64,000 nt of DNA, taken from the NCBI GenBank assembly GCA_018645265.1, contig JABGOS010000088.1:11083-75082 (forward strand). Reading direction: 5' to 3'. Both the position numbers and the translations under genes were made by a program. Shown here piece by piece: positions 1 through 64,000 of this stretch. This DNA comes from Deltaproteobacteria bacterium (lineage in GTDB: Bacteria > UBA10199 > 2-02-FULL-44-16 > JAAZCA01). The notes beneath the pieces are model-generated. The model was not told the DNA's origin. It did no database searches and saw only the letters and a program-made list of their open reading frames with translations. Position 1 is the first letter of the stretch, and each line of letters opens with the position of its first letter.

Positions 1-927
1 ACCGACTACTTTAACGGAGATGGTTGGCAGGAACAGTCAAATAGCTTTGAAGAGTACTATGGTGATGGCTACAGCGATGCATACCTACCACCTGATATTA
101 AACCTGGTGAGAACGATACACTTCTCGAGTTCCGCACTGGCATAATGATTCACAACATGCGTGGTGATATCAAGGGAACCGCCTACAATGACATCATACA
201 GACGTTAGGCGTTAATGAGAAAACAGACTACGCAAAGGAACATCTTCCTGAAGAGGTGCAATCCGCGCTCACTGGTGATCCATTTTATTCAAATATAGTA
301 AAATCGAGTGGCGGAAATGACGTAGTGGTCGCAGGATTTGGCGATAACTTCATCACTGGCGCTACGTTCGTTTCTGTAAAATCAAACCCAAATGATACGA
401 ATGTAATAATGACGCCTGAGCTTCTCTCACATGGTGCTCTTACCGAAAACACCAAGACCAGAAATCCAAAGACCTATATTGAAGTACATGGTGGAGCTGA
501 GACATTTATAGTCAACCCTGAAGAGGACAGCCCTGGCATACATAAAGATGACGACCCTACAGAAGATGAAGGGGAAGCAGATAAATGGAATGACAGCTTC
601 ATAGATGATTGGTTCGATATCAACAGCAACTCCGTAATTTACACAGTACACCCCTATGGTGATGAATATACAGGAAGTGCATCATTCGATGACAGCATGC
701 CGATGGATAAAACGGCTGTAGGCGATGCAATAAGTGGCGCCCAGCAAGCATTCTACGATGAACTCACGACGGCTCCCGATGTAGATGAACAGGCTCTTGA
801 AGCCACATGGAACGACGTATTAACCCAACAGACGACACTCGATGATGAAATGAACGGCTTCTTCGATGAGATGTTTGGAGAAATGGACTCAATGCTCGGC
901 GAACTCAATTTGGGGCCGAATACATAA
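1..927 (+). CDS. Acidic secreted-type repeat protein, 5'-truncated at window edge (reading frame is open back to position 1)
   Basis: Frame 1 has no stop from nt 1 to 927. Asp/Glu-rich with degenerate GxGDNxI (RTX-like) segments. No recognisable enzymatic motifs. Confidence 0.45.
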   Translation, partial: TDYFNGDGWQEQSNSFEEYYGDGYSDAYLPPDIKPGENDTLLEFRTGIMIHNMRGDIKGTAYNDIIQTLGVNEKTDYAKEHLPEEVQSALTGDPFYSNIVKSSGGNDVVVAGFGDNFITGATFVSVKSNPNDTNVIMTPELLSHGALTENTKTRNPKTYIEVHGGAETFIVNPEEDSPGIHKDDDPTEDEGEADKWNDSFIDDWFDINSNSVIYTVHPYGDEYTGSASFDDSMPMDKTAVGDAISGAQQAFYDELTTAPDVDEQALEATWNDVLTQQTTLDDEMNGFFDEMFGEMDSMLGELNLGPNT

Positions 928-940
928 TAATGAGAGGCAC

Positions 941-3061
941 ATGATGAAGATTACTGCACAGAAAATTAAAACCACTGATTTCTCGGACCTTCAGCCAGAA
1001 GCTACTGGACAGGCTCAAGCGGATAACGGAGTCGATACTTCCGATCTCGCAGCCGCGATAGCTGAAATAGAGCAGTTCGAACAGGAAAATTCCGAATGGC
1101 TCTCCGAGGAAAACTTAAGTGAAATGGACCGCATCAAAACCATGCTCGTCGCCGAAAAGGCCGCTATAGAGAACTTCGGCCCGTACGGATCTGGCGGAGC
1201 AGGAGCAGGTGGCGTAGATCCAACACTCTGGGAAATGCCACAGGCATTGGATGCATATTGGAACGGCGTTAATCCTGACCAAATTCTGCAATCCGATGAT
1301 GATGCATCTAGACTCGACGAAGATCCTGCATGGTACGGCGACTACATGGGTACAGTACAGGTTCTAAATAGTGGCGATCCTGCAAACCCGACGAATGTAG
1401 GATTTCAGATGACAGAGGATATGGTCGGTATCTGGGGTGAGTCACGCGGTAGCGATATAGTCGTTACAGTCGAGTACACTGATGGACGCCGTGAGTCATG
1501 GGTAGTCGAGGGCGGTTCTGTAAGAGCTGAGCCTATGATTGTTTCCGGAATTGGCCTCGAAGGCGTCGTTATGGATTTTAGCCGCGTATTTCGTCAGAAC
1601 GGTGATCTCTATCTGCATGGTTCGGATGGTGATGATGAGATCAAGGGTTCACAGAGTGGATGTGGAATTATAGCTTACGCCGGCGATGACATGATATGGG
1701 GTGGTGCTGGTGATGATAGAATCTACGGCGATGAACACTACCTCTATGCTGGTCAGTTTGATCCCAGTTACGGTGGTGCCGATACAGTCTACGGTGGTGC
1801 AGGCAACGATATCCTCTACGGCGGTGGTGGAATTGATACGAACTATTCATCCGACGCAGGTGAGAGCATCAACGAGTTTGATACCGATCCCATCAATGAC
1901 CTGACCACGACACCCCCGGATCCTGCAAGCTGGTCTAGCTCCGATGTATGGGAATACAACTTCGATGAAAGCCAGGACGGCACACTCATCTTTAGAAACC
2001 AGAGCACGGAAGGTTTCGGCGGCGACATCAATATCAATATGGATGGCATGCCCGGATACGACATGGCATTCGGTGATATGGATGCTGACGGAGCATTAGT
2101 CATCACATTCGTAGGCGAGGAAGGTTCATTCAAGGTTAAATATGAAGATTTCTTCAGCGATCAGTTTGGTGCTGACAATCCGATGGATCGCATCGTTAAA
2201 TTAAATCTATACGGTACATCTGGAAATGATATTATAAATTTTGATAAGATCCAGGTAACAAGTCAGGTAATCAACCTTCTCGGCGGAGCTGGCGAAGATA
2301 TTATTCTTGGAACACATAACAAACTTCTCATGGATGGTCTTAAGCCAGACAGTCTCGATAGAAGTCAGAAGAACGGTGCTGGAGTTCTCGCTGGTCATGT
2401 AAATGAAGGCATCTTCGCTGCAGATGATGAAAATCAGTATGGCAAGGATTCTGATGGCAAGGTCGATCTCGCCCAATGGAACGGTTACAAAGCCACGGCA
2501 GAGGATGGACAAATATCGATCAGCGATGATGGCAATGCTGAAACCACAGCAGGAGAGGTTCTCTGTCTCAAGGCACCTGATGGTTATACCCACGGTTATA
2601 TCACCCAGGATCCTTCAACGGGTGACACTATAGTCATAATGGTTAAACCTCAGGCAAGCGGCGATGCAAAGACGATAGTAGTTAGGATCGATGAGAGTCT
2701 TGGCCTAGGATATAATGACATCCTCGTTAAAAATGAAGTCACAACTATAGTTGGAGACGGCGATGTTGAGCAAAGCAGCATGGGTGCTCCATTCACATTA
2801 ACAGCTATAAGCCTCGATCCAAACGACTATGTAATAGAGGGTGGAGCTGGCAAGGATCTTATTTTTGCACCCGAGGGTACCAAGGTAGTTGGCGACGACA
2901 ACGAAGAGGTCGTCTGGGAAGAGGAGTTCAACACCCTTCCAACACCACCGCCAAGCGCACCAACACAGGATACCGATCCAATAGCGCCGGTGGAAGATAG
3001 CGGTTCTGAAAGCGACTCAATTGATGATTCTGGTGGAGATGACGGCAGTCAAACCGTGTAA
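941..3061 (+). CDS. RTX-type hemolysin-like calcium-binding repeat protein, no N-terminal signal peptide, acidic C-terminus
   Basis: Tandem GGxGxDxUx nonapeptides (GGAGDDRIYGD, GGADTVYGGAGNDILYGGGGID, LLGGAGEDIILG, IEGGAGKDLIF). Start moved to ATG 941, which has a GAGAGG RBS at 931-936 and is in frame with the track ORF 866..3061. The C-terminal 60 aa are Pro/Asp/Ser-rich and acidic. Confidence 0.6.
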   Translation: MMKITAQKIKTTDFSDLQPEATGQAQADNGVDTSDLAAAIAEIEQFEQENSEWLSEENLSEMDRIKTMLVAEKAAIENFGPYGSGGAGAGGVDPTLWEMPQALDAYWNGVNPDQILQSDDDASRLDEDPAWYGDYMGTVQVLNSGDPANPTNVGFQMTEDMVGIWGESRGSDIVVTVEYTDGRRESWVVEGGSVRAEPMIVSGIGLEGVVMDFSRVFRQNGDLYLHGSDGDDEIKGSQSGCGIIAYAGDDMIWGGAGDDRIYGDEHYLYAGQFDPSYGGADTVYGGAGNDILYGGGGIDTNYSSDAGESINEFDTDPINDLTTTPPDPASWSSSDVWEYNFDESQDGTLIFRNQSTEGFGGDININMDGMPGYDMAFGDMDADGALVITFVGEEGSFKVKYEDFFSDQFGADNPMDRIVKLNLYGTSGNDIINFDKIQVTSQVINLLGGAGEDIILGTHNKLLMDGLKPDSLDRSQKNGAGVLAGHVNEGIFAADDENQYGKDSDGKVDLAQWNGYKATAEDGQISISDDGNAETTAGEVLCLKAPDGYTHGYITQDPSTGDTIVIMVKPQASGDAKTIVVRIDESLGLGYNDILVKNEVTTIVGDGDVEQSSMGAPFTLTAISLDPNDYVIEGGAGKDLIFAPEGTKVVGDDNEEVVWEEEFNTLPTPPPSAPTQDTDPIAPVEDSGSESDSIDDSGGDDGSQTV

Positions 3062-3819
3062 TAGACCTTAACAAGATATAGAGCACAGGCAGGAGCGCAA
3101 CGATAGGCCTCCTGCCTGTTTTTTTTCTCTAGTATGGACTTCACCTCATCTGGAGAAATATTATTCAATCCAACCTCAACCAGCGTTCCTACAATGTTCC
3201 TTATCATATGCCGAACAAAGCCATCCCCCTCAAAGATTATATCAACCACCCTCCCCTCACTGGGGATTGAGAGTGAATCGTTTGAGGGAATTACATAATT
3301 AATCGAAGTTATAGTTCTCACTGCATCAGAAGCGGTACAACCGGAGGCCCTAAAGCTTTCATAATCATGTTTGCCAACAAGATAGCTTGAAGCTTTCTTC
3401 ATGAGCTCAATATCTAATTCATGTTTAATTCGCCATGCGCGATTATTGAGAAGTGGCACCCTCTGCTTACAATAGAGCATCCTATATCTATACTGCTTGC
3501 CCTGAGCATCACGAAGCGCATGAAAATTAAGATCCGCCTCCTCCGCATCGACGATAGCGATATCCTGGGGTAATATTGAATTAGCGCCCTTCATTATCCC
3601 GTCAGGGGGAATCGTTGAGTCAATCCTTACATGAGCAACCTGCTCAATGGCATGGACACCTGCATCCGTTCTGCCGGAAGCTATAACATCTACTTTTGAT
3701 TGAACAAGCTGACCTATCGCATCCTGCAACAGAGCTTGCACTGATCTCCCATTTGGCTGAACCTGCCAACCTACATACTCGGTGCCATCATAGGATAATT
3801 TTAGCTTAATATTTCGCAT
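3049..3819 (-). CDS. truA: tRNA pseudouridine(38-40) synthase TruA
   Basis: LSYDGTEYVGWQVQPNG and RTDAGVHA catalytic Asp motif. 256 aa. Confidence 0.9.
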   Translation of the reverse strand: MRNIKLKLSYDGTEYVGWQVQPNGRSVQALLQDAIGQLVQSKVDVIASGRTDAGVHAIEQVAHVRIDSTIPPDGIMKGANSILPQDIAIVDAEEADLNFHALRDAQGKQYRYRMLYCKQRVPLLNNRAWRIKHELDIELMKKASSYLVGKHDYESFRASGCTASDAVRTITSINYVIPSNDSLSIPSEGRVVDIIFEGDGFVRHMIRNIVGTLVEVGLNNISPDEVKSILEKKNRQEAYRCAPACALYLVKVYYTV

Positions 3820-3837
3820 GATCTATCAGGGTATTTT

Positions 3838-4563
3838 CTAAAACTCGAAAAGCAATCCAAACGAGAAGAGATATCCACTCACATCCAGCCCCTTCTTACC
3901 AAAACTATCAATCCACTGATACGCTCCCTCAAGGGTCAAAAAGAAATCATTGATACCCATGTCGTGATCAAGATCTCTCCTGCTTCCTGACATCTCCGCC
4001 AGATTCAGCATCAACCCACCAGCTCCGTGCATACCAAATTTCATACCACTGATCTTGCTGCCGGAGATACTCTCTTTATAATAGACCCAATCAAAACCAG
4101 GTCTCAGATAAGGAACTATATAGCGCCATGAAAAATAATCCGCCCGCCATGTAAAGTTGAGCTCCATGGGTATCATGAAAAGATGCAAACGCTGTGCAGA
4201 TTGCGTACCGGTTTGTGAGTCAGTTATAGTTGCCTGCCCACTCTTATATAGAAAACCTGCACTTATCCCTACGCCGTACCTCCTGTTGAAGAGTAAACCA
4301 CCTTGTACCTTAGTGATCAAGTTGCAACACTTTGTAAACGCCTGCTTCAATTCTGCATTATGCGGTATCCAGAAACCAGTTCTCAATTCGAACTCCCACA
4401 TCTGAGGTGATTCATCAGTAGGAGTATATGATGACGATACATCTACTTCATTCACGCGCTCTTCATAGACGTTCGTCTGAGCATATACCTGTTTGGACAC
4501 CAGGACTAAGGAGAGTAGAACACAGATTACGACAGGATACTGTAGAATGCTTTTTCTATTCAT
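3838..4563 (-). CDS. Putative outer-membrane beta-barrel protein
   Basis: N-terminal signal peptide (MNRKSILQYPVVICVLLSLVLVSKQVYAQ). Alternating amphipathic strands and a C-terminal aromatic-Phe (FSFGLLFEF) typical of OMPs. Confidence 0.5.
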   Translation of the reverse strand: MNRKSILQYPVVICVLLSLVLVSKQVYAQTNVYEERVNEVDVSSSYTPTDESPQMWEFELRTGFWIPHNAELKQAFTKCCNLITKVQGGLLFNRRYGVGISAGFLYKSGQATITDSQTGTQSAQRLHLFMIPMELNFTWRADYFSWRYIVPYLRPGFDWVYYKESISGSKISGMKFGMHGAGGLMLNLAEMSGSRRDLDHDMGINDFFLTLEGAYQWIDSFGKKGLDVSGYLFSFGLLFEF

Positions 4564-4565
4564 AA

Positions 4566-5585
4566 TCAGAGATACTCTTTAACCAATATTTCAGCGATTT
4601 GAACCGCATTCAACGCCGCCCCTTTTCGCAGATTATCAGCTACGATCCACAACGCGAGTCCGTTCTCCACGGTGTTATCTTTTCGGATCCTTCCGACATA
4701 GACCTCATCCTTACCAACAGCCTCTATAGGCATCGGGTACTTACAGAGATTTGTTTCATCCATGACGACAACTCCAGCGGTCTCCATTAATATTTCCCTA
4801 GCTTTATCAGGATCTATTGGATCTTCAAACTCGAGGTTCACCGATTCTGAATGTCCACAGAATACAGGCACCCTTACAGCTGTGGCTGTAATCTTTATAT
4901 TTTCATCACCAAGTATCTTCTTAGTTTCAAGGATCAGTTTCATCTCCTCATCGGTATAAGCATCATCGTTGAAAGTGCCTATATGTGGGATACAATTGAA
5001 TGCAATCCGATGTGGAAAATTCTCGATCTTACAATCACCTTCTGAAAAGAGATCAACCGACTGCCTGGATAACTCCTCTATCGCCTTCAGCCCGGCGCCG
5101 GACACAGACTGATATGTGGAAACCACCGCTCTACGTATACCGGCATACCTGTGCAGTGGATCTAAAACCACGACTAGCTGAATTGTAGAGCAGTTTGGAT
5201 TTGCTATAATTCTTCTATCCTTAAAATCTGAGATAGCAGCTGCATTAACTTCTGGAACGACTAGAGGTATATCCTCCTCCATTCTGAATGCTGACGTATT
5301 GTCTATAACCACCGCACCCGACTTAACAGCAATAGGCGCATATTTCTTACTTATGTCACCACCTGCCGAAAAAAGTGCGATATCAACATCTGAGAAAGAA
5401 TCTTCCGTTAGAACTTCAGCGGAGAGATCTTCTCCAAGATACATAACATCCTTACCAACTGAATTCTCAGAGGCTAGTGGAATTAGATTCCTCACTGGAA
5501 ATTTTCTCTCTTCCAGCAGAGAAATCATCTCACCGCCTACAGCTCCAGTAGCCCCAACAACCGCTACATTATATCCGTCACTCAT
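4566..5585 (-). CDS. asd: Aspartate-semialdehyde dehydrogenase
   Basis: N-terminal NAD fold VAVVGATGAVG, and active-site region IANPNCSTIQLVVVLDPL. Confidence 0.9.
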   Translation of the reverse strand: MSDGYNVAVVGATGAVGGEMISLLEERKFPVRNLIPLASENSVGKDVMYLGEDLSAEVLTEDSFSDVDIALFSAGGDISKKYAPIAVKSGAVVIDNTSAFRMEEDIPLVVPEVNAAAISDFKDRRIIANPNCSTIQLVVVLDPLHRYAGIRRAVVSTYQSVSGAGLKAIEELSRQSVDLFSEGDCKIENFPHRIAFNCIPHIGTFNDDAYTDEEMKLILETKKILGDENIKITATAVRVPVFCGHSESVNLEFEDPIDPDKAREILMETAGVVVMDETNLCKYPMPIEAVGKDEVYVGRIRKDNTVENGLALWIVADNLRKGAALNAVQIAEILVKEYL

Positions 5586-5588
5586 TGA

Positions 5589-5873
5589 CTATCCTTTCTT
5601 GAAAATGGCCTCCAGATCGCTCTTGGCCTTCTGAATATCTGCTTTTTCCTTATCGACCTCCCTACCAAACTTAAAGAACTCACAGAAGTTTGAGCCCTCC
5701 TTATCGGAGACAAGACGCGCCTGATTCTCCCTGCATTTATTATGATAGCTACGATCATAGAATGTACATTGCATACAGGCATGTAGATAATGCCCACAAT
5801 GACGACACTCTTCAAGTCGCCCTATCTTGAATTCTAGATCAACCTCATGTCCACAGAATACACATGCCGGCAT
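5589..5873 (-). CDS. Small Cys-rich zinc-ribbon protein of unknown function
   Basis: CxxC...CxxC...CxxC...C spacing in 94 aa with a Lys/Glu-rich C-terminal tail. Chosen over the overlapping same-strand ORF 5582..5815. Confidence 0.45.
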   Translation of the reverse strand: MPACVFCGHEVDLEFKIGRLEECRHCGHYLHACMQCTFYDRSYHNKCRENQARLVSDKEGSNFCEFFKFGREVDKEKADIQKAKSDLEAIFKKG

Positions 5874-5875
5874 AT

Positions 5876-6754
5876 CTATACTCCAGTGCCATTGGCTCGA
5901 TTCTTATCCTTCGATTTATCATGGTCCGACAAGTCTACAACATTATCGTCCCCATCTTTCATAAGCTCCAACTTGTACTGCTTTCTCTCAGCCCTTCTCT
6001 CCTTCATCTTTCTGACAAACTTCCGACTCTGATGAAGGGTCACGAGCTCCTCAACGACACCTGATGCCACATATCCAACGGTCAAGACGAACATGGTTAC
6101 CTCTGGTTTTATAGCCACCAGAAAAATCCCGATGACAACCAACACCAGTGCAAAAAAACTGTTCCGCTTTTTTATGTCAATGACCTTAAGACTTCGATAT
6201 CTGATCGTTGAAACCATGAGCAATGAGAGTATTATTGTAATTACAGCAATCGTAATACTTCCCTCAGGCGGGAAGATAAATAGATGATGATAGAATATTA
6301 CATAAGTGGCTAGAACATACGCGGCAACTGGAATAGGCAGACCCTGAAAATACTCCATCTCAACATCATCATGCTGAACGTTAAAACGCGCAAGTCTCAG
6401 TGCACCACATGCAAAAAATAAAAATGCCGCTAGCCAACCCAGCTTCTTAAGTCCGTATAATGACCAGGTGTACATCAATATGCCAGGAGCGAGTCCAAAA
6501 GATGCAAGGTCTACCAGGGAATCATATTCAACTCCAAACTGACTCTCAGCCTTCGCAAGCCTAGCCAATCTTCCATCGATGAGATCAAAGATGCCGGCTA
6601 GCAAAATTGCCCATGCTGCTGCTTTAAAATCTCCCGAGAGCGACTTAACAACTGAAAAGAAACCACAGAAGAGGCTCGCTGATGTGCATAGATTTGGCAG
6701 AAGATATACACCCTTCTTCATACTATCGCGGCGTCTATGTCCCTTCATATTCAT
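5876..6754 (-). CDS. pssA: CDP-diacylglycerol--serine O-phosphatidyltransferase (CDP-alcohol phosphatidyltransferase family)
   Basis: DxxDGxxAR...G...D...D motif (FDLIDGRLARLAKAESQFGVEYDSLVDL). Multi-TM. The start may be the internal Met MKKGVYLLPNL. Confidence 0.8.
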   Translation of the reverse strand: MNMKGHRRRDSMKKGVYLLPNLCTSASLFCGFFSVVKSLSGDFKAAAWAILLAGIFDLIDGRLARLAKAESQFGVEYDSLVDLASFGLAPGILMYTWSLYGLKKLGWLAAFLFFACGALRLARFNVQHDDVEMEYFQGLPIPVAAYVLATYVIFYHHLFIFPPEGSITIAVITIILSLLMVSTIRYRSLKVIDIKKRNSFFALVLVVIGIFLVAIKPEVTMFVLTVGYVASGVVEELVTLHQSRKFVRKMKERRAERKQYKLELMKDGDDNVVDLSDHDKSKDKNRANGTGV

Positions 6755-7422
6755 AGATATCTCCCGATAATTGTAGAACCTGAGATCACCCTATCCCCCT
6801 TCTTCACATCCACCATCGTCTCTGGTGAAAGATAGAGATCGACCCTTGATCCAAATCTTATCAGACCGAATCTGTCACCCCTTTCAAGCGATGCACCCTC
6901 CTTGAAATAGCAGATGATACGCCTGGCTATTAAACCAGCTATCTGAACCATCACTATCTCACGCCCTTCGTCATCCTCTAGCACCAAGAGATTTCTTTCA
7001 TTTTTCTCAGAAGCTTTGTCCAGACTGGCTACAAAAAACTTTCCCGCAAAATAACGGATCTTCTTCACAGTAGCACTTACAGGGAACCTGTTGATATGAA
7101 CATTAAGAACGGACATGAATATGCTGACTTTCGTTGTTTTCTTCCCAGTCTCCGGTGCAACTATGTCATTCTCAACTTTCAGAACACGTCCATCCGCTGG
7201 CGATATTATCAACCCTTCACCCTTTGGAACTGTGCGTTCAGGATTTCTGAAGAAATAGGTCACAAAGGCTGCCACCCCTATGAAGAACATAGCAACTGAA
7301 CTCAGTTCGACGGCAAAGAAAAAAAGCGATATTACGGCAGCTATTGCAATAAAGGGATGCCCCTCCTTCGCGATATACATCTGCCGCGGCATCGGCCTAT
7401 ACGAATCTATCAATTTTTCCAT
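6751..7422 (-). CDS. psd: Phosphatidylserine decarboxylase-related protein (short, archaeal-type Psd proenzyme)
   Basis: Overlaps pssA by 4 nt, which is the classic psd-pssA pairing. N-terminal TM segment and C-terminal FGSRVDLY (GS processing-site-like). Start chosen at MEKLIDSY (an AAGGA lies 11 nt upstream). The track ORF extends to 7512. Confidence 0.55.
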   Translation of the reverse strand: MEKLIDSYRPMPRQMYIAKEGHPFIAIAAVISLFFFAVELSSVAMFFIGVAAFVTYFFRNPERTVPKGEGLIISPADGRVLKVENDIVAPETGKKTTKVSIFMSVLNVHINRFPVSATVKKIRYFAGKFFVASLDKASEKNERNLLVLEDDEGREIVMVQIAGLIARRIICYFKEGASLERGDRFGLIRFGSRVDLYLSPETMVDVKKGDRVISGSTIIGRYL

Positions 7423-7584
7423 AGGGTAGATATCCTTGTAAGTATGCTTTATTAAACGCCTTCCACCAGCTATCCCGGCAGATAACATGCACCGATAGCG
7501 ACAAGAGTGCAAATCTTATTGAAGTGGTAATGCGATGAACGAATCTGGGACTTATACGAGCCTCGGCAACCTGCAGCCGTTCAA

Positions 7585-7821
7585 TCAGTCCTTACTAGCC
7601 CTCTTCCTGTAATCACAAAGAATATCCTCAATCATATCCCGACCACGCAGTTTTTCCTTCTGCATCTCTTTTCTTTTCAACTCTTCTATAGGTGTAAGAT
7701 ATGGCTTATTATTGAACTTTTCAAGTCTACGCTCAAAATCGACATGCTCGTCATAGAGCATCTTAAGTGCATCATCACTTTCCATGTACTGGTTAATCAA
7801 CTCGATATCACGCTGTTCCAT
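7585..7821 (-). CDS. DUF465/YdcH-like small protein
   Basis: 78 aa coiled-coil with a pattern resembling E. coli YdcH (L..EH..L..I....K...LK..KL.LKD.I..IL). Confidence 0.5.
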   Translation of the reverse strand: MEQRDIELINQYMESDDALKMLYDEHVDFERRLEKFNNKPYLTPIEELKRKEMQKEKLRGRDMIEDILCDYRKRASKD

Positions 7822-8037
7822 GAAAACCTCCTTGAAAGTAAAAAAACCTGAGCAATGCAGTCGCCCAGGCCTTGAAAATTAAAATTTATTTTCAGGGCGG
7901 GCATCTTATTTCGACCGAGCCCACCCTGGATCTCGATCTTTCATATATAGAATGTTACAGTAATGACTCTAATGTGTCAATAAATCACTTGTTTTCATTA
8001 GCTTTTTCCATTAGTTGAGGGGCCAAGGGGGTATTTT

Positions 8038-8457
8038 ATGAAACAGGAAATTCACTCATTTACATTAAAATCCAGCCAATACACTGACATTATTGACATT
8101 ACTGAAAAGGCAAATCAATTCATCGAACAAGCTGGCATCAGAAAGGGTCTTTTTACCGCTTCAGTACCAGGGTCAACTGCTTCAATAACAACCATCGAAT
8201 ACGAGGACGGCGTCCTTGAGGATTTGAAGAATGCTATCGAGAGAATCGCCCCTCAAGGTATGAAGTACGATCATGATGCAAAGTGGGGTGATGGAAATGG
8301 TTACTCGCATGTGCGCGCAGCACTTCTCAAGCCCTCCCTCTCACTTCCTGTCGAAAAGGGTCACATCATGCATGGCACATGGCAACAAATCGTTTTGATG
8401 GATTTTGATAGCAGGGCAAGGAATCGTAACATAATTTTTCATGTCATCGGTGAATAG
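8038..8457 (+). CDS. yjbQ: YjbQ/UPF0047 family secondary thiamine-phosphate synthase-like protein
   Basis: 139 aa with the TASITTIEYEDGVLEDL core and YSHVRAAL. A strong RBS (AAGGGGG) lies upstream. Confidence 0.75.
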   Translation: MKQEIHSFTLKSSQYTDIIDITEKANQFIEQAGIRKGLFTASVPGSTASITTIEYEDGVLEDLKNAIERIAPQGMKYDHDAKWGDGNGYSHVRAALLKPSLSLPVEKGHIMHGTWQQIVLMDFDSRARNRNIIFHVIGE

Positions 8458-8483
8458 AATACAAGACCAGCAGAAATATATTT

Positions 8484-10016
8484 TCAGATTTTCATTTCAC
8501 TACAAACTGACTCTGCAGCTTTGACAACTTCACCGCCTCTGACCATCTCAATACATCGATTGATGTCCAATCTATACTCCCTATCCTCATCGATTTTGTC
8601 TACAACCTTTCGCACTAATTCAAATACAGCACTCGTCCCCAGACCCGGTTTTCCATGCTTGTTCTGAAGATCGATAGCCTGACATGCGGCGAACAACTCT
8701 ATAGCCAGAATAATCTCTACATTCTCAATAATCTGAAGAGCCTTTCTCGCTCCGATCGTTCCCATGCTGACATGATCCTCTTGTCCACCGAATGTAGGAA
8801 TGGAATCAACCGATGATGGATGTGCGAGAACCTTATTCTCTGAAACCAAAGCGCTCATAGTCACATGTGGTGTCATAAGCCCTGAGCTCAATCCAGGATT
8901 TGGCACCAGACTCTTAGTAGGTATTTCGCCTGCAATCGGTGTCGTCAACACTGCTACCCTTCTCTCTGAAATACTCCCTAGCTCCGCTGCCGCAATTGCA
9001 AGCATGTCCATCGCAAAGGCTAGCGGCTCACCATGAAAGTTTCCACCGGACAAAATCTCATCATCCTTAGCGAAGAGTAGCGGATTATCTGTACAACTTC
9101 CTGTCTCTCGAAGCACGATATCCCTGGAATATTTTGCTGCATCCTTAACCGCGCCATGCACTTGAGGAATACATCTGAAGGAATAAGGATCCTGCACCCT
9201 TCCACAATCTCTATGATCAGCTATAATTTCGCTATCACTTAGAAGTATTCTCATATTATCCGCTGTCGCCATCTGTCCAGGATGAGGACGCAATTTATGA
9301 ATCCGTTCATCAAATGGTCTTGCGGAAGCCAGATCACCTTCAACGGAAAGTGCACCCACGATGTCAGCAACCTTAATAAGATTCTCCATCTTGATATGCG
9401 CCATACATCCAATCGCTGCTATAGCCTGCGTGCCGTTTATAAGGGCGATGCCTTCCTTTGCCTGTAACTTTATTGGCTCGAGGCGTTCAGTCTTCAAAGC
9501 TTCCGCAGCGGGCATAATCAGCCCCTTATAATAGACCTCGCCCCTTCCAATCAAGGTCAACGCAAGATGAGCCAGCGGAGCCAAATCACCACTAGCGCCA
9601 ACTGACCCTTTCTCCGGAATTACAGGTATTAGATCGCGGTTAATCATATCGAGAAGCAACTTGAATGTTTCCAACCTGATTCCAGAATAACCAACTGCAA
9701 GAACGTTAGCCCTAAGAAGCATTATCAACTTAGCAATATCAGTTCGAAGAGGATCACCCACACCCACTGCATGTGATATGATTAAATTCTCCTGGAGTTT
9801 CTCAAGATCTTCATGGGAGATGTGACAGCTGGCCATATTTCCAAAACCAGTATTGATTCCATAATAGGGTTTTTCAGAGGAGAGTTTCCCTTCAACAAAT
9901 TCGCGCACCTTCTTTATTCTAGAGATAGTTCCTCTTGACGGCTCAACAGTTTCGCCAGATATAAACCTTCTTATCTCATCTAATGTAAAACCTTTTCCAT
10001 CAATTTTAATAGCCAT
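8484..10016 (-). CDS. hutH: Histidine ammonia-lyase (aromatic amino acid ammonia-lyase family)
   Basis: MIO-forming GASGDLAPLAHL triad. 510 aa is typical of HAL. Confidence 0.85.
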   Translation of the reverse strand: MAIKIDGKGFTLDEIRRFISGETVEPSRGTISRIKKVREFVEGKLSSEKPYYGINTGFGNMASCHISHEDLEKLQENLIISHAVGVGDPLRTDIAKLIMLLRANVLAVGYSGIRLETFKLLLDMINRDLIPVIPEKGSVGASGDLAPLAHLALTLIGRGEVYYKGLIMPAAEALKTERLEPIKLQAKEGIALINGTQAIAAIGCMAHIKMENLIKVADIVGALSVEGDLASARPFDERIHKLRPHPGQMATADNMRILLSDSEIIADHRDCGRVQDPYSFRCIPQVHGAVKDAAKYSRDIVLRETGSCTDNPLLFAKDDEILSGGNFHGEPLAFAMDMLAIAAAELGSISERRVAVLTTPIAGEIPTKSLVPNPGLSSGLMTPHVTMSALVSENKVLAHPSSVDSIPTFGGQEDHVSMGTIGARKALQIIENVEIILAIELFAACQAIDLQNKHGKPGLGTSAVFELVRKVVDKIDEDREYRLDINRCIEMVRGGEVVKAAESVCSEMKI

Positions 10017-10052
10017 ATCCTGAACCCCCGAATGATAACTAGTATCTAATTA

Positions 10053-10751
10053 TCATTTACCTTTAAAACCTATTTCCGCATCAGACTGTCTCACATAGTT
10101 TGGAACCAACATTGTCAAATCATCACCCTCATGCGATTCGAACTTGGCAAGCGCTACAAGGGCTAAGTTATGTGCCATAGGCAATACCTCATTGCCCTGC
10201 GCGATCCTAATAGTGTCACCCAACTCATCCTCCAGAAACTTATGATACTCCAACGCCCCATCACCAACCGCATAGCAAGTCGTCCCTATAGATTTCACCT
10301 CTTCAACCAATTTTTCTGGCGATAGCACGCACTCATCCATTGTCGGAATAGAAATCTTTTTTCCATCTCTCTTCCAAAGAGCAGCATATAGCTCCCCCCT
10401 TCTCGCATCTATCAAAGTGAGGATAGATTTTTCAGCATCGCTTCCATTGATTGAAAGGGACTTCAAAGATGACACACCGACAATCGGAATCCCCAAGGAA
10501 AGGGCAATTCCCTTTGCCGTCGCAAGACCAATTCTCAGCCCCGTAAATGAGCCTGGACCCACCGCAACCGCTACACCCTCTATATCCTTAAGCTTCCAAT
10601 TGCTCTGCTGAAAAAGGGTATCAATAGTCTCTAGTAATTTAGCTGAATGTGTATCAGGCTTGGACTGCTGGATCTGCGAGATACAACTCTCCCCTTCGGA
10701 TAAAGCGAATGAACCGCGCATCGATGTGGTATCTATAGAGAGGATCTTCAT
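10053..10751 (-). CDS. tsaB: tRNA threonylcarbamoyladenosine biosynthesis protein TsaB
   Basis: N-terminal MKILSIDTTS and YeaZ-like fold. 232 aa. Confidence 0.8.
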   Translation of the reverse strand: MKILSIDTTSMRGSFALSEGESCISQIQQSKPDTHSAKLLETIDTLFQQSNWKLKDIEGVAVAVGPGSFTGLRIGLATAKGIALSLGIPIVGVSSLKSLSINGSDAEKSILTLIDARRGELYAALWKRDGKKISIPTMDECVLSPEKLVEEVKSIGTTCYAVGDGALEYHKFLEDELGDTIRIAQGNEVLPMAHNLALVALAKFESHEGDDLTMLVPNYVRQSDAEIGFKGK

Positions 10752-12106
10752 TACATGCCTAATGTATTTTTAATCCAAGCACTTACACCCCATATGCTAT
10801 CAATATCCTTTAAGGTAATAAGAACCATAAATGACATCAAAATGATGAATCCAGTCTGATTTGCGATAGATCTGAACTTTGCACTTAGTGGCTTCCTCTG
10901 GATCGCCTCGATCCCAAGGAACATGAGATGTCCACCATCAAGCACAGGAATAGGCAGAATATTCAAGATTGAGAGCTGTAGGCTTAAAAAAGCCATAAAA
11001 TAGAGAAAGTGCCCAAGCCCTGATGCAGCAGCCTGTGCGGACACCTTTGCGATTACAATGGGGCCACCCAGCACCTTATAGGATAGCTTCAGTGTAATCA
11101 GCCTGTACAGAACTTCAAACGTAAGCTTAGCTAGTTTTATATCCTCTTTAACTCCCAGAATAATTGAGTCTACGAAACCATAACGATAGACTTTCTGAGG
11201 ACCGATATTTCTTCCATTCGTATATATACCGACCACCCATCTACCGCTCTCTGCGCTATAGGTCGGCTGAATCTTGAAATTCTCTCTTGTACCATCATCC
11301 CTACTCACCGAAATTGAAGTCTCCTCACCTCCGGATGCATTGACGCTAGCAGAGAAGTCATAGAAGTCAGCAACTGCCCTACCATCATATGACGTGATGA
11401 GGTCACCCGGTTTCAAACCCGCCTTTTCAGCCGGGCCCCCAGGCACCAGCGAACTGACCTCGGCCTTATAGCCGAGAAAGAAAACCGGTTCGACTCCCAG
11501 ATATCCACCTTTTATTTCAGGCAGTTCACCTACGACGACCTCCTTCTCAATTACCTCCCCATCCCTCATCACCTTCAGTGAGACATTCTGACCGGGACTG
11601 AGCAAAATTCTATTGATGGTGTCAGACCACAGCTTCATCTCAGCACCATCAATAGAAAGGATTTTATCGCCCTTCATGAGTCCTGCCACCTCTGCCGGTG
11701 ACTCAGCTTTGATACCAATGAGAACTGGAGGTTCATGTAGATAGACCGGTTCTGTACGACCTATCATAAAAACTATCGGCATCAGGACTAAACAGAGCAC
11801 CATGTTCATAATTGGACCGAACGCTACGACCTTCGCCCTTGCCCAAACGCTTTTCTGTGCAAACGCCTGAGGATCATCTGCTCCCTCATCGGTAGGATCC
11901 TCTCCGAGCATTCTCACATATCCACCAATCGGAAATAATGAAATACGGTAATCCGTATCACCCTTTTTGAATCCAATAAGCCTAGGACCGAATCCCAAAG
12001 AGAAAGCGTCGACGCGTATGCCGGCACGCTTTGCCATTATAAAATGCCCCAACTCATGTATGAAGATTAATATTCCAAGTGTTATTACGAAGTAGATAAA
12101 AGTCAT
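10751..12106 (-). CDS. rseP: RIP metalloprotease RseP (site-2 protease, two PDZ domains)
   Basis: HELGHF zinc motif in the first TM helix, PDZ repeats, and a C-terminal LDGG motif. Sits downstream of dxr as in many bacteria. Confidence 0.85.
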   Translation of the reverse strand: MTFIYFVITLGILIFIHELGHFIMAKRAGIRVDAFSLGFGPRLIGFKKGDTDYRISLFPIGGYVRMLGEDPTDEGADDPQAFAQKSVWARAKVVAFGPIMNMVLCLVLMPIVFMIGRTEPVYLHEPPVLIGIKAESPAEVAGLMKGDKILSIDGAEMKLWSDTINRILLSPGQNVSLKVMRDGEVIEKEVVVGELPEIKGGYLGVEPVFFLGYKAEVSSLVPGGPAEKAGLKPGDLITSYDGRAVADFYDFSASVNASGGEETSISVSRDDGTRENFKIQPTYSAESGRWVVGIYTNGRNIGPQKVYRYGFVDSIILGVKEDIKLAKLTFEVLYRLITLKLSYKVLGGPIVIAKVSAQAAASGLGHFLYFMAFLSLQLSILNILPIPVLDGGHLMFLGIEAIQRKPLSAKFRSIANQTGFIILMSFMVLITLKDIDSIWGVSAWIKNTLGM

Positions 12107-12181
12107 AATTCAGCGCCTAAGTGTGTTTGTATTTGATTGTCTGAGTTTAAATAAACAACAGATTAAAACAAATATTGAATG

Positions 12182-13327
12182 TTATATGAGCCCGGATGCC
12201 TTCTCCCTCGCCCATCTATCGATATCCACTATCTCATCTATTGAATCAAAATCATGAGGATCGTGAGCATCCATGGTCCCCCTGACCACGCGATATATAT
12301 CTCCAAATTTTATACTGTTCTTCAAAAATGCATCTACAGCAATTTCATTTGCAGCATTCAAAACTGCTGGCATGGAACGACCCACCTCTAATGACTCAAA
12401 TGCAAGATTAAGACATGGGAATTTTTCTCTATCCGGATCCTCAAATGTAAGTTCGCCAATCTTCTTGAGATCCAACGTATCCACGCCGCTCTCTATCCTC
12501 TCCGGATAGGATATGGCATAAGCTATTGGTGCCCTCATATCCGGAACTCCTAGTTGAGCTACAACGCATCCATCACGATACTCAACCATAGAATGAATTA
12601 TACTTTGAGGATGGACGACCACATCTATCTGCGCCGGATCTACATTGAAAAGCCATTTAGCCTCGATAACCTCCAACCCCTTATTCATGAGTGATGCTGA
12701 ATCGATAGTTATCTTCGCACCCATCAACCACTTCGGATGTTTCAGGGCCGCTTCAGGTGTAGCATTATCTATTTCATCCTTACCCTTACCACGGAATGGA
12801 CCACCGGAAGCTGTAAGAAGGATTCTCTTCAGATCCTCATGTCTGTGACCGACGAGCGATTGAAAAATCGCCGAATGCTCGCTGTCTATAGGAAGGATCT
12901 CTACGCCATTCTCCTTGGCTAACCTAGAAACAAGCGCCCCGGCAACGACCATCGTCTCTTTATTTGCCAAGGCTAATCTCTTCTTACTTTTAATAGCTGC
13001 GACTGTGGGTTTCAATCCTGCTGCGCCAACAATTGCAGAGACAACTGTATCTGCCTCTGGATGCGCTGCCACCTGACAGGCCCCACTTATTCCGTGTACT
13101 ATTTCCGGTTTCTCCTTCTGCAACATGCCCCGCAACTTATCCGCTGCTTCCGAATCCCTAACAGATACGAGTTTCGGACGAAACATCTCTATATGCTTAC
13201 TCATCATTTCAACATCATGCCCCTCTGCCAAGGCCACGACATTGAACTTATCCGGGTGTCTCCCCACGACATCCAACGTGCTGAGACCAATTGAGCCTGT
13301 GCTTCCTAGTATAGATAGAGATTTCAT
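12182..13327 (-). CDS. dxr: 1-deoxy-D-xylulose 5-phosphate reductoisomerase
   Basis: [20 protein letters not shown] motif. Start placed at MKSLSILGS, which is preceded by GGAGAG. The track ORF begins 18 nt further upstream. Confidence 0.9.
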
Positions 13328-13345
13328 AAGCAACCCTCTCTCCAA

Positions 13346-14149
13346 TCACCATCCGAAGATGTACTTCATGTAAAGATATGCTGCGGGTGCAGTAAATATC
13401 AACGCATCCAAACGATCCAGCACACCACCATGTCCAGGTATAATACACCCTGAATCCTTAACGTTACAGCTCCTCTTGAGCATGGATTCTATCAAATCAC
13501 CAAACGGCGATGTTATCCAAATTATAAATGCTAGTCCTAGCGGCAAGTACCACTCTAGATGTGGCACCAAAAAGTACCATATCACAAAGACACCCAACAT
13601 AGATCCTACCAGTGCACCAGCGAACCCCTCCATAGTCTTATTAGGACTCGTTTTAGGAGCAAACTTATGACGCCCACAAGCCTTTCCAACAGCATATGCA
13701 AATGTATCACAGAGACAAGCTGGTGCGATGGCAAAAAGTACCGCTATATTTCCATAATCCATCTTTCTCAGCCAAACCCAAAATGAAAAAGAGACGCCAA
13801 GATAGAGTATACCGAGGGTAGAGAGACCTATCCTTTCTGCAACCCCTTTCATCTCAGAAGTTCTCCACATGAAGAGCATCGTAAGAAGAAACAGGAGTGA
13901 AGCAAGCGTTACGGGAAGGAGCGTCCTCGTGTTGTCAAAAAAGATCATCACTACAGCGGTGATAATTATAGATAGAACCGTAACCCATCTTTCCAGCACA
14001 TCTTTAAAAAACATCCTTCCATACTCGATAGAGCCGATCAATAGAATGACTAACATTAGAATATTAAAACTATCCTTAGGAAGCCACCATATGGCAGCAA
14101 CGATACCTAGCCCTAATAGAATTGCTGTAATAATTCTTATCATCGACAT
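13346..14149 (-). CDS. cdsA: Phosphatidate cytidylyltransferase
   Basis: Multi-TM with C-terminal GGVLDRLDAL (CTP_transf_1 signature). Confidence 0.85.
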   Translation of the reverse strand: MSMIRIITAILLGLGIVAAIWWLPKDSFNILMLVILLIGSIEYGRMFFKDVLERWVTVLSIIITAVVMIFFDNTRTLLPVTLASLLFLLTMLFMWRTSEMKGVAERIGLSTLGILYLGVSFSFWVWLRKMDYGNIAVLFAIAPACLCDTFAYAVGKACGRHKFAPKTSPNKTMEGFAGALVGSMLGVFVIWYFLVPHLEWYLPLGLAFIIWITSPFGDLIESMLKRSCNVKDSGCIIPGHGGVLDRLDALIFTAPAAYLYMKYIFGW

Positions 14150-14159
14150 CCCCCATTTC

Positions 14160-14858
14160 CTACTTTACTTGTTCACTGGTCATACCAAAACGACGTTCTC
14201 GCTGGGAATAAGAAACGATAGCCTTTTCCAACTCCGCCTCATCAAAATCAGGCCAAAGAGTATGAGTGAAATAGAGTTCCGTATAAGCCAATTGCCATAA
14301 CATAAAATTGCTAATTCTAAATTCACCGCTTGTTCTTATCAAAAGATCAGGGTCCGGAAAATCAGCTGTATCGAGTGCCTCATCAAAGATTTCCTGTGTT
14401 ACCTCACCGACCCCTTTTTGTATGAGTCCGTTGACAGCCCTTAATATCTCCTGTCTCGACCCGTAAGATAGTGCAACAATCATCGTGATTCTATCACCAC
14501 CCTTAGTAAGCTCCTGGGTCTCCTTGATATCCTTCTGAAGTTCAGCGGGCAAGCGTTCAACATCACCGATCACGCGAAATCTGACACCCTTCTCAACCAT
14601 TCCGCCCCTCTTACTCACAAGAAAGTGTCTCAAAAGTTGCATAAGCGCCAAAACCTCATCACTCGGCCTATTCCAATTCTCATCTGAAAAAGCATAGAGG
14701 GTGATAAATTTCACACCGCGGTCCTTACACAACTCAATAATCTCTTCAATTCTCTCAGCACCACGGCGATGGCCTTCCGCTCGTGACAAACCATTTTCGG
14801 CTGCCCAGCGTCCGTTACCATCCATAATAATTGATATGTGTTGGGGAATTCGGTGCAT
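14160..14858 (-). CDS. uppS: Ditrans,polycis-undecaprenyl-diphosphate synthase
   Basis: IIMDGNGRWA signature. 232 aa. Confidence 0.9.
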   Translation of the reverse strand: MHRIPQHISIIMDGNGRWAAENGLSRAEGHRRGAERIEEIIELCKDRGVKFITLYAFSDENWNRPSDEVLALMQLLRHFLVSKRGGMVEKGVRFRVIGDVERLPAELQKDIKETQELTKGGDRITMIVALSYGSRQEILRAVNGLIQKGVGEVTQEIFDEALDTADFPDPDLLIRTSGEFRISNFMLWQLAYTELYFTHTLWPDFDEAELEKAIVSYSQRERRFGMTSEQVK

Positions 14859-14956
14859 ACTATGCGCGTTTGCGCCTCCTAATGCTTGTATTTCCTAGAA
14901 CTCACGTGCTCGCAATTTATCTCTGACACGTAGGCACGAAGTTTTACAAACACAAA

Positions 14957-15514
14957 TCAGACTTCCATTATATCCTTTTCCTTATGATCCAAATTTTCAT
15001 CGATCATCTTAATAAAATCATCTGTGAGTTTTTGGATTTTATCATGTCCCTTGCGCTCGTCATCCTCGGTGATCGAGCTATCCTTCTTGAGTTTCTTCAA
15101 GTCCTCATTCGCATCACGGCGGGCGTTTCTCACACTTACTTTACAATCTTCGCCATGTTTTCTCATGACCTTAACGAGATCCTTGCGACGCTGTTCGTTA
15201 AGAGGAGGTATAGGAAGGCGAATAACCTTACCATCATTGATAGGATTTAGGCCTAAATCAGCTTTTTGAATAGCCTTCTCAATAGCTGCGACAGCCGAGT
15301 TATCCCAAGCCTGAATGGCAATCGTCCTCGCATCCGGCAAAGAAAGTGTCGCCACCTGGTTCAACGGCGTCAGAGTTCCATAGTAATCGACTTTTAAATC
15401 ATCCAAAATCGACAACGATGCCCTGCCGGTACGCATCTTTGACAATTCATGATGTAGAGCGTCGATTGCCTTCTTCATTCTAGCGTCAGTGTCATTGAAT
15501 ACTTTGTTATCCAT
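14957..15514 (-). CDS. frr: Ribosome recycling factor
   Basis: 185 aa with RRF-type conserved sequence and length. Confidence 0.9.
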   Translation of the reverse strand: MDNKVFNDTDARMKKAIDALHHELSKMRTGRASLSILDDLKVDYYGTLTPLNQVATLSLPDARTIAIQAWDNSAVAAIEKAIQKADLGLNPINDGKVIRLPIPPLNEQRRKDLVKVMRKHGEDCKVSVRNARRDANEDLKKLKKDSSITEDDERKGHDKIQKLTDDFIKMIDENLDHKEKDIMEV

Positions 15515-16220
15515 AAACCACCGTCCCTAGTTTTTCCCCACTCACCACCTTCTTCATATTTCCAGCCTTGAAGACGTCGAAGACAACGATGGGGATGTTA
15601 TGGTCCATACACATCGACACAGCCGTCGAATCCATCACCTTCAGCTGGTTCTTCAGCACATCGATGTATGAAAGTTTATCAAATCGTTTTGCTTGTGGAT
15701 CTTTCTTTGGATCCGCGGAATACACACCATCAACCTTTGTGCCCTTGAGAATCGCCTCCGCATCCACCTCAAGCGCTCGCAGTGACGCTGCAGTATCTGT
15801 TGAGAAAAAAGGGCTTCCCGTCCCTCCACAGAATATAAGGACGCGTCCCTCCTGCATATCACGAATGGCGCTCCTCCTATCAAACGGATGTGCAATCCCC
15901 TGGATTGAAAGAGCGCTCATCAATACGGTATCAATGCCATTCTGAAGCATGGCCTCTTGAAGACCAATTCCGTTTATAACCGTCGCAAGCATACCCATCC
16001 TATCAGCCTGCGCCTGACAGATTCCACCCTCCGCAGCAGCAACTGCTCCTCGGAAGATATTTCCACCACCTATGACGATCCCGATTTGCACTCCGAGATC
16101 CAAAGCTGTTTTAATTTCAGATGAAATTTTTGCTGCTGCGTCGAGGCATATGCCCTTTTTTACACCTTGGGATAGAAGGGCTTCACCGGACAATTTCAGG
16201 ATTATGCGTTTATACTTCAT
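15507..16220 (-). CDS. pyrH: UMP kinase
   Basis: KRIILKLSGEAL N-terminus, and GGGNIFRG. Confidence 0.9.
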   Translation of the reverse strand: MKYKRIILKLSGEALLSQGVKKGICLDAAAKISSEIKTALDLGVQIGIVIGGGNIFRGAVAAAEGGICQAQADRMGMLATVINGIGLQEAMLQNGIDTVLMSALSIQGIAHPFDRRSAIRDMQEGRVLIFCGGTGSPFFSTDTAASLRALEVDAEAILKGTKVDGVYSADPKKDPQAKRFDKLSYIDVLKNQLKVMDSTAVSMCMDHNIPIVVFDVFKAGNMKKVVSGEKLGTVVYG

Positions 16221-16314
16221 ACATCCCCCTATTTCATGAACATCCTGTCATCCGAGTATCCGAAACCCAGCTATCCGGCGAACCGGATAGCCGAGTGTAC
16301 GAATCTTCCAATAT

Positions 16315-17181
16315 TTATTGCTTCTTCTCAACGCCCTCGCCGACCTGAAGCCTTACGAAGGAATTGACCTTTATCGCGTCGTCGATTTTTGTAAGCCACT
16401 TAGCAACAGATGTCTTACCATCAGGATCCCTCACATAGACTTGATCATTCAGGCAGATCTCCGTGTAGAACTTATTAATCTTACCTGAAAGTATCTTCTC
16501 CATGATTTCAGGCGGCTTATTCGTATCGCCCATCTGAGCTGCCATAATCTCTTTCTCTTTCGTAACCACAGCTGCAGGAACTTCCTCTTTGGCAACATAC
16601 TGAGGATGCATGGCAGCTATGTGCATAGCAACCTCGCGGGAGGTTGCATCATCCAACTTATTATTCGGATCATCGTAGACTGCAATAACACCAATTTTCG
16701 AACCAGCATGAATGTACTGTGACAGTTTCTGATTATCGCTTGATGTAACACGTTCAAAACGTCTCACGCCTAGGTTCTCACCAATCTTTGCAATAACTGC
16801 AGTCTGAACATCCTTGACCAACTTGCCATCGATATCGATAGACATGAGCGCATCCAAATCCGCAGGATTCTTATCGCTGACGATCTCGGTCATATGCTTT
16901 ACGAAAGCCTGAAAATCATCAGTCTTTGTCACAAAATCAGTCTCACAGTTGACTTCAACTAGTGTACCAACCTTACCATCGGAGGTTACGTTCCAACCTA
17001 TCAAGCCATCAGCTGCTGTTCTTCCGGCTTTCTTAGCAGCAAGTGCAACGCCACTCTTTCTAAGAAGCTCAACGGCGTTATCCATATTGCCATCAGCCTC
17101 AGCCAGTGCCTTCTTGCAATCCATCATACCAGCACCAGTTTTTTCTCTTAACTCTTTAACCATCGTTGGTGAAATACTCAT
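16315..17181 (-). CDS. tsf: Elongation factor Ts
   Basis: N-terminal UBA-like VKELREKTGAGMMDCKKAL. Confidence 0.9.
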   Translation of the reverse strand: MSISPTMVKELREKTGAGMMDCKKALAEADGNMDNAVELLRKSGVALAAKKAGRTAADGLIGWNVTSDGKVGTLVEVNCETDFVTKTDDFQAFVKHMTEIVSDKNPADLDALMSIDIDGKLVKDVQTAVIAKIGENLGVRRFERVTSSDNQKLSQYIHAGSKIGVIAVYDDPNNKLDDATSREVAMHIAAMHPQYVAKEEVPAAVVTKEKEIMAAQMGDTNKPPEIMEKILSGKINKFYTEICLNDQVYVRDPDGKTSVAKWLTKIDDAIKVNSFVRLQVGEGVEKKQ

Positions 17182-17307
17182 CTTAATATTCTCCTGTAAT
17201 TTACGTTTACGACTGCGAAGCCCAAGTCATCGGATGAAGCATGTCAAACGCCACGCAACCGATCGACCATACGCGATGCTATATCGCAATCGATCGACGA
17301 TAGACGT

Positions 17308-18222
17308 TTATTGTATGACTTCCTTCTTTTCCGTAGCAGGCACTTCAGGTGTGGGCTCAGCTGAAGCCTTCGAATACTGTTCCGCTTCTTTATTGCTTAC
17401 GCCCTCATCTCCACCACGACGGGCGACCCATGCACGGCCTTTTCCACCCATCTTTTTCTCACGGACAGCCGGACCCTTGGGTTTCTCCGTCTGTTCCTTC
17501 TCCTGCTTTGCAGCCTGTTCGCGCAGCACGATTTCGCGACGCTTTGCACCATCCTCGCATGCATCCGCAGCTAGCTTCGAAAAATACTGAATCGATCGAA
17601 TGGCATCGTCATTACCTGCGATTAGATAATCAATTCCATCCGGGTTACTGTTCGTGTCGGTAAGCGCAATAACTGGAATCTTGAGTTTTCTCGCTTCTAG
17701 CTTTGCAATATCCTCTTTATTTGGATCAACAATGAAGATAGCGCCTGGAAGCTTTGTCATCGATTTGATGCCGCCTAGTGAAAATTCAAGTTTAGCTATC
17801 TCACGATCGATGCGAAGGGCCTCTTTCTTCGTAAGCTTATCAAGCTCGCCCTTCTCCTTCTTCTCTTCAAGCGTATTGAGGCGATCGATCGACTGACGAA
17901 TCGTACGGAAGTTAGTAAGCATTCCACCGAGCCACCTGTTGCTCACGTAATATTGTCCAACCCTCTTCGCCTCCTGCTCGATCACATCCTTCGCCTGCTT
18001 CTTCGTACCCACGAAGAGGATGATGTTACCGAGAGCAACCGTGTCGGCAATAAACTTATACGCCTTCTGCGCCTGCTTCGCTGTCTGATCGAGATCGATG
18101 ATGTGAATTCCATCACGCGCCGCGAAGATATATGGACGCATCTTCGGGTTCCAACGACGTGTCTGATGCCCAAAATGCACACCAGCTTCAAGCATCTCCC
18201 TTACTACCACTTCTTTTGTCAT
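17308..18222 (-). CDS. rpsB: 30S ribosomal protein S2 with Lys/Glu-rich C-terminal extension
   Basis: HFGHQTRRWNPKM S2 signature. A ~70-aa low-complexity tail follows the S2 core. Confidence 0.9.
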   Translation of the reverse strand: MTKEVVVREMLEAGVHFGHQTRRWNPKMRPYIFAARDGIHIIDLDQTAKQAQKAYKFIADTVALGNIILFVGTKKQAKDVIEQEAKRVGQYYVSNRWLGGMLTNFRTIRQSIDRLNTLEEKKEKGELDKLTKKEALRIDREIAKLEFSLGGIKSMTKLPGAIFIVDPNKEDIAKLEARKLKIPVIALTDTNSNPDGIDYLIAGNDDAIRSIQYFSKLAADACEDGAKRREIVLREQAAKQEKEQTEKPKGPAVREKKMGGKGRAWVARRGGDEGVSNKEAEQYSKASAEPTPEVPATEKKEVIQ

Positions 18223-18564
18223 ACCATTCTCCTTTGGTTTAAACCTTTCAGAATCCTCGAGCCAGCCGCTTCTCAGACTATTCGATAAGTGGCTGGAACC
18301 AAAGGGAGGATCCTTCGGGATTTATTATCTAACCTTCAAAACCCACGTTTTTATTACGAAAAAGTCCTTGAAGGTCGCGGTGAACTATCATGTAACTGGT
18401 CAACATGCAATAGAAAAAGCACCCCCTCCGTGTCACGGGGCAAATGCGCTCATATTTGCTCCTTAACTGGTGGTAGCTATTGTTTTACCGTTCACTCCGC
18501 TGTAAGATCGAACAATAAGCATCGAGTAACTATCGTTTAATCACTAGAATGGACGGATCGAGAT

Positions 18565-19440
18565 ATGCTCAAAATAACCAATAATATCATAACATTATCT
18601 TTGATAGCGGCTTTTCTGCTTATCCCTACGGCATCATCAGCACAGGATGGAGGGATGCTTGGCGCCTCCCCAGCCACCCCGCCAAAGAAACCGAGTAAAG
18701 CAGCACCCAAGTCGGAGACGAAGAAGAAACCCCCTCCACTTACCGCCACAACAAAGAGTGACTATTCCCAATACTGGAAGGTGGGGCATAAATCGGGAAA
18801 ATGGAATCAGTTCATCAAGCCCGGTTTTGAGACGTTCGATAATGGAAATATGGCTACATCTGCTATTTTCCTTCAGAAGGCTTACGATAAAGGCTGCCGC
18901 GATCCTCTCGTTCTCTTCCGACTGGCCATCATAAAGGAATCGCGCAAGGAGTATGATGAAGCGGCGAAGCTGATCATGGATGCAGATCGGGGGCTGGAGG
19001 AAAGATATTCCAGCCACCCAATCACCAAAGCGATTCATAAACATGCCGCGCGCGCCCTCTTCACCGCCAACAAAAATTCTGAGGCACTGCCACATCTCAC
19101 TGAGGCCCTGAAATATGAGCCGGATGATTTTATGCTGTTATTCATGGCTGGCCAGGTATTGCACCAGATGGGTGAGGCAGGCAAAGCACTTGTACCCCTT
19201 GAGAAAGCCCTGACCGTTACCCCCCCAGAAGGAAACGCACTGGATGCAGCTCGCTCCCTCCTGCACGAATTAATCATAGTAACATATGAAGTCGGCAACG
19301 CCGATGCATGCGCAGGGTATGTAGATAAAATGCTGACATTGGATCCCGCCGATCCCCTTGCCAACAAATATAAGAACAAGGTTGGCTTCCTTCGTAGAAA
19401 AAATCGTGAGAGTGAGATGCTTAAGAAGTTGGTTCAGTAG
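18565..19440 (+). CDS. Secreted TPR-like repeat protein
   Basis: Signal peptide (LLIPTASSAQD). Pro/Lys-rich linker followed by helical hairpins of TPR character. Confidence 0.45.
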   Translation: MLKITNNIITLSLIAAFLLIPTASSAQDGGMLGASPATPPKKPSKAAPKSETKKKPPPLTATTKSDYSQYWKVGHKSGKWNQFIKPGFETFDNGNMATSAIFLQKAYDKGCRDPLVLFRLAIIKESRKEYDEAAKLIMDADRGLEERYSSHPITKAIHKHAARALFTANKNSEALPHLTEALKYEPDDFMLLFMAGQVLHQMGEAGKALVPLEKALTVTPPEGNALDAARSLLHELIIVTYEVGNADACAGYVDKMLTLDPADPLANKYKNKVGFLRRKNRESEMLKKLVQ

Positions 19441-19482
19441 CTAAGTTCCTAATATATTTTTATACCATTTAAAAAATAAGAA

Positions 19483-19511
19483 CCCCGGGGTGCCTAAGCA
19501 CTTACCCGGGG
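19483..19511 (-). terminator. Rho-independent terminator for the giant TSP3-repeat gene (read on minus strand: hairpin then TTCTTATTTTTT)
   Basis: A GC-rich stem (CCCCGGG...CCCGGGG) with the T-run on the minus strand. Confidence 0.5.
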
Positions 19512-19578
19512 CCTTTGGGGGAGTTCTTTTCTAGTTGTAACCGTTACCAGCGGTTACGTTCCCTATTCCCATCCTTCC

Positions 19579-22500
19579 TCAAGCAGGGGTATTCCTTTTC
19601 TTCCTTGAAATTACCCTTGTAGTCATGAGCATCAGCAACGAACCTAGGAGGTAGATTATGCTGGTCGAGCTTCCTGCTGCCTGTCCAGCGATCAGTGAAC
19701 AACCTTCGCGGCTCCACGTCTTCGCGTAGTTCGCGGGGTTACCACCTACCTCGTATCCATCAGGCTGACCGTCGCCATCGGAATCGGCATTTGTCGGATC
19801 AGATTCCAACCAGTTTCCTTTACCATCCTGATCGCGCTTACCGTTACAGTTTAGATCCTCACCAAGTCCGCTTGAAGATGTGAAACCATCTGTCAATCCG
19901 TCTTGATCTGTATCCATCTCGAGTGCGTTCGTTTCGGAACCCATATCGAAGACACCATTCTGGTTCTTATCTTCGCCGAGACTTACTGTTCCATCGGACA
20001 GAGTCATCGGTCCATCAGGAATACAGTCACCATCGGTATCGATATTCGTTGCGTCCGTGCCGTATTTGAGCTCGAACCCATCGTTCAATCCATCATGATC
20101 CGTATCTGCTTCGAAAGGATCCGTCTCACTCAAGTTAGGCTCGTACGTACAGTTATGATTGATATCCTCATCACCATCCCAGACACCATCACCATCAGTA
20201 TCCGGATTCTGAGGATCTGTTCCTAGATCCTGCTCACAGAGATCCGTTAGTCCATCGCTGTCGGAGTCTTTGCCACCAGGGGCACCTTCTCCACCAACAC
20301 AGTTAGGATTGTCATTGAGTCTACAACCAGCTTCTTCTTCAGAATCTTTATTATTGTCAGCATCGGAATCGCGCATACATGGGTTGGAACCATTCCACTC
20401 AACCATGCTTCCGTTATATTCCTCAGCATCCTTCAGACCATCGTTATCGGAGTCCTTCGAACGTGGGTTCGATACCATCGGTATACCACCGATATTGTCC
20501 CAGATCTCTCCATCGATGATCTTCGTCAGGAAGGCCTGTCCTACTACCAAGTCACCAGTTACTTCGACGCCATCCTCAAGGCCATCACCATCCGTATCCT
20601 TGTTCGTAGGATCGGTATCCTGCATCATAGCATCTATACATCCCTCGGATCCCATCTGGTTCAGGTTCACGAGGTTGAAGCCAGGCTGGCCATCACGGTT
20701 CTCTTCACCATCTGGCAGGCCATCACCGTCTGTATCAGCATTACGCGGGTTCGTGTAGATCGGCATTCCATCGCCATTGACCTTCACATGAGTGTTGGTC
20801 TCAGCGAAATCATCTGCACCATCATCATCTGAATCAGCCTTCAGAGGATTCGTTTCAATCAGTGCCAATGCATCCATCGTAATGGCACCCTGAGAGTTGT
20901 CGTTACCATCGAAGCCCATGCCATCAAGATTCTTATCCTCTTGAGCATCGTACAATTCATCCTGATCGCGATCGATGAAGAATGCGAGCACCCTTCTGAT
21001 AGGATCATCAGCGTAGACACTCTTGAAAGGATCACAGCTGTAGTCGACATAAGGATTCTTGTCAGGGCTGTATTCATCGCTCGTGCTACCTGTTGCTGCA
21101 CTTTCAGGACATACATCGATGTTATCAGCAACTGTATCACCATCGGAATCAGCATCCCAGTACTTCAGCATCTGAGACTGAGGTGTCGTACCAGCAGCAT
21201 TCGTTGAATCACACTCTAATGTTGGCTGCTCTACACAATCCGGAATACCGTCACCATCGACATCACCCTGGCAGATACCCATGAGCTGCTCTCTTGTGAG
21301 ACCGTCGATCTCGAATAGATCTGGAACACCGTTCGTATCGTCATCTTTGAGCGCCACCGGCGAACCATCAAGTTCATCCCAGTATACGTACTCGGCATCG
21401 ATACCCCAGAGGATATCCTTAGGATGACATTTATTCTCCTTTTCACATTCCTTTACCTGATCTGCTATGGTAGTAGCAGTTGGTGTTGCATGGAGAGGAC
21501 ACATGTCAACGCCTCTTGGCGTCTTAGTGGTCGAATCGCAAGTAAAGGAAGCTGTCGGTACTGGGATTATGGTAAGATCAACATCTGCATTGATTGTACA
21601 TGTCTTCACACATCCGCCATCCTTGCCAGTTCCACTATTACCACCACCATCACACCAGTGATCACCATCTGAATCCGACTTCCATGGATTCATCTCGTTA
21701 TTATCTATATCAAGGTCACCGTCGAAGTTCGCACGATCACCCAAGCTTCTATTGCGACACATCAGCATCTGTAGGCGTCTCTCCGTCAACTCATCAACAA
21801 CCTCTGCGCCTGAACTGATGTCACCCCAATTACCCTGCTTCGGATCTTCATAGTACGTATCACAGTATGGATCATCCTTAGCACAGGTTACAATGTACCA
21901 CATATATCTGACACCGGTCTTACTCTCATTGCCTGAGCCCAAAGTACACTCGATTGGCTTCTGAGTAGTCTTGCTCTTAATAGGACTGCGAGTATCATAA
22001 GACCCGCCAAACTTGTAGAGCACGCCCTTCGTAACCGAGGTACCTACGCCGGTGAAGAAATGCTGGTTGCGATCTTCCTGGCCATCCCACACTCCATCAT
22101 TATCACTATCTTTATCTAGAACGTTCGGCTGGCCATCACCATCACTATGTTCAGTCATCGTCTCTTTGCCTACGCCATCTGGAATACCATCACCATCTGT
22201 ATCAGGCTCGTAGAAGTTAGTTTCCTTACCTTCATCCCACACGCAATCGCGATCGAGATCCTCATCATCATCCGGCAGACCATCGCTATCGGTATCAAAT
22301 CCCTTAGCTAGACCACCGCCCGTACCCCTGCTCGCTGCATCTGGAATTTTTCTTACGTCACGACAATGCGCGTAACCTGTCATTACATTGGAACCACCAC
22401 TACCCTTGCCACTGAGCGAACCAAATGGAGAGGAAATGTTTACATCCGGACACTGAATGTCAGGATCGTTTTCTGTAGAAGTGATATGAATGATCTTGCT

Positions 22501-23730
22501 CGCCTGACCAACGCCACCGCCGTTCATTTCAGGAACCAATATTATTCTTGAGAAATCGACCGGGACATTAATGCGGAAAGTTCCTGTGGTATTGTCCATA
22601 CCATAATCAACCGCCTTACCTACAAATGCGATCAACTCACCATCTTCCTTAGCAGTTCCACTCTGTGATTTTCCACCAATGGAGTAGACCTGAAGAGCAC
22701 TCAAACCACCGGCAGCTTCATCGGGACAGCTGTCATCGCTCAAACCTTCAACATTAGCAATGTAGCCCTCTATGATTATCGATGATGGAGTTTCATCACC
22801 TGGTTCATAGATAGCACTCTTATCAATAATTCTTACCTGGTACGGCTGCTTCGATGAAATCCAATCTTCAGAACTCTTAAGCTGTGTAATCGAAAGTCTT
22901 GCACCTGTAGAGAGATACATAAAACCATCATCATCCACTGAACTGATTGTGCCTGCGTTAGGAAGGATAAGGTTATTTGCTGACTCTCCAGGGTTATCAA
23001 AGACGATACCACTGTTTTTCGTATTTCTTAAGCTACAGTCAGAGTAAATGACGTTACCAGCAGCTGTCGGACTCATATAGAATCCATCATCTCCACCGTT
23101 AACCTCAACGTGACTGGCAGAGCTATCGTTTCCATAGAAACAAACACCCTTCATCCCATCCGGGATATTCTGAATTTCGAGGTTTTGAATCTCGACCCAG
23201 TCAACGTCCTCTTCTATTATAACCACGCAATCAAATCCCGATGGAATCTCAGCAGCATCGAGGACGGTTCTCTTTCTCTCCGTCACCTCATTGATACAAG
23301 CGCCTGCATCATCCGTCTCATAGCAGACCGTCTCCTCATCCCATGTATCACACGTACCATCGCCGTTGGAATCGTTGAGACATCCGCCGCTTATAACGAC
23401 GTGATGATCGTTCGATCCATCAGCCCTTATAACGAGAGGACCTTTCATGGCGATCCGCTCCTCCGCAATGGCAATCATCTCGCCACATGCGTAGTGCTGG
23501 CTGGTCGGCCCAAGGTTTGCGGAGTGCATTGCGACAGGCAACGTCAGCTTATTCTTATTGCCCGACTTTGCATCCCACTGACTGCTGGTGACCGTACAGC
23601 TCTTCACACTCATGTGATTATACTTGAAGCCTGCGTCGGCTCTAGATGAAATCACAATGGTGAGCGCGAAGACGACTATCGCCAGCGTTATCATGTTTCG
23701 TGATTTTACGTTATGCATGGTTTCCTCCAA
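19579..23730 (-). CDS. Giant (1383 aa) secreted calcium-binding protein with ~25 thrombospondin type-3-like Asp repeats and a C-terminal Cys-containing sorting-like tag
   Basis: Signal peptide. Reiterated DTDGDGxPD, DSDNDGxxD and DTDHDGLND units. The C-terminus reads GCSLIAGQAAGSS, then a hydrophobic helix IIYLLGSLLMLM, then RVISRKKR. Confidence 0.7.
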   Translation of the reverse strand: MEETMHNVKSRNMITLAIVVFALTIVISSRADAGFKYNHMSVKSCTVTSSQWDAKSGNKNKLTLPVAMHSANLGPTSQHYACGEMIAIAEERIAMKGPLVIRADGSNDHHVVISGGCLNDSNGDGTCDTWDEETVCYETDDAGACINEVTERKRTVLDAAEIPSGFDCVVIIEEDVDWVEIQNLEIQNIPDGMKGVCFYGNDSSASHVEVNGGDDGFYMSPTAAGNVIYSDCSLRNTKNSGIVFDNPGESANNLILPNAGTISSVDDDGFMYLSTGARLSITQLKSSEDWISSKQPYQVRIIDKSAIYEPGDETPSSIIIEGYIANVEGLSDDSCPDEAAGGLSALQVYSIGGKSQSGTAKEDGELIAFVGKAVDYGMDNTTGTFRINVPVDFSRIILVPEMNGGGVGQASKIIHITSTENDPDIQCPDVNISSPFGSLSGKGSGGSNVMTGYAHCRDVRKIPDAASRGTGGGLAKGFDTDSDGLPDDDEDLDRDCVWDEGKETNFYEPDTDGDGIPDGVGKETMTEHSDGDGQPNVLDKDSDNDGVWDGQEDRNQHFFTGVGTSVTKGVLYKFGGSYDTRSPIKSKTTQKPIECTLGSGNESKTGVRYMWYIVTCAKDDPYCDTYYEDPKQGNWGDISSGAEVVDELTERRLQMLMCRNRSLGDRANFDGDLDIDNNEMNPWKSDSDGDHWCDGGGNSGTGKDGGCVKTCTINADVDLTIIPVPTASFTCDSTTKTPRGVDMCPLHATPTATTIADQVKECEKENKCHPKDILWGIDAEYVYWDELDGSPVALKDDDTNGVPDLFEIDGLTREQLMGICQGDVDGDGIPDCVEQPTLECDSTNAAGTTPQSQMLKYWDADSDGDTVADNIDVCPESAATGSTSDEYSPDKNPYVDYSCDPFKSVYADDPIRRVLAFFIDRDQDELYDAQEDKNLDGMGFDGNDNSQGAITMDALALIETNPLKADSDDDGADDFAETNTHVKVNGDGMPIYTNPRNADTDGDGLPDGEENRDGQPGFNLVNLNQMGSEGCIDAMMQDTDPTNKDTDGDGLEDGVEVTGDLVVGQAFLTKIIDGEIWDNIGGIPMVSNPRSKDSDNDGLKDAEEYNGSMVEWNGSNPCMRDSDADNNKDSEEEAGCRLNDNPNCVGGEGAPGGKDSDSDGLTDLCEQDLGTDPQNPDTDGDGVWDGDEDINHNCTYEPNLSETDPFEADTDHDGLNDGFELKYGTDATNIDTDGDCIPDGPMTLSDGTVSLGEDKNQNGVFDMGSETNALEMDTDQDGLTDGFTSSSGLGEDLNCNGKRDQDGKGNWLESDPTNADSDGDGQPDGYEVGGNPANYAKTWSREGCSLIAGQAAGSSTSIIYLLGSLLMLMTTRVISRKKRNTPA

Positions 23731-23777
23731 ACTCTATTTAGATACCTCTTAAAATACATCCCCCAGTGTAAATAATC

Positions 23778-24911
23778 TTAGAATACAAACTGCAGAGTGG
23801 CTCCGCCACCGATGCCACCGCTGATCTGTCCCTGATGTCCATTGACATCTGAGTCTGTCGCTTCAAGAACGCTTCTCTCTGAAAAACCTGCGATCGGTAC
23901 ATCGAAGAATACATTACCCATGAGCCTTATGGCCGAGAGAATATCCTCCACACCACCGGTGTTGATCTGGATGCCGGCTGCGAGCATGAATCCGAGAATA
24001 CCGCGTCCCTGCTGTATCGGACCTGTCGCCGTACTGGCGAGATTTGCATATTCACCACCGAGATGGAACTGAGCACCAACTACGAGTGAAACAGAATCAT
24101 GGACCGGGATTACAGGTTCGAGACCTACAAATGCGGTTCCTCTGAAGCCAGCCTTCGGTTCGCTATCTACTGCACCGTTCGATGACATGATGCGGCTGGA
24201 GATAGGAATTCCTAGCAATGCACCGTATGAGAGGAAGAGACCTGAATGCTGCTGTGGCTTTCCCCACATCATAAGGCGACGTCTTCCCTCAAGGCTGATT
24301 TGAACCATGTGGCTAACTGCTCCACCGTCTCCACCCAAATCGCCCATATAGGACATATCACTGAAATCTCCATCGGTACCCTGGACCCATCCGCTACCGC
24401 TGTATCCATAACCAAGGCCCAAAACAAACTGATGCTCATCTACCTTGTCGGCATCTTTCGGTGTCGCTTTGCATGATTTGGAAGCAGCATCAAAAGTTTC
24501 ATCGCTATCACAAGGCTTACATACGCCCGCATCCACTTTCTTGCCTTCAAGAGCACACTCATCAGCAGTCTTCGGCTTCGGTGCGGCCATATCTTTTTCG
24601 ACATCGGCACGCTTCGGCAATGATGGAGCACTTGCCATACCATAAAAGCCAGACATTCCCTTGAACATCGGCAATGGAAGCTTGCCTGTGTGCATCTGGA
24701 AATAATCCTCACACTTAGCTGCGATAGGGGTGCCCTTCGTATGCCCTATGGTGCCGAGAAATTCGGACCAATCCTTCCCTGTGGCATCACCAGCATCAAA
24801 CATCTGTTGATCTGTATCTACCATTGAGCATCTAAATGTGATGCCATCCTTGAAATCCTGACACGCTTTGGTTGTACAACTCTTTAGTGTTCCGTCGCCT
24901 GCTGAAAACAT
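23778..24911 (-). CDS. Cys-rich protein with OMP-like beta-barrel C-terminal half (ends ...GGATLQFVF); no detectable signal peptide
   Basis: Strong RBS (AAGGAGG 7 nt before the ATG). The C-terminal 200 aa have alternating hydrophobic strands and a terminal Phe. Sits immediately upstream of the giant gene on the same strand with a 47-nt gap. Confidence 0.45.
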   Translation of the reverse strand: MFSAGDGTLKSCTTKACQDFKDGITFRCSMVDTDQQMFDAGDATGKDWSEFLGTIGHTKGTPIAAKCEDYFQMHTGKLPLPMFKGMSGFYGMASAPSLPKRADVEKDMAAPKPKTADECALEGKKVDAGVCKPCDSDETFDAASKSCKATPKDADKVDEHQFVLGLGYGYSGSGWVQGTDGDFSDMSYMGDLGGDGGAVSHMVQISLEGRRRLMMWGKPQQHSGLFLSYGALLGIPISSRIMSSNGAVDSEPKAGFRGTAFVGLEPVIPVHDSVSLVVGAQFHLGGEYANLASTATGPIQQGRGILGFMLAAGIQINTGGVEDILSAIRLMGNVFFDVPIAGFSERSVLEATDSDVNGHQGQISGGIGGGATLQFVF

Positions 24912-25266
24912 AATTACCTCCTTGAAATCTTTTTCCCCCGAAAAAGAATGAAGTGACTATTGTCCATTATCCTCCATCTTCATTATCGAACTTAGACGTA
25001 AAAAGTTGCTGGTTTTTTTATCGGTTTTTTTTGGAACTTCAGAAGCGCCCAAATAGGATAAAAAGGACGCTATATCATTAATCATTACATATACTTACAA
25101 AATATGCATTATTTCGGAGCTTTGCATATTTTTTTTGAAAATATCTATTTTTTTCTCCATGAAGAAATTTTTTATTAATTTTACCGAACACATTTTTTGA
25201 TATATTTAGCATTATATAAACGCTCTATACCCAGCCCATCTTCGTCATTTCTCCCAATTTGTTGCT

Positions 25267-25289
25267 AAAAAAGTGTCCGACACTTTTTT
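25267..25289. repeat. REP-like palindromic element copy 1 (AAAAAAGTGTCCGACACTTTTTT)
   Basis: Exact core GTGTCCGACAC flanked by an A-run and a T-run. Lies upstream of the RAYT gene. Confidence 0.75.
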
Positions 25290-25426
25290 GCTGCACATTG
25301 ACCACTTTTCATACACCTACAAGATTCATATCATTGATATATATGGGTTTTTTATGGAATAAATATTGCTCTCTCACATCTCAAATATCAATCGTAACAC
25401 CTATCCAGGAGGTTATTTTGACCAGA

Positions 25427-26029
25427 ATGCCACTTATCCATATCCCGGGGGGTCTCTACTCTGTGGTCAGCAAATGCAATAACAATGAATTTTTGTTCGA
25501 CTCTAAGGATAAATTCGAGCTGTATCTCAGGCATTTAATGGAGTGTAAGAAAGTGCAAGGCTTCAAGATCTACGATATCGTATGCATGTCGAACCATGTT
25601 CATGAACTGTATGAAGTGCCTGAAAAAGTAACTATCGCTAAAATTCTGCAGCGAGTTAAGGGTAGTTTTGCCATAAAATTCAACGTTATTTACAAGAGAA
25701 GCGGTCATTTCTGGAAGAACAAACCATTTTATAGGGTGGTTGAAGATGAGGAGCACGCCATCGCATGCATCAACTATTTCCACGAAAACCCCACAAGGGC
25801 AGGTATGGTGCTGCATCCATCCCTATGGCCCTTCTCCGGATATAACTTCCATGTACATGGTGATCGAACAGGCCTGATAGGAAAGCTACTTGACCCACTA
25901 CCCGGCTACAGCGAATTCTCGCCATTTGATGAGATGAAGATAGATGTTGAAAAGGTCCTAGGCTCTAAAAAACATAAATTTTTAGGCAGCTCTATCTTTC
26001 AGGAATCTATGAAAACAAAGTACAAATGA
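25427..26029 (+). CDS. IS200/IS605-family HUH/Y1 transposase, REP-associated tyrosine transposase (RAYT)-like
   Basis: HuH motif (MSNHVHEL) and a Tyr motif followed by NP.RAG (YFHENPTRAGMV). AGGAGG at 25407-12. The track ORF 25259.. extends 5' across the REP copy and an AT-rich tract, which is unlikely to be coding. TTG at 25418 is an alternative start. Confidence 0.65.
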   Translation: MPLIHIPGGLYSVVSKCNNNEFLFDSKDKFELYLRHLMECKKVQGFKIYDIVCMSNHVHELYEVPEKVTIAKILQRVKGSFAIKFNVIYKRSGHFWKNKPFYRVVEDEEHAIACINYFHENPTRAGMVLHPSLWPFSGYNFHVHGDRTGLIGKLLDPLPGYSEFSPFDEMKIDVEKVLGSKKHKFLGSSIFQESMKTKYK

Positions 26030-26039
26030 TAGATGACAT

Positions 26040-26061
26040 AAAAAAGTGTCGGACACCTTTT
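26040..26061. repeat. REP-like element copy 2, inverted orientation (core GTGTCGGACAC)
   Basis: Reverse-complement orientation of the core. Immediately 3' of the RAYT gene. Confidence 0.75.
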
Positions 26062-26074
26062 GTACAATTCTCGT

Positions 26075-26094
26075 AAAAAGTGTCCGACACCTTA
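26075..26094. repeat. REP-like element copy 3 (core GTGTCCGACACC); forms an inverted doublet (REPIN-like) with copy 2
   Basis: 18 nt from copy 2 and in opposite orientation. Confidence 0.75.
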
Positions 26095-26098
26095 TTCA

Positions 26099-27277
26099 TT
26101 ATAATAGTTCGATCACCATTGCTGTTGCTTCGCCGCCACCATTACACAGCGTTGCCAAACCCAACTTCTCGCCACGATTCTTCATAGCATGAACGAGTGT
26201 CACTAATATTCTTGCACCAGAGGCGCCGATCGGATGACCGACAGCCACTGCACCACCGTTCACATTCACCTTATCAGGATTCAGTTCCAGTTCCTTGATA
26301 GCTGCGAGCGTCACGGCCGAGAACGCCTCATTAATTTCAAAGAGATTAATATCCCCTGCCTTAAGCCCAGCCTTTTCCAAAGCACGTTTCGATGCACCTA
26401 TAGGCGCCGTCGTAAACCACTCAGGCTCTTGTGAAAAACCAGCATGCGAACGTACGTACGCAAGAGGAGTTAACCCTTCCTTCTTTGCTCTACTCTCAGA
26501 CATAACGACGAGCGCCGCAGCACCATCAGAAATTGAACTGGCGTTTGCGGCAGTAATCGTACCATCCTTCTTGAAGGGAGCCTTCAACGTTGGTATTTTA
26601 TCAAACTTCACGCGTCCCGGCTCCTCATCCTTATCGAAGATGATCGGCGCACCCTTCCTCTGTGGTATTTCAACTGTTGTGATTTCATTTTTAAATGCAC
26701 CATTCTCATTTGCAGCCTGCGCGCGCTTATACGTAGCAATCGCATATTCATCCTGAATCTCTCGCATAAATCCATATTTCTCAGCACAAAGTTCCGCACA
26801 TGCACCCATATGCTGATTTGAGTAAATGTCCCAGAGACCATCAAAGACCATTCCATCAACGACCTTTCCATCACCCATCCTGTAACCATTTCTAGCTTTT
26901 GGAAGATAATAGGGTGCATTCGACATCGACTCCATACCACCCGCGATCACAATTTCCACGTCACCGGCACGAATCATCTGGTCCGCAAGCATGACACTCT
27001 GCAAACCGGAGGAACACACTTTGTTGACAGTAAGCACGCCAACTTCTTTTGGTAGGCCGGCACCAAGTGATGCTTGTCGCGCAGGTGACTGACCAAGCCC
27101 TGCCGGAAGAACGCATCCCATAATCACCTGATCAACCTTCGAACCATCGAGACCCGTCTTCTTGAGTGCATCCTTGATGACGATAGAACCAAGCTCAGTA
27201 GATTTCATTCCGGACAAAGCTCCCTGAAAGCTACCGAGAGGAGTTCTTGTTGCTGACACTATGACTGTGCGTTCCAT
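26099..27277 (-). CDS. Acetyl-CoA C-acetyltransferase (thiolase II)
   Basis: Cys-acyl site VNKVCSSGLQ. C-terminal NGGGEATAMVIE thiolase signatures. Confidence 0.85.
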   Translation of the reverse strand: MERTVIVSATRTPLGSFQGALSGMKSTELGSIVIKDALKKTGLDGSKVDQVIMGCVLPAGLGQSPARQASLGAGLPKEVGVLTVNKVCSSGLQSVMLADQMIRAGDVEIVIAGGMESMSNAPYYLPKARNGYRMGDGKVVDGMVFDGLWDIYSNQHMGACAELCAEKYGFMREIQDEYAIATYKRAQAANENGAFKNEITTVEIPQRKGAPIIFDKDEEPGRVKFDKIPTLKAPFKKDGTITAANASSISDGAAALVVMSESRAKKEGLTPLAYVRSHAGFSQEPEWFTTAPIGASKRALEKAGLKAGDINLFEINEAFSAVTLAAIKELELNPDKVNVNGGAVAVGHPIGASGARILVTLVHAMKNRGEKLGLATLCNGGGEATAMVIELL

Positions 27278-27329
27278 TTTATACCCTCCGCTGTGATTTA
27301 CTATTTAGTGCTTCTTAAAAATAATTTCA

Positions 27330-28280
27330 TCAATCCTTGGGGTCGTACGGATGCTCCTTCGCAAGTTTTTCAAATGCCTTCTTAGCCTCACCCTTGAGCC
27401 CCTTCGGTGGAACGATCTTTACGATGACATACTGATCACCCTTCTTACCTTTCTTACCAAGTATGGGAGCTCCCTTTCCACCTATTCTAAATTTCTGTCC
27501 GCCGGAGGTACCGGCAGGTATTTTCATCTTTGCAGAACCACGAACGGTAGGGACCTCAACCGATGCACCCAGCACAGCATCATAAATAGTAATAGGAATC
27601 TCAGTATAAATATCTGCCGCCTCGCGCCAAAATGACTGATGAGGAGTTACGTGCACGCGAAGATAGAGATCACCATCCTTGCCACCACCAAAACCGGGCT
27701 GTCCCTTTCCAGCAATTCTCACCTTGGATCCGTTGTCGACACCTGCGGGAATTTTAACGGTAAGTTTCTCTACATTCTCACCACGCCTGATAGATATCTT
27801 TCTCTGCGTTCCTTCGACACCATCATTGAAATCGATTTCAATGTCGGCAAAGGTATCCTGTCCCTTAACCTGTGGCTGATATGAAGACCTCCTGGCCTCC
27901 CCTTGGGAATAGCCCTTACGCCTTACCCCACCCATATTGAAAAGCTCGCTAAAGAGATCTCCGAGATCGCCCATCTCCCCATAATCGCCCCCCGCAGGAT
28001 CGAAACCCTTGCCAGAGTTCTGCCATCTAAAACCACTGAAGTCCGGACCCGCTCCACCACCTCCGTATGCAGAATTGCCGAACATATCGTACTTCTTTTT
28101 CTGTTCTGGATTGGAAAGGACGTTGTAAGCCTCTGAAATTTCCTTGAAGCGCTCTTCAGCGGCTTTCTCACCTTTGTTGACATCGGGATGATATTGCTTG
28201 GCAAGCCTGCGATAGGCTTTTTTGATCTCGTCCGGTGAGGCCCCTCTGGGCACTCCTAAAGTCTGATAGAAGTCCTTCAT
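27330..28280 (-). CDS. cbpA: J-domain co-chaperone, CbpA-like (DnaJ without zinc-finger domain)
   Basis: J domain with HPD (YHPDVNKG). Gly-rich linker and two C-terminal beta-sandwich domains, with no CxxCxGxG repeats. Confidence 0.75.
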   Translation of the reverse strand: MKDFYQTLGVPRGASPDEIKKAYRRLAKQYHPDVNKGEKAAEERFKEISEAYNVLSNPEQKKKYDMFGNSAYGGGGAGPDFSGFRWQNSGKGFDPAGGDYGEMGDLGDLFSELFNMGGVRRKGYSQGEARRSSYQPQVKGQDTFADIEIDFNDGVEGTQRKISIRRGENVEKLTVKIPAGVDNGSKVRIAGKGQPGFGGGKDGDLYLRVHVTPHQSFWREAADIYTEIPITIYDAVLGASVEVPTVRGSAKMKIPAGTSGGQKFRIGGKGAPILGKKGKKGDQYVIVKIVPPKGLKGEAKKAFEKLAKEHPYDPKD

Positions 28281-28359
28281 AGCGCGGGGATACTCTGATT
28301 TGAGAGGGGCTATGTCAATGGAAATTATAAGAAATTAGTCACTGCACCGATCAAAATAG

Positions 28360-28869
28360 CTATAGAGCTCTTGATAAGGTCGAAGATCCTTCAGAGAAGT
28401 TTGAAAGAAGATATTCTTTATTATAGACGAGAAGCGAACGATCGAAGACAGCATTCTCATACTGTCCACTGTCCAATCTAATTGCATCACATGGACATGC
28501 CTCCGCGCACAATCCGCATAGCATGCAACGTGACATATCTATTTGAAAGCTCTTCGCACGTTTTTCGATATTAGGATCACCGACCTCCTCCGCTTTAATT
28601 GCTATGCAATCAGAAGGACAGACGGTGACACAAAGCATGCAGGCGGTACAACGAATCGAACCATCCTCCCTAGTCATCAAACGCGGTTCGGTCCTACATC
28701 CCGGAGGTAATAGCTTTTTATTTTCTGGATACTCCACCGTGATTCGATCACGCATCTTGAAAAGATTTCTGAGAAAATGATATCCGGTAACAGATAGACC
28801 GCGCACAATTTCAGGAATATATATTCTCTGCCAAAAGCTCATATCCCTTTTGTCGATCATGTAAGCCAT
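28360..28869 (-). CDS. nuoI: NuoI-like 2x[4Fe-4S] ferredoxin (NADH-quinone oxidoreductase subunit I homologue), orphan
   Basis: Two CxxCxxCxxxCP clusters (RCTACMLCVTVCPSDCI and RCMLCGLCAEACPCDAI). LVYNKEYLL aligns with E. coli NuoI LVYEKEDLL. No other nuo genes are nearby. Confidence 0.7.
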   Translation of the reverse strand: MAYMIDKRDMSFWQRIYIPEIVRGLSVTGYHFLRNLFKMRDRITVEYPENKKLLPPGCRTEPRLMTREDGSIRCTACMLCVTVCPSDCIAIKAEEVGDPNIEKRAKSFQIDMSRCMLCGLCAEACPCDAIRLDSGQYENAVFDRSLLVYNKEYLLSNFSEGSSTLSRAL

Positions 28870-28913
28870 GGCATGAAAATACCATCGTGCTACTACATCG
28901 TCAATTGATGGAT

Positions 28914-29405
28914 TTAATGAATTGGATATTTTTCGGCAGGAGTATACTGCTTACCGAAGAGAGGCTTTCTGGCGATATAATCCTCATCGACGTCATGCCA
29001 GAAACTCACCTCCATCTCACCATACTGCCATGAGAGGTACACCTCATCGTCATCCAACCACGAATACATTCTTACAATACCGTGATCGGCGTCCTCTACG
29101 ACTACACCTAATGACTCAATGCGATCCAGGTAATAGAGATAATCCTCGGAATGCTCATCAAGGCGCCGCTTGAGATGCCTTATTATAGGGTTGTCCAGCT
29201 TCTCAAGTTTATCGAGAAACTCATCTTCATCGATGTTGATTCCATAGTCGTTGGCCTTCCTGCAAATATTGTTCACATGCCTCTGCACACTTCCAAGCTT
29301 TCCGAAGAAATACTCGAGCTTAGGTACAATGGCATTCGCCTCTGATATGCTGTAGTAACGTCTCGGTTCAAAGACGATATCGTTATCGTGCTCCATCAAC
29401 CACAC
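28914..29405 (-). CDS. Hypothetical protein (possibly DUF2203-like; C-terminal [15 protein letters not shown])
   Basis: 163 aa, acidic. Overlaps the dcd stop by 10 nt, so it is probably co-transcribed. The family assignment is from memory of a motif only. Confidence 0.35.
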
Positions 29406-29953
29406 CCCTTTGCAACTGTTATCTCCTTCTGAGCCTGATACTTGCCCTTCTTATCCGCATAGGACACTTCACATGTCTCATCAGCACCCAGAAATAAAAT
29501 TTGGCCTATCCCCTCTCCCGCATAGATCTTGGCAGGATATGGCGTCGTGTTTGAAATGGCGATCGTAGCATGTCCTTCCCACTCAGGTTCGAATGGAGTT
29601 ACGTTTAGATGCACACCGCATCTTGCGTACGTAGACTTTCCATAGCATATGGTGATCACATCCCTAGGAATTCTAAAATACTCCACCGTCTGCGCGAGAA
29701 CATAACTGTTAGGTGGTATCTCACAGACATCACCTTCATAACTGCGAAAATGCGCACTCACATCCATCTTCGGATCCATGATGCCGCACTTTGCGGAATC
29801 AAAGATCTTGAAGTTTCGATCTATTCTAAAATCGTATCCATATGACGACAGGCCATAGGATATGCCATGACGTACCTGTTTCTCCTCAAATGGCTCAATC
29901 ATACCTTTTAGCTCAGCCATTTCCTTGATCCAACCGTCGGATTTTACTCCCAT
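29396..29953 (-). CDS. dcd: dCTP deaminase
   Basis: SSYGYDFRI and the housekeeping 185-aa length. Confidence 0.85.
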
Positions 29954-30083
29954 AAATTATTCCCCTAATTTCAAAATTATAAATGATATCCTCTAATGTA
30001 TACGTGGCGCTATACACCCAAAACACCTATAAATTCAAGCTTTGACATCAATCTGATATATATGTTGTATATCAACAAGTTGA

Positions 30084-30782
30084 ATGATATTCATTAAAGA
30101 ATTACAAAATGCTGGGGGAGATTTTTTGAAGAATAAAAGGCAGCTAATAGCGGTTCTAGTGATAATTTTAGGCCTTCTGGGGTTTTATACAGTCTCCAGG
30201 ATCTTCTCTACACCTAGCGTTTCACACCTCAGGTGGCACATTCCAAAGAAAACCGCCTTCATGAAGGATTGTGATACGGAGATTCAACGACAATATGTAC
30301 CCCTATCGAAGATATCTCTCTTTCTGAAGCAGGCTGTCATCTTGGCGGAAGATGATAGGTTCCCGCAGCATGATGGAATTGATTGGAAAGCGATTATGGA
30401 GGCATTCAAAAGAAACTGGAAGAGAAAACGGATAAGCCACGGCGCATCGACTATCACTATGCAACTAGCAAAGAATCTCTACCTCTCCCCCAGAAGGTCA
30501 CCATTTCGTAAAATCAAAGAGATGCTGATCGCCTTGAAACTGGAGCGAGAACTCTCCAAAGATCGCATCCTTGAAATATATCTCAACGTAGCTGAGTTTG
30601 GCTGTGGAATTTTTGGTGCCGAAGCGGCAGCAAAGCACTACTTCGGCGGTTCGGCCAGGTACCTGGACAAGCATCAAGCAGCATTCCTAGCTGCGATACT
30701 TCCTAGACCCTGTTTCTACGACAAACACAGATGGGGAGCCTTCCTTCAAGAGCGCATTCAAGGTATAGAAGGAAGGTTGTAG
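30084..30782 (+). CDS. mtgA: Monofunctional biosynthetic peptidoglycan transglycosylase
   Basis: GT51 motifs EDDRFPQHDGID and GASTITMQLAKNLYLSP. N-terminal TM anchor. Confidence 0.8.
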   Translation: MIFIKELQNAGGDFLKNKRQLIAVLVIILGLLGFYTVSRIFSTPSVSHLRWHIPKKTAFMKDCDTEIQRQYVPLSKISLFLKQAVILAEDDRFPQHDGIDWKAIMEAFKRNWKRKRISHGASTITMQLAKNLYLSPRRSPFRKIKEMLIALKLERELSKDRILEIYLNVAEFGCGIFGAEAAAKHYFGGSARYLDKHQAAFLAAILPRPCFYDKHRWGAFLQERIQGIEGRL

Positions 30783-30824
30783 CCTTAAAGAGTCAGCTAA
30801 ATAGAATTACTTACATCAACAAAT

Positions 30825-30857
30825 AAAAAACCCGGCTAGAAAAGCCGGGTTTTTTTA
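30825..30857. terminator. Bidirectional Rho-independent terminator (A7-CCCGGCT-AGAAA-AGCCGGG-T7)
   Basis: A perfect 7-bp GC stem flanked by an A-run and a T-run. Sits between convergent mtgA and the histone gene. Confidence 0.8.
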
Positions 30858-30871
30858 TCAATAAATATATT

Positions 30872-31051
30872 CTAAATATCACGATCCTTAACCGTCTGAC
30901 GGCCATTATCCTTCGCACGCGCTATGGCTTTATCCAAAAGCTCACGCACAGCATTTGAAAGAGCTTCTACAGCTGTCTCTGAGGTCTGCATCCCCTGTTC
31001 CTTCACATATTCTTTGACCTTCGATACCACTACTAATGTTTCCTTCGCCAT
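30872..31051 (-). CDS. Bacterial histone-fold protein (singlet histone, HBb-like), 59 aa - absent from ORF track (<60 aa)
   Basis: Translation: MAKETLVVVSKVKEYVKEQGMQTSETAVEALSNAVRELLDKAIARAKDNGRQTVKDRDI. Strong RBS (AAGGAGGGGAG then ATG). It has a histone-fold helix-strand-helix with the conserved GR.T...RDI loop, as in archaeal HMfB GRKTIKAEDI. The LVV.SKVK N-terminus matches my recollection of Bdellovibrio HBb. Confidence 0.7.
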   Translation of the reverse strand: MAKETLVVVSKVKEYVKEQGMQTSETAVEALSNAVRELLDKAIARAKDNGRQTVKDRDI

Positions 31052-31331
31052 ACTCCCCTCCTTTGTGTTGTCATAATTTATCGAAGGGCGATTTTTGAGT
31101 ATAGGCGCCGTATTGTCAAATTAAAAAATGGAGTTACTTGGATTGACATCATTTCAATGCTCTGCTAGATTCCCGCGGCCTTTCGGGTAGATAGCCAGAC
31201 AATACGGCGGAAATATCGACAGGAATTTGATAAATGCTGTCTCAGAAGGCTTAGATCTCGGTCCTTGAAAAGATGAAATATTGATAAAATCATGTCCCTA
31301 TTCGAAAGATTCTGCCCTTCTGTCATTTGTT

Positions 31332-31407
31332 GGGCCGCTAGCTCAGTCGGCAGAGCAACGCCCTTTTAAGGCGTGGGTCGAAGGTTCGAACCCTTCGCGG
31401 CTCACCA
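31332..31407 (+). tRNA. tRNA-Lys (anticodon TTT), CCA encoded
   Basis: Cloverleaf: acceptor GGGCCGC/GCGGCTC, anticodon loop CTTTTAA, T-loop GGTTCGAAC. 76 nt. Confidence 0.9.
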
Positions 31408-31475
31408 AAAGACATGAATGATGGCTAGAATCAGTCTGATTTTTATAGCAATTCATGATTTCGCAATATTTCACA

Positions 31476-31547
31476 GACCCCATCGTCTAGCGGTTAGGAC
31501 ACCGCCCTTTCACGGCGGCAGCACGGGTTCGATCCCCGTTGGGGTCG
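31476..31547 (+). tRNA. tRNA-Glu (anticodon TTC), no encoded CCA
   Basis: Acceptor GACCCCA/TGGGGTC, anticodon loop CTTTCAC, T-loop GGTTCGATC. Confidence 0.85.
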
Positions 31548-31558
31548 CAAAAAGCTAA

Positions 31559-31588
31559 GCTCCACCATATGGTGGGGCTTTTCTTTTT
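31559..31588 (+). terminator. Rho-independent terminator after tRNA pair
   Basis: 8-bp stem GCTCCACC/GGTGGGGC with ATAT loop, followed by TTTTCTTTTT. Confidence 0.7.
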
Positions 31589-31688
31589 ATAACCTCCTAC
31601 TTGACCAATCCTTGTATCAAAAATATAATGCGCACCATCATTTGGTGGCTCAAAGTTTGGGGCTACCTCAAATTCGAGGGAGGAATAT

Positions 31689-32219
31689 ATGAGGAAATTA
31701 GTAATCGCACTATCGATCGCCGCGAGCGTGACGATTCTGCTCCCGCAGATCGCTTCAGCAGGAACAGCCATGTTCAATAAGGACATGCAGGGCAGCAAGA
31801 TGGCCCTCGACAAACAGTGCATGCCACCCGCTGTAATGGTTGGTGTCGTCTACTCCGATAGAGGCGGCACAGATGCTATGGATGCTGCATCTGCAATTTG
31901 TTATTCAAAGCAACGCGGAGAATTTGAGATTCCTAACTCTGATTTTGGAGATCGCGCGAAGGTACGTGCTAAATGCAACCGTGATACAGAATATGTATGG
32001 GGTATTGCCTATAAAGACCGTGTCGACAGTGATGAGGCTGATGGCGTTACCGTAATATGCAGAAATAAGAAGAGTGGCTCGCAGAGAATTGTCAATGTAC
32101 CGGACCTTGCAGGTGGCCGTGCGTGGATGCAATTCACTGGAGCAAACGCAATAGGCATCTCCTGTAACGATAGGCAGGACTCCGATTCAGTAGATGGCTG
32201 CACTGTAATAGTAAAATAA
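31689..32219 (+). CDS. Small secreted protein with three internal D-x-DSD-x-DG-x-TVIC repeats
   Basis: Signal peptide (LLPQIASAGTA). Repeats DRGGTDAMDAASAICY, DRVDSDEADGVTVICR and DRQDSDSVDGCTVIVK. GAGGGAGG RBS. Confidence 0.5.
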   Translation: MRKLVIALSIAASVTILLPQIASAGTAMFNKDMQGSKMALDKQCMPPAVMVGVVYSDRGGTDAMDAASAICYSKQRGEFEIPNSDFGDRAKVRAKCNRDTEYVWGIAYKDRVDSDEADGVTVICRNKKSGSQRIVNVPDLAGGRAWMQFTGANAIGISCNDRQDSDSVDGCTVIVK

Positions 32220-32247
32220 GAATCAGCATCGAAAGAACCACATAGAA

Positions 32248-32277
32248 ACCCGGGTCAGTCATGATCCGGGTTTTTTT
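32248..32277 (+). terminator. Rho-independent terminator (CCCGGG stem + T7)
   Basis: ACCCGGG...TCCGGGT followed by TTTTTTT, immediately 3' of the 31689..32219 gene. Confidence 0.7.
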
Positions 32278-32283
32278 ATTTCG

Positions 32284-32302
32284 AAAAAGTGTCGGACACT
32301 TT
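32284..32302. repeat. REP-like element copy 4 (AAAAAGTGTCGGACACTTT)
   Basis: Same core as the RAYT-flanking copies. Follows the terminator. Confidence 0.7.
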
Positions 32303-32452
32303 AATGTGCCTATATATCATATAGATAAGAAATTTTGCGCTATTTAAAAGCTATATCAGAGAAAAGAAACTCACGCAAAAATAGCGCAACAAAGTTATCC
32401 TCTGGCCGATAAGAACCTGATTCATCATATAATGATATATTAGGAGGTTTAA

Positions 32453-33994
32453 ATGTCTAAACTGTTCTCCATCTTAGCACTTATAACAGTGCTTTTCCTT
32501 TCTCCAATGAGCCATGCAGACAACCAAATGACGGAAACGTTTCTAAACGACTTGGACTATCTGCATGAAGTGGGCGGTGACATATATTGTTATTGGGATC
32601 TCAAGAAGGAGATGGATGGGGTCGACTGGGATGAGCTCTATGAAGAGGCACGCTCACAGATGACCTCAGCTACTACGATCAAAGGATACTATACCATCCT
32701 TCGCAAGATGATAGCAGGAGTACACGATGGACATGTCAATATCTCGATGTTGAAAAATCAACTCAGCAATCCATACTATCTACCGCTAAGATTCAAAGAA
32801 GTTGAAGGAAATAAAATCGTAATCTCCGCTATAAAAACGGGAGCTTTTATAGATCAACCGCCCTTCACACTTGGTGATCAGGTCGTCGCTATGAATGACA
32901 TTCCAATAGAGGATGTAATCACGGACTGGCAGCAATATATGTCGGGCTCAACGGAACAACTGAGACGTTTCTATACGATCAAATTCATGCACAACTGGCC
33001 GCCATACAATGAACCTCCAATGAGCAATTCAATTCTCACGATCAAAGATGGAGGGACGACTCGCAAAGTTGAAGTTCCCTGGATCATCTATGACTATAAC
33101 GATGACCCAACATATAAGATGGAAGAGTACCGCATCAACGAGGATGTGGAAGCAAAGATTCTCCCGGGGAATATCGGATATCTCAGAGTGAGCGCAATGT
33201 ACGCCCCTGTGGATGAGAAATACATTCCATATATCAGATCTCAGATGGAGAAACTTCTGAACACCGATGGGCTCATCATCGATGTCCGAAATAATGGTGG
33301 CGGTTGGGGTGAAGTTGGTGATGCAATAATCAGCTACCTAATTGACGAACCTAAAATTCGTTACAAAGCCTCGCCTAGGATGTCTCCTCAGCTATTATAT
33401 GCAAGACCCCACTTTTATTCCGCATTCGAAGCGGACTTTGAAAACGATCCTCTATTTGCAAAATGGAAGGATTTCATCATTGAACCAGCACCCAAGGAGC
33501 TTCGATACAAGGGAGAAGTCATTACATTGATCAATTCAAAGTGTTTTTCAGCATGCGATACTTTCGCTGACAGCATCGCATCAAACAAGCTTTCAAAGAT
33601 GATGGGTACACCGACAGGAGGCGGCACCGGCTATCCAATGTATATTGAGATGCCTAGCGGAATGAGCGTAGCCAGATTCTCAACTACTCGAGGGTATTCC
33701 AACTTTGGCAGGCTCTTGGAGGGCACTGGTACAATTCCGGATATCTACGCCAGACTAACAAATGATGATATTAGGAATCGCCGCGATTCCGTTCTGATGA
33801 GCGCATATGAAATGTTGCTTGGCGATAATCAGCTAACAAAATCACACTCTCTCAAAAACGCAGTCACATATTCATACTCCGGGAAGAAGGAACTAGTTTT
33901 CTTTCCACTCGCCGATGAAGAGATACTGCCTCAGAATATTGAAGAGGAGAGGCTCATCAACCTGAGCAGCCACGAATTTGATGAGCTTTGGTGA
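32453..33994 (+). CDS. Secreted S41-family (tail-specific/C-terminal processing) peptidase
   Basis: Signal peptide. DVRNNGGGW matches the S41 LRNNGGG motif. A PDZ-like segment lies upstream. Confidence 0.65.
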   Translation: MSKLFSILALITVLFLSPMSHADNQMTETFLNDLDYLHEVGGDIYCYWDLKKEMDGVDWDELYEEARSQMTSATTIKGYYTILRKMIAGVHDGHVNISMLKNQLSNPYYLPLRFKEVEGNKIVISAIKTGAFIDQPPFTLGDQVVAMNDIPIEDVITDWQQYMSGSTEQLRRFYTIKFMHNWPPYNEPPMSNSILTIKDGGTTRKVEVPWIIYDYNDDPTYKMEEYRINEDVEAKILPGNIGYLRVSAMYAPVDEKYIPYIRSQMEKLLNTDGLIIDVRNNGGGWGEVGDAIISYLIDEPKIRYKASPRMSPQLLYARPHFYSAFEADFENDPLFAKWKDFIIEPAPKELRYKGEVITLINSKCFSACDTFADSIASNKLSKMMGTPTGGGTGYPMYIEMPSGMSVARFSTTRGYSNFGRLLEGTGTIPDIYARLTNDDIRNRRDSVLMSAYEMLLGDNQLTKSHSLKNAVTYSYSGKKELVFFPLADEEILPQNIEEERLINLSSHEFDELW

Positions 33995-34032
33995 TAGAAC
34001 TCAAATAACTAAACAGCTGAGTGTAATTGGAT

Positions 34033-35361
34033 TCAGGATATGCCCTGTACCTTCTTCACTAAAGGCGCAATAACCTCCTCCAGATGTTTCTCTGATGTTT
34101 CACTTGCTTTGTTTAAGAGCAGCTTAAGTGTAATTGGCCCGATCAATTGATTGATAGTTATAGCGGCTATCATAACAGTACGAAATGTTGCACCCCACTC
34201 GGGAAATACCCTTGCAACTGTAACAACAAGTCCAAGGCCAACGCCTGCCTGACTTACGAATCCCATCCAGCCATAGCGCTTGAGAAGACGCCCTTCCTTA
34301 CCTATACTTGCCCCTGCATATGTACCGACTGCTGTACCAAGAACCCTCAAAAATACTATACCCAAAGCATAAGGCCACATCGTCCGGATGGCAGTGAAAT
34401 CGATCATAGCACCAGCCAAGGCAAAAAATATGATATATACTGCCATTGAGGTGCGCTCTATAGCACCTACCAATCGATCGCCAAGACTCGTAAAGTTTTC
34501 TACTAGAAATCCAGCCATCAAACATGAAAGAAGATAGTGAAAACCCAATAATTTTGATAAAAATACGATCCCCAATGAGACCGTAACAACGAAGATAACG
34601 AACTCACGTCGTATATATTTAAGATAAAGGCCAACCACTACACTGACCGCTACGCCTCCGATCAAGGAGAGTGCGATAACGATGAGTGCCTCACCAATAA
34701 CCCCACCCTTAAGCGTTCCCCCCACCTTTATGGCGTAGGCAATGGCAAGCGCCATGGTAAAACCCAAAAAGACCAGAACATCCTTAATTACAGTCACACC
34801 TATTGTAATGTCGGTAATGCGGCCCTTCGACCTAGACCCAACGATGACAGCGATAGTGGTTGCAGGTGAACATGCAACCGCAACAGCACCAAGCATAATT
34901 GAAACAACGATCAGATCTCTCGTCAAAAGTCCGAAGCTGTTTATATGATACATGGCGAGATAGCTACCACCCATGACAATTGCAAAGATCAATACCGCCT
35001 GTAATACAGATATTGATAATATACTCAGTGCACATTTTTTAAATTTAGATAACTTTATCTCTCCACCAGCGGTAAAAGCTATTAAAGCTAGAGCTAGATC
35101 CTCTACGATTCCAAACTGCAGGACTGTTCCGTGATCCACCAAGTTGAGCAATTCCGGTCCACAGATAATACCCGCCAGGAGATATCCTGAAATACTCGGA
35201 AGTCCTATTTTTACAACGTAGCAACCGGCAATGTATCCGGCAAATATCATAAAACCAAATGCGAGAATGGCCCTAGGCATTGGATCCGCACCGGTAGCCC
35301 CCATAAGGTATTTCAACGTAAGCATAGATAACATCAAGAAGAAGAGAACGAGCACCCTCAT
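34033..35361 (-). CDS. Cation:proton antiporter (CPA/NhaP-KefB-like), paralogue 1
   Basis: 12+ TM segments. GLPSISGYLLAGIICGPELLNLV matches the CPA N-terminal signature. Confidence 0.6.
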   Translation of the reverse strand: MRVLVLFFLMLSMLTLKYLMGATGADPMPRAILAFGFMIFAGYIAGCYVVKIGLPSISGYLLAGIICGPELLNLVDHGTVLQFGIVEDLALALIAFTAGGEIKLSKFKKCALSILSISVLQAVLIFAIVMGGSYLAMYHINSFGLLTRDLIVVSIMLGAVAVACSPATTIAVIVGSRSKGRITDITIGVTVIKDVLVFLGFTMALAIAYAIKVGGTLKGGVIGEALIVIALSLIGGVAVSVVVGLYLKYIRREFVIFVVTVSLGIVFLSKLLGFHYLLSCLMAGFLVENFTSLGDRLVGAIERTSMAVYIIFFALAGAMIDFTAIRTMWPYALGIVFLRVLGTAVGTYAGASIGKEGRLLKRYGWMGFVSQAGVGLGLVVTVARVFPEWGATFRTVMIAAITINQLIGPITLKLLLNKASETSEKHLEEVIAPLVKKVQGIS

Positions 35362-36566
35362 GCTATACCCTCCTCTCTATTGAGGAGGAGCCTGATAAAA
35401 TATGAACTAGCCACACCATTTATGACAAATGCGATAACGACGGCACTGACGACAATCTGACTGATCATCCCAGGATACCTATTTAAAAAATCCAAAGACA
35501 TTGCAATTGATAGACCGCCCTGTTCCAAGAGCGAAAGCCCGAATAAATTTGGATTGCCTTTCATGAGAGGAACCGCCCAAAACGCAACTCGTGAGCCCAA
35601 CATCTTTGCCACAATTCTTATCACTACAAAAAAGAGGGACAACAGAACACAGAATGACTCAAATCCCATCCAGTATGCACCAGCTAGAATCAACATCATT
35701 CCAAAAAGAGGCTTCTCTGCGTTGGATAGGAGGCTTAACAATCTATCCTGATCATCAGAAAAATTATTAAGGACAATTCCAACGATCATCGAAAGAAAGA
35801 GAGGCGATACATCTATTGTAGAAGCTGCACCCGCCAGCATCACCACGATGCCAATCGCTATAACCAACCTTTCATTACTGGACAGCCTCAGCTTAAGGAA
35901 GACGTGATATAGAATACCCAAGAGAAAGCCGAGTCCTATTGTAATCAACAACCATATAAATCCTTGTACAAAAGCCCCTTCCACCATCGTATCCATCTTG
36001 AAGAACGAAAGGGATATCCCAAAAAGAGATATCCCTACAATGGCGTCGGATGCAGATACATAGAGTAGTGTCCTAGCAGTTGTGCCATGAGCCCTCATAC
36101 GTCTGACCACAGCGGAAACAGCAGTAGGTGCAGAAATGCTAGCAATAGCGGCAAGCGCAAATACGACTGGAAGCTCCTCAGACAGTGATAGAAAGAGATC
36201 AGGTTTAAAATAACGCAGGGGCAGCAGAAAAAGGCAGCAGAAAAAGAATACGACCAATGACTGAATAACCGCTATCTTAAAGTTCGCTCGCGATATCAGC
36301 CTCAAACTCTTAACTCTGAATTGAAGGCCAAACATGAGCCCAGCCCAACTGAGTATGATCGATGTTGGAGCGATGAATAGATCGAGCCGTGTTGAGTTCA
36401 ACCAATCCATACCAAGAGGTCCTACGGCCACCCCCATTAGTATGAAACCAACTCCAGCATGTAAAAAACTTGATATAAAGAATGGAAGACGCCAAGACTT
36501 AAAGACCAATCCAGCACCCATGTAGGCGAAAAGAACGAGGATTAGGATAAAGATAATGGATTCCAT
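35358..36566 (-). CDS. Cation:proton antiporter-like membrane protein, paralogue 2
   Basis: Multi-TM. ILMGVAVGP segment. Overlaps paralogue 1 by 4 nt (coupled). Confidence 0.55.
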   Translation of the reverse strand: MESIIFILILVLFAYMGAGLVFKSWRLPFFISSFLHAGVGFILMGVAVGPLGMDWLNSTRLDLFIAPTSIILSWAGLMFGLQFRVKSLRLISRANFKIAVIQSLVVFFFCCLFLLPLRYFKPDLFLSLSEELPVVFALAAIASISAPTAVSAVVRRMRAHGTTARTLLYVSASDAIVGISLFGISLSFFKMDTMVEGAFVQGFIWLLITIGLGFLLGILYHVFLKLRLSSNERLVIAIGIVVMLAGAASTIDVSPLFLSMIVGIVLNNFSDDQDRLLSLLSNAEKPLFGMMLILAGAYWMGFESFCVLLSLFFVVIRIVAKMLGSRVAFWAVPLMKGNPNLFGLSLLEQGGLSIAMSLDFLNRYPGMISQIVVSAVVIAFVINGVASSYFIRLLLNREEGIA

Positions 36567-36580
36567 AATAGGGCATCATC

Positions 36581-36928
36581 TTAGGACGATTTCCCGCCTC
36601 CCCCCTTAAGCCCAATGAACCTTCCAACCGGCAGGGTAAAAAGAACCCCCATACCTTCCTCTTCGAAATCACCACATATCTCTTTAACAAGCCTAACAAC
36701 CTTTTCGACCTGATCCTCATCCGCAACTGATAGGATCATGTGGTTGCCTATATTTCCTCCAGGCATGAGATCACGAAGACCGGCAAAGATAGGCACCTCC
36801 GCCGTAAGAATCTGCCCCATACCACGACTGTCAATAACCGTAGCGCCCTTTATGCCGATGTCGACAAAGCCCGTCAGGATATCGTCCAGAAAACGAGTGT
36901 GTTTTATGATCAATACGATGAGTTCCAA
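36581..36928 (-). CDS. PII-like (GlnB/DUF190 superfamily) signal-transduction protein
   Basis: 115 aa with a beta-alpha-beta ferredoxin-like start (MELIVLIIKHTRFLDDIL). Gly-rich T-loop-like segment. Lies 15 nt upstream of the transporter pair. Confidence 0.55.
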   Translation of the reverse strand: MELIVLIIKHTRFLDDILTGFVDIGIKGATVIDSRGMGQILTAEVPIFAGLRDLMPGGNIGNHMILSVADEDQVEKVVRLVKEICGDFEEEGMGVLFTLPVGRFIGLKGGGGKSS

Positions 36929-36966
36929 TTATCCCCCCGTTCTCTACAAATATCTAAAAAAAACAC

Positions 36967-37434
36967 CTACCCCACACAACGTTCATCTTCCTCTAGAATC
37001 AGTTGCACGAGATCATCTTTATCTTCTGACTGACTAAGCAGCTCTATAAAGATATCCTTGGAGCACAACCTGGATATGCGCGCCAACAGAGCTATATGTT
37101 CATCCACAGCAGCAGGTGGGCTGATCAGCACTATAACCAATTTCACCGGTCTTTTATCTATAGATTTAAAATCGATTGGATCCGCAAGGGTTGCGATTGC
37201 CATGTAGGTTTTATCCAAGCTCTCGATTGTTGCGTGAGGTATTGCCAGCCCCTTACCTATACCTGTAGAACAACTCGATTCCCTCTTCAAAAGCTCCCTA
37301 ACGACGATATCCACATCTATCTTTACACCGGATTCATAGAACTCTTCGGACAGTGTCCTGAATAAGGAATCCACAGATGGGGTATGAACTTTTACAGCGA
37401 TTACAGCATCTTTTAAGAATGGTGCGAGTTTCAT
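36967..37434 (-). CDS. ptsN: PTS EIIA type-2 (EIIA-Ntr/PtsN-like) regulatory protein
   Basis: GIGKGLAIPHAT with the phosphorylatable His. 155 aa. Confidence 0.7.
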   Translation of the reverse strand: MKLAPFLKDAVIAVKVHTPSVDSLFRTLSEEFYESGVKIDVDIVVRELLKRESSCSTGIGKGLAIPHATIESLDKTYMAIATLADPIDFKSIDKRPVKLVIVLISPPAAVDEHIALLARISRLCSKDIFIELLSQSEDKDDLVQLILEEDERCVG

Positions 37435-37476
37435 ATGCGCATTTGAAACCGTGAAGGGACAGGATGTCGAACTCTA

Positions 37477-37493
37477 AAGCGTCCGACGCTTCT
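37477..37493. repeat. Degenerate REP-like copy with compensatory stem changes (AAAGCGTCCGACGCTTC)
   Basis: T>C and A>G substitutions preserve the palindrome (GCGTC/GACGC). Confidence 0.5.
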
Positions 37494-37579
37494 TACAAAG
37501 TGATGTCTATACCCTCACAACTCCAGTATCCTAAAGTACGCAAACTGATATCATGATGAAGATAAGAGGTAAAGCACGT

Positions 37580-38176
37580 CTATACCGCGGGAGTTGTCTT
37601 CTTTCTGCGTCCCCTGACACCACCCTTTGGCATGATGACCGGCTTTACCGTTTCGAATAGCCTTGAATGATCGAACGGTGTGGAAATCCTAAGATCTGCG
37701 CCATTGTTAGGAGCTGTAGGTCCGGAAACTACGGCAACTTTCACATTCTTAAGCGAGGGTGCCATGTGAATGCTTTTGCAAGCCTTTGTGGCATCCAAAC
37801 CGGTCAGTGATGTATTTAAGATAACAAGATCAGGTTTCATTGACTCAATTAAAATACCTGCTTCGAATATATCATCCGTATTACGAACCTCGACGTTGTT
37901 TCTGTGAGTATGAAAGGATTCCTGAAGGCTGCGACTGACTTCCCCATCCTTGTCGACTACCACAATCTTCTTCTTCTCAGGATCGTGCTTGTCATTTATG
38001 GGCAAAGCATACTCGCGAGAAAAGCTCTCAAGATCGTCAATATTTATTCTAAGATGACCACCGGCAGTTCTATAAGCGGAGAGAAGTCCCCTCTTAATCC
38101 AATTTTTGATAGTGTTATAACTTACATTACACAGTGCAGCTGCTTCAAATGTTGTCAGTATTTGCTTGTTGGCCAT
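37580..38176 (-). CDS. HTH (MerR/excisionase-type) DNA-binding protein fused to a receiver-like domain lacking the phospho-acceptor Asp (pseudo-receiver)
   Basis: N-terminal LTTFEAAALCNVSYNTIKNWIKRGLL. The receiver-like fold has DLVILN where DLVILD is expected. Confidence 0.5.
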   Translation of the reverse strand: MANKQILTTFEAAALCNVSYNTIKNWIKRGLLSAYRTAGGHLRINIDDLESFSREYALPINDKHDPEKKKIVVVDKDGEVSRSLQESFHTHRNNVEVRNTDDIFEAGILIESMKPDLVILNTSLTGLDATKACKSIHMAPSLKNVKVAVVSGPTAPNNGADLRISTPFDHSRLFETVKPVIMPKGGVRGRRKKTTPAV

Positions 38177-38294
38177 CTAACCCTCCGAATTTAAAAGATA
38201 ATATTGCGTATAGTTGATTATACAATTATTATAATACTAAGTGCTGAAGTGCTCTGCATAGTAGAATTGATAAAATTTAGCAACTGCTAAATAA

Positions 38295-39557
38295 TTATTT
38301 CTTGATCAGCGAGGCGCCAAAAAAGCCATCCCAGCTGTAAGTGACGGGATTTGTTCTGAAATACATTCCATCGATAATATCGGTCGAGTCTACAGAATAA
38401 CGGGCAAAGTATTGATCTGGCTTCTCTAAAGCGAAGTCTCCGTTCCTCTCTAAAAATTTCTTCACGACATCATCATTTTCCTCATCGAACAGACTACAGG
38501 TCAGATAGACGACCCTTCCCCCTTCAGCAACAAACTGAGTTCCCTCATTTAGGATTTCCAATTGCATCTCTGCCCTATCCGAAATCAGTTTTTCATCGAT
38601 ACGCCATTTTAGATCAGGATTTCGACGTAAGGTCCCAGTCCCGGTACATGGGGCATCAATCAAAACGACATCAAATGATCCACGGAGTTTGTTGCTATCC
38701 ATCAAAGTGTCTTTAGATATAGTCTCTATACAATCGATTTTCATCCTCTTCGCTCTTGCATACAACTTCTTGAGTTTTTTTGAATCGATGTCCGATGCAA
38801 ACATCTGGCCCTGGCCGTTCATTAAATCCGCCAACATAAGAGATTTTCCACCTGCACCGGCGCACAGATCCAAAACCTTCTGTTTCTCACTGGAGAAAGC
38901 CAAGAACGTAGCAAGTTGACTAGCCTCATCCTGAATATCTATAGAACCATTCTTGTATGATGGCACGGTTTCGAGGTTCACCCTCTTGTTTAATCTGATA
39001 CCGAATGGAGACATTGTAGTCTCAAGTCCTTGTATTCCTAAATCCTTAAGCTCAGATATAATAATATCCCTATCAGTCTGAGCTTTGTTGATACGAAGAA
39101 CCGGCATAAGGGGTTCGTTCAGGGAAGGAAGACGGCCTTTATACTCTTCTGTACGATTCTTTTTTATTCTCCGATACAAAAAATCAGGCAATGAATAATA
39201 CGCAGCCTCACCACCTGGAAACCTATTCGAACCTACAGAATCATAATCAATACCGGAGAGCATTGCCTCAATAGTAGCATTGAGGACTAGTTTCTCTGAG
39301 CCCTCCGGTTTCTTCCACAAGTAGTAACACAGAATCCTATTCTGCCACGTCGATTTCCTGACACCAGACAGCTCAAGATATCCATCAAGGCGTCTTAACC
39401 AACGCATAACACCGAAGATCGTCTCGTAAAGCAGCCTTCGGTTCGCCCCGCTGATCTCCTTATGTTTCTTAAGATAAGCGGATAATACCCTATCGATTGG
39501 CTTGGGTTCTATCTCGAATGATTTAAGGACTGTAACTGAATGATCAATTATATTCAT
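38295..39557 (-). CDS. rsmB: RNA m5C methyltransferase, NOL1/NOP2/Sun (RsmB-like) family
   Basis: SAM motif DLCAGAGGKS. Catalytic DAPCTGTG and a second Cys region. Confidence 0.7.
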   Translation of the reverse strand: MNIIDHSVTVLKSFEIEPKPIDRVLSAYLKKHKEISGANRRLLYETIFGVMRWLRRLDGYLELSGVRKSTWQNRILCYYLWKKPEGSEKLVLNATIEAMLSGIDYDSVGSNRFPGGEAAYYSLPDFLYRRIKKNRTEEYKGRLPSLNEPLMPVLRINKAQTDRDIIISELKDLGIQGLETTMSPFGIRLNKRVNLETVPSYKNGSIDIQDEASQLATFLAFSSEKQKVLDLCAGAGGKSLMLADLMNGQGQMFASDIDSKKLKKLYARAKRMKIDCIETISKDTLMDSNKLRGSFDVVLIDAPCTGTGTLRRNPDLKWRIDEKLISDRAEMQLEILNEGTQFVAEGGRVVYLTCSLFDEENDDVVKKFLERNGDFALEKPDQYFARYSVDSTDIIDGMYFRTNPVTYSWDGFFGASLIKK

Positions 39558-39595
39558 AGAGACAACTATAAGATCCGCTTAAAGAACATTGGACA

Positions 39596-40897
<1,302 letters not shown>

Positions 40898-40913
40898 TTA
40901 ACATGCTTTAAAA

Positions 40914-42320
40914 CTACAGTATGTATCTCCTCAAATCCCTATCTTTCACGATCTCTGAGAGATGCTCCGTAACGTATTTCTTATCTATAACCAACTGCCC
41001 CGCTTTCATCTCAGGGGCTTCAAAGGAGATCTGTTCCAGCAGTTTCTCCATGACGGTATGCAATCGTCTAGCTCCAATATCCTCGAGCTGTGCATTGACC
41101 TCCGCTGCGACATCACAGATCTCATCTATCGCATCATCCTTGAAGTTCAGTTTCAATCCCTCGGTATCCATCATAGCCCTATACTGTTTGATAAGCGAAT
41201 TTTCAGGTTCCGTTAGGATTTTAATAAAATCCCCTTTATTCAATGAGTCGAGCTCAACACGAATGGGAAACCTACCCTGAAGCTCCGGTATCAGATCGCT
41301 GGGCTTCGATGAATGGAAGGCACCTGCTGCTATAAAGAGGATATGATCGGTCCTGACCAGACCATGTTTTGTCGTAACCGTAGAACCTTCAATTATTGGA
41401 AGAATATCCCGCTGAACTCCCTCTCGAGAAACATCAGGACCTTGCCCACCCCTCTCACCTGACGATCTCGCTATCTTATCCACCTCATCCAAAAAGATGA
41501 TGCCGTTTTGTTCAACGCGCTCAATTGCATTCTTCGTTACATTCTCCATATCGATCAATCTCGATGCCTCTTCCGCTGCAAGATGTTCAAGCGCCTTCGG
41601 AACTTTCATCTTTCTCTTTTTATTTCCTGAAGGGAATATATTGGAGAACATATCTCGAAGGTTTGAGTTCATCTCATCGATACTTCCAGCTGCCACAACC
41701 TCTACGGAAGGAAATCCTTGCCTTGGCTGTGATTGAATCTCAATCTTTCTATCATCCAACTTCCCCTCACGGAGAAGTTTTCTAAGGCGCTCTCTCGTCT
41801 CAACCGCCTTCTGCTCCTGCTTCGCCTCCGCCTGCTCTATCTCCTCCGCTGAAGGAAGCTCCCCAGTTGAGACCTCCGGTTCCTCATCTGAAGCATTAGA
41901 ACCTGGAAGGAGGAGATCCAAAAGCCTCTCCTCAGCCAACTCCTGAGCGCGAACTTTGACTTTTTCTGATTCCTCTTCGCGAACCATTTTTATAGCAACC
42001 TCGGCAAGTTCACGAATCATAGACTCGACATCCTTACCGACATATCCGACCTCGGTGAATTTAGATGCCTCGACCTTAATAAATGGAGCCTGCGCAAGCT
42101 TCGCAAGCCTTCTTGCAATCTCAGTTTTTCCAACACCGGTAGGCCCCATCATTATGATATTCTTTGGTACGATCTCATCGCGCAAATCATCGGCAACCTG
42201 CCTGCGACGCCATCTATTCCTAAGCGCTATTGAGACCGATTTCTTCGCCTTATTCTGTCCTATGATGAAGCGATCAAGCTCCGACACGATTTCACGCGGT
42301 GTAAAATTCTTTTCATTCAT
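40914..42320 (-). CDS. hslU: ATP-dependent protease ATPase subunit HslU
   Basis: Walker [19 protein letters not shown]-domain. C-terminal tail typical of HslU. Confidence 0.9.
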
Positions 42321-42369
42321 AAAATTTAAAACTCCTATTCACGTCTAATTTTTGAAATAGCTCAAATGA

Positions 42370-42900
42370 TTATTTTAGAACTTCAATTTGAATCTTATCA
42401 TTAGTATAGATGCATATCTCAGATGTAATTCTCATACCCTCTTTGACTATTTTTTCAGCATCCAATTTTGAATGCTGCAGCATAGCTCTCGCAGCTGCCA
42501 AGGCATATGGACCACCTGAGCCTATGGCGGTAACATCATCATCTGGCTCCAACACATCGCCCGTACCTGAAATTGTAAAAGTCTTCTCCTTATCGGCGAC
42601 TATCATCATAGCCTCCAGCTTTCTCAGAATACGATCAGTTCGCCAATCCTTAGCAAGTTCAACAGCCGCCCTTGTCAAGTTGCCGCGATATTCATCCAAT
42701 TTTGCCTCAAATCTCTCAAACAGCGTAAATGCATCAGCGCTTGAACCTGCAAAGCCCGTAATAACCTTACCATCGAGCATAGTCCTTATCTTGCGTGCAC
42801 CACTTTTCATAATGGTGTTGCCGAAGCTCACCTGTCCATCCCCACCAAGTGCAACTTCACCTTTTTTCCTGACACAGAGAATCGTAGTCGATTTAAACAT
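42370..42900 (-). CDS. hslV: ATP-dependent protease subunit HslV
   Basis: N-terminal Thr (TTILCVRK) and the GGxGxxxA proteasome-beta fold. Confidence 0.9.
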
Positions 42901-43056
42901 AGCACCTCCTGAGTGAACGGCAGCCTTCCTTAGTAAAATGTCCTGGAAAAATCAAATAGATAACTTACATCCGATACAAACCAGGCAAGGTCATTCTCAT
43001 TCAGGCGTTCAATATGGTGTCGAGTCGAACGAAGTCAATGCATCATTTCAGAATGA

Positions 43057-43078
43057 TTAAGTGTCCGACACCTTTAAA
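43057..43078. repeat. REP-like element copy 5 (core GTGTCCGACACC)
   Basis: Lies in the hslV-xerC intergenic region. Confidence 0.7.
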
Positions 43079-43111
43079 GTTAGAATTATTAGCTCATTTT
43101 AAATAAAACAA

Positions 43112-43147
43112 CCCCCGAGGTGTGCTTTACAGCCTTAACCCCGGGGG
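43112..43147 (-). terminator. Stem-loop (AACCCCCG/CGGGGGTT, 8 bp) with T-run on minus strand; probable xerC terminator
   Basis: Sits between two REP copies. The minus-strand read gives the hairpin followed by GTTTTATTT. Confidence 0.45.
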
Positions 43148-43157
43148 TTGCAAATAA

Positions 43158-43179
43158 CTAAAAGTGTCCGACACTTTCC
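43158..43179. repeat. REP-like element copy 6 (AAAAGTGTCCGACACTTTCC)
   Basis: 4 nt past the xerC stop. Confidence 0.7.
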
Positions 43180-43182
43180 TCG

Positions 43183-44088
43183 TTATGCCTTAGGATGAGA
43201 CTTATCGTATGTATCCATAAGTCCCTCAACACTCACATGTGTGTATTTCTGCGTCGTTGAAAGGCTGGCATGCCCGAGAAGCTCTTGAATACCCCTCATA
43301 TCCGCACCAGAACCCAAAAGATGTGTCGCAAATGTATGTCTAAGAATGTGAGGAGTAACCTTCTTCTGAAGCCCACAGACTTTTATGTATTTATTGAGCA
43401 TTCTCTCTATTGAGCGCGCTGTCAACCTGCCGCCACGCCTATTCACAAACAGCGCTTCCTGCTTCGCGCCATCCGGCGTCAGCACAGATCTAAACTCGAT
43501 ATACGCACCTATCGACCTACAGGCCTTCTCCCCAACAGGAACTATCCGTTCTTTCCGCCCTTTACCTAATACCCTCACCGTCCTCTCATCGAGGTCTACA
43601 TTGTCGAGATCGAGCTCCACGAGCTCACCGACACGGATCCCGGAAGCGTATAGAAGTTCTATTATAGCCTTATCTCTGGAGCCCAGGGCTTCATCGCCAC
43701 ATGGGGCATCAAGAAGAGAAAAGACCTCGTCAACTGTAAGAAATTTTGGAATTTTCTTCGGCACCTTAGGAGTTGCAACCTCTTTCGCCGGGTTATAATT
43801 GACTACACCCTTTCTCAAGCAATATTGAAAAAAGGTACGCAATGATGCCAATTTTCTAGCCATCGAAGATGGAGAGTGATCCTTGACCATATGGCCCAGA
43901 TAATCTCTCACCACATTGGCATCAACCTTAGTCAGATAAGATGCTTCCTTATCCATCACCCCTGGAAAACGCACACCCATGAAGGTGAAAAACTGGGTTA
44001 AATCAACCATATAGTTCTTGTGAGTGTGCGGCGACACGACTTTTTCGTGTTGTAGATAGGTCTCGAATTTTCTAATAAGTTGTCTCAT
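43183..44088 (-). CDS. xerC: Tyrosine recombinase XerC/XerD
   Basis: R..HxxR..Y catalytic set (HILRHTFATHLL and Y in TQKYTHV). Lies upstream of hslVU, as in the Bacillus codV-clpQ-clpY arrangement. Confidence 0.85.
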   Translation of the reverse strand: MRQLIRKFETYLQHEKVVSPHTHKNYMVDLTQFFTFMGVRFPGVMDKEASYLTKVDANVVRDYLGHMVKDHSPSSMARKLASLRTFFQYCLRKGVVNYNPAKEVATPKVPKKIPKFLTVDEVFSLLDAPCGDEALGSRDKAIIELLYASGIRVGELVELDLDNVDLDERTVRVLGKGRKERIVPVGEKACRSIGAYIEFRSVLTPDGAKQEALFVNRRGGRLTARSIERMLNKYIKVCGLQKKVTPHILRHTFATHLLGSGADMRGIQELLGHASLSTTQKYTHVSVEGLMDTYDKSHPKA

Positions 44089-44228
44089 TTTACCCCTCCC
44101 CCAAGGTTAAAGGGATTCTACCGGACAAACTGATAAAATCAACATCTTTGTCGCATAATCACTGAGATCGAGAATCTCTGATTTATGGGCAATGTCGCCA
44201 ACTCATTATAGTGTATATTATTGTTTAT

Positions 44229-45881
44229 TTACAGATACTTAAGACTTGGAATGATTTTACGAGATCCGTAAAATAGGATACAAGGCATGATGAACATGAA
44301 AACAATATAAAGATATATCGATAAATTTGACTTCGATCTTACGTCATTGGCTATAAACGAACACGCCCCCCCATCCGCAGCGCCTGCGAAATGACCGCTG
44401 CCCCCAGCGCTCGTCTTCTCTTCAGGACTCTGAGCAGGTGAACCACCCCCTCCTCCGCCAGCAGCTACATCGTCTGGACAGACTTTCGTCTTGGGGTCGT
44501 AGACATCCGGTATCCCATTTGTATTCGCATCGAGCCATCCCCCCTCCATGAGATCGGGACATGAATCACCATCCGAGTCACCATCCCTGGCATTCGAAAC
44601 ACCATCACAATCGATATCGGTTAGCATTTCTGGTGAAGAACATTCACCCTCTCCAATAACCATTCGATAATCGAAATCCGGTATACCATCCCCATCAAAA
44701 TCACCCAGAGTTTCGACACCATCGCTTAAGCCGTCGGAATCTGTATCGACTATCGAGGGATCGCTCTCATTGTGATCGACCCAACCATTTGCATTTAAAT
44801 CCTCCAGACCATCCTCCAGGCCATCGCCATCGGAATCCGGATTGAGAGGATTCATCTCGTTAGGTTTTTTAAAATTCGTTCCGGATGGCTGAAGGCCATG
44901 GCATCCGTTGTATGATATCGGCTGGATCCTTCCCATCTCCACCCCATCAGACAGGCCATCACCATCGGTATCGCATTCATTTATGAGAGTACCTGCTCGA
45001 ACCTCGTCACCATCGGAGACACCATCACCATCCGAATCAGCCCTGATAGGATCAGATTCAGATGAACCGTTTATCTCACCATCTCCATCGCGATCCCCTT
45101 CCTCACCATCTAGAAGGCCATCGTTATCTGAATCAGGATTCAATGGGTCCATCTCCAGCCAAATGACATGTTCCTCATCCTCAGTAAGTTCACCATCACG
45201 AAGACCATTGAAATTAGGGTCTTCAAGTCCATCAACAACTCCATCATCATCGGTATCGTCGAGACTTGGATCGGTCATACTGCTGACGTCGAGGTCGAAC
45301 AGCGCGGCTACGTTATGAATACCTGGCAAAGAATCATCATATGAAATTACATTTTCAAATGCCGACACTAGATTGTCATCCAATATTTTTTTACAGCGCG
45401 ATGTCGGAATATACTTAGGGCGACTTGGCATACGATCAATCAGTTGCAGCAGTTCTTCCTTCGTAACCCCCACCTCGACACCGTCAGGAATACAGTCACC
45501 ATCGGAATCACTTTTTAGAGGATCGAGTCGATCTGGAAAGCGAATGCGAACTTCTTCATTACCCAAAAGCTCTTCCACCCTGCCAATATGAAGGCGCTCC
45601 TCACCATCGCTCAAGCCATCTGCATCGGAATCTGGATTGTTTAAATCTGTCTCACCATTTTCAGGCTCCCAAACTCCGTCACCATCATGGTCCTCAGCCT
45701 CATCTAGCAGACCATCGCAGTCGGCATCCATGTTACAACCATCACTCTCAACCGTAGCGGGTTCACCATCAGCCGCAAATGCATCGGGAACAATAGATAA
45801 GGAGAGAACAATAAGACCCACCACAATAAGCAGCGCAACGTTATGGCCAATAAAGACCATTATTTTAATAGCTCTATTCAT
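44229..45881 (-). CDS. Secreted calcium-binding protein with thrombospondin type-3-like Asp repeats (550 aa) and C-terminal Cys-containing sorting-like tag
   Basis: Signal peptide. Repeats DSDADGLSDG, DTDDDGVVDG, DSDGDGLEDG and DTDSDGLSDG. A Gly-rich spacer is followed by GGACSFIAN, then TM IYLYIVFMFIMPCILFY, then GSRK. Confidence 0.65.
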   Translation of the reverse strand: MNRAIKIMVFIGHNVALLIVVGLIVLSLSIVPDAFAADGEPATVESDGCNMDADCDGLLDEAEDHDGDGVWEPENGETDLNNPDSDADGLSDGEERLHIGRVEELLGNEEVRIRFPDRLDPLKSDSDGDCIPDGVEVGVTKEELLQLIDRMPSRPKYIPTSRCKKILDDNLVSAFENVISYDDSLPGIHNVAALFDLDVSSMTDPSLDDTDDDGVVDGLEDPNFNGLRDGELTEDEEHVIWLEMDPLNPDSDNDGLLDGEEGDRDGDGEINGSSESDPIRADSDGDGVSDGDEVRAGTLINECDTDGDGLSDGVEMGRIQPISYNGCHGLQPSGTNFKKPNEMNPLNPDSDGDGLEDGLEDLNANGWVDHNESDPSIVDTDSDGLSDGVETLGDFDGDGIPDFDYRMVIGEGECSSPEMLTDIDCDGVSNARDGDSDGDSCPDLMEGGWLDANTNGIPDVYDPKTKVCPDDVAAGGGGGGSPAQSPEEKTSAGGSGHFAGAADGGACSFIANDVRSKSNLSIYLYIVFMFIMPCILFYGSRKIIPSLKYL

Positions 45882-46081
45882 GTATACCCTTTTCGACTGA
45901 CGTAAAAATATGTTGCGTGGTTTTTCTAATACAGGAGCGATCCCCCTACTAGCCGCAACGCAGCATAATTATAGGTTTTTTTGTTGTCATCACGCGTCAC
46001 ATCCCTAACGCACTGTACGTTGAATTTACGCAACTTTCTGTAAGGATAGTCGATAAGTTCTCCACGGAAAGGATACCCAAG

Positions 46082-46966
46082 ATGTCATCGATATGTAACC
46101 CTCTATCGGGGGAGAAACGCGACTACTGCATGGCACTCGATCAACAGTGCGATGCACTCCTCTCTGGGGACAAGAAGAGCATCAAGCTCGATTTGATGAA
46201 CGGTAAGTCATACAACTATACCGATATCGATCTATGCCGATCCTTCCTAAAATTTCAAGTGACGCACGGTGCAGTACCACCAGGCTTTAAAGAAATAAAG
46301 AGAACGACTGGGGGAACAACACCTACGACTACATACACGCCCAAAAGTACACCTTCCACAGATCTCGTTGCAAAAAGATGCATTGCAGCCGTACCTGTCG
46401 GAGTTCTTCCGGAATGCCAAAGACTGATGTCCATATGCTATTCGAAAGCGACTGGACCTTACCAACTTCCAACTAGCAGCGGCTTACAAACAATAGCTGA
46501 TCAGGACCAATGCTTCTCATTGGCTATATTTTATTCAAAATTCAGTGCACCCACTACAGACACGACCTATATCTCGACTGACACGAAACCGGGATGGACT
46601 GTGAATGGCAAGACAACTTTTGCAGCCAGCTTTGCAAGGGTCAGATTCGCACCCAATAAGAGTGAAGTAATCCACACACAGAAGCTAACTCTACCATTTC
46701 ATTATGGATGGACGATAAAGGGCATCAAAATCACAATTGCATATAAGTTACAGCAAAGAAGCGATTCTCGATATGCTATCCGCTACAACATCTATTACGG
46801 CGATACAAAAGTACCGGATAAAATCACAGATATGGACCTAACGAGGGCAGTAGGATTTGGATTCAAAGCTGGCGATACTATGACGGATATCCTCTCCTTT
46901 GGCGTAACGCTAGGCAATGAAGGCGATTTCGGAAATATCCAATCTATAGATATCGTAAAACTATAA
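46082..46966 (+). CDS. Hypothetical Cys/Thr-rich protein
   Basis: No recognisable motifs. Divergent from the 550-aa TSP3 gene. An in-frame upstream stop fixes the start. Confidence 0.4.
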   Translation: MSSICNPLSGEKRDYCMALDQQCDALLSGDKKSIKLDLMNGKSYNYTDIDLCRSFLKFQVTHGAVPPGFKEIKRTTGGTTPTTTYTPKSTPSTDLVAKRCIAAVPVGVLPECQRLMSICYSKATGPYQLPTSSGLQTIADQDQCFSLAIFYSKFSAPTTDTTYISTDTKPGWTVNGKTTFAASFARVRFAPNKSEVIHTQKLTLPFHYGWTIKGIKITIAYKLQQRSDSRYAIRYNIYYGDTKVPDKITDMDLTRAVGFGFKAGDTMTDILSFGVTLGNEGDFGNIQSIDIVKL

Positions 46967-47002
46967 TAAGAATGATTTCTTACGACATGAATGAGCGCTG
47001 CT

Positions 47003-49270
47003 CTATTCCATTTTTTTCTTAAAGCTACATTCCTTCTTAGGACAAGCTATCGAAGTCTCGCCACTCCTCTTGGAATATTTCTCAACTAGAATAGGATTCC
47101 CGCAGTCAGGACACTTCTCCGCAACCGGTTTATCCCAAGTTGCAAAATCACAATTCGGATACTTATTGCATCCAAAGAATATCTTTCCACGCTTTGTGCT
47201 CTTCTGGACCAGTTCGCCATCCGCACACTGAGGGCATTTCACACCAGTGCTGATCGATTTCGTATTCTTACAATCAGGGTATCCAGAGCAAGCCAGAAAT
47301 TTTCCGAATTTACCCCTCTTTACGACCATAGCTTTACCACATTTATCGCAGATCTCCTCCGTCTCTATAGCTTTCTTGATCTGTATCTCACCGGCATCAT
47401 CCCTCACGAACTCCTTAGTGGTTCTACATTCCGGATAGGTTGAACAAGCCAAGAATTCGCCATGTTTTCCCCACTTGATAACCATATTGTTGTTGCACTT
47501 CTCACACACGATATCTGTGACGACCTGCTGCCTTTTAACATCGCGCATCTTCTCCCTGGCTTCCCCAAGTGCTTTTTCAAAAGGACCATAAAAATCCTTT
47601 AATGTATTCAGCCAAGATACCTTACCCTCCTCGACTTCATCGAGCTCCCTCTCCATATGGGCGGTAAAACCTATTTCAAGGATTTTCGGAAAACTAGAAA
47701 CCAGGAGATCATTCACCAGCTTGCCAAGCTCTGACGGATGAAACCTCTTCTCCATTTTCCTTACATATCCCTTATCCTGAATTGTACTCATGATGGATGC
47801 ATATGTGGATGGCCGTCCGATTCCCTTCTCCTCCAACTCCTTGACGAGCGATGCTTCAGTAAAACGCGGTGGCGGCTGTGTAAAATGCTGATGAGGATCT
47901 ATCTCGATGAGTTTTAATTCTTCGCCCTCTTTTAAATCGGGCATTGTAGGATTATCTTCCTCGTCCTTCTCCTTCTCCTCATCCACACCTTCCATGTACA
48001 CGGAGATGAAGCCAGGAAAGCGCATTACTTGACCTGTCGCACGCAGTTTAAATCTTCCCGCCATAACATCAAATGCCGTTTGATCGAATACAGCTGGTTT
48101 CATCTGAGACGCTATAAAGCGCTTCCATATAAGATCATACAACCTATACGCATCTCGTTCGAGATATTCCTTCACCACCTCCGGAGAACGATCCATCGAT
48201 GTAGGTCTGATAGCTTCATGCGCATCCTGGGCGCCTCGTTTACTCTTATAGATAACGGGTTTATCGGGAAGCATTTTATCGCCGTATTTATCCTTGATGT
48301 AATCCCTGACCATATCGAGCGCTAAATTTGAAACACGGATAGAATCCGTTCTCATATAAGTGATCAGACCAACAGCTCCTTCACCGCCTATCTCAATTCC
48401 TTCGTATAGCATCTGGGCAAGCGCCATAGTCTTCTTTGCAGTAAAACCAAGCTTTCTTGCAGCCTCCTGCTGAATCTTTGAGGTGATAAAAGGCGGAGAT
48501 GGTCTTCTCCTGCGTTCACTCTTCCTAATCGCTGCCAATGTAAAATTCTGTTTACGAAGTTCATCGACTATCGAGGTGGCACCACCCTCATCTGAGATGT
48601 CGAAATCCTTCTCCTCAATTTTTATTAGTTTAGCTTCAAACTGGGGAGGAAGACTTCCCTCAAGCTTAGTAACAACCGACCAATATTCCTTCGATTGAAA
48701 GGCATCAACCTCCGCCTCGCGCTCACAGACGATCCTCACCGCAACGGACTGCACTCTACCTGCGGAGAGCCCCCTTCTCACCTTATCCCACAAGAGCGGA
48801 CTTATTCTATAACCGACCAATCGATCCAAAACCCTTCGAGCCTGCTGTGCTTCAAATAGGTTGCCATCCAACTCCGTGGGATTATCTATAGCTTCTTTGA
48901 TTGCTGCTTTCGTAATTTCGTTGAATCGCGCACGATGAATCGTTGGACAATTTTTCTTGGTGGCCTTCTTTATTCGGTCCGCTATATGCCACGCAATAGC
49001 CTCTCCCTCTCGATCTGGATCGGGTGCGAGAAATACTGAATCCGATTTCTTAGCTGCATCGGTGATCTTTTTGAGAACCTTCGATTTACCACGTATGATG
49101 ACGTATTTTGGCGTAAAATCATTTTCGACATCAACGCCTAGCTCACGAGTTGGAAGATCGATAACATGACCCACCGAGGCGATCACAGAAAAGTTCTTTC
49201 CGAGATACTTCTTGATAGTTTTGGCCTTCGCCGGAGATTCGACCACTACAAGCGCATTTCCCATTATCAT
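47003..49270 (-). CDS. topA: DNA topoisomerase I with C-terminal C4 zinc-ribbon repeats
   Basis: Toprim N-terminus (ALVVVESPAKAKTI). Active Tyr region. Three or more CxxC...CxxC ribbons at the C-terminus. Confidence 0.9.
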   Translation of the reverse strand: MIMGNALVVVESPAKAKTIKKYLGKNFSVIASVGHVIDLPTRELGVDVENDFTPKYVIIRGKSKVLKKITDAAKKSDSVFLAPDPDREGEAIAWHIADRIKKATKKNCPTIHRARFNEITKAAIKEAIDNPTELDGNLFEAQQARRVLDRLVGYRISPLLWDKVRRGLSAGRVQSVAVRIVCEREAEVDAFQSKEYWSVVTKLEGSLPPQFEAKLIKIEEKDFDISDEGGATSIVDELRKQNFTLAAIRKSERRRRPSPPFITSKIQQEAARKLGFTAKKTMALAQMLYEGIEIGGEGAVGLITYMRTDSIRVSNLALDMVRDYIKDKYGDKMLPDKPVIYKSKRGAQDAHEAIRPTSMDRSPEVVKEYLERDAYRLYDLIWKRFIASQMKPAVFDQTAFDVMAGRFKLRATGQVMRFPGFISVYMEGVDEEKEKDEEDNPTMPDLKEGEELKLIEIDPHQHFTQPPPRFTEASLVKELEEKGIGRPSTYASIMSTIQDKGYVRKMEKRFHPSELGKLVNDLLVSSFPKILEIGFTAHMERELDEVEEGKVSWLNTLKDFYGPFEKALGEAREKMRDVKRQQVVTDIVCEKCNNNMVIKWGKHGEFLACSTYPECRTTKEFVRDDAGEIQIKKAIETEEICDKCGKAMVVKRGKFGKFLACSGYPDCKNTKSISTGVKCPQCADGELVQKSTKRGKIFFGCNKYPNCDFATWDKPVAEKCPDCGNPILVEKYSKRSGETSIACPKKECSFKKKME

Positions 49271-50373
49271 CTCCCAATGCGAAACCTTCGTCCAGGCAAC
49301 TCCAGTATCTCACCACCCAGCGTAAGCTTCGTTATTTCCATCAGAATCTTTGATGTTTCCATTCCAGTTTTTTTAATGAGTTCATCCACCGTAACCTCAC
49401 CGCGTTTGGGGAAAAAGCTCAAAAGTGTTGAACCCTTACCCACATCATCTTCAAAATGTCCAGATTTTTTCAAATCGGGCCATTTTTCAAGCTCCCTCTC
49501 CACTATCCCTAACATGTCATCGACGCTCTCAACGAGAGTGGCTCCATCACGGATCAATCCGTTGGATCCCGCAACAGCCCAACTTCCACCAACACCAGGC
49601 ACTGCAAATACTTCACGCCCTTGCTCAAGCGCGAGCTTCGCTGTGATAAGGCTGCCGCTCGAATGTGCTGCCTGCACTATCAACACCCCCAAGCTCATTC
49701 CGCTAATAATTCTATTTCTCTGTGGAAAATACGATGGGTAGGGTCTGATCCCGATTGGAAATTCAGATAGCAGCAGACCATTATCAGAAATTTTTTGAGA
49801 TAAGCTGAGATGTTCAGCAGGATAAATATGATCTAAACCACACCCAAAGACAGCAATCGTATTACCCTGAGCATCCAGAGCTCCCCTGTGTGCCGCAGCA
49901 TCAACGCCATAAGCCATTCCACTAACTATACAGAAACCCGATTCACAGAGTGAACCAGCGATTTCAAAGGCAAGTCGCTTACCATCGGAATTCGCCTTTC
50001 TAGATCCGACAATTCCTACACATGGGATGTTTAATCTAAGTTCTCCCCGCCCCCTTACCGTAATAGCAAGTGGAGGATCAACAATCTCCCTCAGCATTCT
50101 TGGATAGCTCTCATCACAGATGCATATTATGCTAGTCAGAGATGCCTTGGCATGATTCCAAATCTTCTCTAACTTCTTCCAATCATTGAAATTCTTAAAT
50201 TTAAGCCATGCGGATTCTTGATACCCAAAAAGGTCTCTAAAACGGATACGATCTCCTGTGAATACTCCACTAGCTGATCCCTCGGCTTTGATAAGCTCCG
50301 ACATCAATCTTGGATAACCATGTAGAATTGTTTGGATTGCGAACAAAAAAAACCGCTCATCCTCATTAGCCAT
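49267..50373 (-). CDS. dprA: DNA processing protein DprA (Smf)
   Basis: Rossmann-like core GIVGSRKANSDGKRLAFEIA. Coupled upstream of topA by a 4-nt overlap. Confidence 0.85.
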   Translation of the reverse strand: MANEDERFFLFAIQTILHGYPRLMSELIKAEGSASGVFTGDRIRFRDLFGYQESAWLKFKNFNDWKKLEKIWNHAKASLTSIICICDESYPRMLREIVDPPLAITVRGRGELRLNIPCVGIVGSRKANSDGKRLAFEIAGSLCESGFCIVSGMAYGVDAAAHRGALDAQGNTIAVFGCGLDHIYPAEHLSLSQKISDNGLLLSEFPIGIRPYPSYFPQRNRIISGMSLGVLIVQAAHSSGSLITAKLALEQGREVFAVPGVGGSWAVAGSNGLIRDGATLVESVDDMLGIVERELEKWPDLKKSGHFEDDVGKGSTLLSFFPKRGEVTVDELIKKTGMETSKILMEITKLTLGGEILELPGRRFRIGR

Positions 50374-50431
50374 AACTCCTCCTTTGCTAATTTGGCACGA
50401 ACGGCAAAAGTCTATCTATTATATGGTCTCG

Positions 50432-50779
50432 TTAGAACGACTGCCCGCCGGTATCCGTACTACCATCGGTGCTTTGGGGTGGCGTAGGCGTCGACGCGCC
50501 AGCGCTACCATCGACTCTATCCTTAAGCTCCTTACCTACCTTAAAAAAAGGCAGTCTCTTAGGACTTACTTGGATGGAATCACCCGTTCTCGGATTTCTT
50601 CCCGTATAGGACTTGTACTCCTTAACTACGAAGCTGCCTAACCCACGGATTTCAATCCGTTCCCCCTTGGCCATAGCATTCGTCATCGAATCGAAGATGA
50701 GGTTGACAACATCCTCCGCCTTCTTCTTCGTTATCTTTGATTTTTCCGCTACAGCCTCGATGAGTTCTGACTTATTCAT
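50432..50779 (-). CDS. HU/IHF-family DNA-binding protein with Ser/Thr/Gly/Pro-rich C-terminal tail
   Basis: MNKSELIEAVAEKS...GFGSF..R..R.GRNP.TG arm motif, followed by a 25-aa low-complexity tail. Confidence 0.8.
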   Translation of the reverse strand: MNKSELIEAVAEKSKITKKKAEDVVNLIFDSMTNAMAKGERIEIRGLGSFVVKEYKSYTGRNPRTGDSIQVSPKRLPFFKVGKELKDRVDGSAGASTPTPPQSTDGSTDTGGQSF

Positions 50780-50974
50780 CCCCCACCCCTTGTCTAATTA
50801 TTGGATTTCATTAGAGAAAATAGCAACTACTCGCTTGTGTGTCAAGTGGCATTTTATATATTAGCTAGTTCGGCAAACCTTGATTTATCAATACTTTCAG
50901 GGAGATGGGGCATATCCAACAGGGACCTGTAGTCGATTCTTATCCACTTTATCAGCTTGAAAATTGACAAAAAA

Positions 50975-50999
50975 GCCCTCCATAAAGAGGGCTTTTCGC
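50975..50999 (-). terminator. Rho-independent terminator (GCCCTC-CATAAA-GAGGGC) flanked by A6/T4, bidirectional
   Basis: A perfect 6-bp stem. On the minus strand it is followed by TTTTTTGT. Sits 3' of the 432-aa orphan gene. Confidence 0.65.
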
Positions 51000-51022
51000 A
51001 GATCATTCATAACTTATTATTC

Positions 51023-52321
51023 TTAGAAACTGGGCTCAGCCAAAGGGTTAACAATTCCATACATCTTTGTGTTAGCTTTGACGGCAACAGCAAGTGCTTC
51101 TTCATCAGTAACGATATCTAGTGCCTGAATAAGTCCACGTGAAAAAGCTGAATGCAAACCATCACCCATATAAGCAGGTAATTTTACCCTGCTTTTTACT
51201 CGAGCTGCTTCCAAAGTAATCAATGCACTTCGAAGTGTTACAGCATCTCGAAGGATATCGCCTATACCAATACCACCATCCTCCTCAAGAGCGAATGGCT
51301 TAGCAATCAACGGTGAGTTCAGCCCACCCCAGGGATTATTAACTCTCCAAGCAACATTAATAATTCTCAGCATCTCTATTAGTGATTGAGCTTTATCAGC
51401 CGCACTTCCTTCACCAAGACTTTTTAGAATTGCCTCATTCTCTAAACCAAATAAGACGGCTGCAACATTATCGGTTTGTAGTTTGAATAAATATGCAGGA
51501 CGTTCCGCCATCCAATCCGGGTTTTCTTGAACCTGAATACCTAAAAGTGCTTTCCATTCACCCCCGACGGTATTTAGCATAAAACCACTTTCGAAGGCCC
51601 TACCAGCAGCTGCTTCAAAACTCCTTGAGAAGGCTACTGTTGCCTCTGCATCATCAGGAAGAACAAAGTCACCTTCCATTAATTTAAACTTTTTACCAGG
51701 GGCATGATGGGTTTCAAGATCCACCGAGGTTATCAAGCCGCCAGTTATACATCTCCTTATAAAATCATGAACTTCTTGTGTATACGGAGTATAGTACTTC
51801 TGTTGCTTTTCACCCGTTAGCCACGCCTCATGTGTAGCCCTTGCGAGATTGTGTAAATTTGTACCTACACCCCTACCTGGGTTAGCGCCTTCAAATCTTC
51901 CCAAGGCTTCATGAGTTTTTAGCTGGAGCTGCATCAGGCTTGAATAAACCCAAAAGGAATGAACAAGACGTTGTTTATCTGTAGCCAGAGCTCCTTCATC
52001 CCATGCGTTCTGCAAGGCCTCAAATGTATCAGGACCTACAAAATCATGTACACCGCCCATACCATCTGGACTAGCATACATCTTCACAAAATCAGAAACT
52101 CCTTGTGGCGCACGCGGCGTAACACCTGTAAAAGCGCTCACATCACCAGCTCTACCAGGTATTGAACTCAACTGTGGACCGCTAAGTTCAAACATCGCTG
52201 TAACTCTGGGATTGGCAACATATGTCGTAGCAGCCGCACCAACTGTAAATGGCCGTCCAGCAACTCCAAGGGTGAGCCCCTCCGTGGCTAATGCAGCTAG
52301 ATTACCTGCCGAAATCATCAT
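51023..52321 (-). CDS. Hypothetical 432-aa protein (orphan; no signal peptide; possibly capsid/shell-like, unverified)
   Basis: No motif recognised. Flanked by AT-rich intergenic DNA and a strong terminator. Confidence 0.4.
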   Translation of the reverse strand: MMISAGNLAALATEGLTLGVAGRPFTVGAAATTYVANPRVTAMFELSGPQLSSIPGRAGDVSAFTGVTPRAPQGVSDFVKMYASPDGMGGVHDFVGPDTFEALQNAWDEGALATDKQRLVHSFWVYSSLMQLQLKTHEALGRFEGANPGRGVGTNLHNLARATHEAWLTGEKQQKYYTPYTQEVHDFIRRCITGGLITSVDLETHHAPGKKFKLMEGDFVLPDDAEATVAFSRSFEAAAGRAFESGFMLNTVGGEWKALLGIQVQENPDWMAERPAYLFKLQTDNVAAVLFGLENEAILKSLGEGSAADKAQSLIEMLRIINVAWRVNNPWGGLNSPLIAKPFALEEDGGIGIGDILRDAVTLRSALITLEAARVKSRVKLPAYMGDGLHSAFSRGLIQALDIVTDEEALAVAVKANTKMYGIVNPLAEPSF

Positions 52322-52534
52322 TCCTCCATAAGAACGAAAAAATTACCTTCATCCATAACCATGTATCTGCGCACGATATTTCGCATATTTTACGAAAAAG
52401 TTGCTAGGTTTTATCTATATTATCCGACGACATTGCAAGAGAATTAGCTTTAAGTATTTTATAGGTTATTCATTTATCATATTGAATTTGAGAATAAAAT
52501 ATTTCTCACATTGATCAGCAAGAGAAAATAGCAC

Positions 52535-53170
52535 CTATCTTTTTCTCTTACATATCGAAAGCAGATTCCTATCGTTTACAGTTGGGTAACCCCATGCCCT
52601 TTCAAAGATCTCCTGGCTCACCTCGAAATTTGGCATCGGGGGCATCCCGGGGTCATGTAGTATAATCCTATCACCGACGATATCGCATATAACTATAAAA
52701 TGACCTGCATACCCTTCGTGACCATGAAGTGCAGCAGAGTTTAGATTAATGATAACAATATGCTGGCTCTTCAGGAGAGCTTCAATATCATCAAGCTGTG
52801 GAATGCGATATTCGATTGGAGCTTTATCAACGAATTCCTTAGCAATCGTTCTTTCCTCTTCAACATCGCTATTTTCTATCTGCGCCCTGCCTACTTCCTC
52901 ACCATATCTCTCTAGCAGATATTCACCACCTCTATCCACAAATGCCCGATAATCGAATTCTTCGATCAGGCCAATCTCCAACCCCTGATCCATCATCCAT
53001 AACATTGCAGATGTGGGCCAAGTCCATTTACCAGGTTTCTTGTTTGAGATCTCGTCGAGGTATTCATAGCTAAATTCCTTCTCTGGGATCAGCATTCCAA
53101 GTGCCATCTTGAGCGCAGCCTGAAAACAATGAGTGCCATCACCTGTATTTGGATAAAAAGGAATTTTCAT
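52535..53170 (-). CDS. Papain-like/C39-like cysteine peptidase domain protein
   Basis: N-terminal GDGTHCFQAALKMAL (a Cys nucleophile in a C39-like context) and a downstream His (GHFIVICD). 211 aa. Confidence 0.45.
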   Translation of the reverse strand: MKIPFYPNTGDGTHCFQAALKMALGMLIPEKEFSYEYLDEISNKKPGKWTWPTSAMLWMMDQGLEIGLIEEFDYRAFVDRGGEYLLERYGEEVGRAQIENSDVEEERTIAKEFVDKAPIEYRIPQLDDIEALLKSQHIVIINLNSAALHGHEGYAGHFIVICDIVGDRIILHDPGMPPMPNFEVSQEIFERAWGYPTVNDRNLLSICKRKR

Positions 53171-53193
53171 GAAAGATTAATTCAACCGCCCAG

Positions 53194-53266
53194 TGGGCCT
53201 GGCAGGAATCGAACCTGCGGCCCTCTGCTTAGGAGGCAGATGCTCTATCCCCTGAGCTACAAGCCC
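53194..53266 (-). tRNA. tRNA-Arg (anticodon CCT)
   Basis: The reverse complement folds as acceptor GGGCTTG/CAGGCCC, anticodon loop CTCCTAA, T-loop GGTTCGATTCC. No encoded CCA. Confidence 0.85.
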
Positions 53267-53324
53267 ATTGGGAAGTCGAATCTCTTAACCAAGTTATCAA
53301 TTAAAGCTCTCTGCTCGACACCTC

Positions 53325-53846
53325 TCAAGAATATGATACCAAAGAATGAATCGGCACATCACCGATCTTCTCCCGACCATTCAAGAAAGCCAGTTCAACA
53401 ATGAATGCACATTCAACTACGTCACCACCCTGTCTCTTTATCAATTCGCATGCCGCACCTGCTGTACCACCGGTTGCCAGCAGATCATCGATGATCAACA
53501 CCTTCTCACCTTTTTCAATAGCATCTGTATGCATCTCAATAGTTGCGGAGCCGTACTCCAAATCATATGAGATATCAATAGTCTTGTAAGGCAATTTACC
53601 TTTTTTCCTAACCGGGACAAAGCCTGCACCGAGCTGATGCGCAAGTGGCGTTCCGAATAAAAAACCTCTCGACTCTATACCAACAACAGTATCGATCTCC
53701 TGATCCACATATCTCTCAACTAAGCTTCTAATAGTCTCTTCAAAAGCTGCGTGGTTCTGAAGCAATGGAGTTATATCCTTAAAAACGATCCCTGGTTTGG
53801 GAAAATCGGGGATATCCCTGATGTGTTTCTTAAGTCTATCCTGCAT
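53325..53846 (-). CDS. apt: Adenine phosphoribosyltransferase
   Basis: [25 protein letters not shown]-binding [13 protein letters not shown]. Confidence 0.9.
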
Positions 53847-53878
53847 AGAACCTCCTGATACTCGTTTGTTCAGATGAG

Positions 53879-54616
53879 TTATTTCCTCTGAGGCAGGAAA
53901 AATAGGGGATTGCGGGCTTTTTGTCCATTACGAATTTCAAAATGCAGGTGAGGCCCTGTTGATCTTCCGGTCCTCCCAACATACGCGATCACCTGGCCCT
54001 TTTTCACAGTTTGTCCTTTTTTACTCTTATTACTCTTATTATGCGCATACGCCGTAAAAAAATCATCCCCATGCCTGATCAGAATAAGATTGCCATATCC
54101 ACGCATCTTACCGGAAAAAACTACACGGCCCGACCCAGCAGCCTTAATAGGCGTTCCGGATTTCGCCGCTATATCAATTCCATCATGACGCCTCCCCCCC
54201 CTTATTCCAAATGGAGAAGTAAGCTTACCGTCGACAGGCCATATAAACTTGCCATGAAAAGTTTTAATACTCTTGGAACGACTCTTCTTCTTACTACTCT
54301 TTGCATATCTCCTACTCTCCTTAGCTGACATCCCGAGAGGCAATTTCTTATAGCCAGCTGTCTTTTCTTTTGGTGGAAGATAGAGACGCTTTCCGGGCTG
54401 GGCATCGTTGGGGCTAAATATATTATTATATTCAGCAAGCTCCTGAAGATCGACATTGTAAGCCCTTGAGATTCTCCATATGGATTCTCCCGATCTTACA
54501 GTGTGATATTTACCTCGCTTATCAAATGAAGTAGCACATCCAGAGAAGGTCATCGCAACGAAGGTTCCGATGAATAGAATCAGCAGCATGCGCAATGTTA
54601 TTCCAGACCTAGTCAT
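53879..54616 (-). CDS. nlpD: LysM-domain M23 family murein endopeptidase lipoprotein (NlpD-like)
   Basis: Lipobox FSGC. LysM ([19 protein letters not shown]). M23 HxxxD and HxH region (HDGIDIA...HLHFEI). Confidence 0.8.
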
Positions 54617-55391
54617 TCACATTCCACCCCTGATCACCTACTAGTTTTACAAACCTACAATGAGTTACAACCCTTTTATCATATCTCTCGCCCTTCCGGG
54701 TAATCACTTCCAATTTCTGAAGATCCTTATCCCCCACTGGTATTACCAACATTCCACCATCCGTAAGCTGCATCTGCAACGCCTCCGGAACACACGGAGC
54801 ACCAGCCGTAACGATAATTCTATCGAAGGGTGCTTTATCAACCCAACCGAGAGTCCCATCCCCAACTTTCAGACTTATATTTTTATACTTCAAATTCGAA
54901 AGAACCTGCCCGGCCCTACTCGATAGATCGCTCAAGCGTTCAATCGTATACACCTCCTTAGCCAGCTCAGCTAATATCGCCGCCTGATACCCGGAACCTG
55001 TACCTATCTCCAGCACACGTTCTACACCTGTCAGGTGTAGCTCCTCCGTCATCATCGCAACTATCAGAGGCTGAGAAATCGTCTGGCCGAAACCGACCTG
55101 TAACGGACGATCTTCATAGGCCTGATATTCCATTCCAGGGCTTACAAAGAGATGCCTTGGAACTCTACTCATCGCGGCAAGAATTTGATCATCCTTAATC
55201 CCCTTAGGGATAAGTTGCTCAGTGACCATTCGCCGTCTTGCAACCTCGAAAGGGTCCCTCTCTTCACCATAGCGTGTCGAATATTTTTTTTTGCTTATTA
55301 AATTGGCCGTTGATGTTTTATCATCACGTGATTTGGAAGATTCCTTCTTCATGTGATATCGGAGCACGCGTGTTAAAATCTTCTTATCCAT
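54609..55391 (-). CDS. pcm: Protein-L-isoaspartate O-methyltransferase (with ~50-aa basic N-terminal extension)
   Basis: RRRMVTEQL..G.....L.AM..VPRHLFV and SAM motif VLEIGTGSGYQAA. Sits in a surE-pcm-nlpD cluster. Confidence 0.85.
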   Translation of the reverse strand: MDKKILTRVLRYHMKKESSKSRDDKTSTANLISKKKYSTRYGEERDPFEVARRRMVTEQLIPKGIKDDQILAAMSRVPRHLFVSPGMEYQAYEDRPLQVGFGQTISQPLIVAMMTEELHLTGVERVLEIGTGSGYQAAILAELAKEVYTIERLSDLSSRAGQVLSNLKYKNISLKVGDGTLGWVDKAPFDRIIVTAGAPCVPEALQMQLTDGGMLVIPVGDKDLQKLEVITRKGERYDKRVVTHCRFVKLVGDQGWNVND

Positions 55392-55405
55392 CTAAAATAT
55401 TCCCC

Positions 55406-56158
55406 TTAAATATTCCAGCTCGATAACTTTTTTAATGTAGGCTTATCGGTTATATCGACACGTAGTGGCGTAATCGAAATGTAATCTTCACGAACTGCAT
55501 TGCAATCTGAACTGGGAATATCTTCAAAACCATTTTGATCCCCACCAATCCAATAGTATTTTCTACCCTTAGGATCGACCTTGTCGACTATTATATCACC
55601 GTAGTTTCGCTTACCCTGTTTTGTAATTTTATATCCCAAGATTTCCTTTTCTGGAAGATCTGGAACATTCACATTCAGTATAACCCCCCTAGGCAACCCC
55701 TCCTTCAGAACCTTTTTCGAAACCCTCTTTGCAAATTCAGCGGCCGATTTAAAATGTTTCCCATTTTTGAAAAGTAATGACATCGCTATTGAGGGAATAC
55801 CCTCAATTCCACCCTCATATGCTGCGGAGACGGTTCCGGAATAGTGCACATCATCGCCGATATTTGGACCATGATTGATTCCAGAAACTATGAGATCCGG
55901 TTTCTCATCCAAGATTTCGTTCAAGGCCAACATGATACAATCAGTAGGAGTTCCGCTGACTGAATAGATATCTTTAGCCAGCTTATTAATTCTAAGCGGA
56001 AGATGCAGCGTGATAGAATGGCTACAGGCTGACCTCTGCTGATCCGGAGCTACAACGATCACACGGCCCAGCCCTTTAAGTGCCCTCGCTAGGATCTTCA
56101 AACCCTTGGCCTGCACTCCATCATCGTTCGATACTAATATCAGAGGTTTTCTCGTCAT
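55406..56158 (-). CDS. surE: 5'/3'-nucleotidase SurE
   Basis: ILVSNDDGVQAKGL N-terminal motif. Confidence 0.9.
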   Translation of the reverse strand: MTRKPLILVSNDDGVQAKGLKILARALKGLGRVIVVAPDQQRSACSHSITLHLPLRINKLAKDIYSVSGTPTDCIMLALNEILDEKPDLIVSGINHGPNIGDDVHYSGTVSAAYEGGIEGIPSIAMSLLFKNGKHFKSAAEFAKRVSKKVLKEGLPRGVILNVNVPDLPEKEILGYKITKQGKRNYGDIIVDKVDPKGRKYYWIGGDQNGFEDIPSSDCNAVREDYISITPLRVDITDKPTLKKLSSWNI

Positions 56159-56346
56159 AATAATGAAGCCGGCCAGCTGACCGGCTTAACCTAAAAAAGT
56201 CAATATTTATGCTAAGTTACGATACACCACCTAAAGTGTCAAGATCAAAGCTCCCCCCACGTTGTGCGCTAACGCGGATCCTCTAAAACTTTGGAGGTTG
56301 CCCATGATGCTTGCTTTTTTTCGATCCTGTGGTAGACGCCCTCGCC

Positions 56347-57381
56347 ATGAGCGATTCATATAAAAAATCCGGTGTGGATATAGACGCCGGCAACAAGTTC
56401 GTTAATAACATTAAAGATTTAGTCAAAAGTACGCATATCCATGGCGTCATCTCTGAAGTCGGCGGGTATGGGGCACTCTTTGCACCGAATATCTCTGAGA
56501 TGAAGGAGCCAGTCCTTGTATCTGGAACAGATGGCGTGGGCACTAAGCTCAAAATTGCGATCCAAATGAAAAAACTGGATACAATCGGAATTGATCTTGT
56601 GGCGATGTGTGTAAACGACATCGGTTGCCTTGGAGCAAAGCCCCTTTTCTTTCTAGATTATCTTGCTACATCGAAGCTTGAGCCAGAGCTGCACGCGGAT
56701 GTAGTTAAGGGAATTGCCGAAGGATGCAAGATGGCAAAATGTGCTCTCATAGGTGGTGAAACTGCTGAGATGCCGGATTTTTACAAAAAGGGAGATTTCG
56801 ATATCGCCGGCTTCTCCGTAGGAATCATCGACAGAGAGAAGATTATAGACGGAACTGATATTGGAGTTGGAAATGTTATTGTCGGCTTTCACTCCACAGG
56901 TCCCCACAGCAATGGCTATTCCTTAATCAATAAAGTCATCAAAGATTCCCAATTGGATTTACAAAAGAAATATGAGGGATTCGAAGAAAGTTTAGGAGAG
57001 GCCCTCCTCGCACCCACGAAAATTTACAGTCATCTTATTGAAAACCTCCGGAAGATTTTCAACATCAAAGGAATAGCGCATATCACCGGCGGTGGATTCT
57101 GGGAGAACATCCCTCGGATACTCCCTCGAGGTGTTCAGGCTGTAATTACAAAGGGCAGCTGGGAAGTCCCCCACATATTCCGTTTTATCCAGAAGCACTC
57201 CAATATGGATGAGGAGGAGATGTTCCGCGTATTCAATTGCGGCATAGGAATGGTCCTAATTGTTGATAAGGATCATGCCGAAGATCTTACCCAGGCAGCA
57301 TCTACAAACGGTATCCAAGCTACTATAATCGGCGAAACGAGGATTATGCCTGAGAATGATAAAGCAATTATTATGGAGTAA
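56347..57381 (+). CDS. purM: Phosphoribosylformylglycinamidine cyclo-ligase
   Basis: SYKKSGVDIDAGN N-terminus. Start moved to ATG 56347 (MSDSYKK). The track ORF begins 36 nt upstream. Confidence 0.9.
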   Translation: MSDSYKKSGVDIDAGNKFVNNIKDLVKSTHIHGVISEVGGYGALFAPNISEMKEPVLVSGTDGVGTKLKIAIQMKKLDTIGIDLVAMCVNDIGCLGAKPLFFLDYLATSKLEPELHADVVKGIAEGCKMAKCALIGGETAEMPDFYKKGDFDIAGFSVGIIDREKIIDGTDIGVGNVIVGFHSTGPHSNGYSLINKVIKDSQLDLQKKYEGFEESLGEALLAPTKIYSHLIENLRKIFNIKGIAHITGGGFWENIPRILPRGVQAVITKGSWEVPHIFRFIQKHSNMDEEEMFRVFNCGIGMVLIVDKDHAEDLTQAASTNGIQATIIGETRIMPENDKAIIME

Positions 57382-57386
57382 TCTCG

Positions 57387-58016
57387 ATGGTGAATAAAAT
57401 TAATCTTGGAATCCTAGTCTCCGGCAGCGGCACCAACCTTCAGTCCATCATAGATAACTGCAAATCCGACAGGATCGATGCTTTAGTCAAGGTTGTGATT
57501 AGCGATAGCCCTGAAGCCTTTGCCATTGAACGAGCGAAAAAAAATAACATAGATACAGTTACTGTTGTTAGAAGCGAATTCGACAGCAGGAAATCATTTG
57601 AGAAGAAGATTGTAGAGATTCTACAATCACATAAGGTTGAGCTGGTCTGTTTGGCCGGTTTCATGAGAATCATAGGGAAAACCCTCTTGGGCGCATACCC
57701 CAACCGCATCATCAACATCCACCCAGCATTACTACCATCCTTTCCAGGGCTGGACGGCCAAAAACAAGCCTATGATTACGGTGTAAAAATCGCTGGATGC
57801 ACCATGCATTTCGTAGATGACAAGGTCGATCACGGTCCGATCATATGTCAATCATCGGTGCCAGTCATGGAGGATGATACGCCGCAGACCCTCAAAGATA
57901 GGATCCTGGAAGAGGAGCATAGAATCTACCCACAGGCGATACAGCTATACGCCGAAGGAAAACTAAAAATTAAAAACCGACGTGTTTACATCCTGAACGA
58001 AAGTGATAAGGGGTAA
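57387..58016 (+). CDS. purN: Phosphoribosylglycinamide formyltransferase
   Basis: GILVSGSGTNLQ, and HPALLPSFPG folate-binding motif. Confidence 0.85.
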   Translation: MVNKINLGILVSGSGTNLQSIIDNCKSDRIDALVKVVISDSPEAFAIERAKKNNIDTVTVVRSEFDSRKSFEKKIVEILQSHKVELVCLAGFMRIIGKTLLGAYPNRIINIHPALLPSFPGLDGQKQAYDYGVKIAGCTMHFVDDKVDHGPIICQSSVPVMEDDTPQTLKDRILEEEHRIYPQAIQLYAEGKLKIKNRRVYILNESDKG

Positions 58017-58044
58017 GGCATAAGTTCATAAAAGGGGGGAGTTC

Positions 58045-58623
58045 ATGAGAAAGATTTTTTTCTGTTTATCAGCTATCGCAGTTGTTTTGATAAGTGGTCA
58101 AGCTTATGCTGGATCTGCCAGCGGCAACTTTTCTGTGGGCCTTGGACCTCTTGGTAATATTTACGTAGTCGATTCAAATCCTCAGCTTGATATGGGTGCC
58201 GGTGGTTATGTCTTTTTCGACTATAGATGGTCACCTCAATTCTCCACACAATTTGGAGTTGTAGTTACAACTCAGGATGGAACTGGCATATCAAATGGAG
58301 ATAATGGAATTGAATTTCTGGGCATCCCTACTTTCGACTTAAAATTCTACATATTCTCAGAACCTTCCAGATGGGATCCATACGGTCTTATAGGAATGGG
58401 AGTATACGCTGTAACCGAAGGTTCGGCAAAGAACGGCACAACGGCTGTCGGCATTGGAGCAAATCTGGGCTTGGGCACCGATTTCTATATTACTGAAAAG
58501 TGGTCTGTCGGACTTGCAGCTATCTTTCGCTCCATCGGCCTTATAGACTCAATGGGTGGGAGCAACAACGGCACCGCGCTCTTCCCATTCTCCATGATGG
58601 GTAACGTAGCATATCATTTTTAA
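58045..58623 (+). CDS. Small outer-membrane beta-barrel protein (OmpW/OmpA-barrel-like)
   Basis: Signal peptide (AVVLISGQAYAGS). Eight predicted amphipathic strands. Ends VAYHF. Confidence 0.5.
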   Translation: MRKIFFCLSAIAVVLISGQAYAGSASGNFSVGLGPLGNIYVVDSNPQLDMGAGGYVFFDYRWSPQFSTQFGVVVTTQDGTGISNGDNGIEFLGIPTFDLKFYIFSEPSRWDPYGLIGMGVYAVTEGSAKNGTTAVGIGANLGLGTDFYITEKWSVGLAAIFRSIGLIDSMGGSNNGTALFPFSMMGNVAYHF

Positions 58624-58632
58624 GATTTTTAA

Positions 58633-59400
58633 ATGCTACAACGGATATCTATGACTCTCAAAGTCCATACAAGAAAGACGATAACGTTCATGATACTAAT
58701 CGCGTTATCGTTTTTTTTCTTTTCATGTTCCAGCAAACCTAAGAGCTACGCTGAAAAAAGAATGTTGATGACAGAGAACCTCATCAAGAAGCGAGGCATC
58801 GAAAATCCAAGGATCTTAAAAGCCTTTCAAACAGTACCCAGAGAAGAGTTCGTTCTGCCTAAGTACAAGGAGAAAGCCCATGAAGACATTGAGGTCCCAA
58901 TAGCCTTCGGAGAGACATTAAATAGGCCATATGAAGATGCCGTAATGCTTGCCTCAATGGAGATCGAACCACATCACAAGGTCCTTGAAATCGGCACCGG
59001 CACTGGCTATCACACCGCCCTTCTCTCGCAATTGGCGGATAAAGTGTACACAATTGAAATTGAACCGGAATACGCAAAGAAAGCGAAAAGCAACTTTGAA
59101 AAATTAGGCTATAAGAATATCTTCCCTAAAACCGGCGATGGATTTGCCGGATGGCCTGAATTTGCACCTTTTCACAGGATAGTGATGATGTGCAGCCCTT
59201 CAGAAATCCCCATACCTCTCAAAAACCAGCTTGCAGAAGATGGACTGATGATACTCCCGCTTGGGGGTAGCGAGCGTTTTCAGGAACTTTTCCTATACAC
59301 CAAAAAGAACGGTGAATTAATTAAAGTCAGAAGCATAGCACCGACCACCTTCTCTCCAATGAAGGGCCAGATTCTTGAAATGGAAGACCAGAATCCATAG
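58633..59400 (+). CDS. Protein-L-isoaspartate O-methyltransferase paralogue with N-terminal export/lipoprotein-like signal
   Basis: The Pcm core (FQTVPREEFV, VLEIGTGTGYHTALL) is preceded by a basic n-region, the hydrophobic ITFMILIALSFFFF, then SCSS. Confidence 0.7.
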   Translation: MLQRISMTLKVHTRKTITFMILIALSFFFFSCSSKPKSYAEKRMLMTENLIKKRGIENPRILKAFQTVPREEFVLPKYKEKAHEDIEVPIAFGETLNRPYEDAVMLASMEIEPHHKVLEIGTGTGYHTALLSQLADKVYTIEIEPEYAKKAKSNFEKLGYKNIFPKTGDGFAGWPEFAPFHRIVMMCSPSEIPIPLKNQLAEDGLMILPLGGSERFQELFLYTKKNGELIKVRSIAPTTFSPMKGQILEMEDQNP

Positions 59401-59406
59401 TCCCAC

Positions 59407-60501
59407 TTAAGCCATATTCGGAGCATCTGCTTCAGACTGTTCCTGTGAATTTTTCAATCGATATACATAGACTAATATTTCCGCAATCGCAGCGTAGAGG
59501 TCCTCTGGAATTTCATCGCCAATGTCCAATTCAATCAAAGTCCAAGCAAGTGGGACATTCTCAATAATGGGAATGCCATAATCCTCGGCGTATTCCCTGA
59601 TGGTTTGTGCAAAGAGACGCTGCCCCTTCGCCATAATCTGCGGCGCTGCCATCTCCGAGTCATCATATTTGATCGCTATAGCCAACTCTGTTGGGTTGGT
59701 AATCACCGCATCCGCAGATTTCACTGACTGCTTCGTATCGCTCATCGCTAACTCCTGGTGGAGCTGACGTCTTGCACTCTTTATGAGTGGATCACCTTCA
59801 TCCTGTTTGTACTCCCTCTTCACCTCCTCCTTTGTCATCCTCATCTGTTTTTTATAATTCCACCGCTGAACGAAGAGATCGATAATAGCTATCATAATGA
59901 AGACGATAAAAACCTTCACCAAAAACTCCACAAGGAGCTGTGCGGCAAGCGCGCCAGACTGGTCGGGCGTACCCTTCACAGTCAACACGACTTCCCTCAG
60001 CCTATTGGTCACAACGAGATATGCCAGAAGAAAGATGAGGCTCATCTTTGCTATATTCTTTAAGAGCTCCACAAGGGTCGTAATCTTAAACATATTTTTA
60101 AGATTCTCTATGGCATTTATCCTCTTCATCTGGGGCTTCATCGATTCACCGGTAAAGATAGGACCAACCTGGAAGAAGCCCACTGCTATGGCTACCACGA
60201 TCATAACTATCCCAAATGGTATAACGATTTTCACATAGGTCATAAAATTACTGTGCGCTTGTAGGAATAATGTTTCGACATTCAGATCCGGCCTTGAGAT
60301 CAAATTGAAATTGGAGGTCAGCACTCCACGCAGCTGCTCACCGATATACCCCCTCATGAAGAGTATCGTTATGAATGCCGCTATAAGGATTACTATAGTG
60401 TTGAGATCGCGGGATTTTGCGACCTGTCCCTTCTTTCGCGCATCCCGCAGCCGCTTCGGTGTAGCTTCCTCAGTTTTTTCCTGGCTGCTTGATTCTCCCA
60501 T
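59407..60501 (-). CDS. flhB: FlhB/YscU-family type III export apparatus protein (orphan)
   Basis: N-terminal EKTEEATPKRLRDARKKGQVAKS. Four TM segments. The autocleavage-site region reads NPTE in place of NPTH. Confidence 0.75.
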   Translation of the reverse strand: MGESSSQEKTEEATPKRLRDARKKGQVAKSRDLNTIVILIAAFITILFMRGYIGEQLRGVLTSNFNLISRPDLNVETLFLQAHSNFMTYVKIVIPFGIVMIVVAIAVGFFQVGPIFTGESMKPQMKRINAIENLKNMFKITTLVELLKNIAKMSLIFLLAYLVVTNRLREVVLTVKGTPDQSGALAAQLLVEFLVKVFIVFIMIAIIDLFVQRWNYKKQMRMTKEEVKREYKQDEGDPLIKSARRQLHQELAMSDTKQSVKSADAVITNPTELAIAIKYDDSEMAAPQIMAKGQRLFAQTIREYAEDYGIPIIENVPLAWTLIELDIGDEIPEDLYAAIAEILVYVYRLKNSQEQSEADAPNMA

Positions 60502-60684
60502 TCAGTGCTCCTGTATATATTATCGGCAGTGAAGTTACCAAAAATTGCTTCATCCAGCAAGAAATGCCGGCAAAACTGACAAATTGATGTTGCTGACATA
60601 TAAGATTAAATTCTTCTTCATTTTTAGCCCCCCCTGATCGGCCTGGCCTTGCTTTTCTTTAAAAATACCGGTATCTTGCGGCGG

Positions 60685-62742
60685 ATGGCTCAAACGACAC
60701 AAGACAAGCAACCGAGACAGGTAGGCCAGTATTACCTCATGGAGAAGATTGCCCAGGGCGGCATGGCTGAGATCTTCAAGGGGCTCTCCTATGATGTCCA
60801 CGGCATAAAGAAAACGGTTTGTATCAAGAAGATCCTTCCACACATCGCTGCCAGTGAGGAGTTCATCGACTCTCTGATAGATGAGGCGAAGATCGCCGTT
60901 AAACTCGTTCATGGAAACATCGCCCAAACCTATGATCTGGGAAAGGTCGCCGACGACTATTTTATGGTTATGGAATATGTCGATGGCAAGTCACTCTCCC
61001 AAATTCATAAGCGTTGCCTTGCAAAGAAGGAAGTTATACCGATTCATCATCTGGTACACTTTATATCGGAAACTCTCAATGGGCTTGACTATATTCATAG
61101 GAGGACAGATGAGAACGGTCTGCCACTTCATATAGTGCATCGTGACATCAGCCCCCAAAATATAATGGTATCGTATGCAGGTACCGTTAAGATAATCGAC
61201 TTTGGAATAGCAAAGACTGGTTTCAAGGTTGGATCTACCGACTCTGGCATTCTCAAGGGGAAATTCGCATACATGTCCCCAGAGCAGGCACATGGGGATA
61301 CTATAGATCACCGTTCAGATATTTTTTCCTTAGGCATCATACTTCACGAAACGCTGACCGGAAAAAGGCTCTTCAAGGCGGGCGATAGCAGGGAGACAAT
61401 TAGGAATGTGAGGAAGGCAAAGGTCATTCCTCCCTCGGTAATAAGAAATGACCTCCCTGATGAACTTGACCGTATCGTCCTCAAGGCACTCTCAAAGGAC
61501 AGACGACATAGATACAAGAAGGCAGCGGAGATGCACGACGATCTGATAAAGTTTCTATATTCAAATTACCCTGAATTCAGGCCATCGGATGTTGGAACGT
61601 TCGTACAGGATCTTTTTAAGAATGAACTTCAGAACCAGGGCAAGAATGAGGCCGACGCCAAGACACCTTATTTAATCATAGATAGATCAAACTCTGCACT
61701 CGCAGACGATAGTCAATTTGAAGTCACAGGAGCGGCGAAAGCCCCTATCGACCTTGAGGAGTTTATGGTCGAAGAGGATAGTGAATCCGTACCTAAGGAT
61801 ATGGTACCCTATTCCGACAATGAAATGGAGGAATATAGGGATGGACCTGAAATCCCAAAAGAAAGCAAGTTCAAGTACGTATGGGATATTGTAAAACACA
61901 TTAAATATCATCTTTTAGTGATTTTTATAATTGCCATAGTGACTACTCTAGCAGTCATATCCAACAGAAAATCGGAAATTACAGAAGATAATACTGTAGC
62001 TTACACATCAGCAGAAATCATGATCACTACCGAGCCTGCCGATGCATCGATCGTCTTTAACAATAAGCCGATTGGGCAGGGATCCCCTATTACGATGCGA
62101 GATATCGATCCAAATGCTGACCATTTGTTGGTGGTCCAGAAAGAGGGATTCTTCACACACGAAAAACATCTCAATCTAAAACCTGGCGAGTTCTTAAGCC
62201 TCTCCATAGCCCTCAAGCCAAAGCCCCCCATGACATCGGCAATAGAGCTTACAACCATTCCAGAGGGTGCGACAGTTTTTCTGGACAACCGGGAAACTGC
62301 ATACCGCACACCGACAAACATAAAGGATATAGACCCCAAGCGGTCTCATGACATTGGTCTTTTTCTGAGGGGCCATCGTTTTTGGAACAAAAAAATCAAT
62401 CTAAAACCAGGAGAAACAAAATCCTTTGAGATTCAAATGGTCAAAGATTTTGCCACACTCAATGTCGAATCAGAGCCCCCTGGGGCACTCGTCATGCTTG
62501 ATGGCGTTCCAATAGGGCAGACCCCCGTCACAAGGGAAAAACTTGAACCGGATAAGGTTTATAAGGTAGAAGTATGGGTCCAGGGGTATGAGGCAACCAA
62601 GAAGGACTATAAAGCAGTTGCAGGTGTAAAAAAGGGACTTAGGTTCATCCTGAAGAAGATGCCCACACCCGCAGAATTAGAGATGAAGGCTAGGGAAGAG
62701 AAAAGAGAGATGATGCACCAAGAGGAAAAAGATGACCGATAA
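60685..62742 (+). CDS. Hanks-type Ser/Thr protein kinase with TM segment and C-terminal PEGA repeat domains
   Basis: GxGxxA loop (GQGGMAEIFKG), HRDISPQNIMV, DFGIAK, SPEQ. TM segment LLVIFIIAIVTTLAVI. Four or more PEGA-like units (TTEPADASIVFNNKPIGQ...). Start set at ATG 60685. The first 36 nt of the track ORF are probably not coding. Confidence 0.8.
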   Translation: MAQTTQDKQPRQVGQYYLMEKIAQGGMAEIFKGLSYDVHGIKKTVCIKKILPHIAASEEFIDSLIDEAKIAVKLVHGNIAQTYDLGKVADDYFMVMEYVDGKSLSQIHKRCLAKKEVIPIHHLVHFISETLNGLDYIHRRTDENGLPLHIVHRDISPQNIMVSYAGTVKIIDFGIAKTGFKVGSTDSGILKGKFAYMSPEQAHGDTIDHRSDIFSLGIILHETLTGKRLFKAGDSRETIRNVRKAKVIPPSVIRNDLPDELDRIVLKALSKDRRHRYKKAAEMHDDLIKFLYSNYPEFRPSDVGTFVQDLFKNELQNQGKNEADAKTPYLIIDRSNSALADDSQFEVTGAAKAPIDLEEFMVEEDSESVPKDMVPYSDNEMEEYRDGPEIPKESKFKYVWDIVKHIKYHLLVIFIIAIVTTLAVISNRKSEITEDNTVAYTSAEIMITTEPADASIVFNNKPIGQGSPITMRDIDPNADHLLVVQKEGFFTHEKHLNLKPGEFLSLSIALKPKPPMTSAIELTTIPEGATVFLDNRETAYRTPTNIKDIDPKRSHDIGLFLRGHRFWNKKINLKPGETKSFEIQMVKDFATLNVESEPPGALVMLDGVPIGQTPVTREKLEPDKVYKVEVWVQGYEATKKDYKAVAGVKKGLRFILKKMPTPAELEMKAREEKREMMHQEEKDDR

Positions 62743-63658
62743 AAAGAAAAAAGAGATAGATCCACTTCTTCAGAGCGATGAGTTGTCCGAATGCACTGTA
62801 GTAACATCATTGGAGAAGGTAAGTTTTCCAAAGGATGAACGCGCTTACATACTCTTCATTTCAGGCCCCCTAATTGGTAAAATGTACCTTCTTGAAGAAT
62901 CTACAACAATCATGGGCAGGGCTCCGGATATTGATATCTCTATTAGCGATTCAAGAATATCCAGAAAACATCTCTGCATACACCTTGAAACAGGTAAGGC
63001 AATCATTGAAGACATGGGCTCCACCAATGGAACCTTCGTAAACGGTGAGAGGGTTATACGGCGAGTGCTAGAAAATGGCGACAAGGTTCACATATCCAGC
63101 GATACCTTCTTTAAGTTTGCTGTAGGTGATGCGGCAGAAAGAATGTTTCAGGAGGAGATGCACCAGATGGCGAACTACGACGCCGTCACCGGCATACTCA
63201 ACAAACATGCATTCGCAAGACGCCTGAGGGAGGAGTTCAGCTATGCAAGAAGAAGAAAGCACTCCCTCTCACTCATGATGATCGACATAGATTTCTTCAA
63301 GAAGGTCAACGATACATATGGGCATATGGCTGGTGATTATGTCCTAAATGGAGTTGCACAAAGAATCCAAAGCAGCCTTCGTGATGAGGATATTACAGCT
63401 AGATACGGCGGCGAAGAATTTGCAATTATTCTTCGAAATACGGATGCCAAAGACTCGATGATGTTGGCGGAAAGAGTGCGTCATCTGATTGAGGAGAAAC
63501 CCTTCCAATTTGAAGATCAATCGATACCTGTGACAATCAGCGTTGGGGTATCCACACTCAAAGGCGACAACTTCAACTCCGCAAAAAAACTCATTTCTTA
63601 TGCCGATGAGTGCCTATACAAGTCCAAAGCTGATGGAAGAAACCGCGTAACCGCATAA
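62732..63658 (+). CDS. FHA-domain diguanylate cyclase (FHA-GGDEF)
   Basis: FHA core (GR....D.....D..ISRKH...........D.GSTNGTFVNG). GGEEF active site with an upstream RDED I-site-like motif. Overlaps the kinase stop by 11 nt. Confidence 0.8.
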   Translation: MTDKKKKEIDPLLQSDELSECTVVTSLEKVSFPKDERAYILFISGPLIGKMYLLEESTTIMGRAPDIDISISDSRISRKHLCIHLETGKAIIEDMGSTNGTFVNGERVIRRVLENGDKVHISSDTFFKFAVGDAAERMFQEEMHQMANYDAVTGILNKHAFARRLREEFSYARRRKHSLSLMMIDIDFFKKVNDTYGHMAGDYVLNGVAQRIQSSLRDEDITARYGGEEFAIILRNTDAKDSMMLAERVRHLIEEKPFQFEDQSIPVTISVGVSTLKGDNFNSAKKLISYADECLYKSKADGRNRVTA

Positions 63659-63671
63659 ACTATTCTAACAT

Positions 63672-63696
63672 AAAAAGGTGTCCGACACCTTTTTAG
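63672..63696. repeat. REP-like element copy 7 (AAAAAGGTGTCCGACACCTTTTTAG)
   Basis: The longest near-perfect palindrome of the family. Lies between convergent genes. Confidence 0.7.
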
Positions 63697-64000
63697 ATTA
63701 GACGATATTTACGCAAACGATATACGAGGGTGGAACGCGCAATACCCATCATCCTTGCAGCTTCACTCACGTTACCACCCGCCTTTCGAAGGGATGCCGC
63801 CAACTCCTTAGCGCTCTCATCATGAATCGTCTCCAGAACCGACCCGGAAATCTTATCAGGATCTATACTCTCAACTGTTGAAGCGGTTCTGTTGATTTCA
63901 TCAAGGTCAGTCACAAAATCGGAAACACCCAACTCACCCTCACCCATGATTACAGCTCGTTCTATCATATTTCTCAGTTCACGAACATTTCCAGGCCACT
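63693..64000 (-). CDS. Sigma-54-dependent transcriptional activator, C-terminal part (AAA+ end and Fis-type HTH); 5' portion lies beyond window
   Basis: The minus-strand frame reads WPGNVRELRNMIERAV (the AAA+ C-terminal signature) and continues to the HTH ARMMGIARSTLVYRLRKY. It is open to nt 64000. Confidence 0.75.
   Translation of the reverse strand, partial: WPGNVRELRNMIERAVIMGEGELGVSDFVTDLDEINRTASTVESIDPDKISGSVLETIHDESAKELAASLRKAGGNVSEAARMMGIARSTLVYRLRKYRLI

Follow-up and report, generated by a model that had tools for sequence, protein, structure and literature searches.

Does a membrane-bound Ser/Thr kinase control the diguanylate cyclase whose gene directly follows its own? The question is raised by two adjacent plus-strand genes in the window (the whole 64,000-nucleotide stretch of DNA analysed here), one for a Hanks-type kinase with PEGA repeats and one for a protein that joins an FHA domain to a GGDEF domain. 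A diguanylate cyclase gated by phospho-threonine is known: DgcB of Bdellovibrio bacteriovorus (Bd0742, PDB 6HBZ) becomes active once its FHA domain has bound the phosphorylated N-terminal tail of the protein itself (Meek et al., 2019, PMC6733907). The DgcB paper leaves the kinase unnamed, mentions no adjacent kinase gene, and describes an operon that includes a putative phosphatase, bd0740 (PMC6733907). In the literature searched, we found no later paper that names the DgcB kinase and none on a pairing of a PEGA kinase with an FHA-GGDEF gene; Bd3148 was mentioned there only in the DgcB paper (PMC6733907).

Because the cyclase reported here has a DgcB-like FHA domain and threonine tail, and because the two genes stay together across an uncultured clade, the kinase probably switches the cyclase on. 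Judging from sequence, we assign a probability of about 0.6 to the reading that the genes form a conserved kinase-to-FHA-cyclase module that acts as DgcB does, with the kinase encoded in cis.

The receptor kinase

The upstream gene and its parts are as follows.

60685..62742, + strand: receptor-type Hanks Ser/Thr kinase gene, 685 aa (ORF list), ATG at 60685, stop TAA at 62740-62742
60736..61518, + strand: kinase catalytic domain, residues 18-278 (Pfam Pkinase)
61906..61962, + strand: TM helix, residues 408-426, YHLLVIFIIAIVTTLAVIS (Kyte-Doolittle, 19-residue window)
62014..62223, + strand: PEGA repeat 1, residues 444-513 (Pfam PEGA stretch, boundaries read from the sequence)
62239..62448, + strand: PEGA repeat 2, residues 519-588 (Pfam PEGA stretch, boundaries read from the sequence)
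62452..62658, + strand: PEGA repeat 3, residues 590-658 (best Pfam stretch, residues 590-640)

The same 685-aa gene is called on the source contig, and an in-frame TTG lies at 60649, 5′ of the ATG. From the N-terminus, the protein consists of a cytoplasmic kinase domain, an acidic linker, one TM helix, three periplasmic PEGA repeats and a charged C-terminal tail. The catalytic domain (residues 18-278) matches Pkinase (PF00069) at 8.6e-40, with 137.2 bits against a cut-off of 31.7, and its best PDB relatives are PknB kinase domains (~5e-39). Identity in this domain is 53-82% over 29 linked orthologues. The motifs Q-G-G-M-A-E, K48, E67, H152-R-D154, N159, D172-F-G (172-174) and S198-P-E are complete here and conserved across 32 orthologues, which bears out the intact Hanks catalytic core claimed in the sequence-only reading. 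With every catalytic motif present, we rule out a pseudokinase.

The activation loop reads S184-T185-D-S-G. T185 is conserved, within S-T-[DE]-S-G, among the PEGA-bearing kinases, and linked orthologues that lack PEGA have Gly, Met or Ala in its place and then Glu. The juxtamembrane linker is poorly kept among orthologues. A single TM helix had also been proposed, and residues 408-426 indeed form the only hydrophobic segment of the protein, the sole Kyte-Doolittle peak above 1.6 in a 19-residue window. The earlier count of at least four PEGA repeats has to be corrected. The PEGA profile (PF08308) matches at 6.9e-29 (100 bits, cut-off 20.8) in three stretches, the number is still three at E≤10, and the ectodomain of ~230 residues is too short to hold a fourth.

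The gene junction and its surroundings

Between and beyond the two genes we identified three features.

62722..62742, + strand: gene junction, with GAGG at 62722-62725, 6 nt 5′ of the cyclase ATG at 62732, and the kinase TAA at 62740-62742
63672..63694, no strand assigned: hairpin AAAAAGGTGTCCGACACCTTTTT between convergent genes (seen in the sequence and by RNA fold)
63693 to beyond 64000, - strand: convergent downstream gene with AAA_lid_14 and HTH_8 (Pfam)

The cyclase ATG lies inside the kinase ORF, so the 11-nt overlap that had been reported is present at 62732-62742. It is not general, as the spacing between the two genes ranges from -47 to +271 nt in relatives. Several features point to a single operon: the genes share a strand, an SD-like GAGG accompanies the overlap, and a terminator-like hairpin occurs only 3′ of the cyclase. 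This hairpin has a folding energy of -11.4 kcal/mol (z = -4.2), and none of 200 shuffles was equally stable. A consensus terminator scan did not report it. From its sequence it looks like a bidirectional terminator, and the two-gene unit would end there. A sigma-70 promoter scan of the intergenic region between flhB and the kinase gave 6 matches where 6.3 were expected, that is, chance.

The convergent gene just downstream had been read as a sigma-54 activator, and on the source contig its full form is a 467-aa protein with Response_reg, Sigma54_activat and HTH_8 domains. The identity and position of the gene thus stand, starting at 63693, and it is not part of the conserved unit. On the source contig it belongs to a five-gene minus-strand block inserted before folD; this block is absent from relatives, in which folD comes after the cyclase. 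Given this, we rule out the activator as a member of the system. We found no PP2C phosphatase, PilZ, EAL or HD-GYP gene in the window ORFs of 150 aa or more.

The FHA-GGDEF cyclase

The downstream gene encodes a protein ordered as N-terminal Thr tail, FHA domain, linker helix and GGDEF domain.

62732..63658, + strand: DgcB-like diguanylate cyclase gene, 308 aa (Pfam FHA 4.1e-19, GGDEF 6.7e-50)
62909..63094, + strand: FHA domain, Pfam residues 60-121, with R63, S77, R78, H80, S97, T98 and N99
63170..63646, + strand: GGDEF domain, residues 147-305 (Pfam), with the I-site at 63380-63391, the active site at 63407-63421 and D202 at 63335-63337

The GGDEF profile (PF00990) is matched over its full length (1-161) with 169.4 bits. 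Residues GGEEF 226-230, D185, D187, K190, N193, D194, H198, D202 and R303 are invariant in 30 cyclase homologues; we take the functions of the metal- and GTP-binding residues among them from PleD numbering. The I-site, R217-D-E-D220, is followed by I-T-A-R-Y and then GGEEF, a five-residue spacing, and R217 and D220 are invariant in the same 30 homologues. Asp202 occupies what we take to be the base-specificity position and is presumably the canonical, non-Hypr residue, which rules out a Hypr (cGAMP-making) enzyme. By its residues, the protein is an intact GGDEF diguanylate cyclase and a predicted c-di-GMP synthase.

The N-terminal FHA domain matches PF00498 with 69.2 bits against a cut-off of 20.7. 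Its predicted pThr-pocket residues, G62-R63, S77-R78-x-H80 and S97-T98-N99-G100, are likewise invariant in the 30 homologues. PDB 6hbz, the DgcB structure, is the top match of the cyclase both by sequence (E 3.5e-48, residues 40-307, 38% identity over 266 columns) and by fold (E 9.6e-27, 278 columns). The AF2 model of the cyclase has a mean pLDDT of 84.6 and places an inter-domain helix at residues 133-148. Both proteins are ~300 aa long and share the succession of tail, FHA domain, linker helix and GGDEF domain. DgcB residues R61, S75, R76, S95, T96 and N97 align one-to-one with the pThr-pocket residues found here, and R217 corresponds to DgcB R218, the I-site residue that was replaced (R218A) against feedback inhibition (PMC6733907). 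The sequence-only reading had named an FHA domain, an intact GGEEF and an I-site-like RDED, and all three are confirmed; it had also set out beforehand that loss of the conserved pThr-binding residues would count against it, and the alignment shows them in place.

The N-terminal threonine tail

In DgcB, the tail motif L-E-K-pT14-S-I-V is the crystallographic ligand of the FHA domain (PMC6733907). We identified a comparable segment at the start of the cyclase.

62783..62815, + strand: tail motif L-S-E-C-T22-V-V-T25-S-L-E, with the predicted phospho-acceptor T22 at 62795-62797

T22 is invariant and T25 nearly invariant in the 30 homologues, and the motif [DE]-x-T-[VI]-[VI]-[TS]-x-[IV] occurs in 54 of 54 distinct proteins of the cyclase clade. 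The distance from the tail Thr to the FHA GR is also nearly fixed, at 39-42 residues in 53 of these proteins and 35 in the remaining one. Residues 1-31 are predicted to be disordered (pLDDT <50), and the AF2 model leaves the unphosphorylated tail undocked. Judging by its residues, the tail follows the logic of DgcB E-K-pT14-S-I-V, with Glu at -2 and a hydrophobic residue at +2, and differs from it at +1/+3, which are S/V in DgcB and V/T here. An N-terminal E-x-T precedes the FHA domain in both proteins, with 41 residues from T22 to R63 and 47 from T14 to R61 in DgcB. T22 is thus the likely kinase substrate and FHA ligand, equivalent to DgcB pT14, and T25 is an alternative phospho-acceptor.

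In mycobacteria, FHA proteins dock on phosphorylated kinases, as in the pairs PknB-GarA and PknH-EmbR. With this precedent, the main FHA ligand could be the autophosphorylated kinase itself, by way of T185 or a linker Thr. The kinase would then bring the cyclase to the membrane, to make c-di-GMP locally or for scaffolding, whether or not the tail is phosphorylated as well. Conservation of T185 in the PEGA-bearing kinases would suit such docking, but PEGA-less linked orthologues without the activation-loop Thr still have their cyclase partner, and the linker is not conserved. A stable complex fits the tight gene pairing equally well; in its pure form, however, docking leaves an invariant tail Thr at fixed spacing without a role, and the ligand observed in the DgcB crystal is the tail (PMC6733907). 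We regard docking as the main FHA interaction as unlikely, although by analogy with GarA, which uses both, the docking and tail models are not mutually exclusive.

The phosphorylated tail could also act in the opposite sense. The unphosphorylated FHA domain would then keep the cyclase active or partner-bound, and tail phosphorylation would close the protein and turn its output off, as in GarA and OdhI, where binding of the phospho-tail to FHA is auto-inhibitory (cited in PMC6733907). These two proteins are the closest FHA-only PDB relatives of the cyclase (E 4e-16 to 2e-13). However, DgcB, the only characterised FHA-GGDEF enzyme, is strongly activated when an S15C-S73C disulfide locks its tail to the FHA domain, and the effect is reversed by reduction (PMC6733907). 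The window cyclase has the DgcB architecture, linker helix and I-site, and we consider an off-switch quite improbable. Activation by the captured tail is the reading that we retain, and by analogy the mechanism of the window cyclase is likely the same as that of DgcB.

Conservation of the gene pair

Starting from the cyclase, the gene immediately upstream encodes the kinase, in the same orientation, in all eight distinct lineages reached. Starting from the kinase, the cyclase lies directly downstream in 25 of 28 informative orthologues (23 of 25 in a metagenome scan and two of three in look-ups). None of 17 more distant kinases has a cyclase downstream, and about half of these also match the PEGA region of the window kinase. 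The sequence-only reading would have been contradicted by orthologous kinases that lack linkage to the cyclase gene; seen from both sides, the linkage is there. Kinase orthologues without the cyclase number three to five (L119, L173, L108/L104, possibly L123 and L134), and one exceptional orthologue is paired with a different FHA protein.

The pair is part of a larger block common to most relatives, made up of pcm, flhB, kinase, cyclase, folD and gcvTHP. In L084/L085 the pair is kept and every other neighbour is different, and on the source contig it is kept with the five-gene block inserted directly downstream. The PEGA sensor is missing from some linked orthologues; neither it nor the gene overlap nor the sigma-54 gene belongs to what is conserved in the unit. 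A divergent flhB gene recurs beside the pair, a hint that the output may relate to motility.

In an NJ tree, the linked cyclases group in a single clade, with DgcB outside it. Distances among kinases and among cyclases co-vary, with a Mantel r = 0.92 that none of 2000 permutations reaches, a correlation that would also arise from plain vertical co-inheritance. As an outgroup we used the listed matches of a search of genome contigs with the cyclase alignment, which have ≤44% full-length identity and among which the window clade is absent. DgcB and, among the matches listed, the FHA-GGDEF proteins of Myxococcota and Planctomycetota have the tail motif and mostly no orthologous kinase adjacent, so an adjacent kinase is not required for tail-FHA-GGDEF enzymes.

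Hanks kinases are often pleiotropic. That the pair reflects inherited synteny without direct signalling, with another kinase acting on the cyclase tail and the window kinase having other substrates, is very unlikely: pleiotropy, the wider shared block and the few kinases without a cyclase would allow it, but the pair survives both a complete change of flanking genes and the downstream insertion, linkage tracks one kinase clade (25 of 28 inside against 0 of 17 outside), the exceptional kinase still pairs with an FHA protein, and an FHA domain beside a Ser/Thr kinase makes functional sense in a way that a chance neighbour would not.

Proposed mechanism and significance

In combination, the results support phospho-Thr-dependent control of c-di-GMP synthesis by the adjacent kinase, as first read, in so far as sequence can indicate it. 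In the DgcB-like reading, the membrane kinase would be switched on, presumably via activation-loop T185, and would phosphorylate Thr22 in the disordered tail of the cyclase from the adjacent gene. The FHA domain would then bind the phospho-tail of the same or the partner subunit. This capture would rearrange the dimer, bringing its two GGDEF active sites opposite each other for c-di-GMP synthesis, and the product would limit its own synthesis via the RxxD I-site. We infer both the action of the kinase on T22 and activation by phosphorylation.

The kinase clade may further be a dedicated one-to-one partner of the FHA-cyclase, which we put at slightly below even odds. As part of that tentative reading, the core of the module would consist of kinase domain, tail Thr, FHA and GGDEF, and the input would be interchangeable, from three PEGA repeats in the window kinase to no PEGA at all in some sister lineages. 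If the partnership is real, the pair parallels a two-component system, with a Ser/Thr kinase as its first member and c-di-GMP as the direct output, and is the first natural kinase-substrate pair for the DgcB class.

As a co-diverging gene pair, the two genes offer a defined two-protein system in which the path from Hanks kinase to tail, FHA capture and c-di-GMP could be reconstituted in vitro or in E. coli. The linked kinase clade is a lead for the kinase search in Bdellovibrio, and the pair shows in clean form the cross-talk of Ser/Thr kinase with cyclic-dinucleotide signalling.

Comparison with known systems

DgcB is the closest known system and, in the NJ tree, is not a member of the kinase-linked clade. 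Its role is in prey invasion, whereas the window organism shows no sign of predation.

GarA and OdhI resemble the window cyclase in that a Hanks kinase (PknB or PknG) phosphorylates a Thr in an N-terminal E-T-T-S tail, to which the FHA domain of the same protein then binds. PknB is also the closest to the catalytic domain of the window kinase (5e-39). Unlike the cyclase, GarA and OdhI lack an enzymatic output domain, phosphorylation switches off their binding of metabolic enzymes, and their genes and those of PknB and PknG are not a dedicated adjacent pair of the kind found here.

The response-regulator cyclases PleD and WspR are comparable on the output side. Their GGDEF domains match that of the window cyclase at E ~1e-30 to 1e-33, and in both, a phosphorylated N-terminal module brings the GGDEF domains into a productive dimer, and the product inhibits through RxxD. 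The signal differs, as it arrives by His-Asp phosphorelay through a receiver domain and not by Ser/Thr phosphorylation read by an FHA domain. In SiaABCD of Pseudomonas aeruginosa, Thr phosphorylation status is reported to control the diguanylate cyclase SiaD (PMC8457831). Control there is indirect, through the adaptor SiaC and a partner-switch kinase and PP2C, and no Hanks kinase, FHA domain or tail is known to take part.

A further parallel is a fused version, a single 974-aa polypeptide in which the same three parts, kinase, tail-FHA and GGDEF, are linked. Where the window has two genes, this version is one chain, for which no receptor part of the PEGA or TM kind is reported. The principle is not new, since both the mechanism and a version with the kinase fused on had been anticipated. 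By analogy, the fusion supports a direct kinase-to-cyclase relationship in the two-gene form described here.

Domain architecture of the kinase and the cyclase

The two genes and the sequence that follows them comprise these features:

60685–62742, + strand: kinase ORF, 685 aa (ATG at 60685, TAA at 62740–62742)
kinase residues 444–513, 519–588 and 590–658: three PEGA repeats (Pfam)
62732–63658, + strand: cyclase ORF, 308 aa, on the same strand as the kinase
63672–63694: stable A/U-flanked hairpin between convergent genes (−11.4 kcal/mol, z = −4.2)
63693–64000 and beyond, − strand: sigma-54-dependent response regulator

The kinase product is likewise 685 aa in the public annotation of the source contig. 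Pfam identifies Pkinase (8.6e-40) and PEGA (6.9e-29) domains, and the intact Hanks core named by the sequence-only reading is present in full (K48, E67, HRD 152–154, N159, DFG 172–174, activation-loop T185 and SPE). The single predicted TM helix was also recovered: residues 408–426 are the sole hydrophobic segment, giving a topology with a cytoplasmic kinase domain and an extracytoplasmic PEGA region. The same reading had counted at least four PEGA repeats, which is wrong, because the count stays at three even at E ≤ 10.

The cyclase contains FHA (4.1e-19) and GGDEF (6.7e-50, full-length profile) domains by Pfam. Its best solved relative by both sequence and fold is DgcB, the FHA-GGDEF diguanylate cyclase of Bdellovibrio bacteriovorus (full-length structure, PDB 6HBZ). 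The sequence match covers residues 40–307 at 38% identity (E 3.5e-48), and the AF2 model (mean pLDDT 84.6) matches 6HBZ with a Foldseek E of 9.6e-27. We aligned the window protein with 29 homologues (49–90% identity). The phospho-Thr-binding residues expected of the FHA domain (G62-R63, S77-R78-x-H80 and S97-T98-N99-G100), the GGEEF motif, and R217 and D220 of the I-site-like RDED are invariant; GGEEF and RDED had also been read from the DNA. Pocket and I-site residues align one-to-one with DgcB R61, S75, R76, S95, T96, N97 and R218. Thr22 is also invariant, although the rest of the N-terminal tail varies. The tail motif [D/E]-x-T-[V/I]-[V/I]-[T/S]-x-[I/V] occurs in all 54 distinct clade proteins, with its Thr 39–42 residues before the FHA Gly-Arg in 53 of them. 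Given the homology to DgcB and the invariant pocket, GGEEF, I-site and tail Thr, the cyclase is, at the level of sequence, a DgcB-type tail-FHA-GGDEF protein by every criterion. With Asp202 at the position that sets base specificity in PleD and Hypr GGDEF proteins, the enzyme is expected to be a standard c-di-GMP synthase.

Proposed control of c-di-GMP synthesis

In DgcB, phosphorylation of Thr14 (motif L-E-K-pT-S-I-V) lets the FHA domain bind the N-terminal tail of the same protein, locking the tail to this domain switches the cyclase on, and the RxxD I-site (R218) exerts dominant feedback inhibition (PMC6733907). The unphosphorylated tail is disordered in the full-length DgcB crystal, as are residues 1–31 of the cyclase in its AF2 model.

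The best supported reading, to which we give a probability of about 0.6, is a five-step path from receptor kinase to cyclase activation. An extracytoplasmic cue would activate the kinase, which would phosphorylate T22 of the neighboring cyclase; the phospho-tail would be captured by the FHA domain, allowing productive GGDEF pairing and c-di-GMP synthesis, which the I-site would cap. The protein parts and gene linkage are observed directly; DgcB and the gene context suggest the phosphotransfer step, its activating direction and the input signal. Alternatively, the FHA domain could dock on the phosphorylated kinase, where T185 might serve as a ligand; the invariant Thr22 points instead to the tail. 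A GarA-like off-switch would use the same tail and pocket with the opposite outcome, and the DgcB precedent argues for activation.

Conservation of the gene pair

The pair is kept as a unit in relatives: in all eight distinct cyclase lineages examined on their contigs (51–100% identity), a same-strand gene with Pkinase and PEGA domains lies directly upstream of the cyclase. Most of these lineages share a wider block of pcm, flhB (divergent), kinase, cyclase, folD and gcvTHP. Coincidental synteny could draw on this block but fits poorly with relatives' contigs L084/L085, where all flanking genes differ (NrfD/molybdopterin oxidoreductase and TatA genes at one end, a class A PBP gene at the opposite end), yet the pair is intact with an 8-nt overlap.

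From the kinase side, a metagenome scan analyzed with phmmer yielded 25 distinct kinases that have a catalytic domain scoring at least 330 bits against that of the window and are followed by at least 1 kb of sequence. The FHA-GGDEF gene is directly downstream in 23 of these, and in none of the 17 kinases of the scan scoring 252–314 bits, about half of which match the window kinase in the C-terminal, PEGA-containing region as well. Three more long-contig look-ups gave two further pairs and one exception. Among the exceptions, L119 keeps flhB upstream of the kinase and has a flavoprotein downstream, L173 has a kinase without FHA-GGDEF directly downstream, and in the L108/L104 subclade the kinase is opposite an FHA-only protein anchored in the membrane (divergent, ~200–230 aa, containing a TM helix and TPR-like in its C-terminal part):

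L108:3148–3804, − strand: FHA-only partner
L104:1381–2076, − strand: FHA-only partner

A ComM/Mg-chelatase-like gene follows the kinase in L108/L104. L123 and L134, where slightly less than 1 kb follows the kinase, are possible exceptions.

All kinase-linked cyclases form one clade, with DgcB and unlinked proteins outside (NJ tree, no bootstrap). For distant FHA-GGDEF proteins (32–44% identity; Myxococcota, Planctomycetota and others), the orthologous kinase is adjacent only in L001, among the matches listed. Kinase and cyclase distances are tightly correlated (Mantel r = 0.92, 30 pairs, 0 of 2000 permutations as high), which fits co-evolution and also simple vertical co-inheritance.

The predicted 11-nt overlap is real, with the cyclase ATG 11 nt within the kinase ORF and GAGG 6 nt upstream of it. 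Among relatives, the kinase stop and the cyclase start are −47 to +271 nt apart, so the overlap is not conserved. Neither is the ectodomain sequence, nor the PEGA region itself: by Pfam, three linked kinases of 446–489 aa lack PEGA (L001:5576–6961, L126:3977–5314 and L138:3962–5428), and those of L125 and L128 have no match to the window's PEGA region. The activation-loop S-T-[D/E]-S-G is replaced by G/M/A-E-K/R/L-G in L001, L126, L125, L128 and L117/L120 (not in L138). These orthologues may lack a sensor and work without activation-loop phosphorylation. As overlap, ectodomain, PEGA and activation-loop Thr all vary, what is conserved is a core of kinase domain and tail-FHA-GGDEF protein.

Genomic surroundings

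The convergent sigma-54 gene noted earlier is present: the downstream ORF encodes the C-terminal part of a regulator that has 467 aa on the source contig (Response_reg, Sigma54_activat and HTH_8). It belongs to a five-gene minus-strand block (this regulator, a histidine kinase and three genes without a Pfam hit) that is inserted between cyclase and folD and missing from relatives; the sigma-54 gene is therefore incidental.

A lone flhB (Bac_export_2, 2.2e-115; 59407–60501, − strand), outside any flagellar operon, is divergent from the kinase. It is directly upstream of the kinase in six relatives (L081/L082, L083, L088, L089, L119 and L171), 2–3 kb farther upstream, past three inserted genes, in L086 and L172, and missing from L084/L085 and L173. 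This neighborhood could hint that the output is related to motility, or it could simply reflect synteny. Two protein-L-isoaspartate O-methyltransferase (PCMT) paralogues lie <5 kb apart (54609–55391, − strand; 58633–59400, + strand); the second, which adjoins flhB in relatives too, begins with a hydrophobic stretch, as would suit an exported or membrane-anchored protein.

The remainder of the window consists of chromosomal housekeeping genes of an uncultured lineage that carries the deposit name ‘Deltaproteobacteria bacterium’ and whose relatives are labelled ‘Myxococcales bacterium’. The window's larger ORFs yielded neither a phosphatase nor a c-di-GMP effector gene. Amid the housekeeping genes is an IS200-like Y1 transposase ORF (Y1_Tnp, 6.4e-10; 25259–26029, + strand). 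A 1383-aa ORF (19579–23730, − strand) and an adjoining 377-aa ORF (23778–24911, − strand) match no Pfam family at 1e-5. Two large ORFs encode proteins that are putatively secreted or calcium-binding, one of 731 aa with RTX nonapeptide repeats (866–3061, + strand) and one of 550 aa with bacterial TSP3 repeats (44229–45881, − strand).

Relation to known systems

The DgcB authors reported that the responsible kinase was yet to be identified, and cited a fused Sorangium protein that anticipates the kinase-cyclase arrangement (PMC6733907). Our literature search, which covered papers other than subscription-only ones, turned up no subsequent report that names the DgcB kinase and none of a PEGA kinase that pairs with an FHA-GGDEF gene. 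The main value of the pair is as a ready-made kinase-substrate system for testing phospho-Thr gating of c-di-GMP synthesis. The cyclase adds a member to the DgcB kind, and the conserved kinase in its operon puts a known mechanism into a new arrangement.
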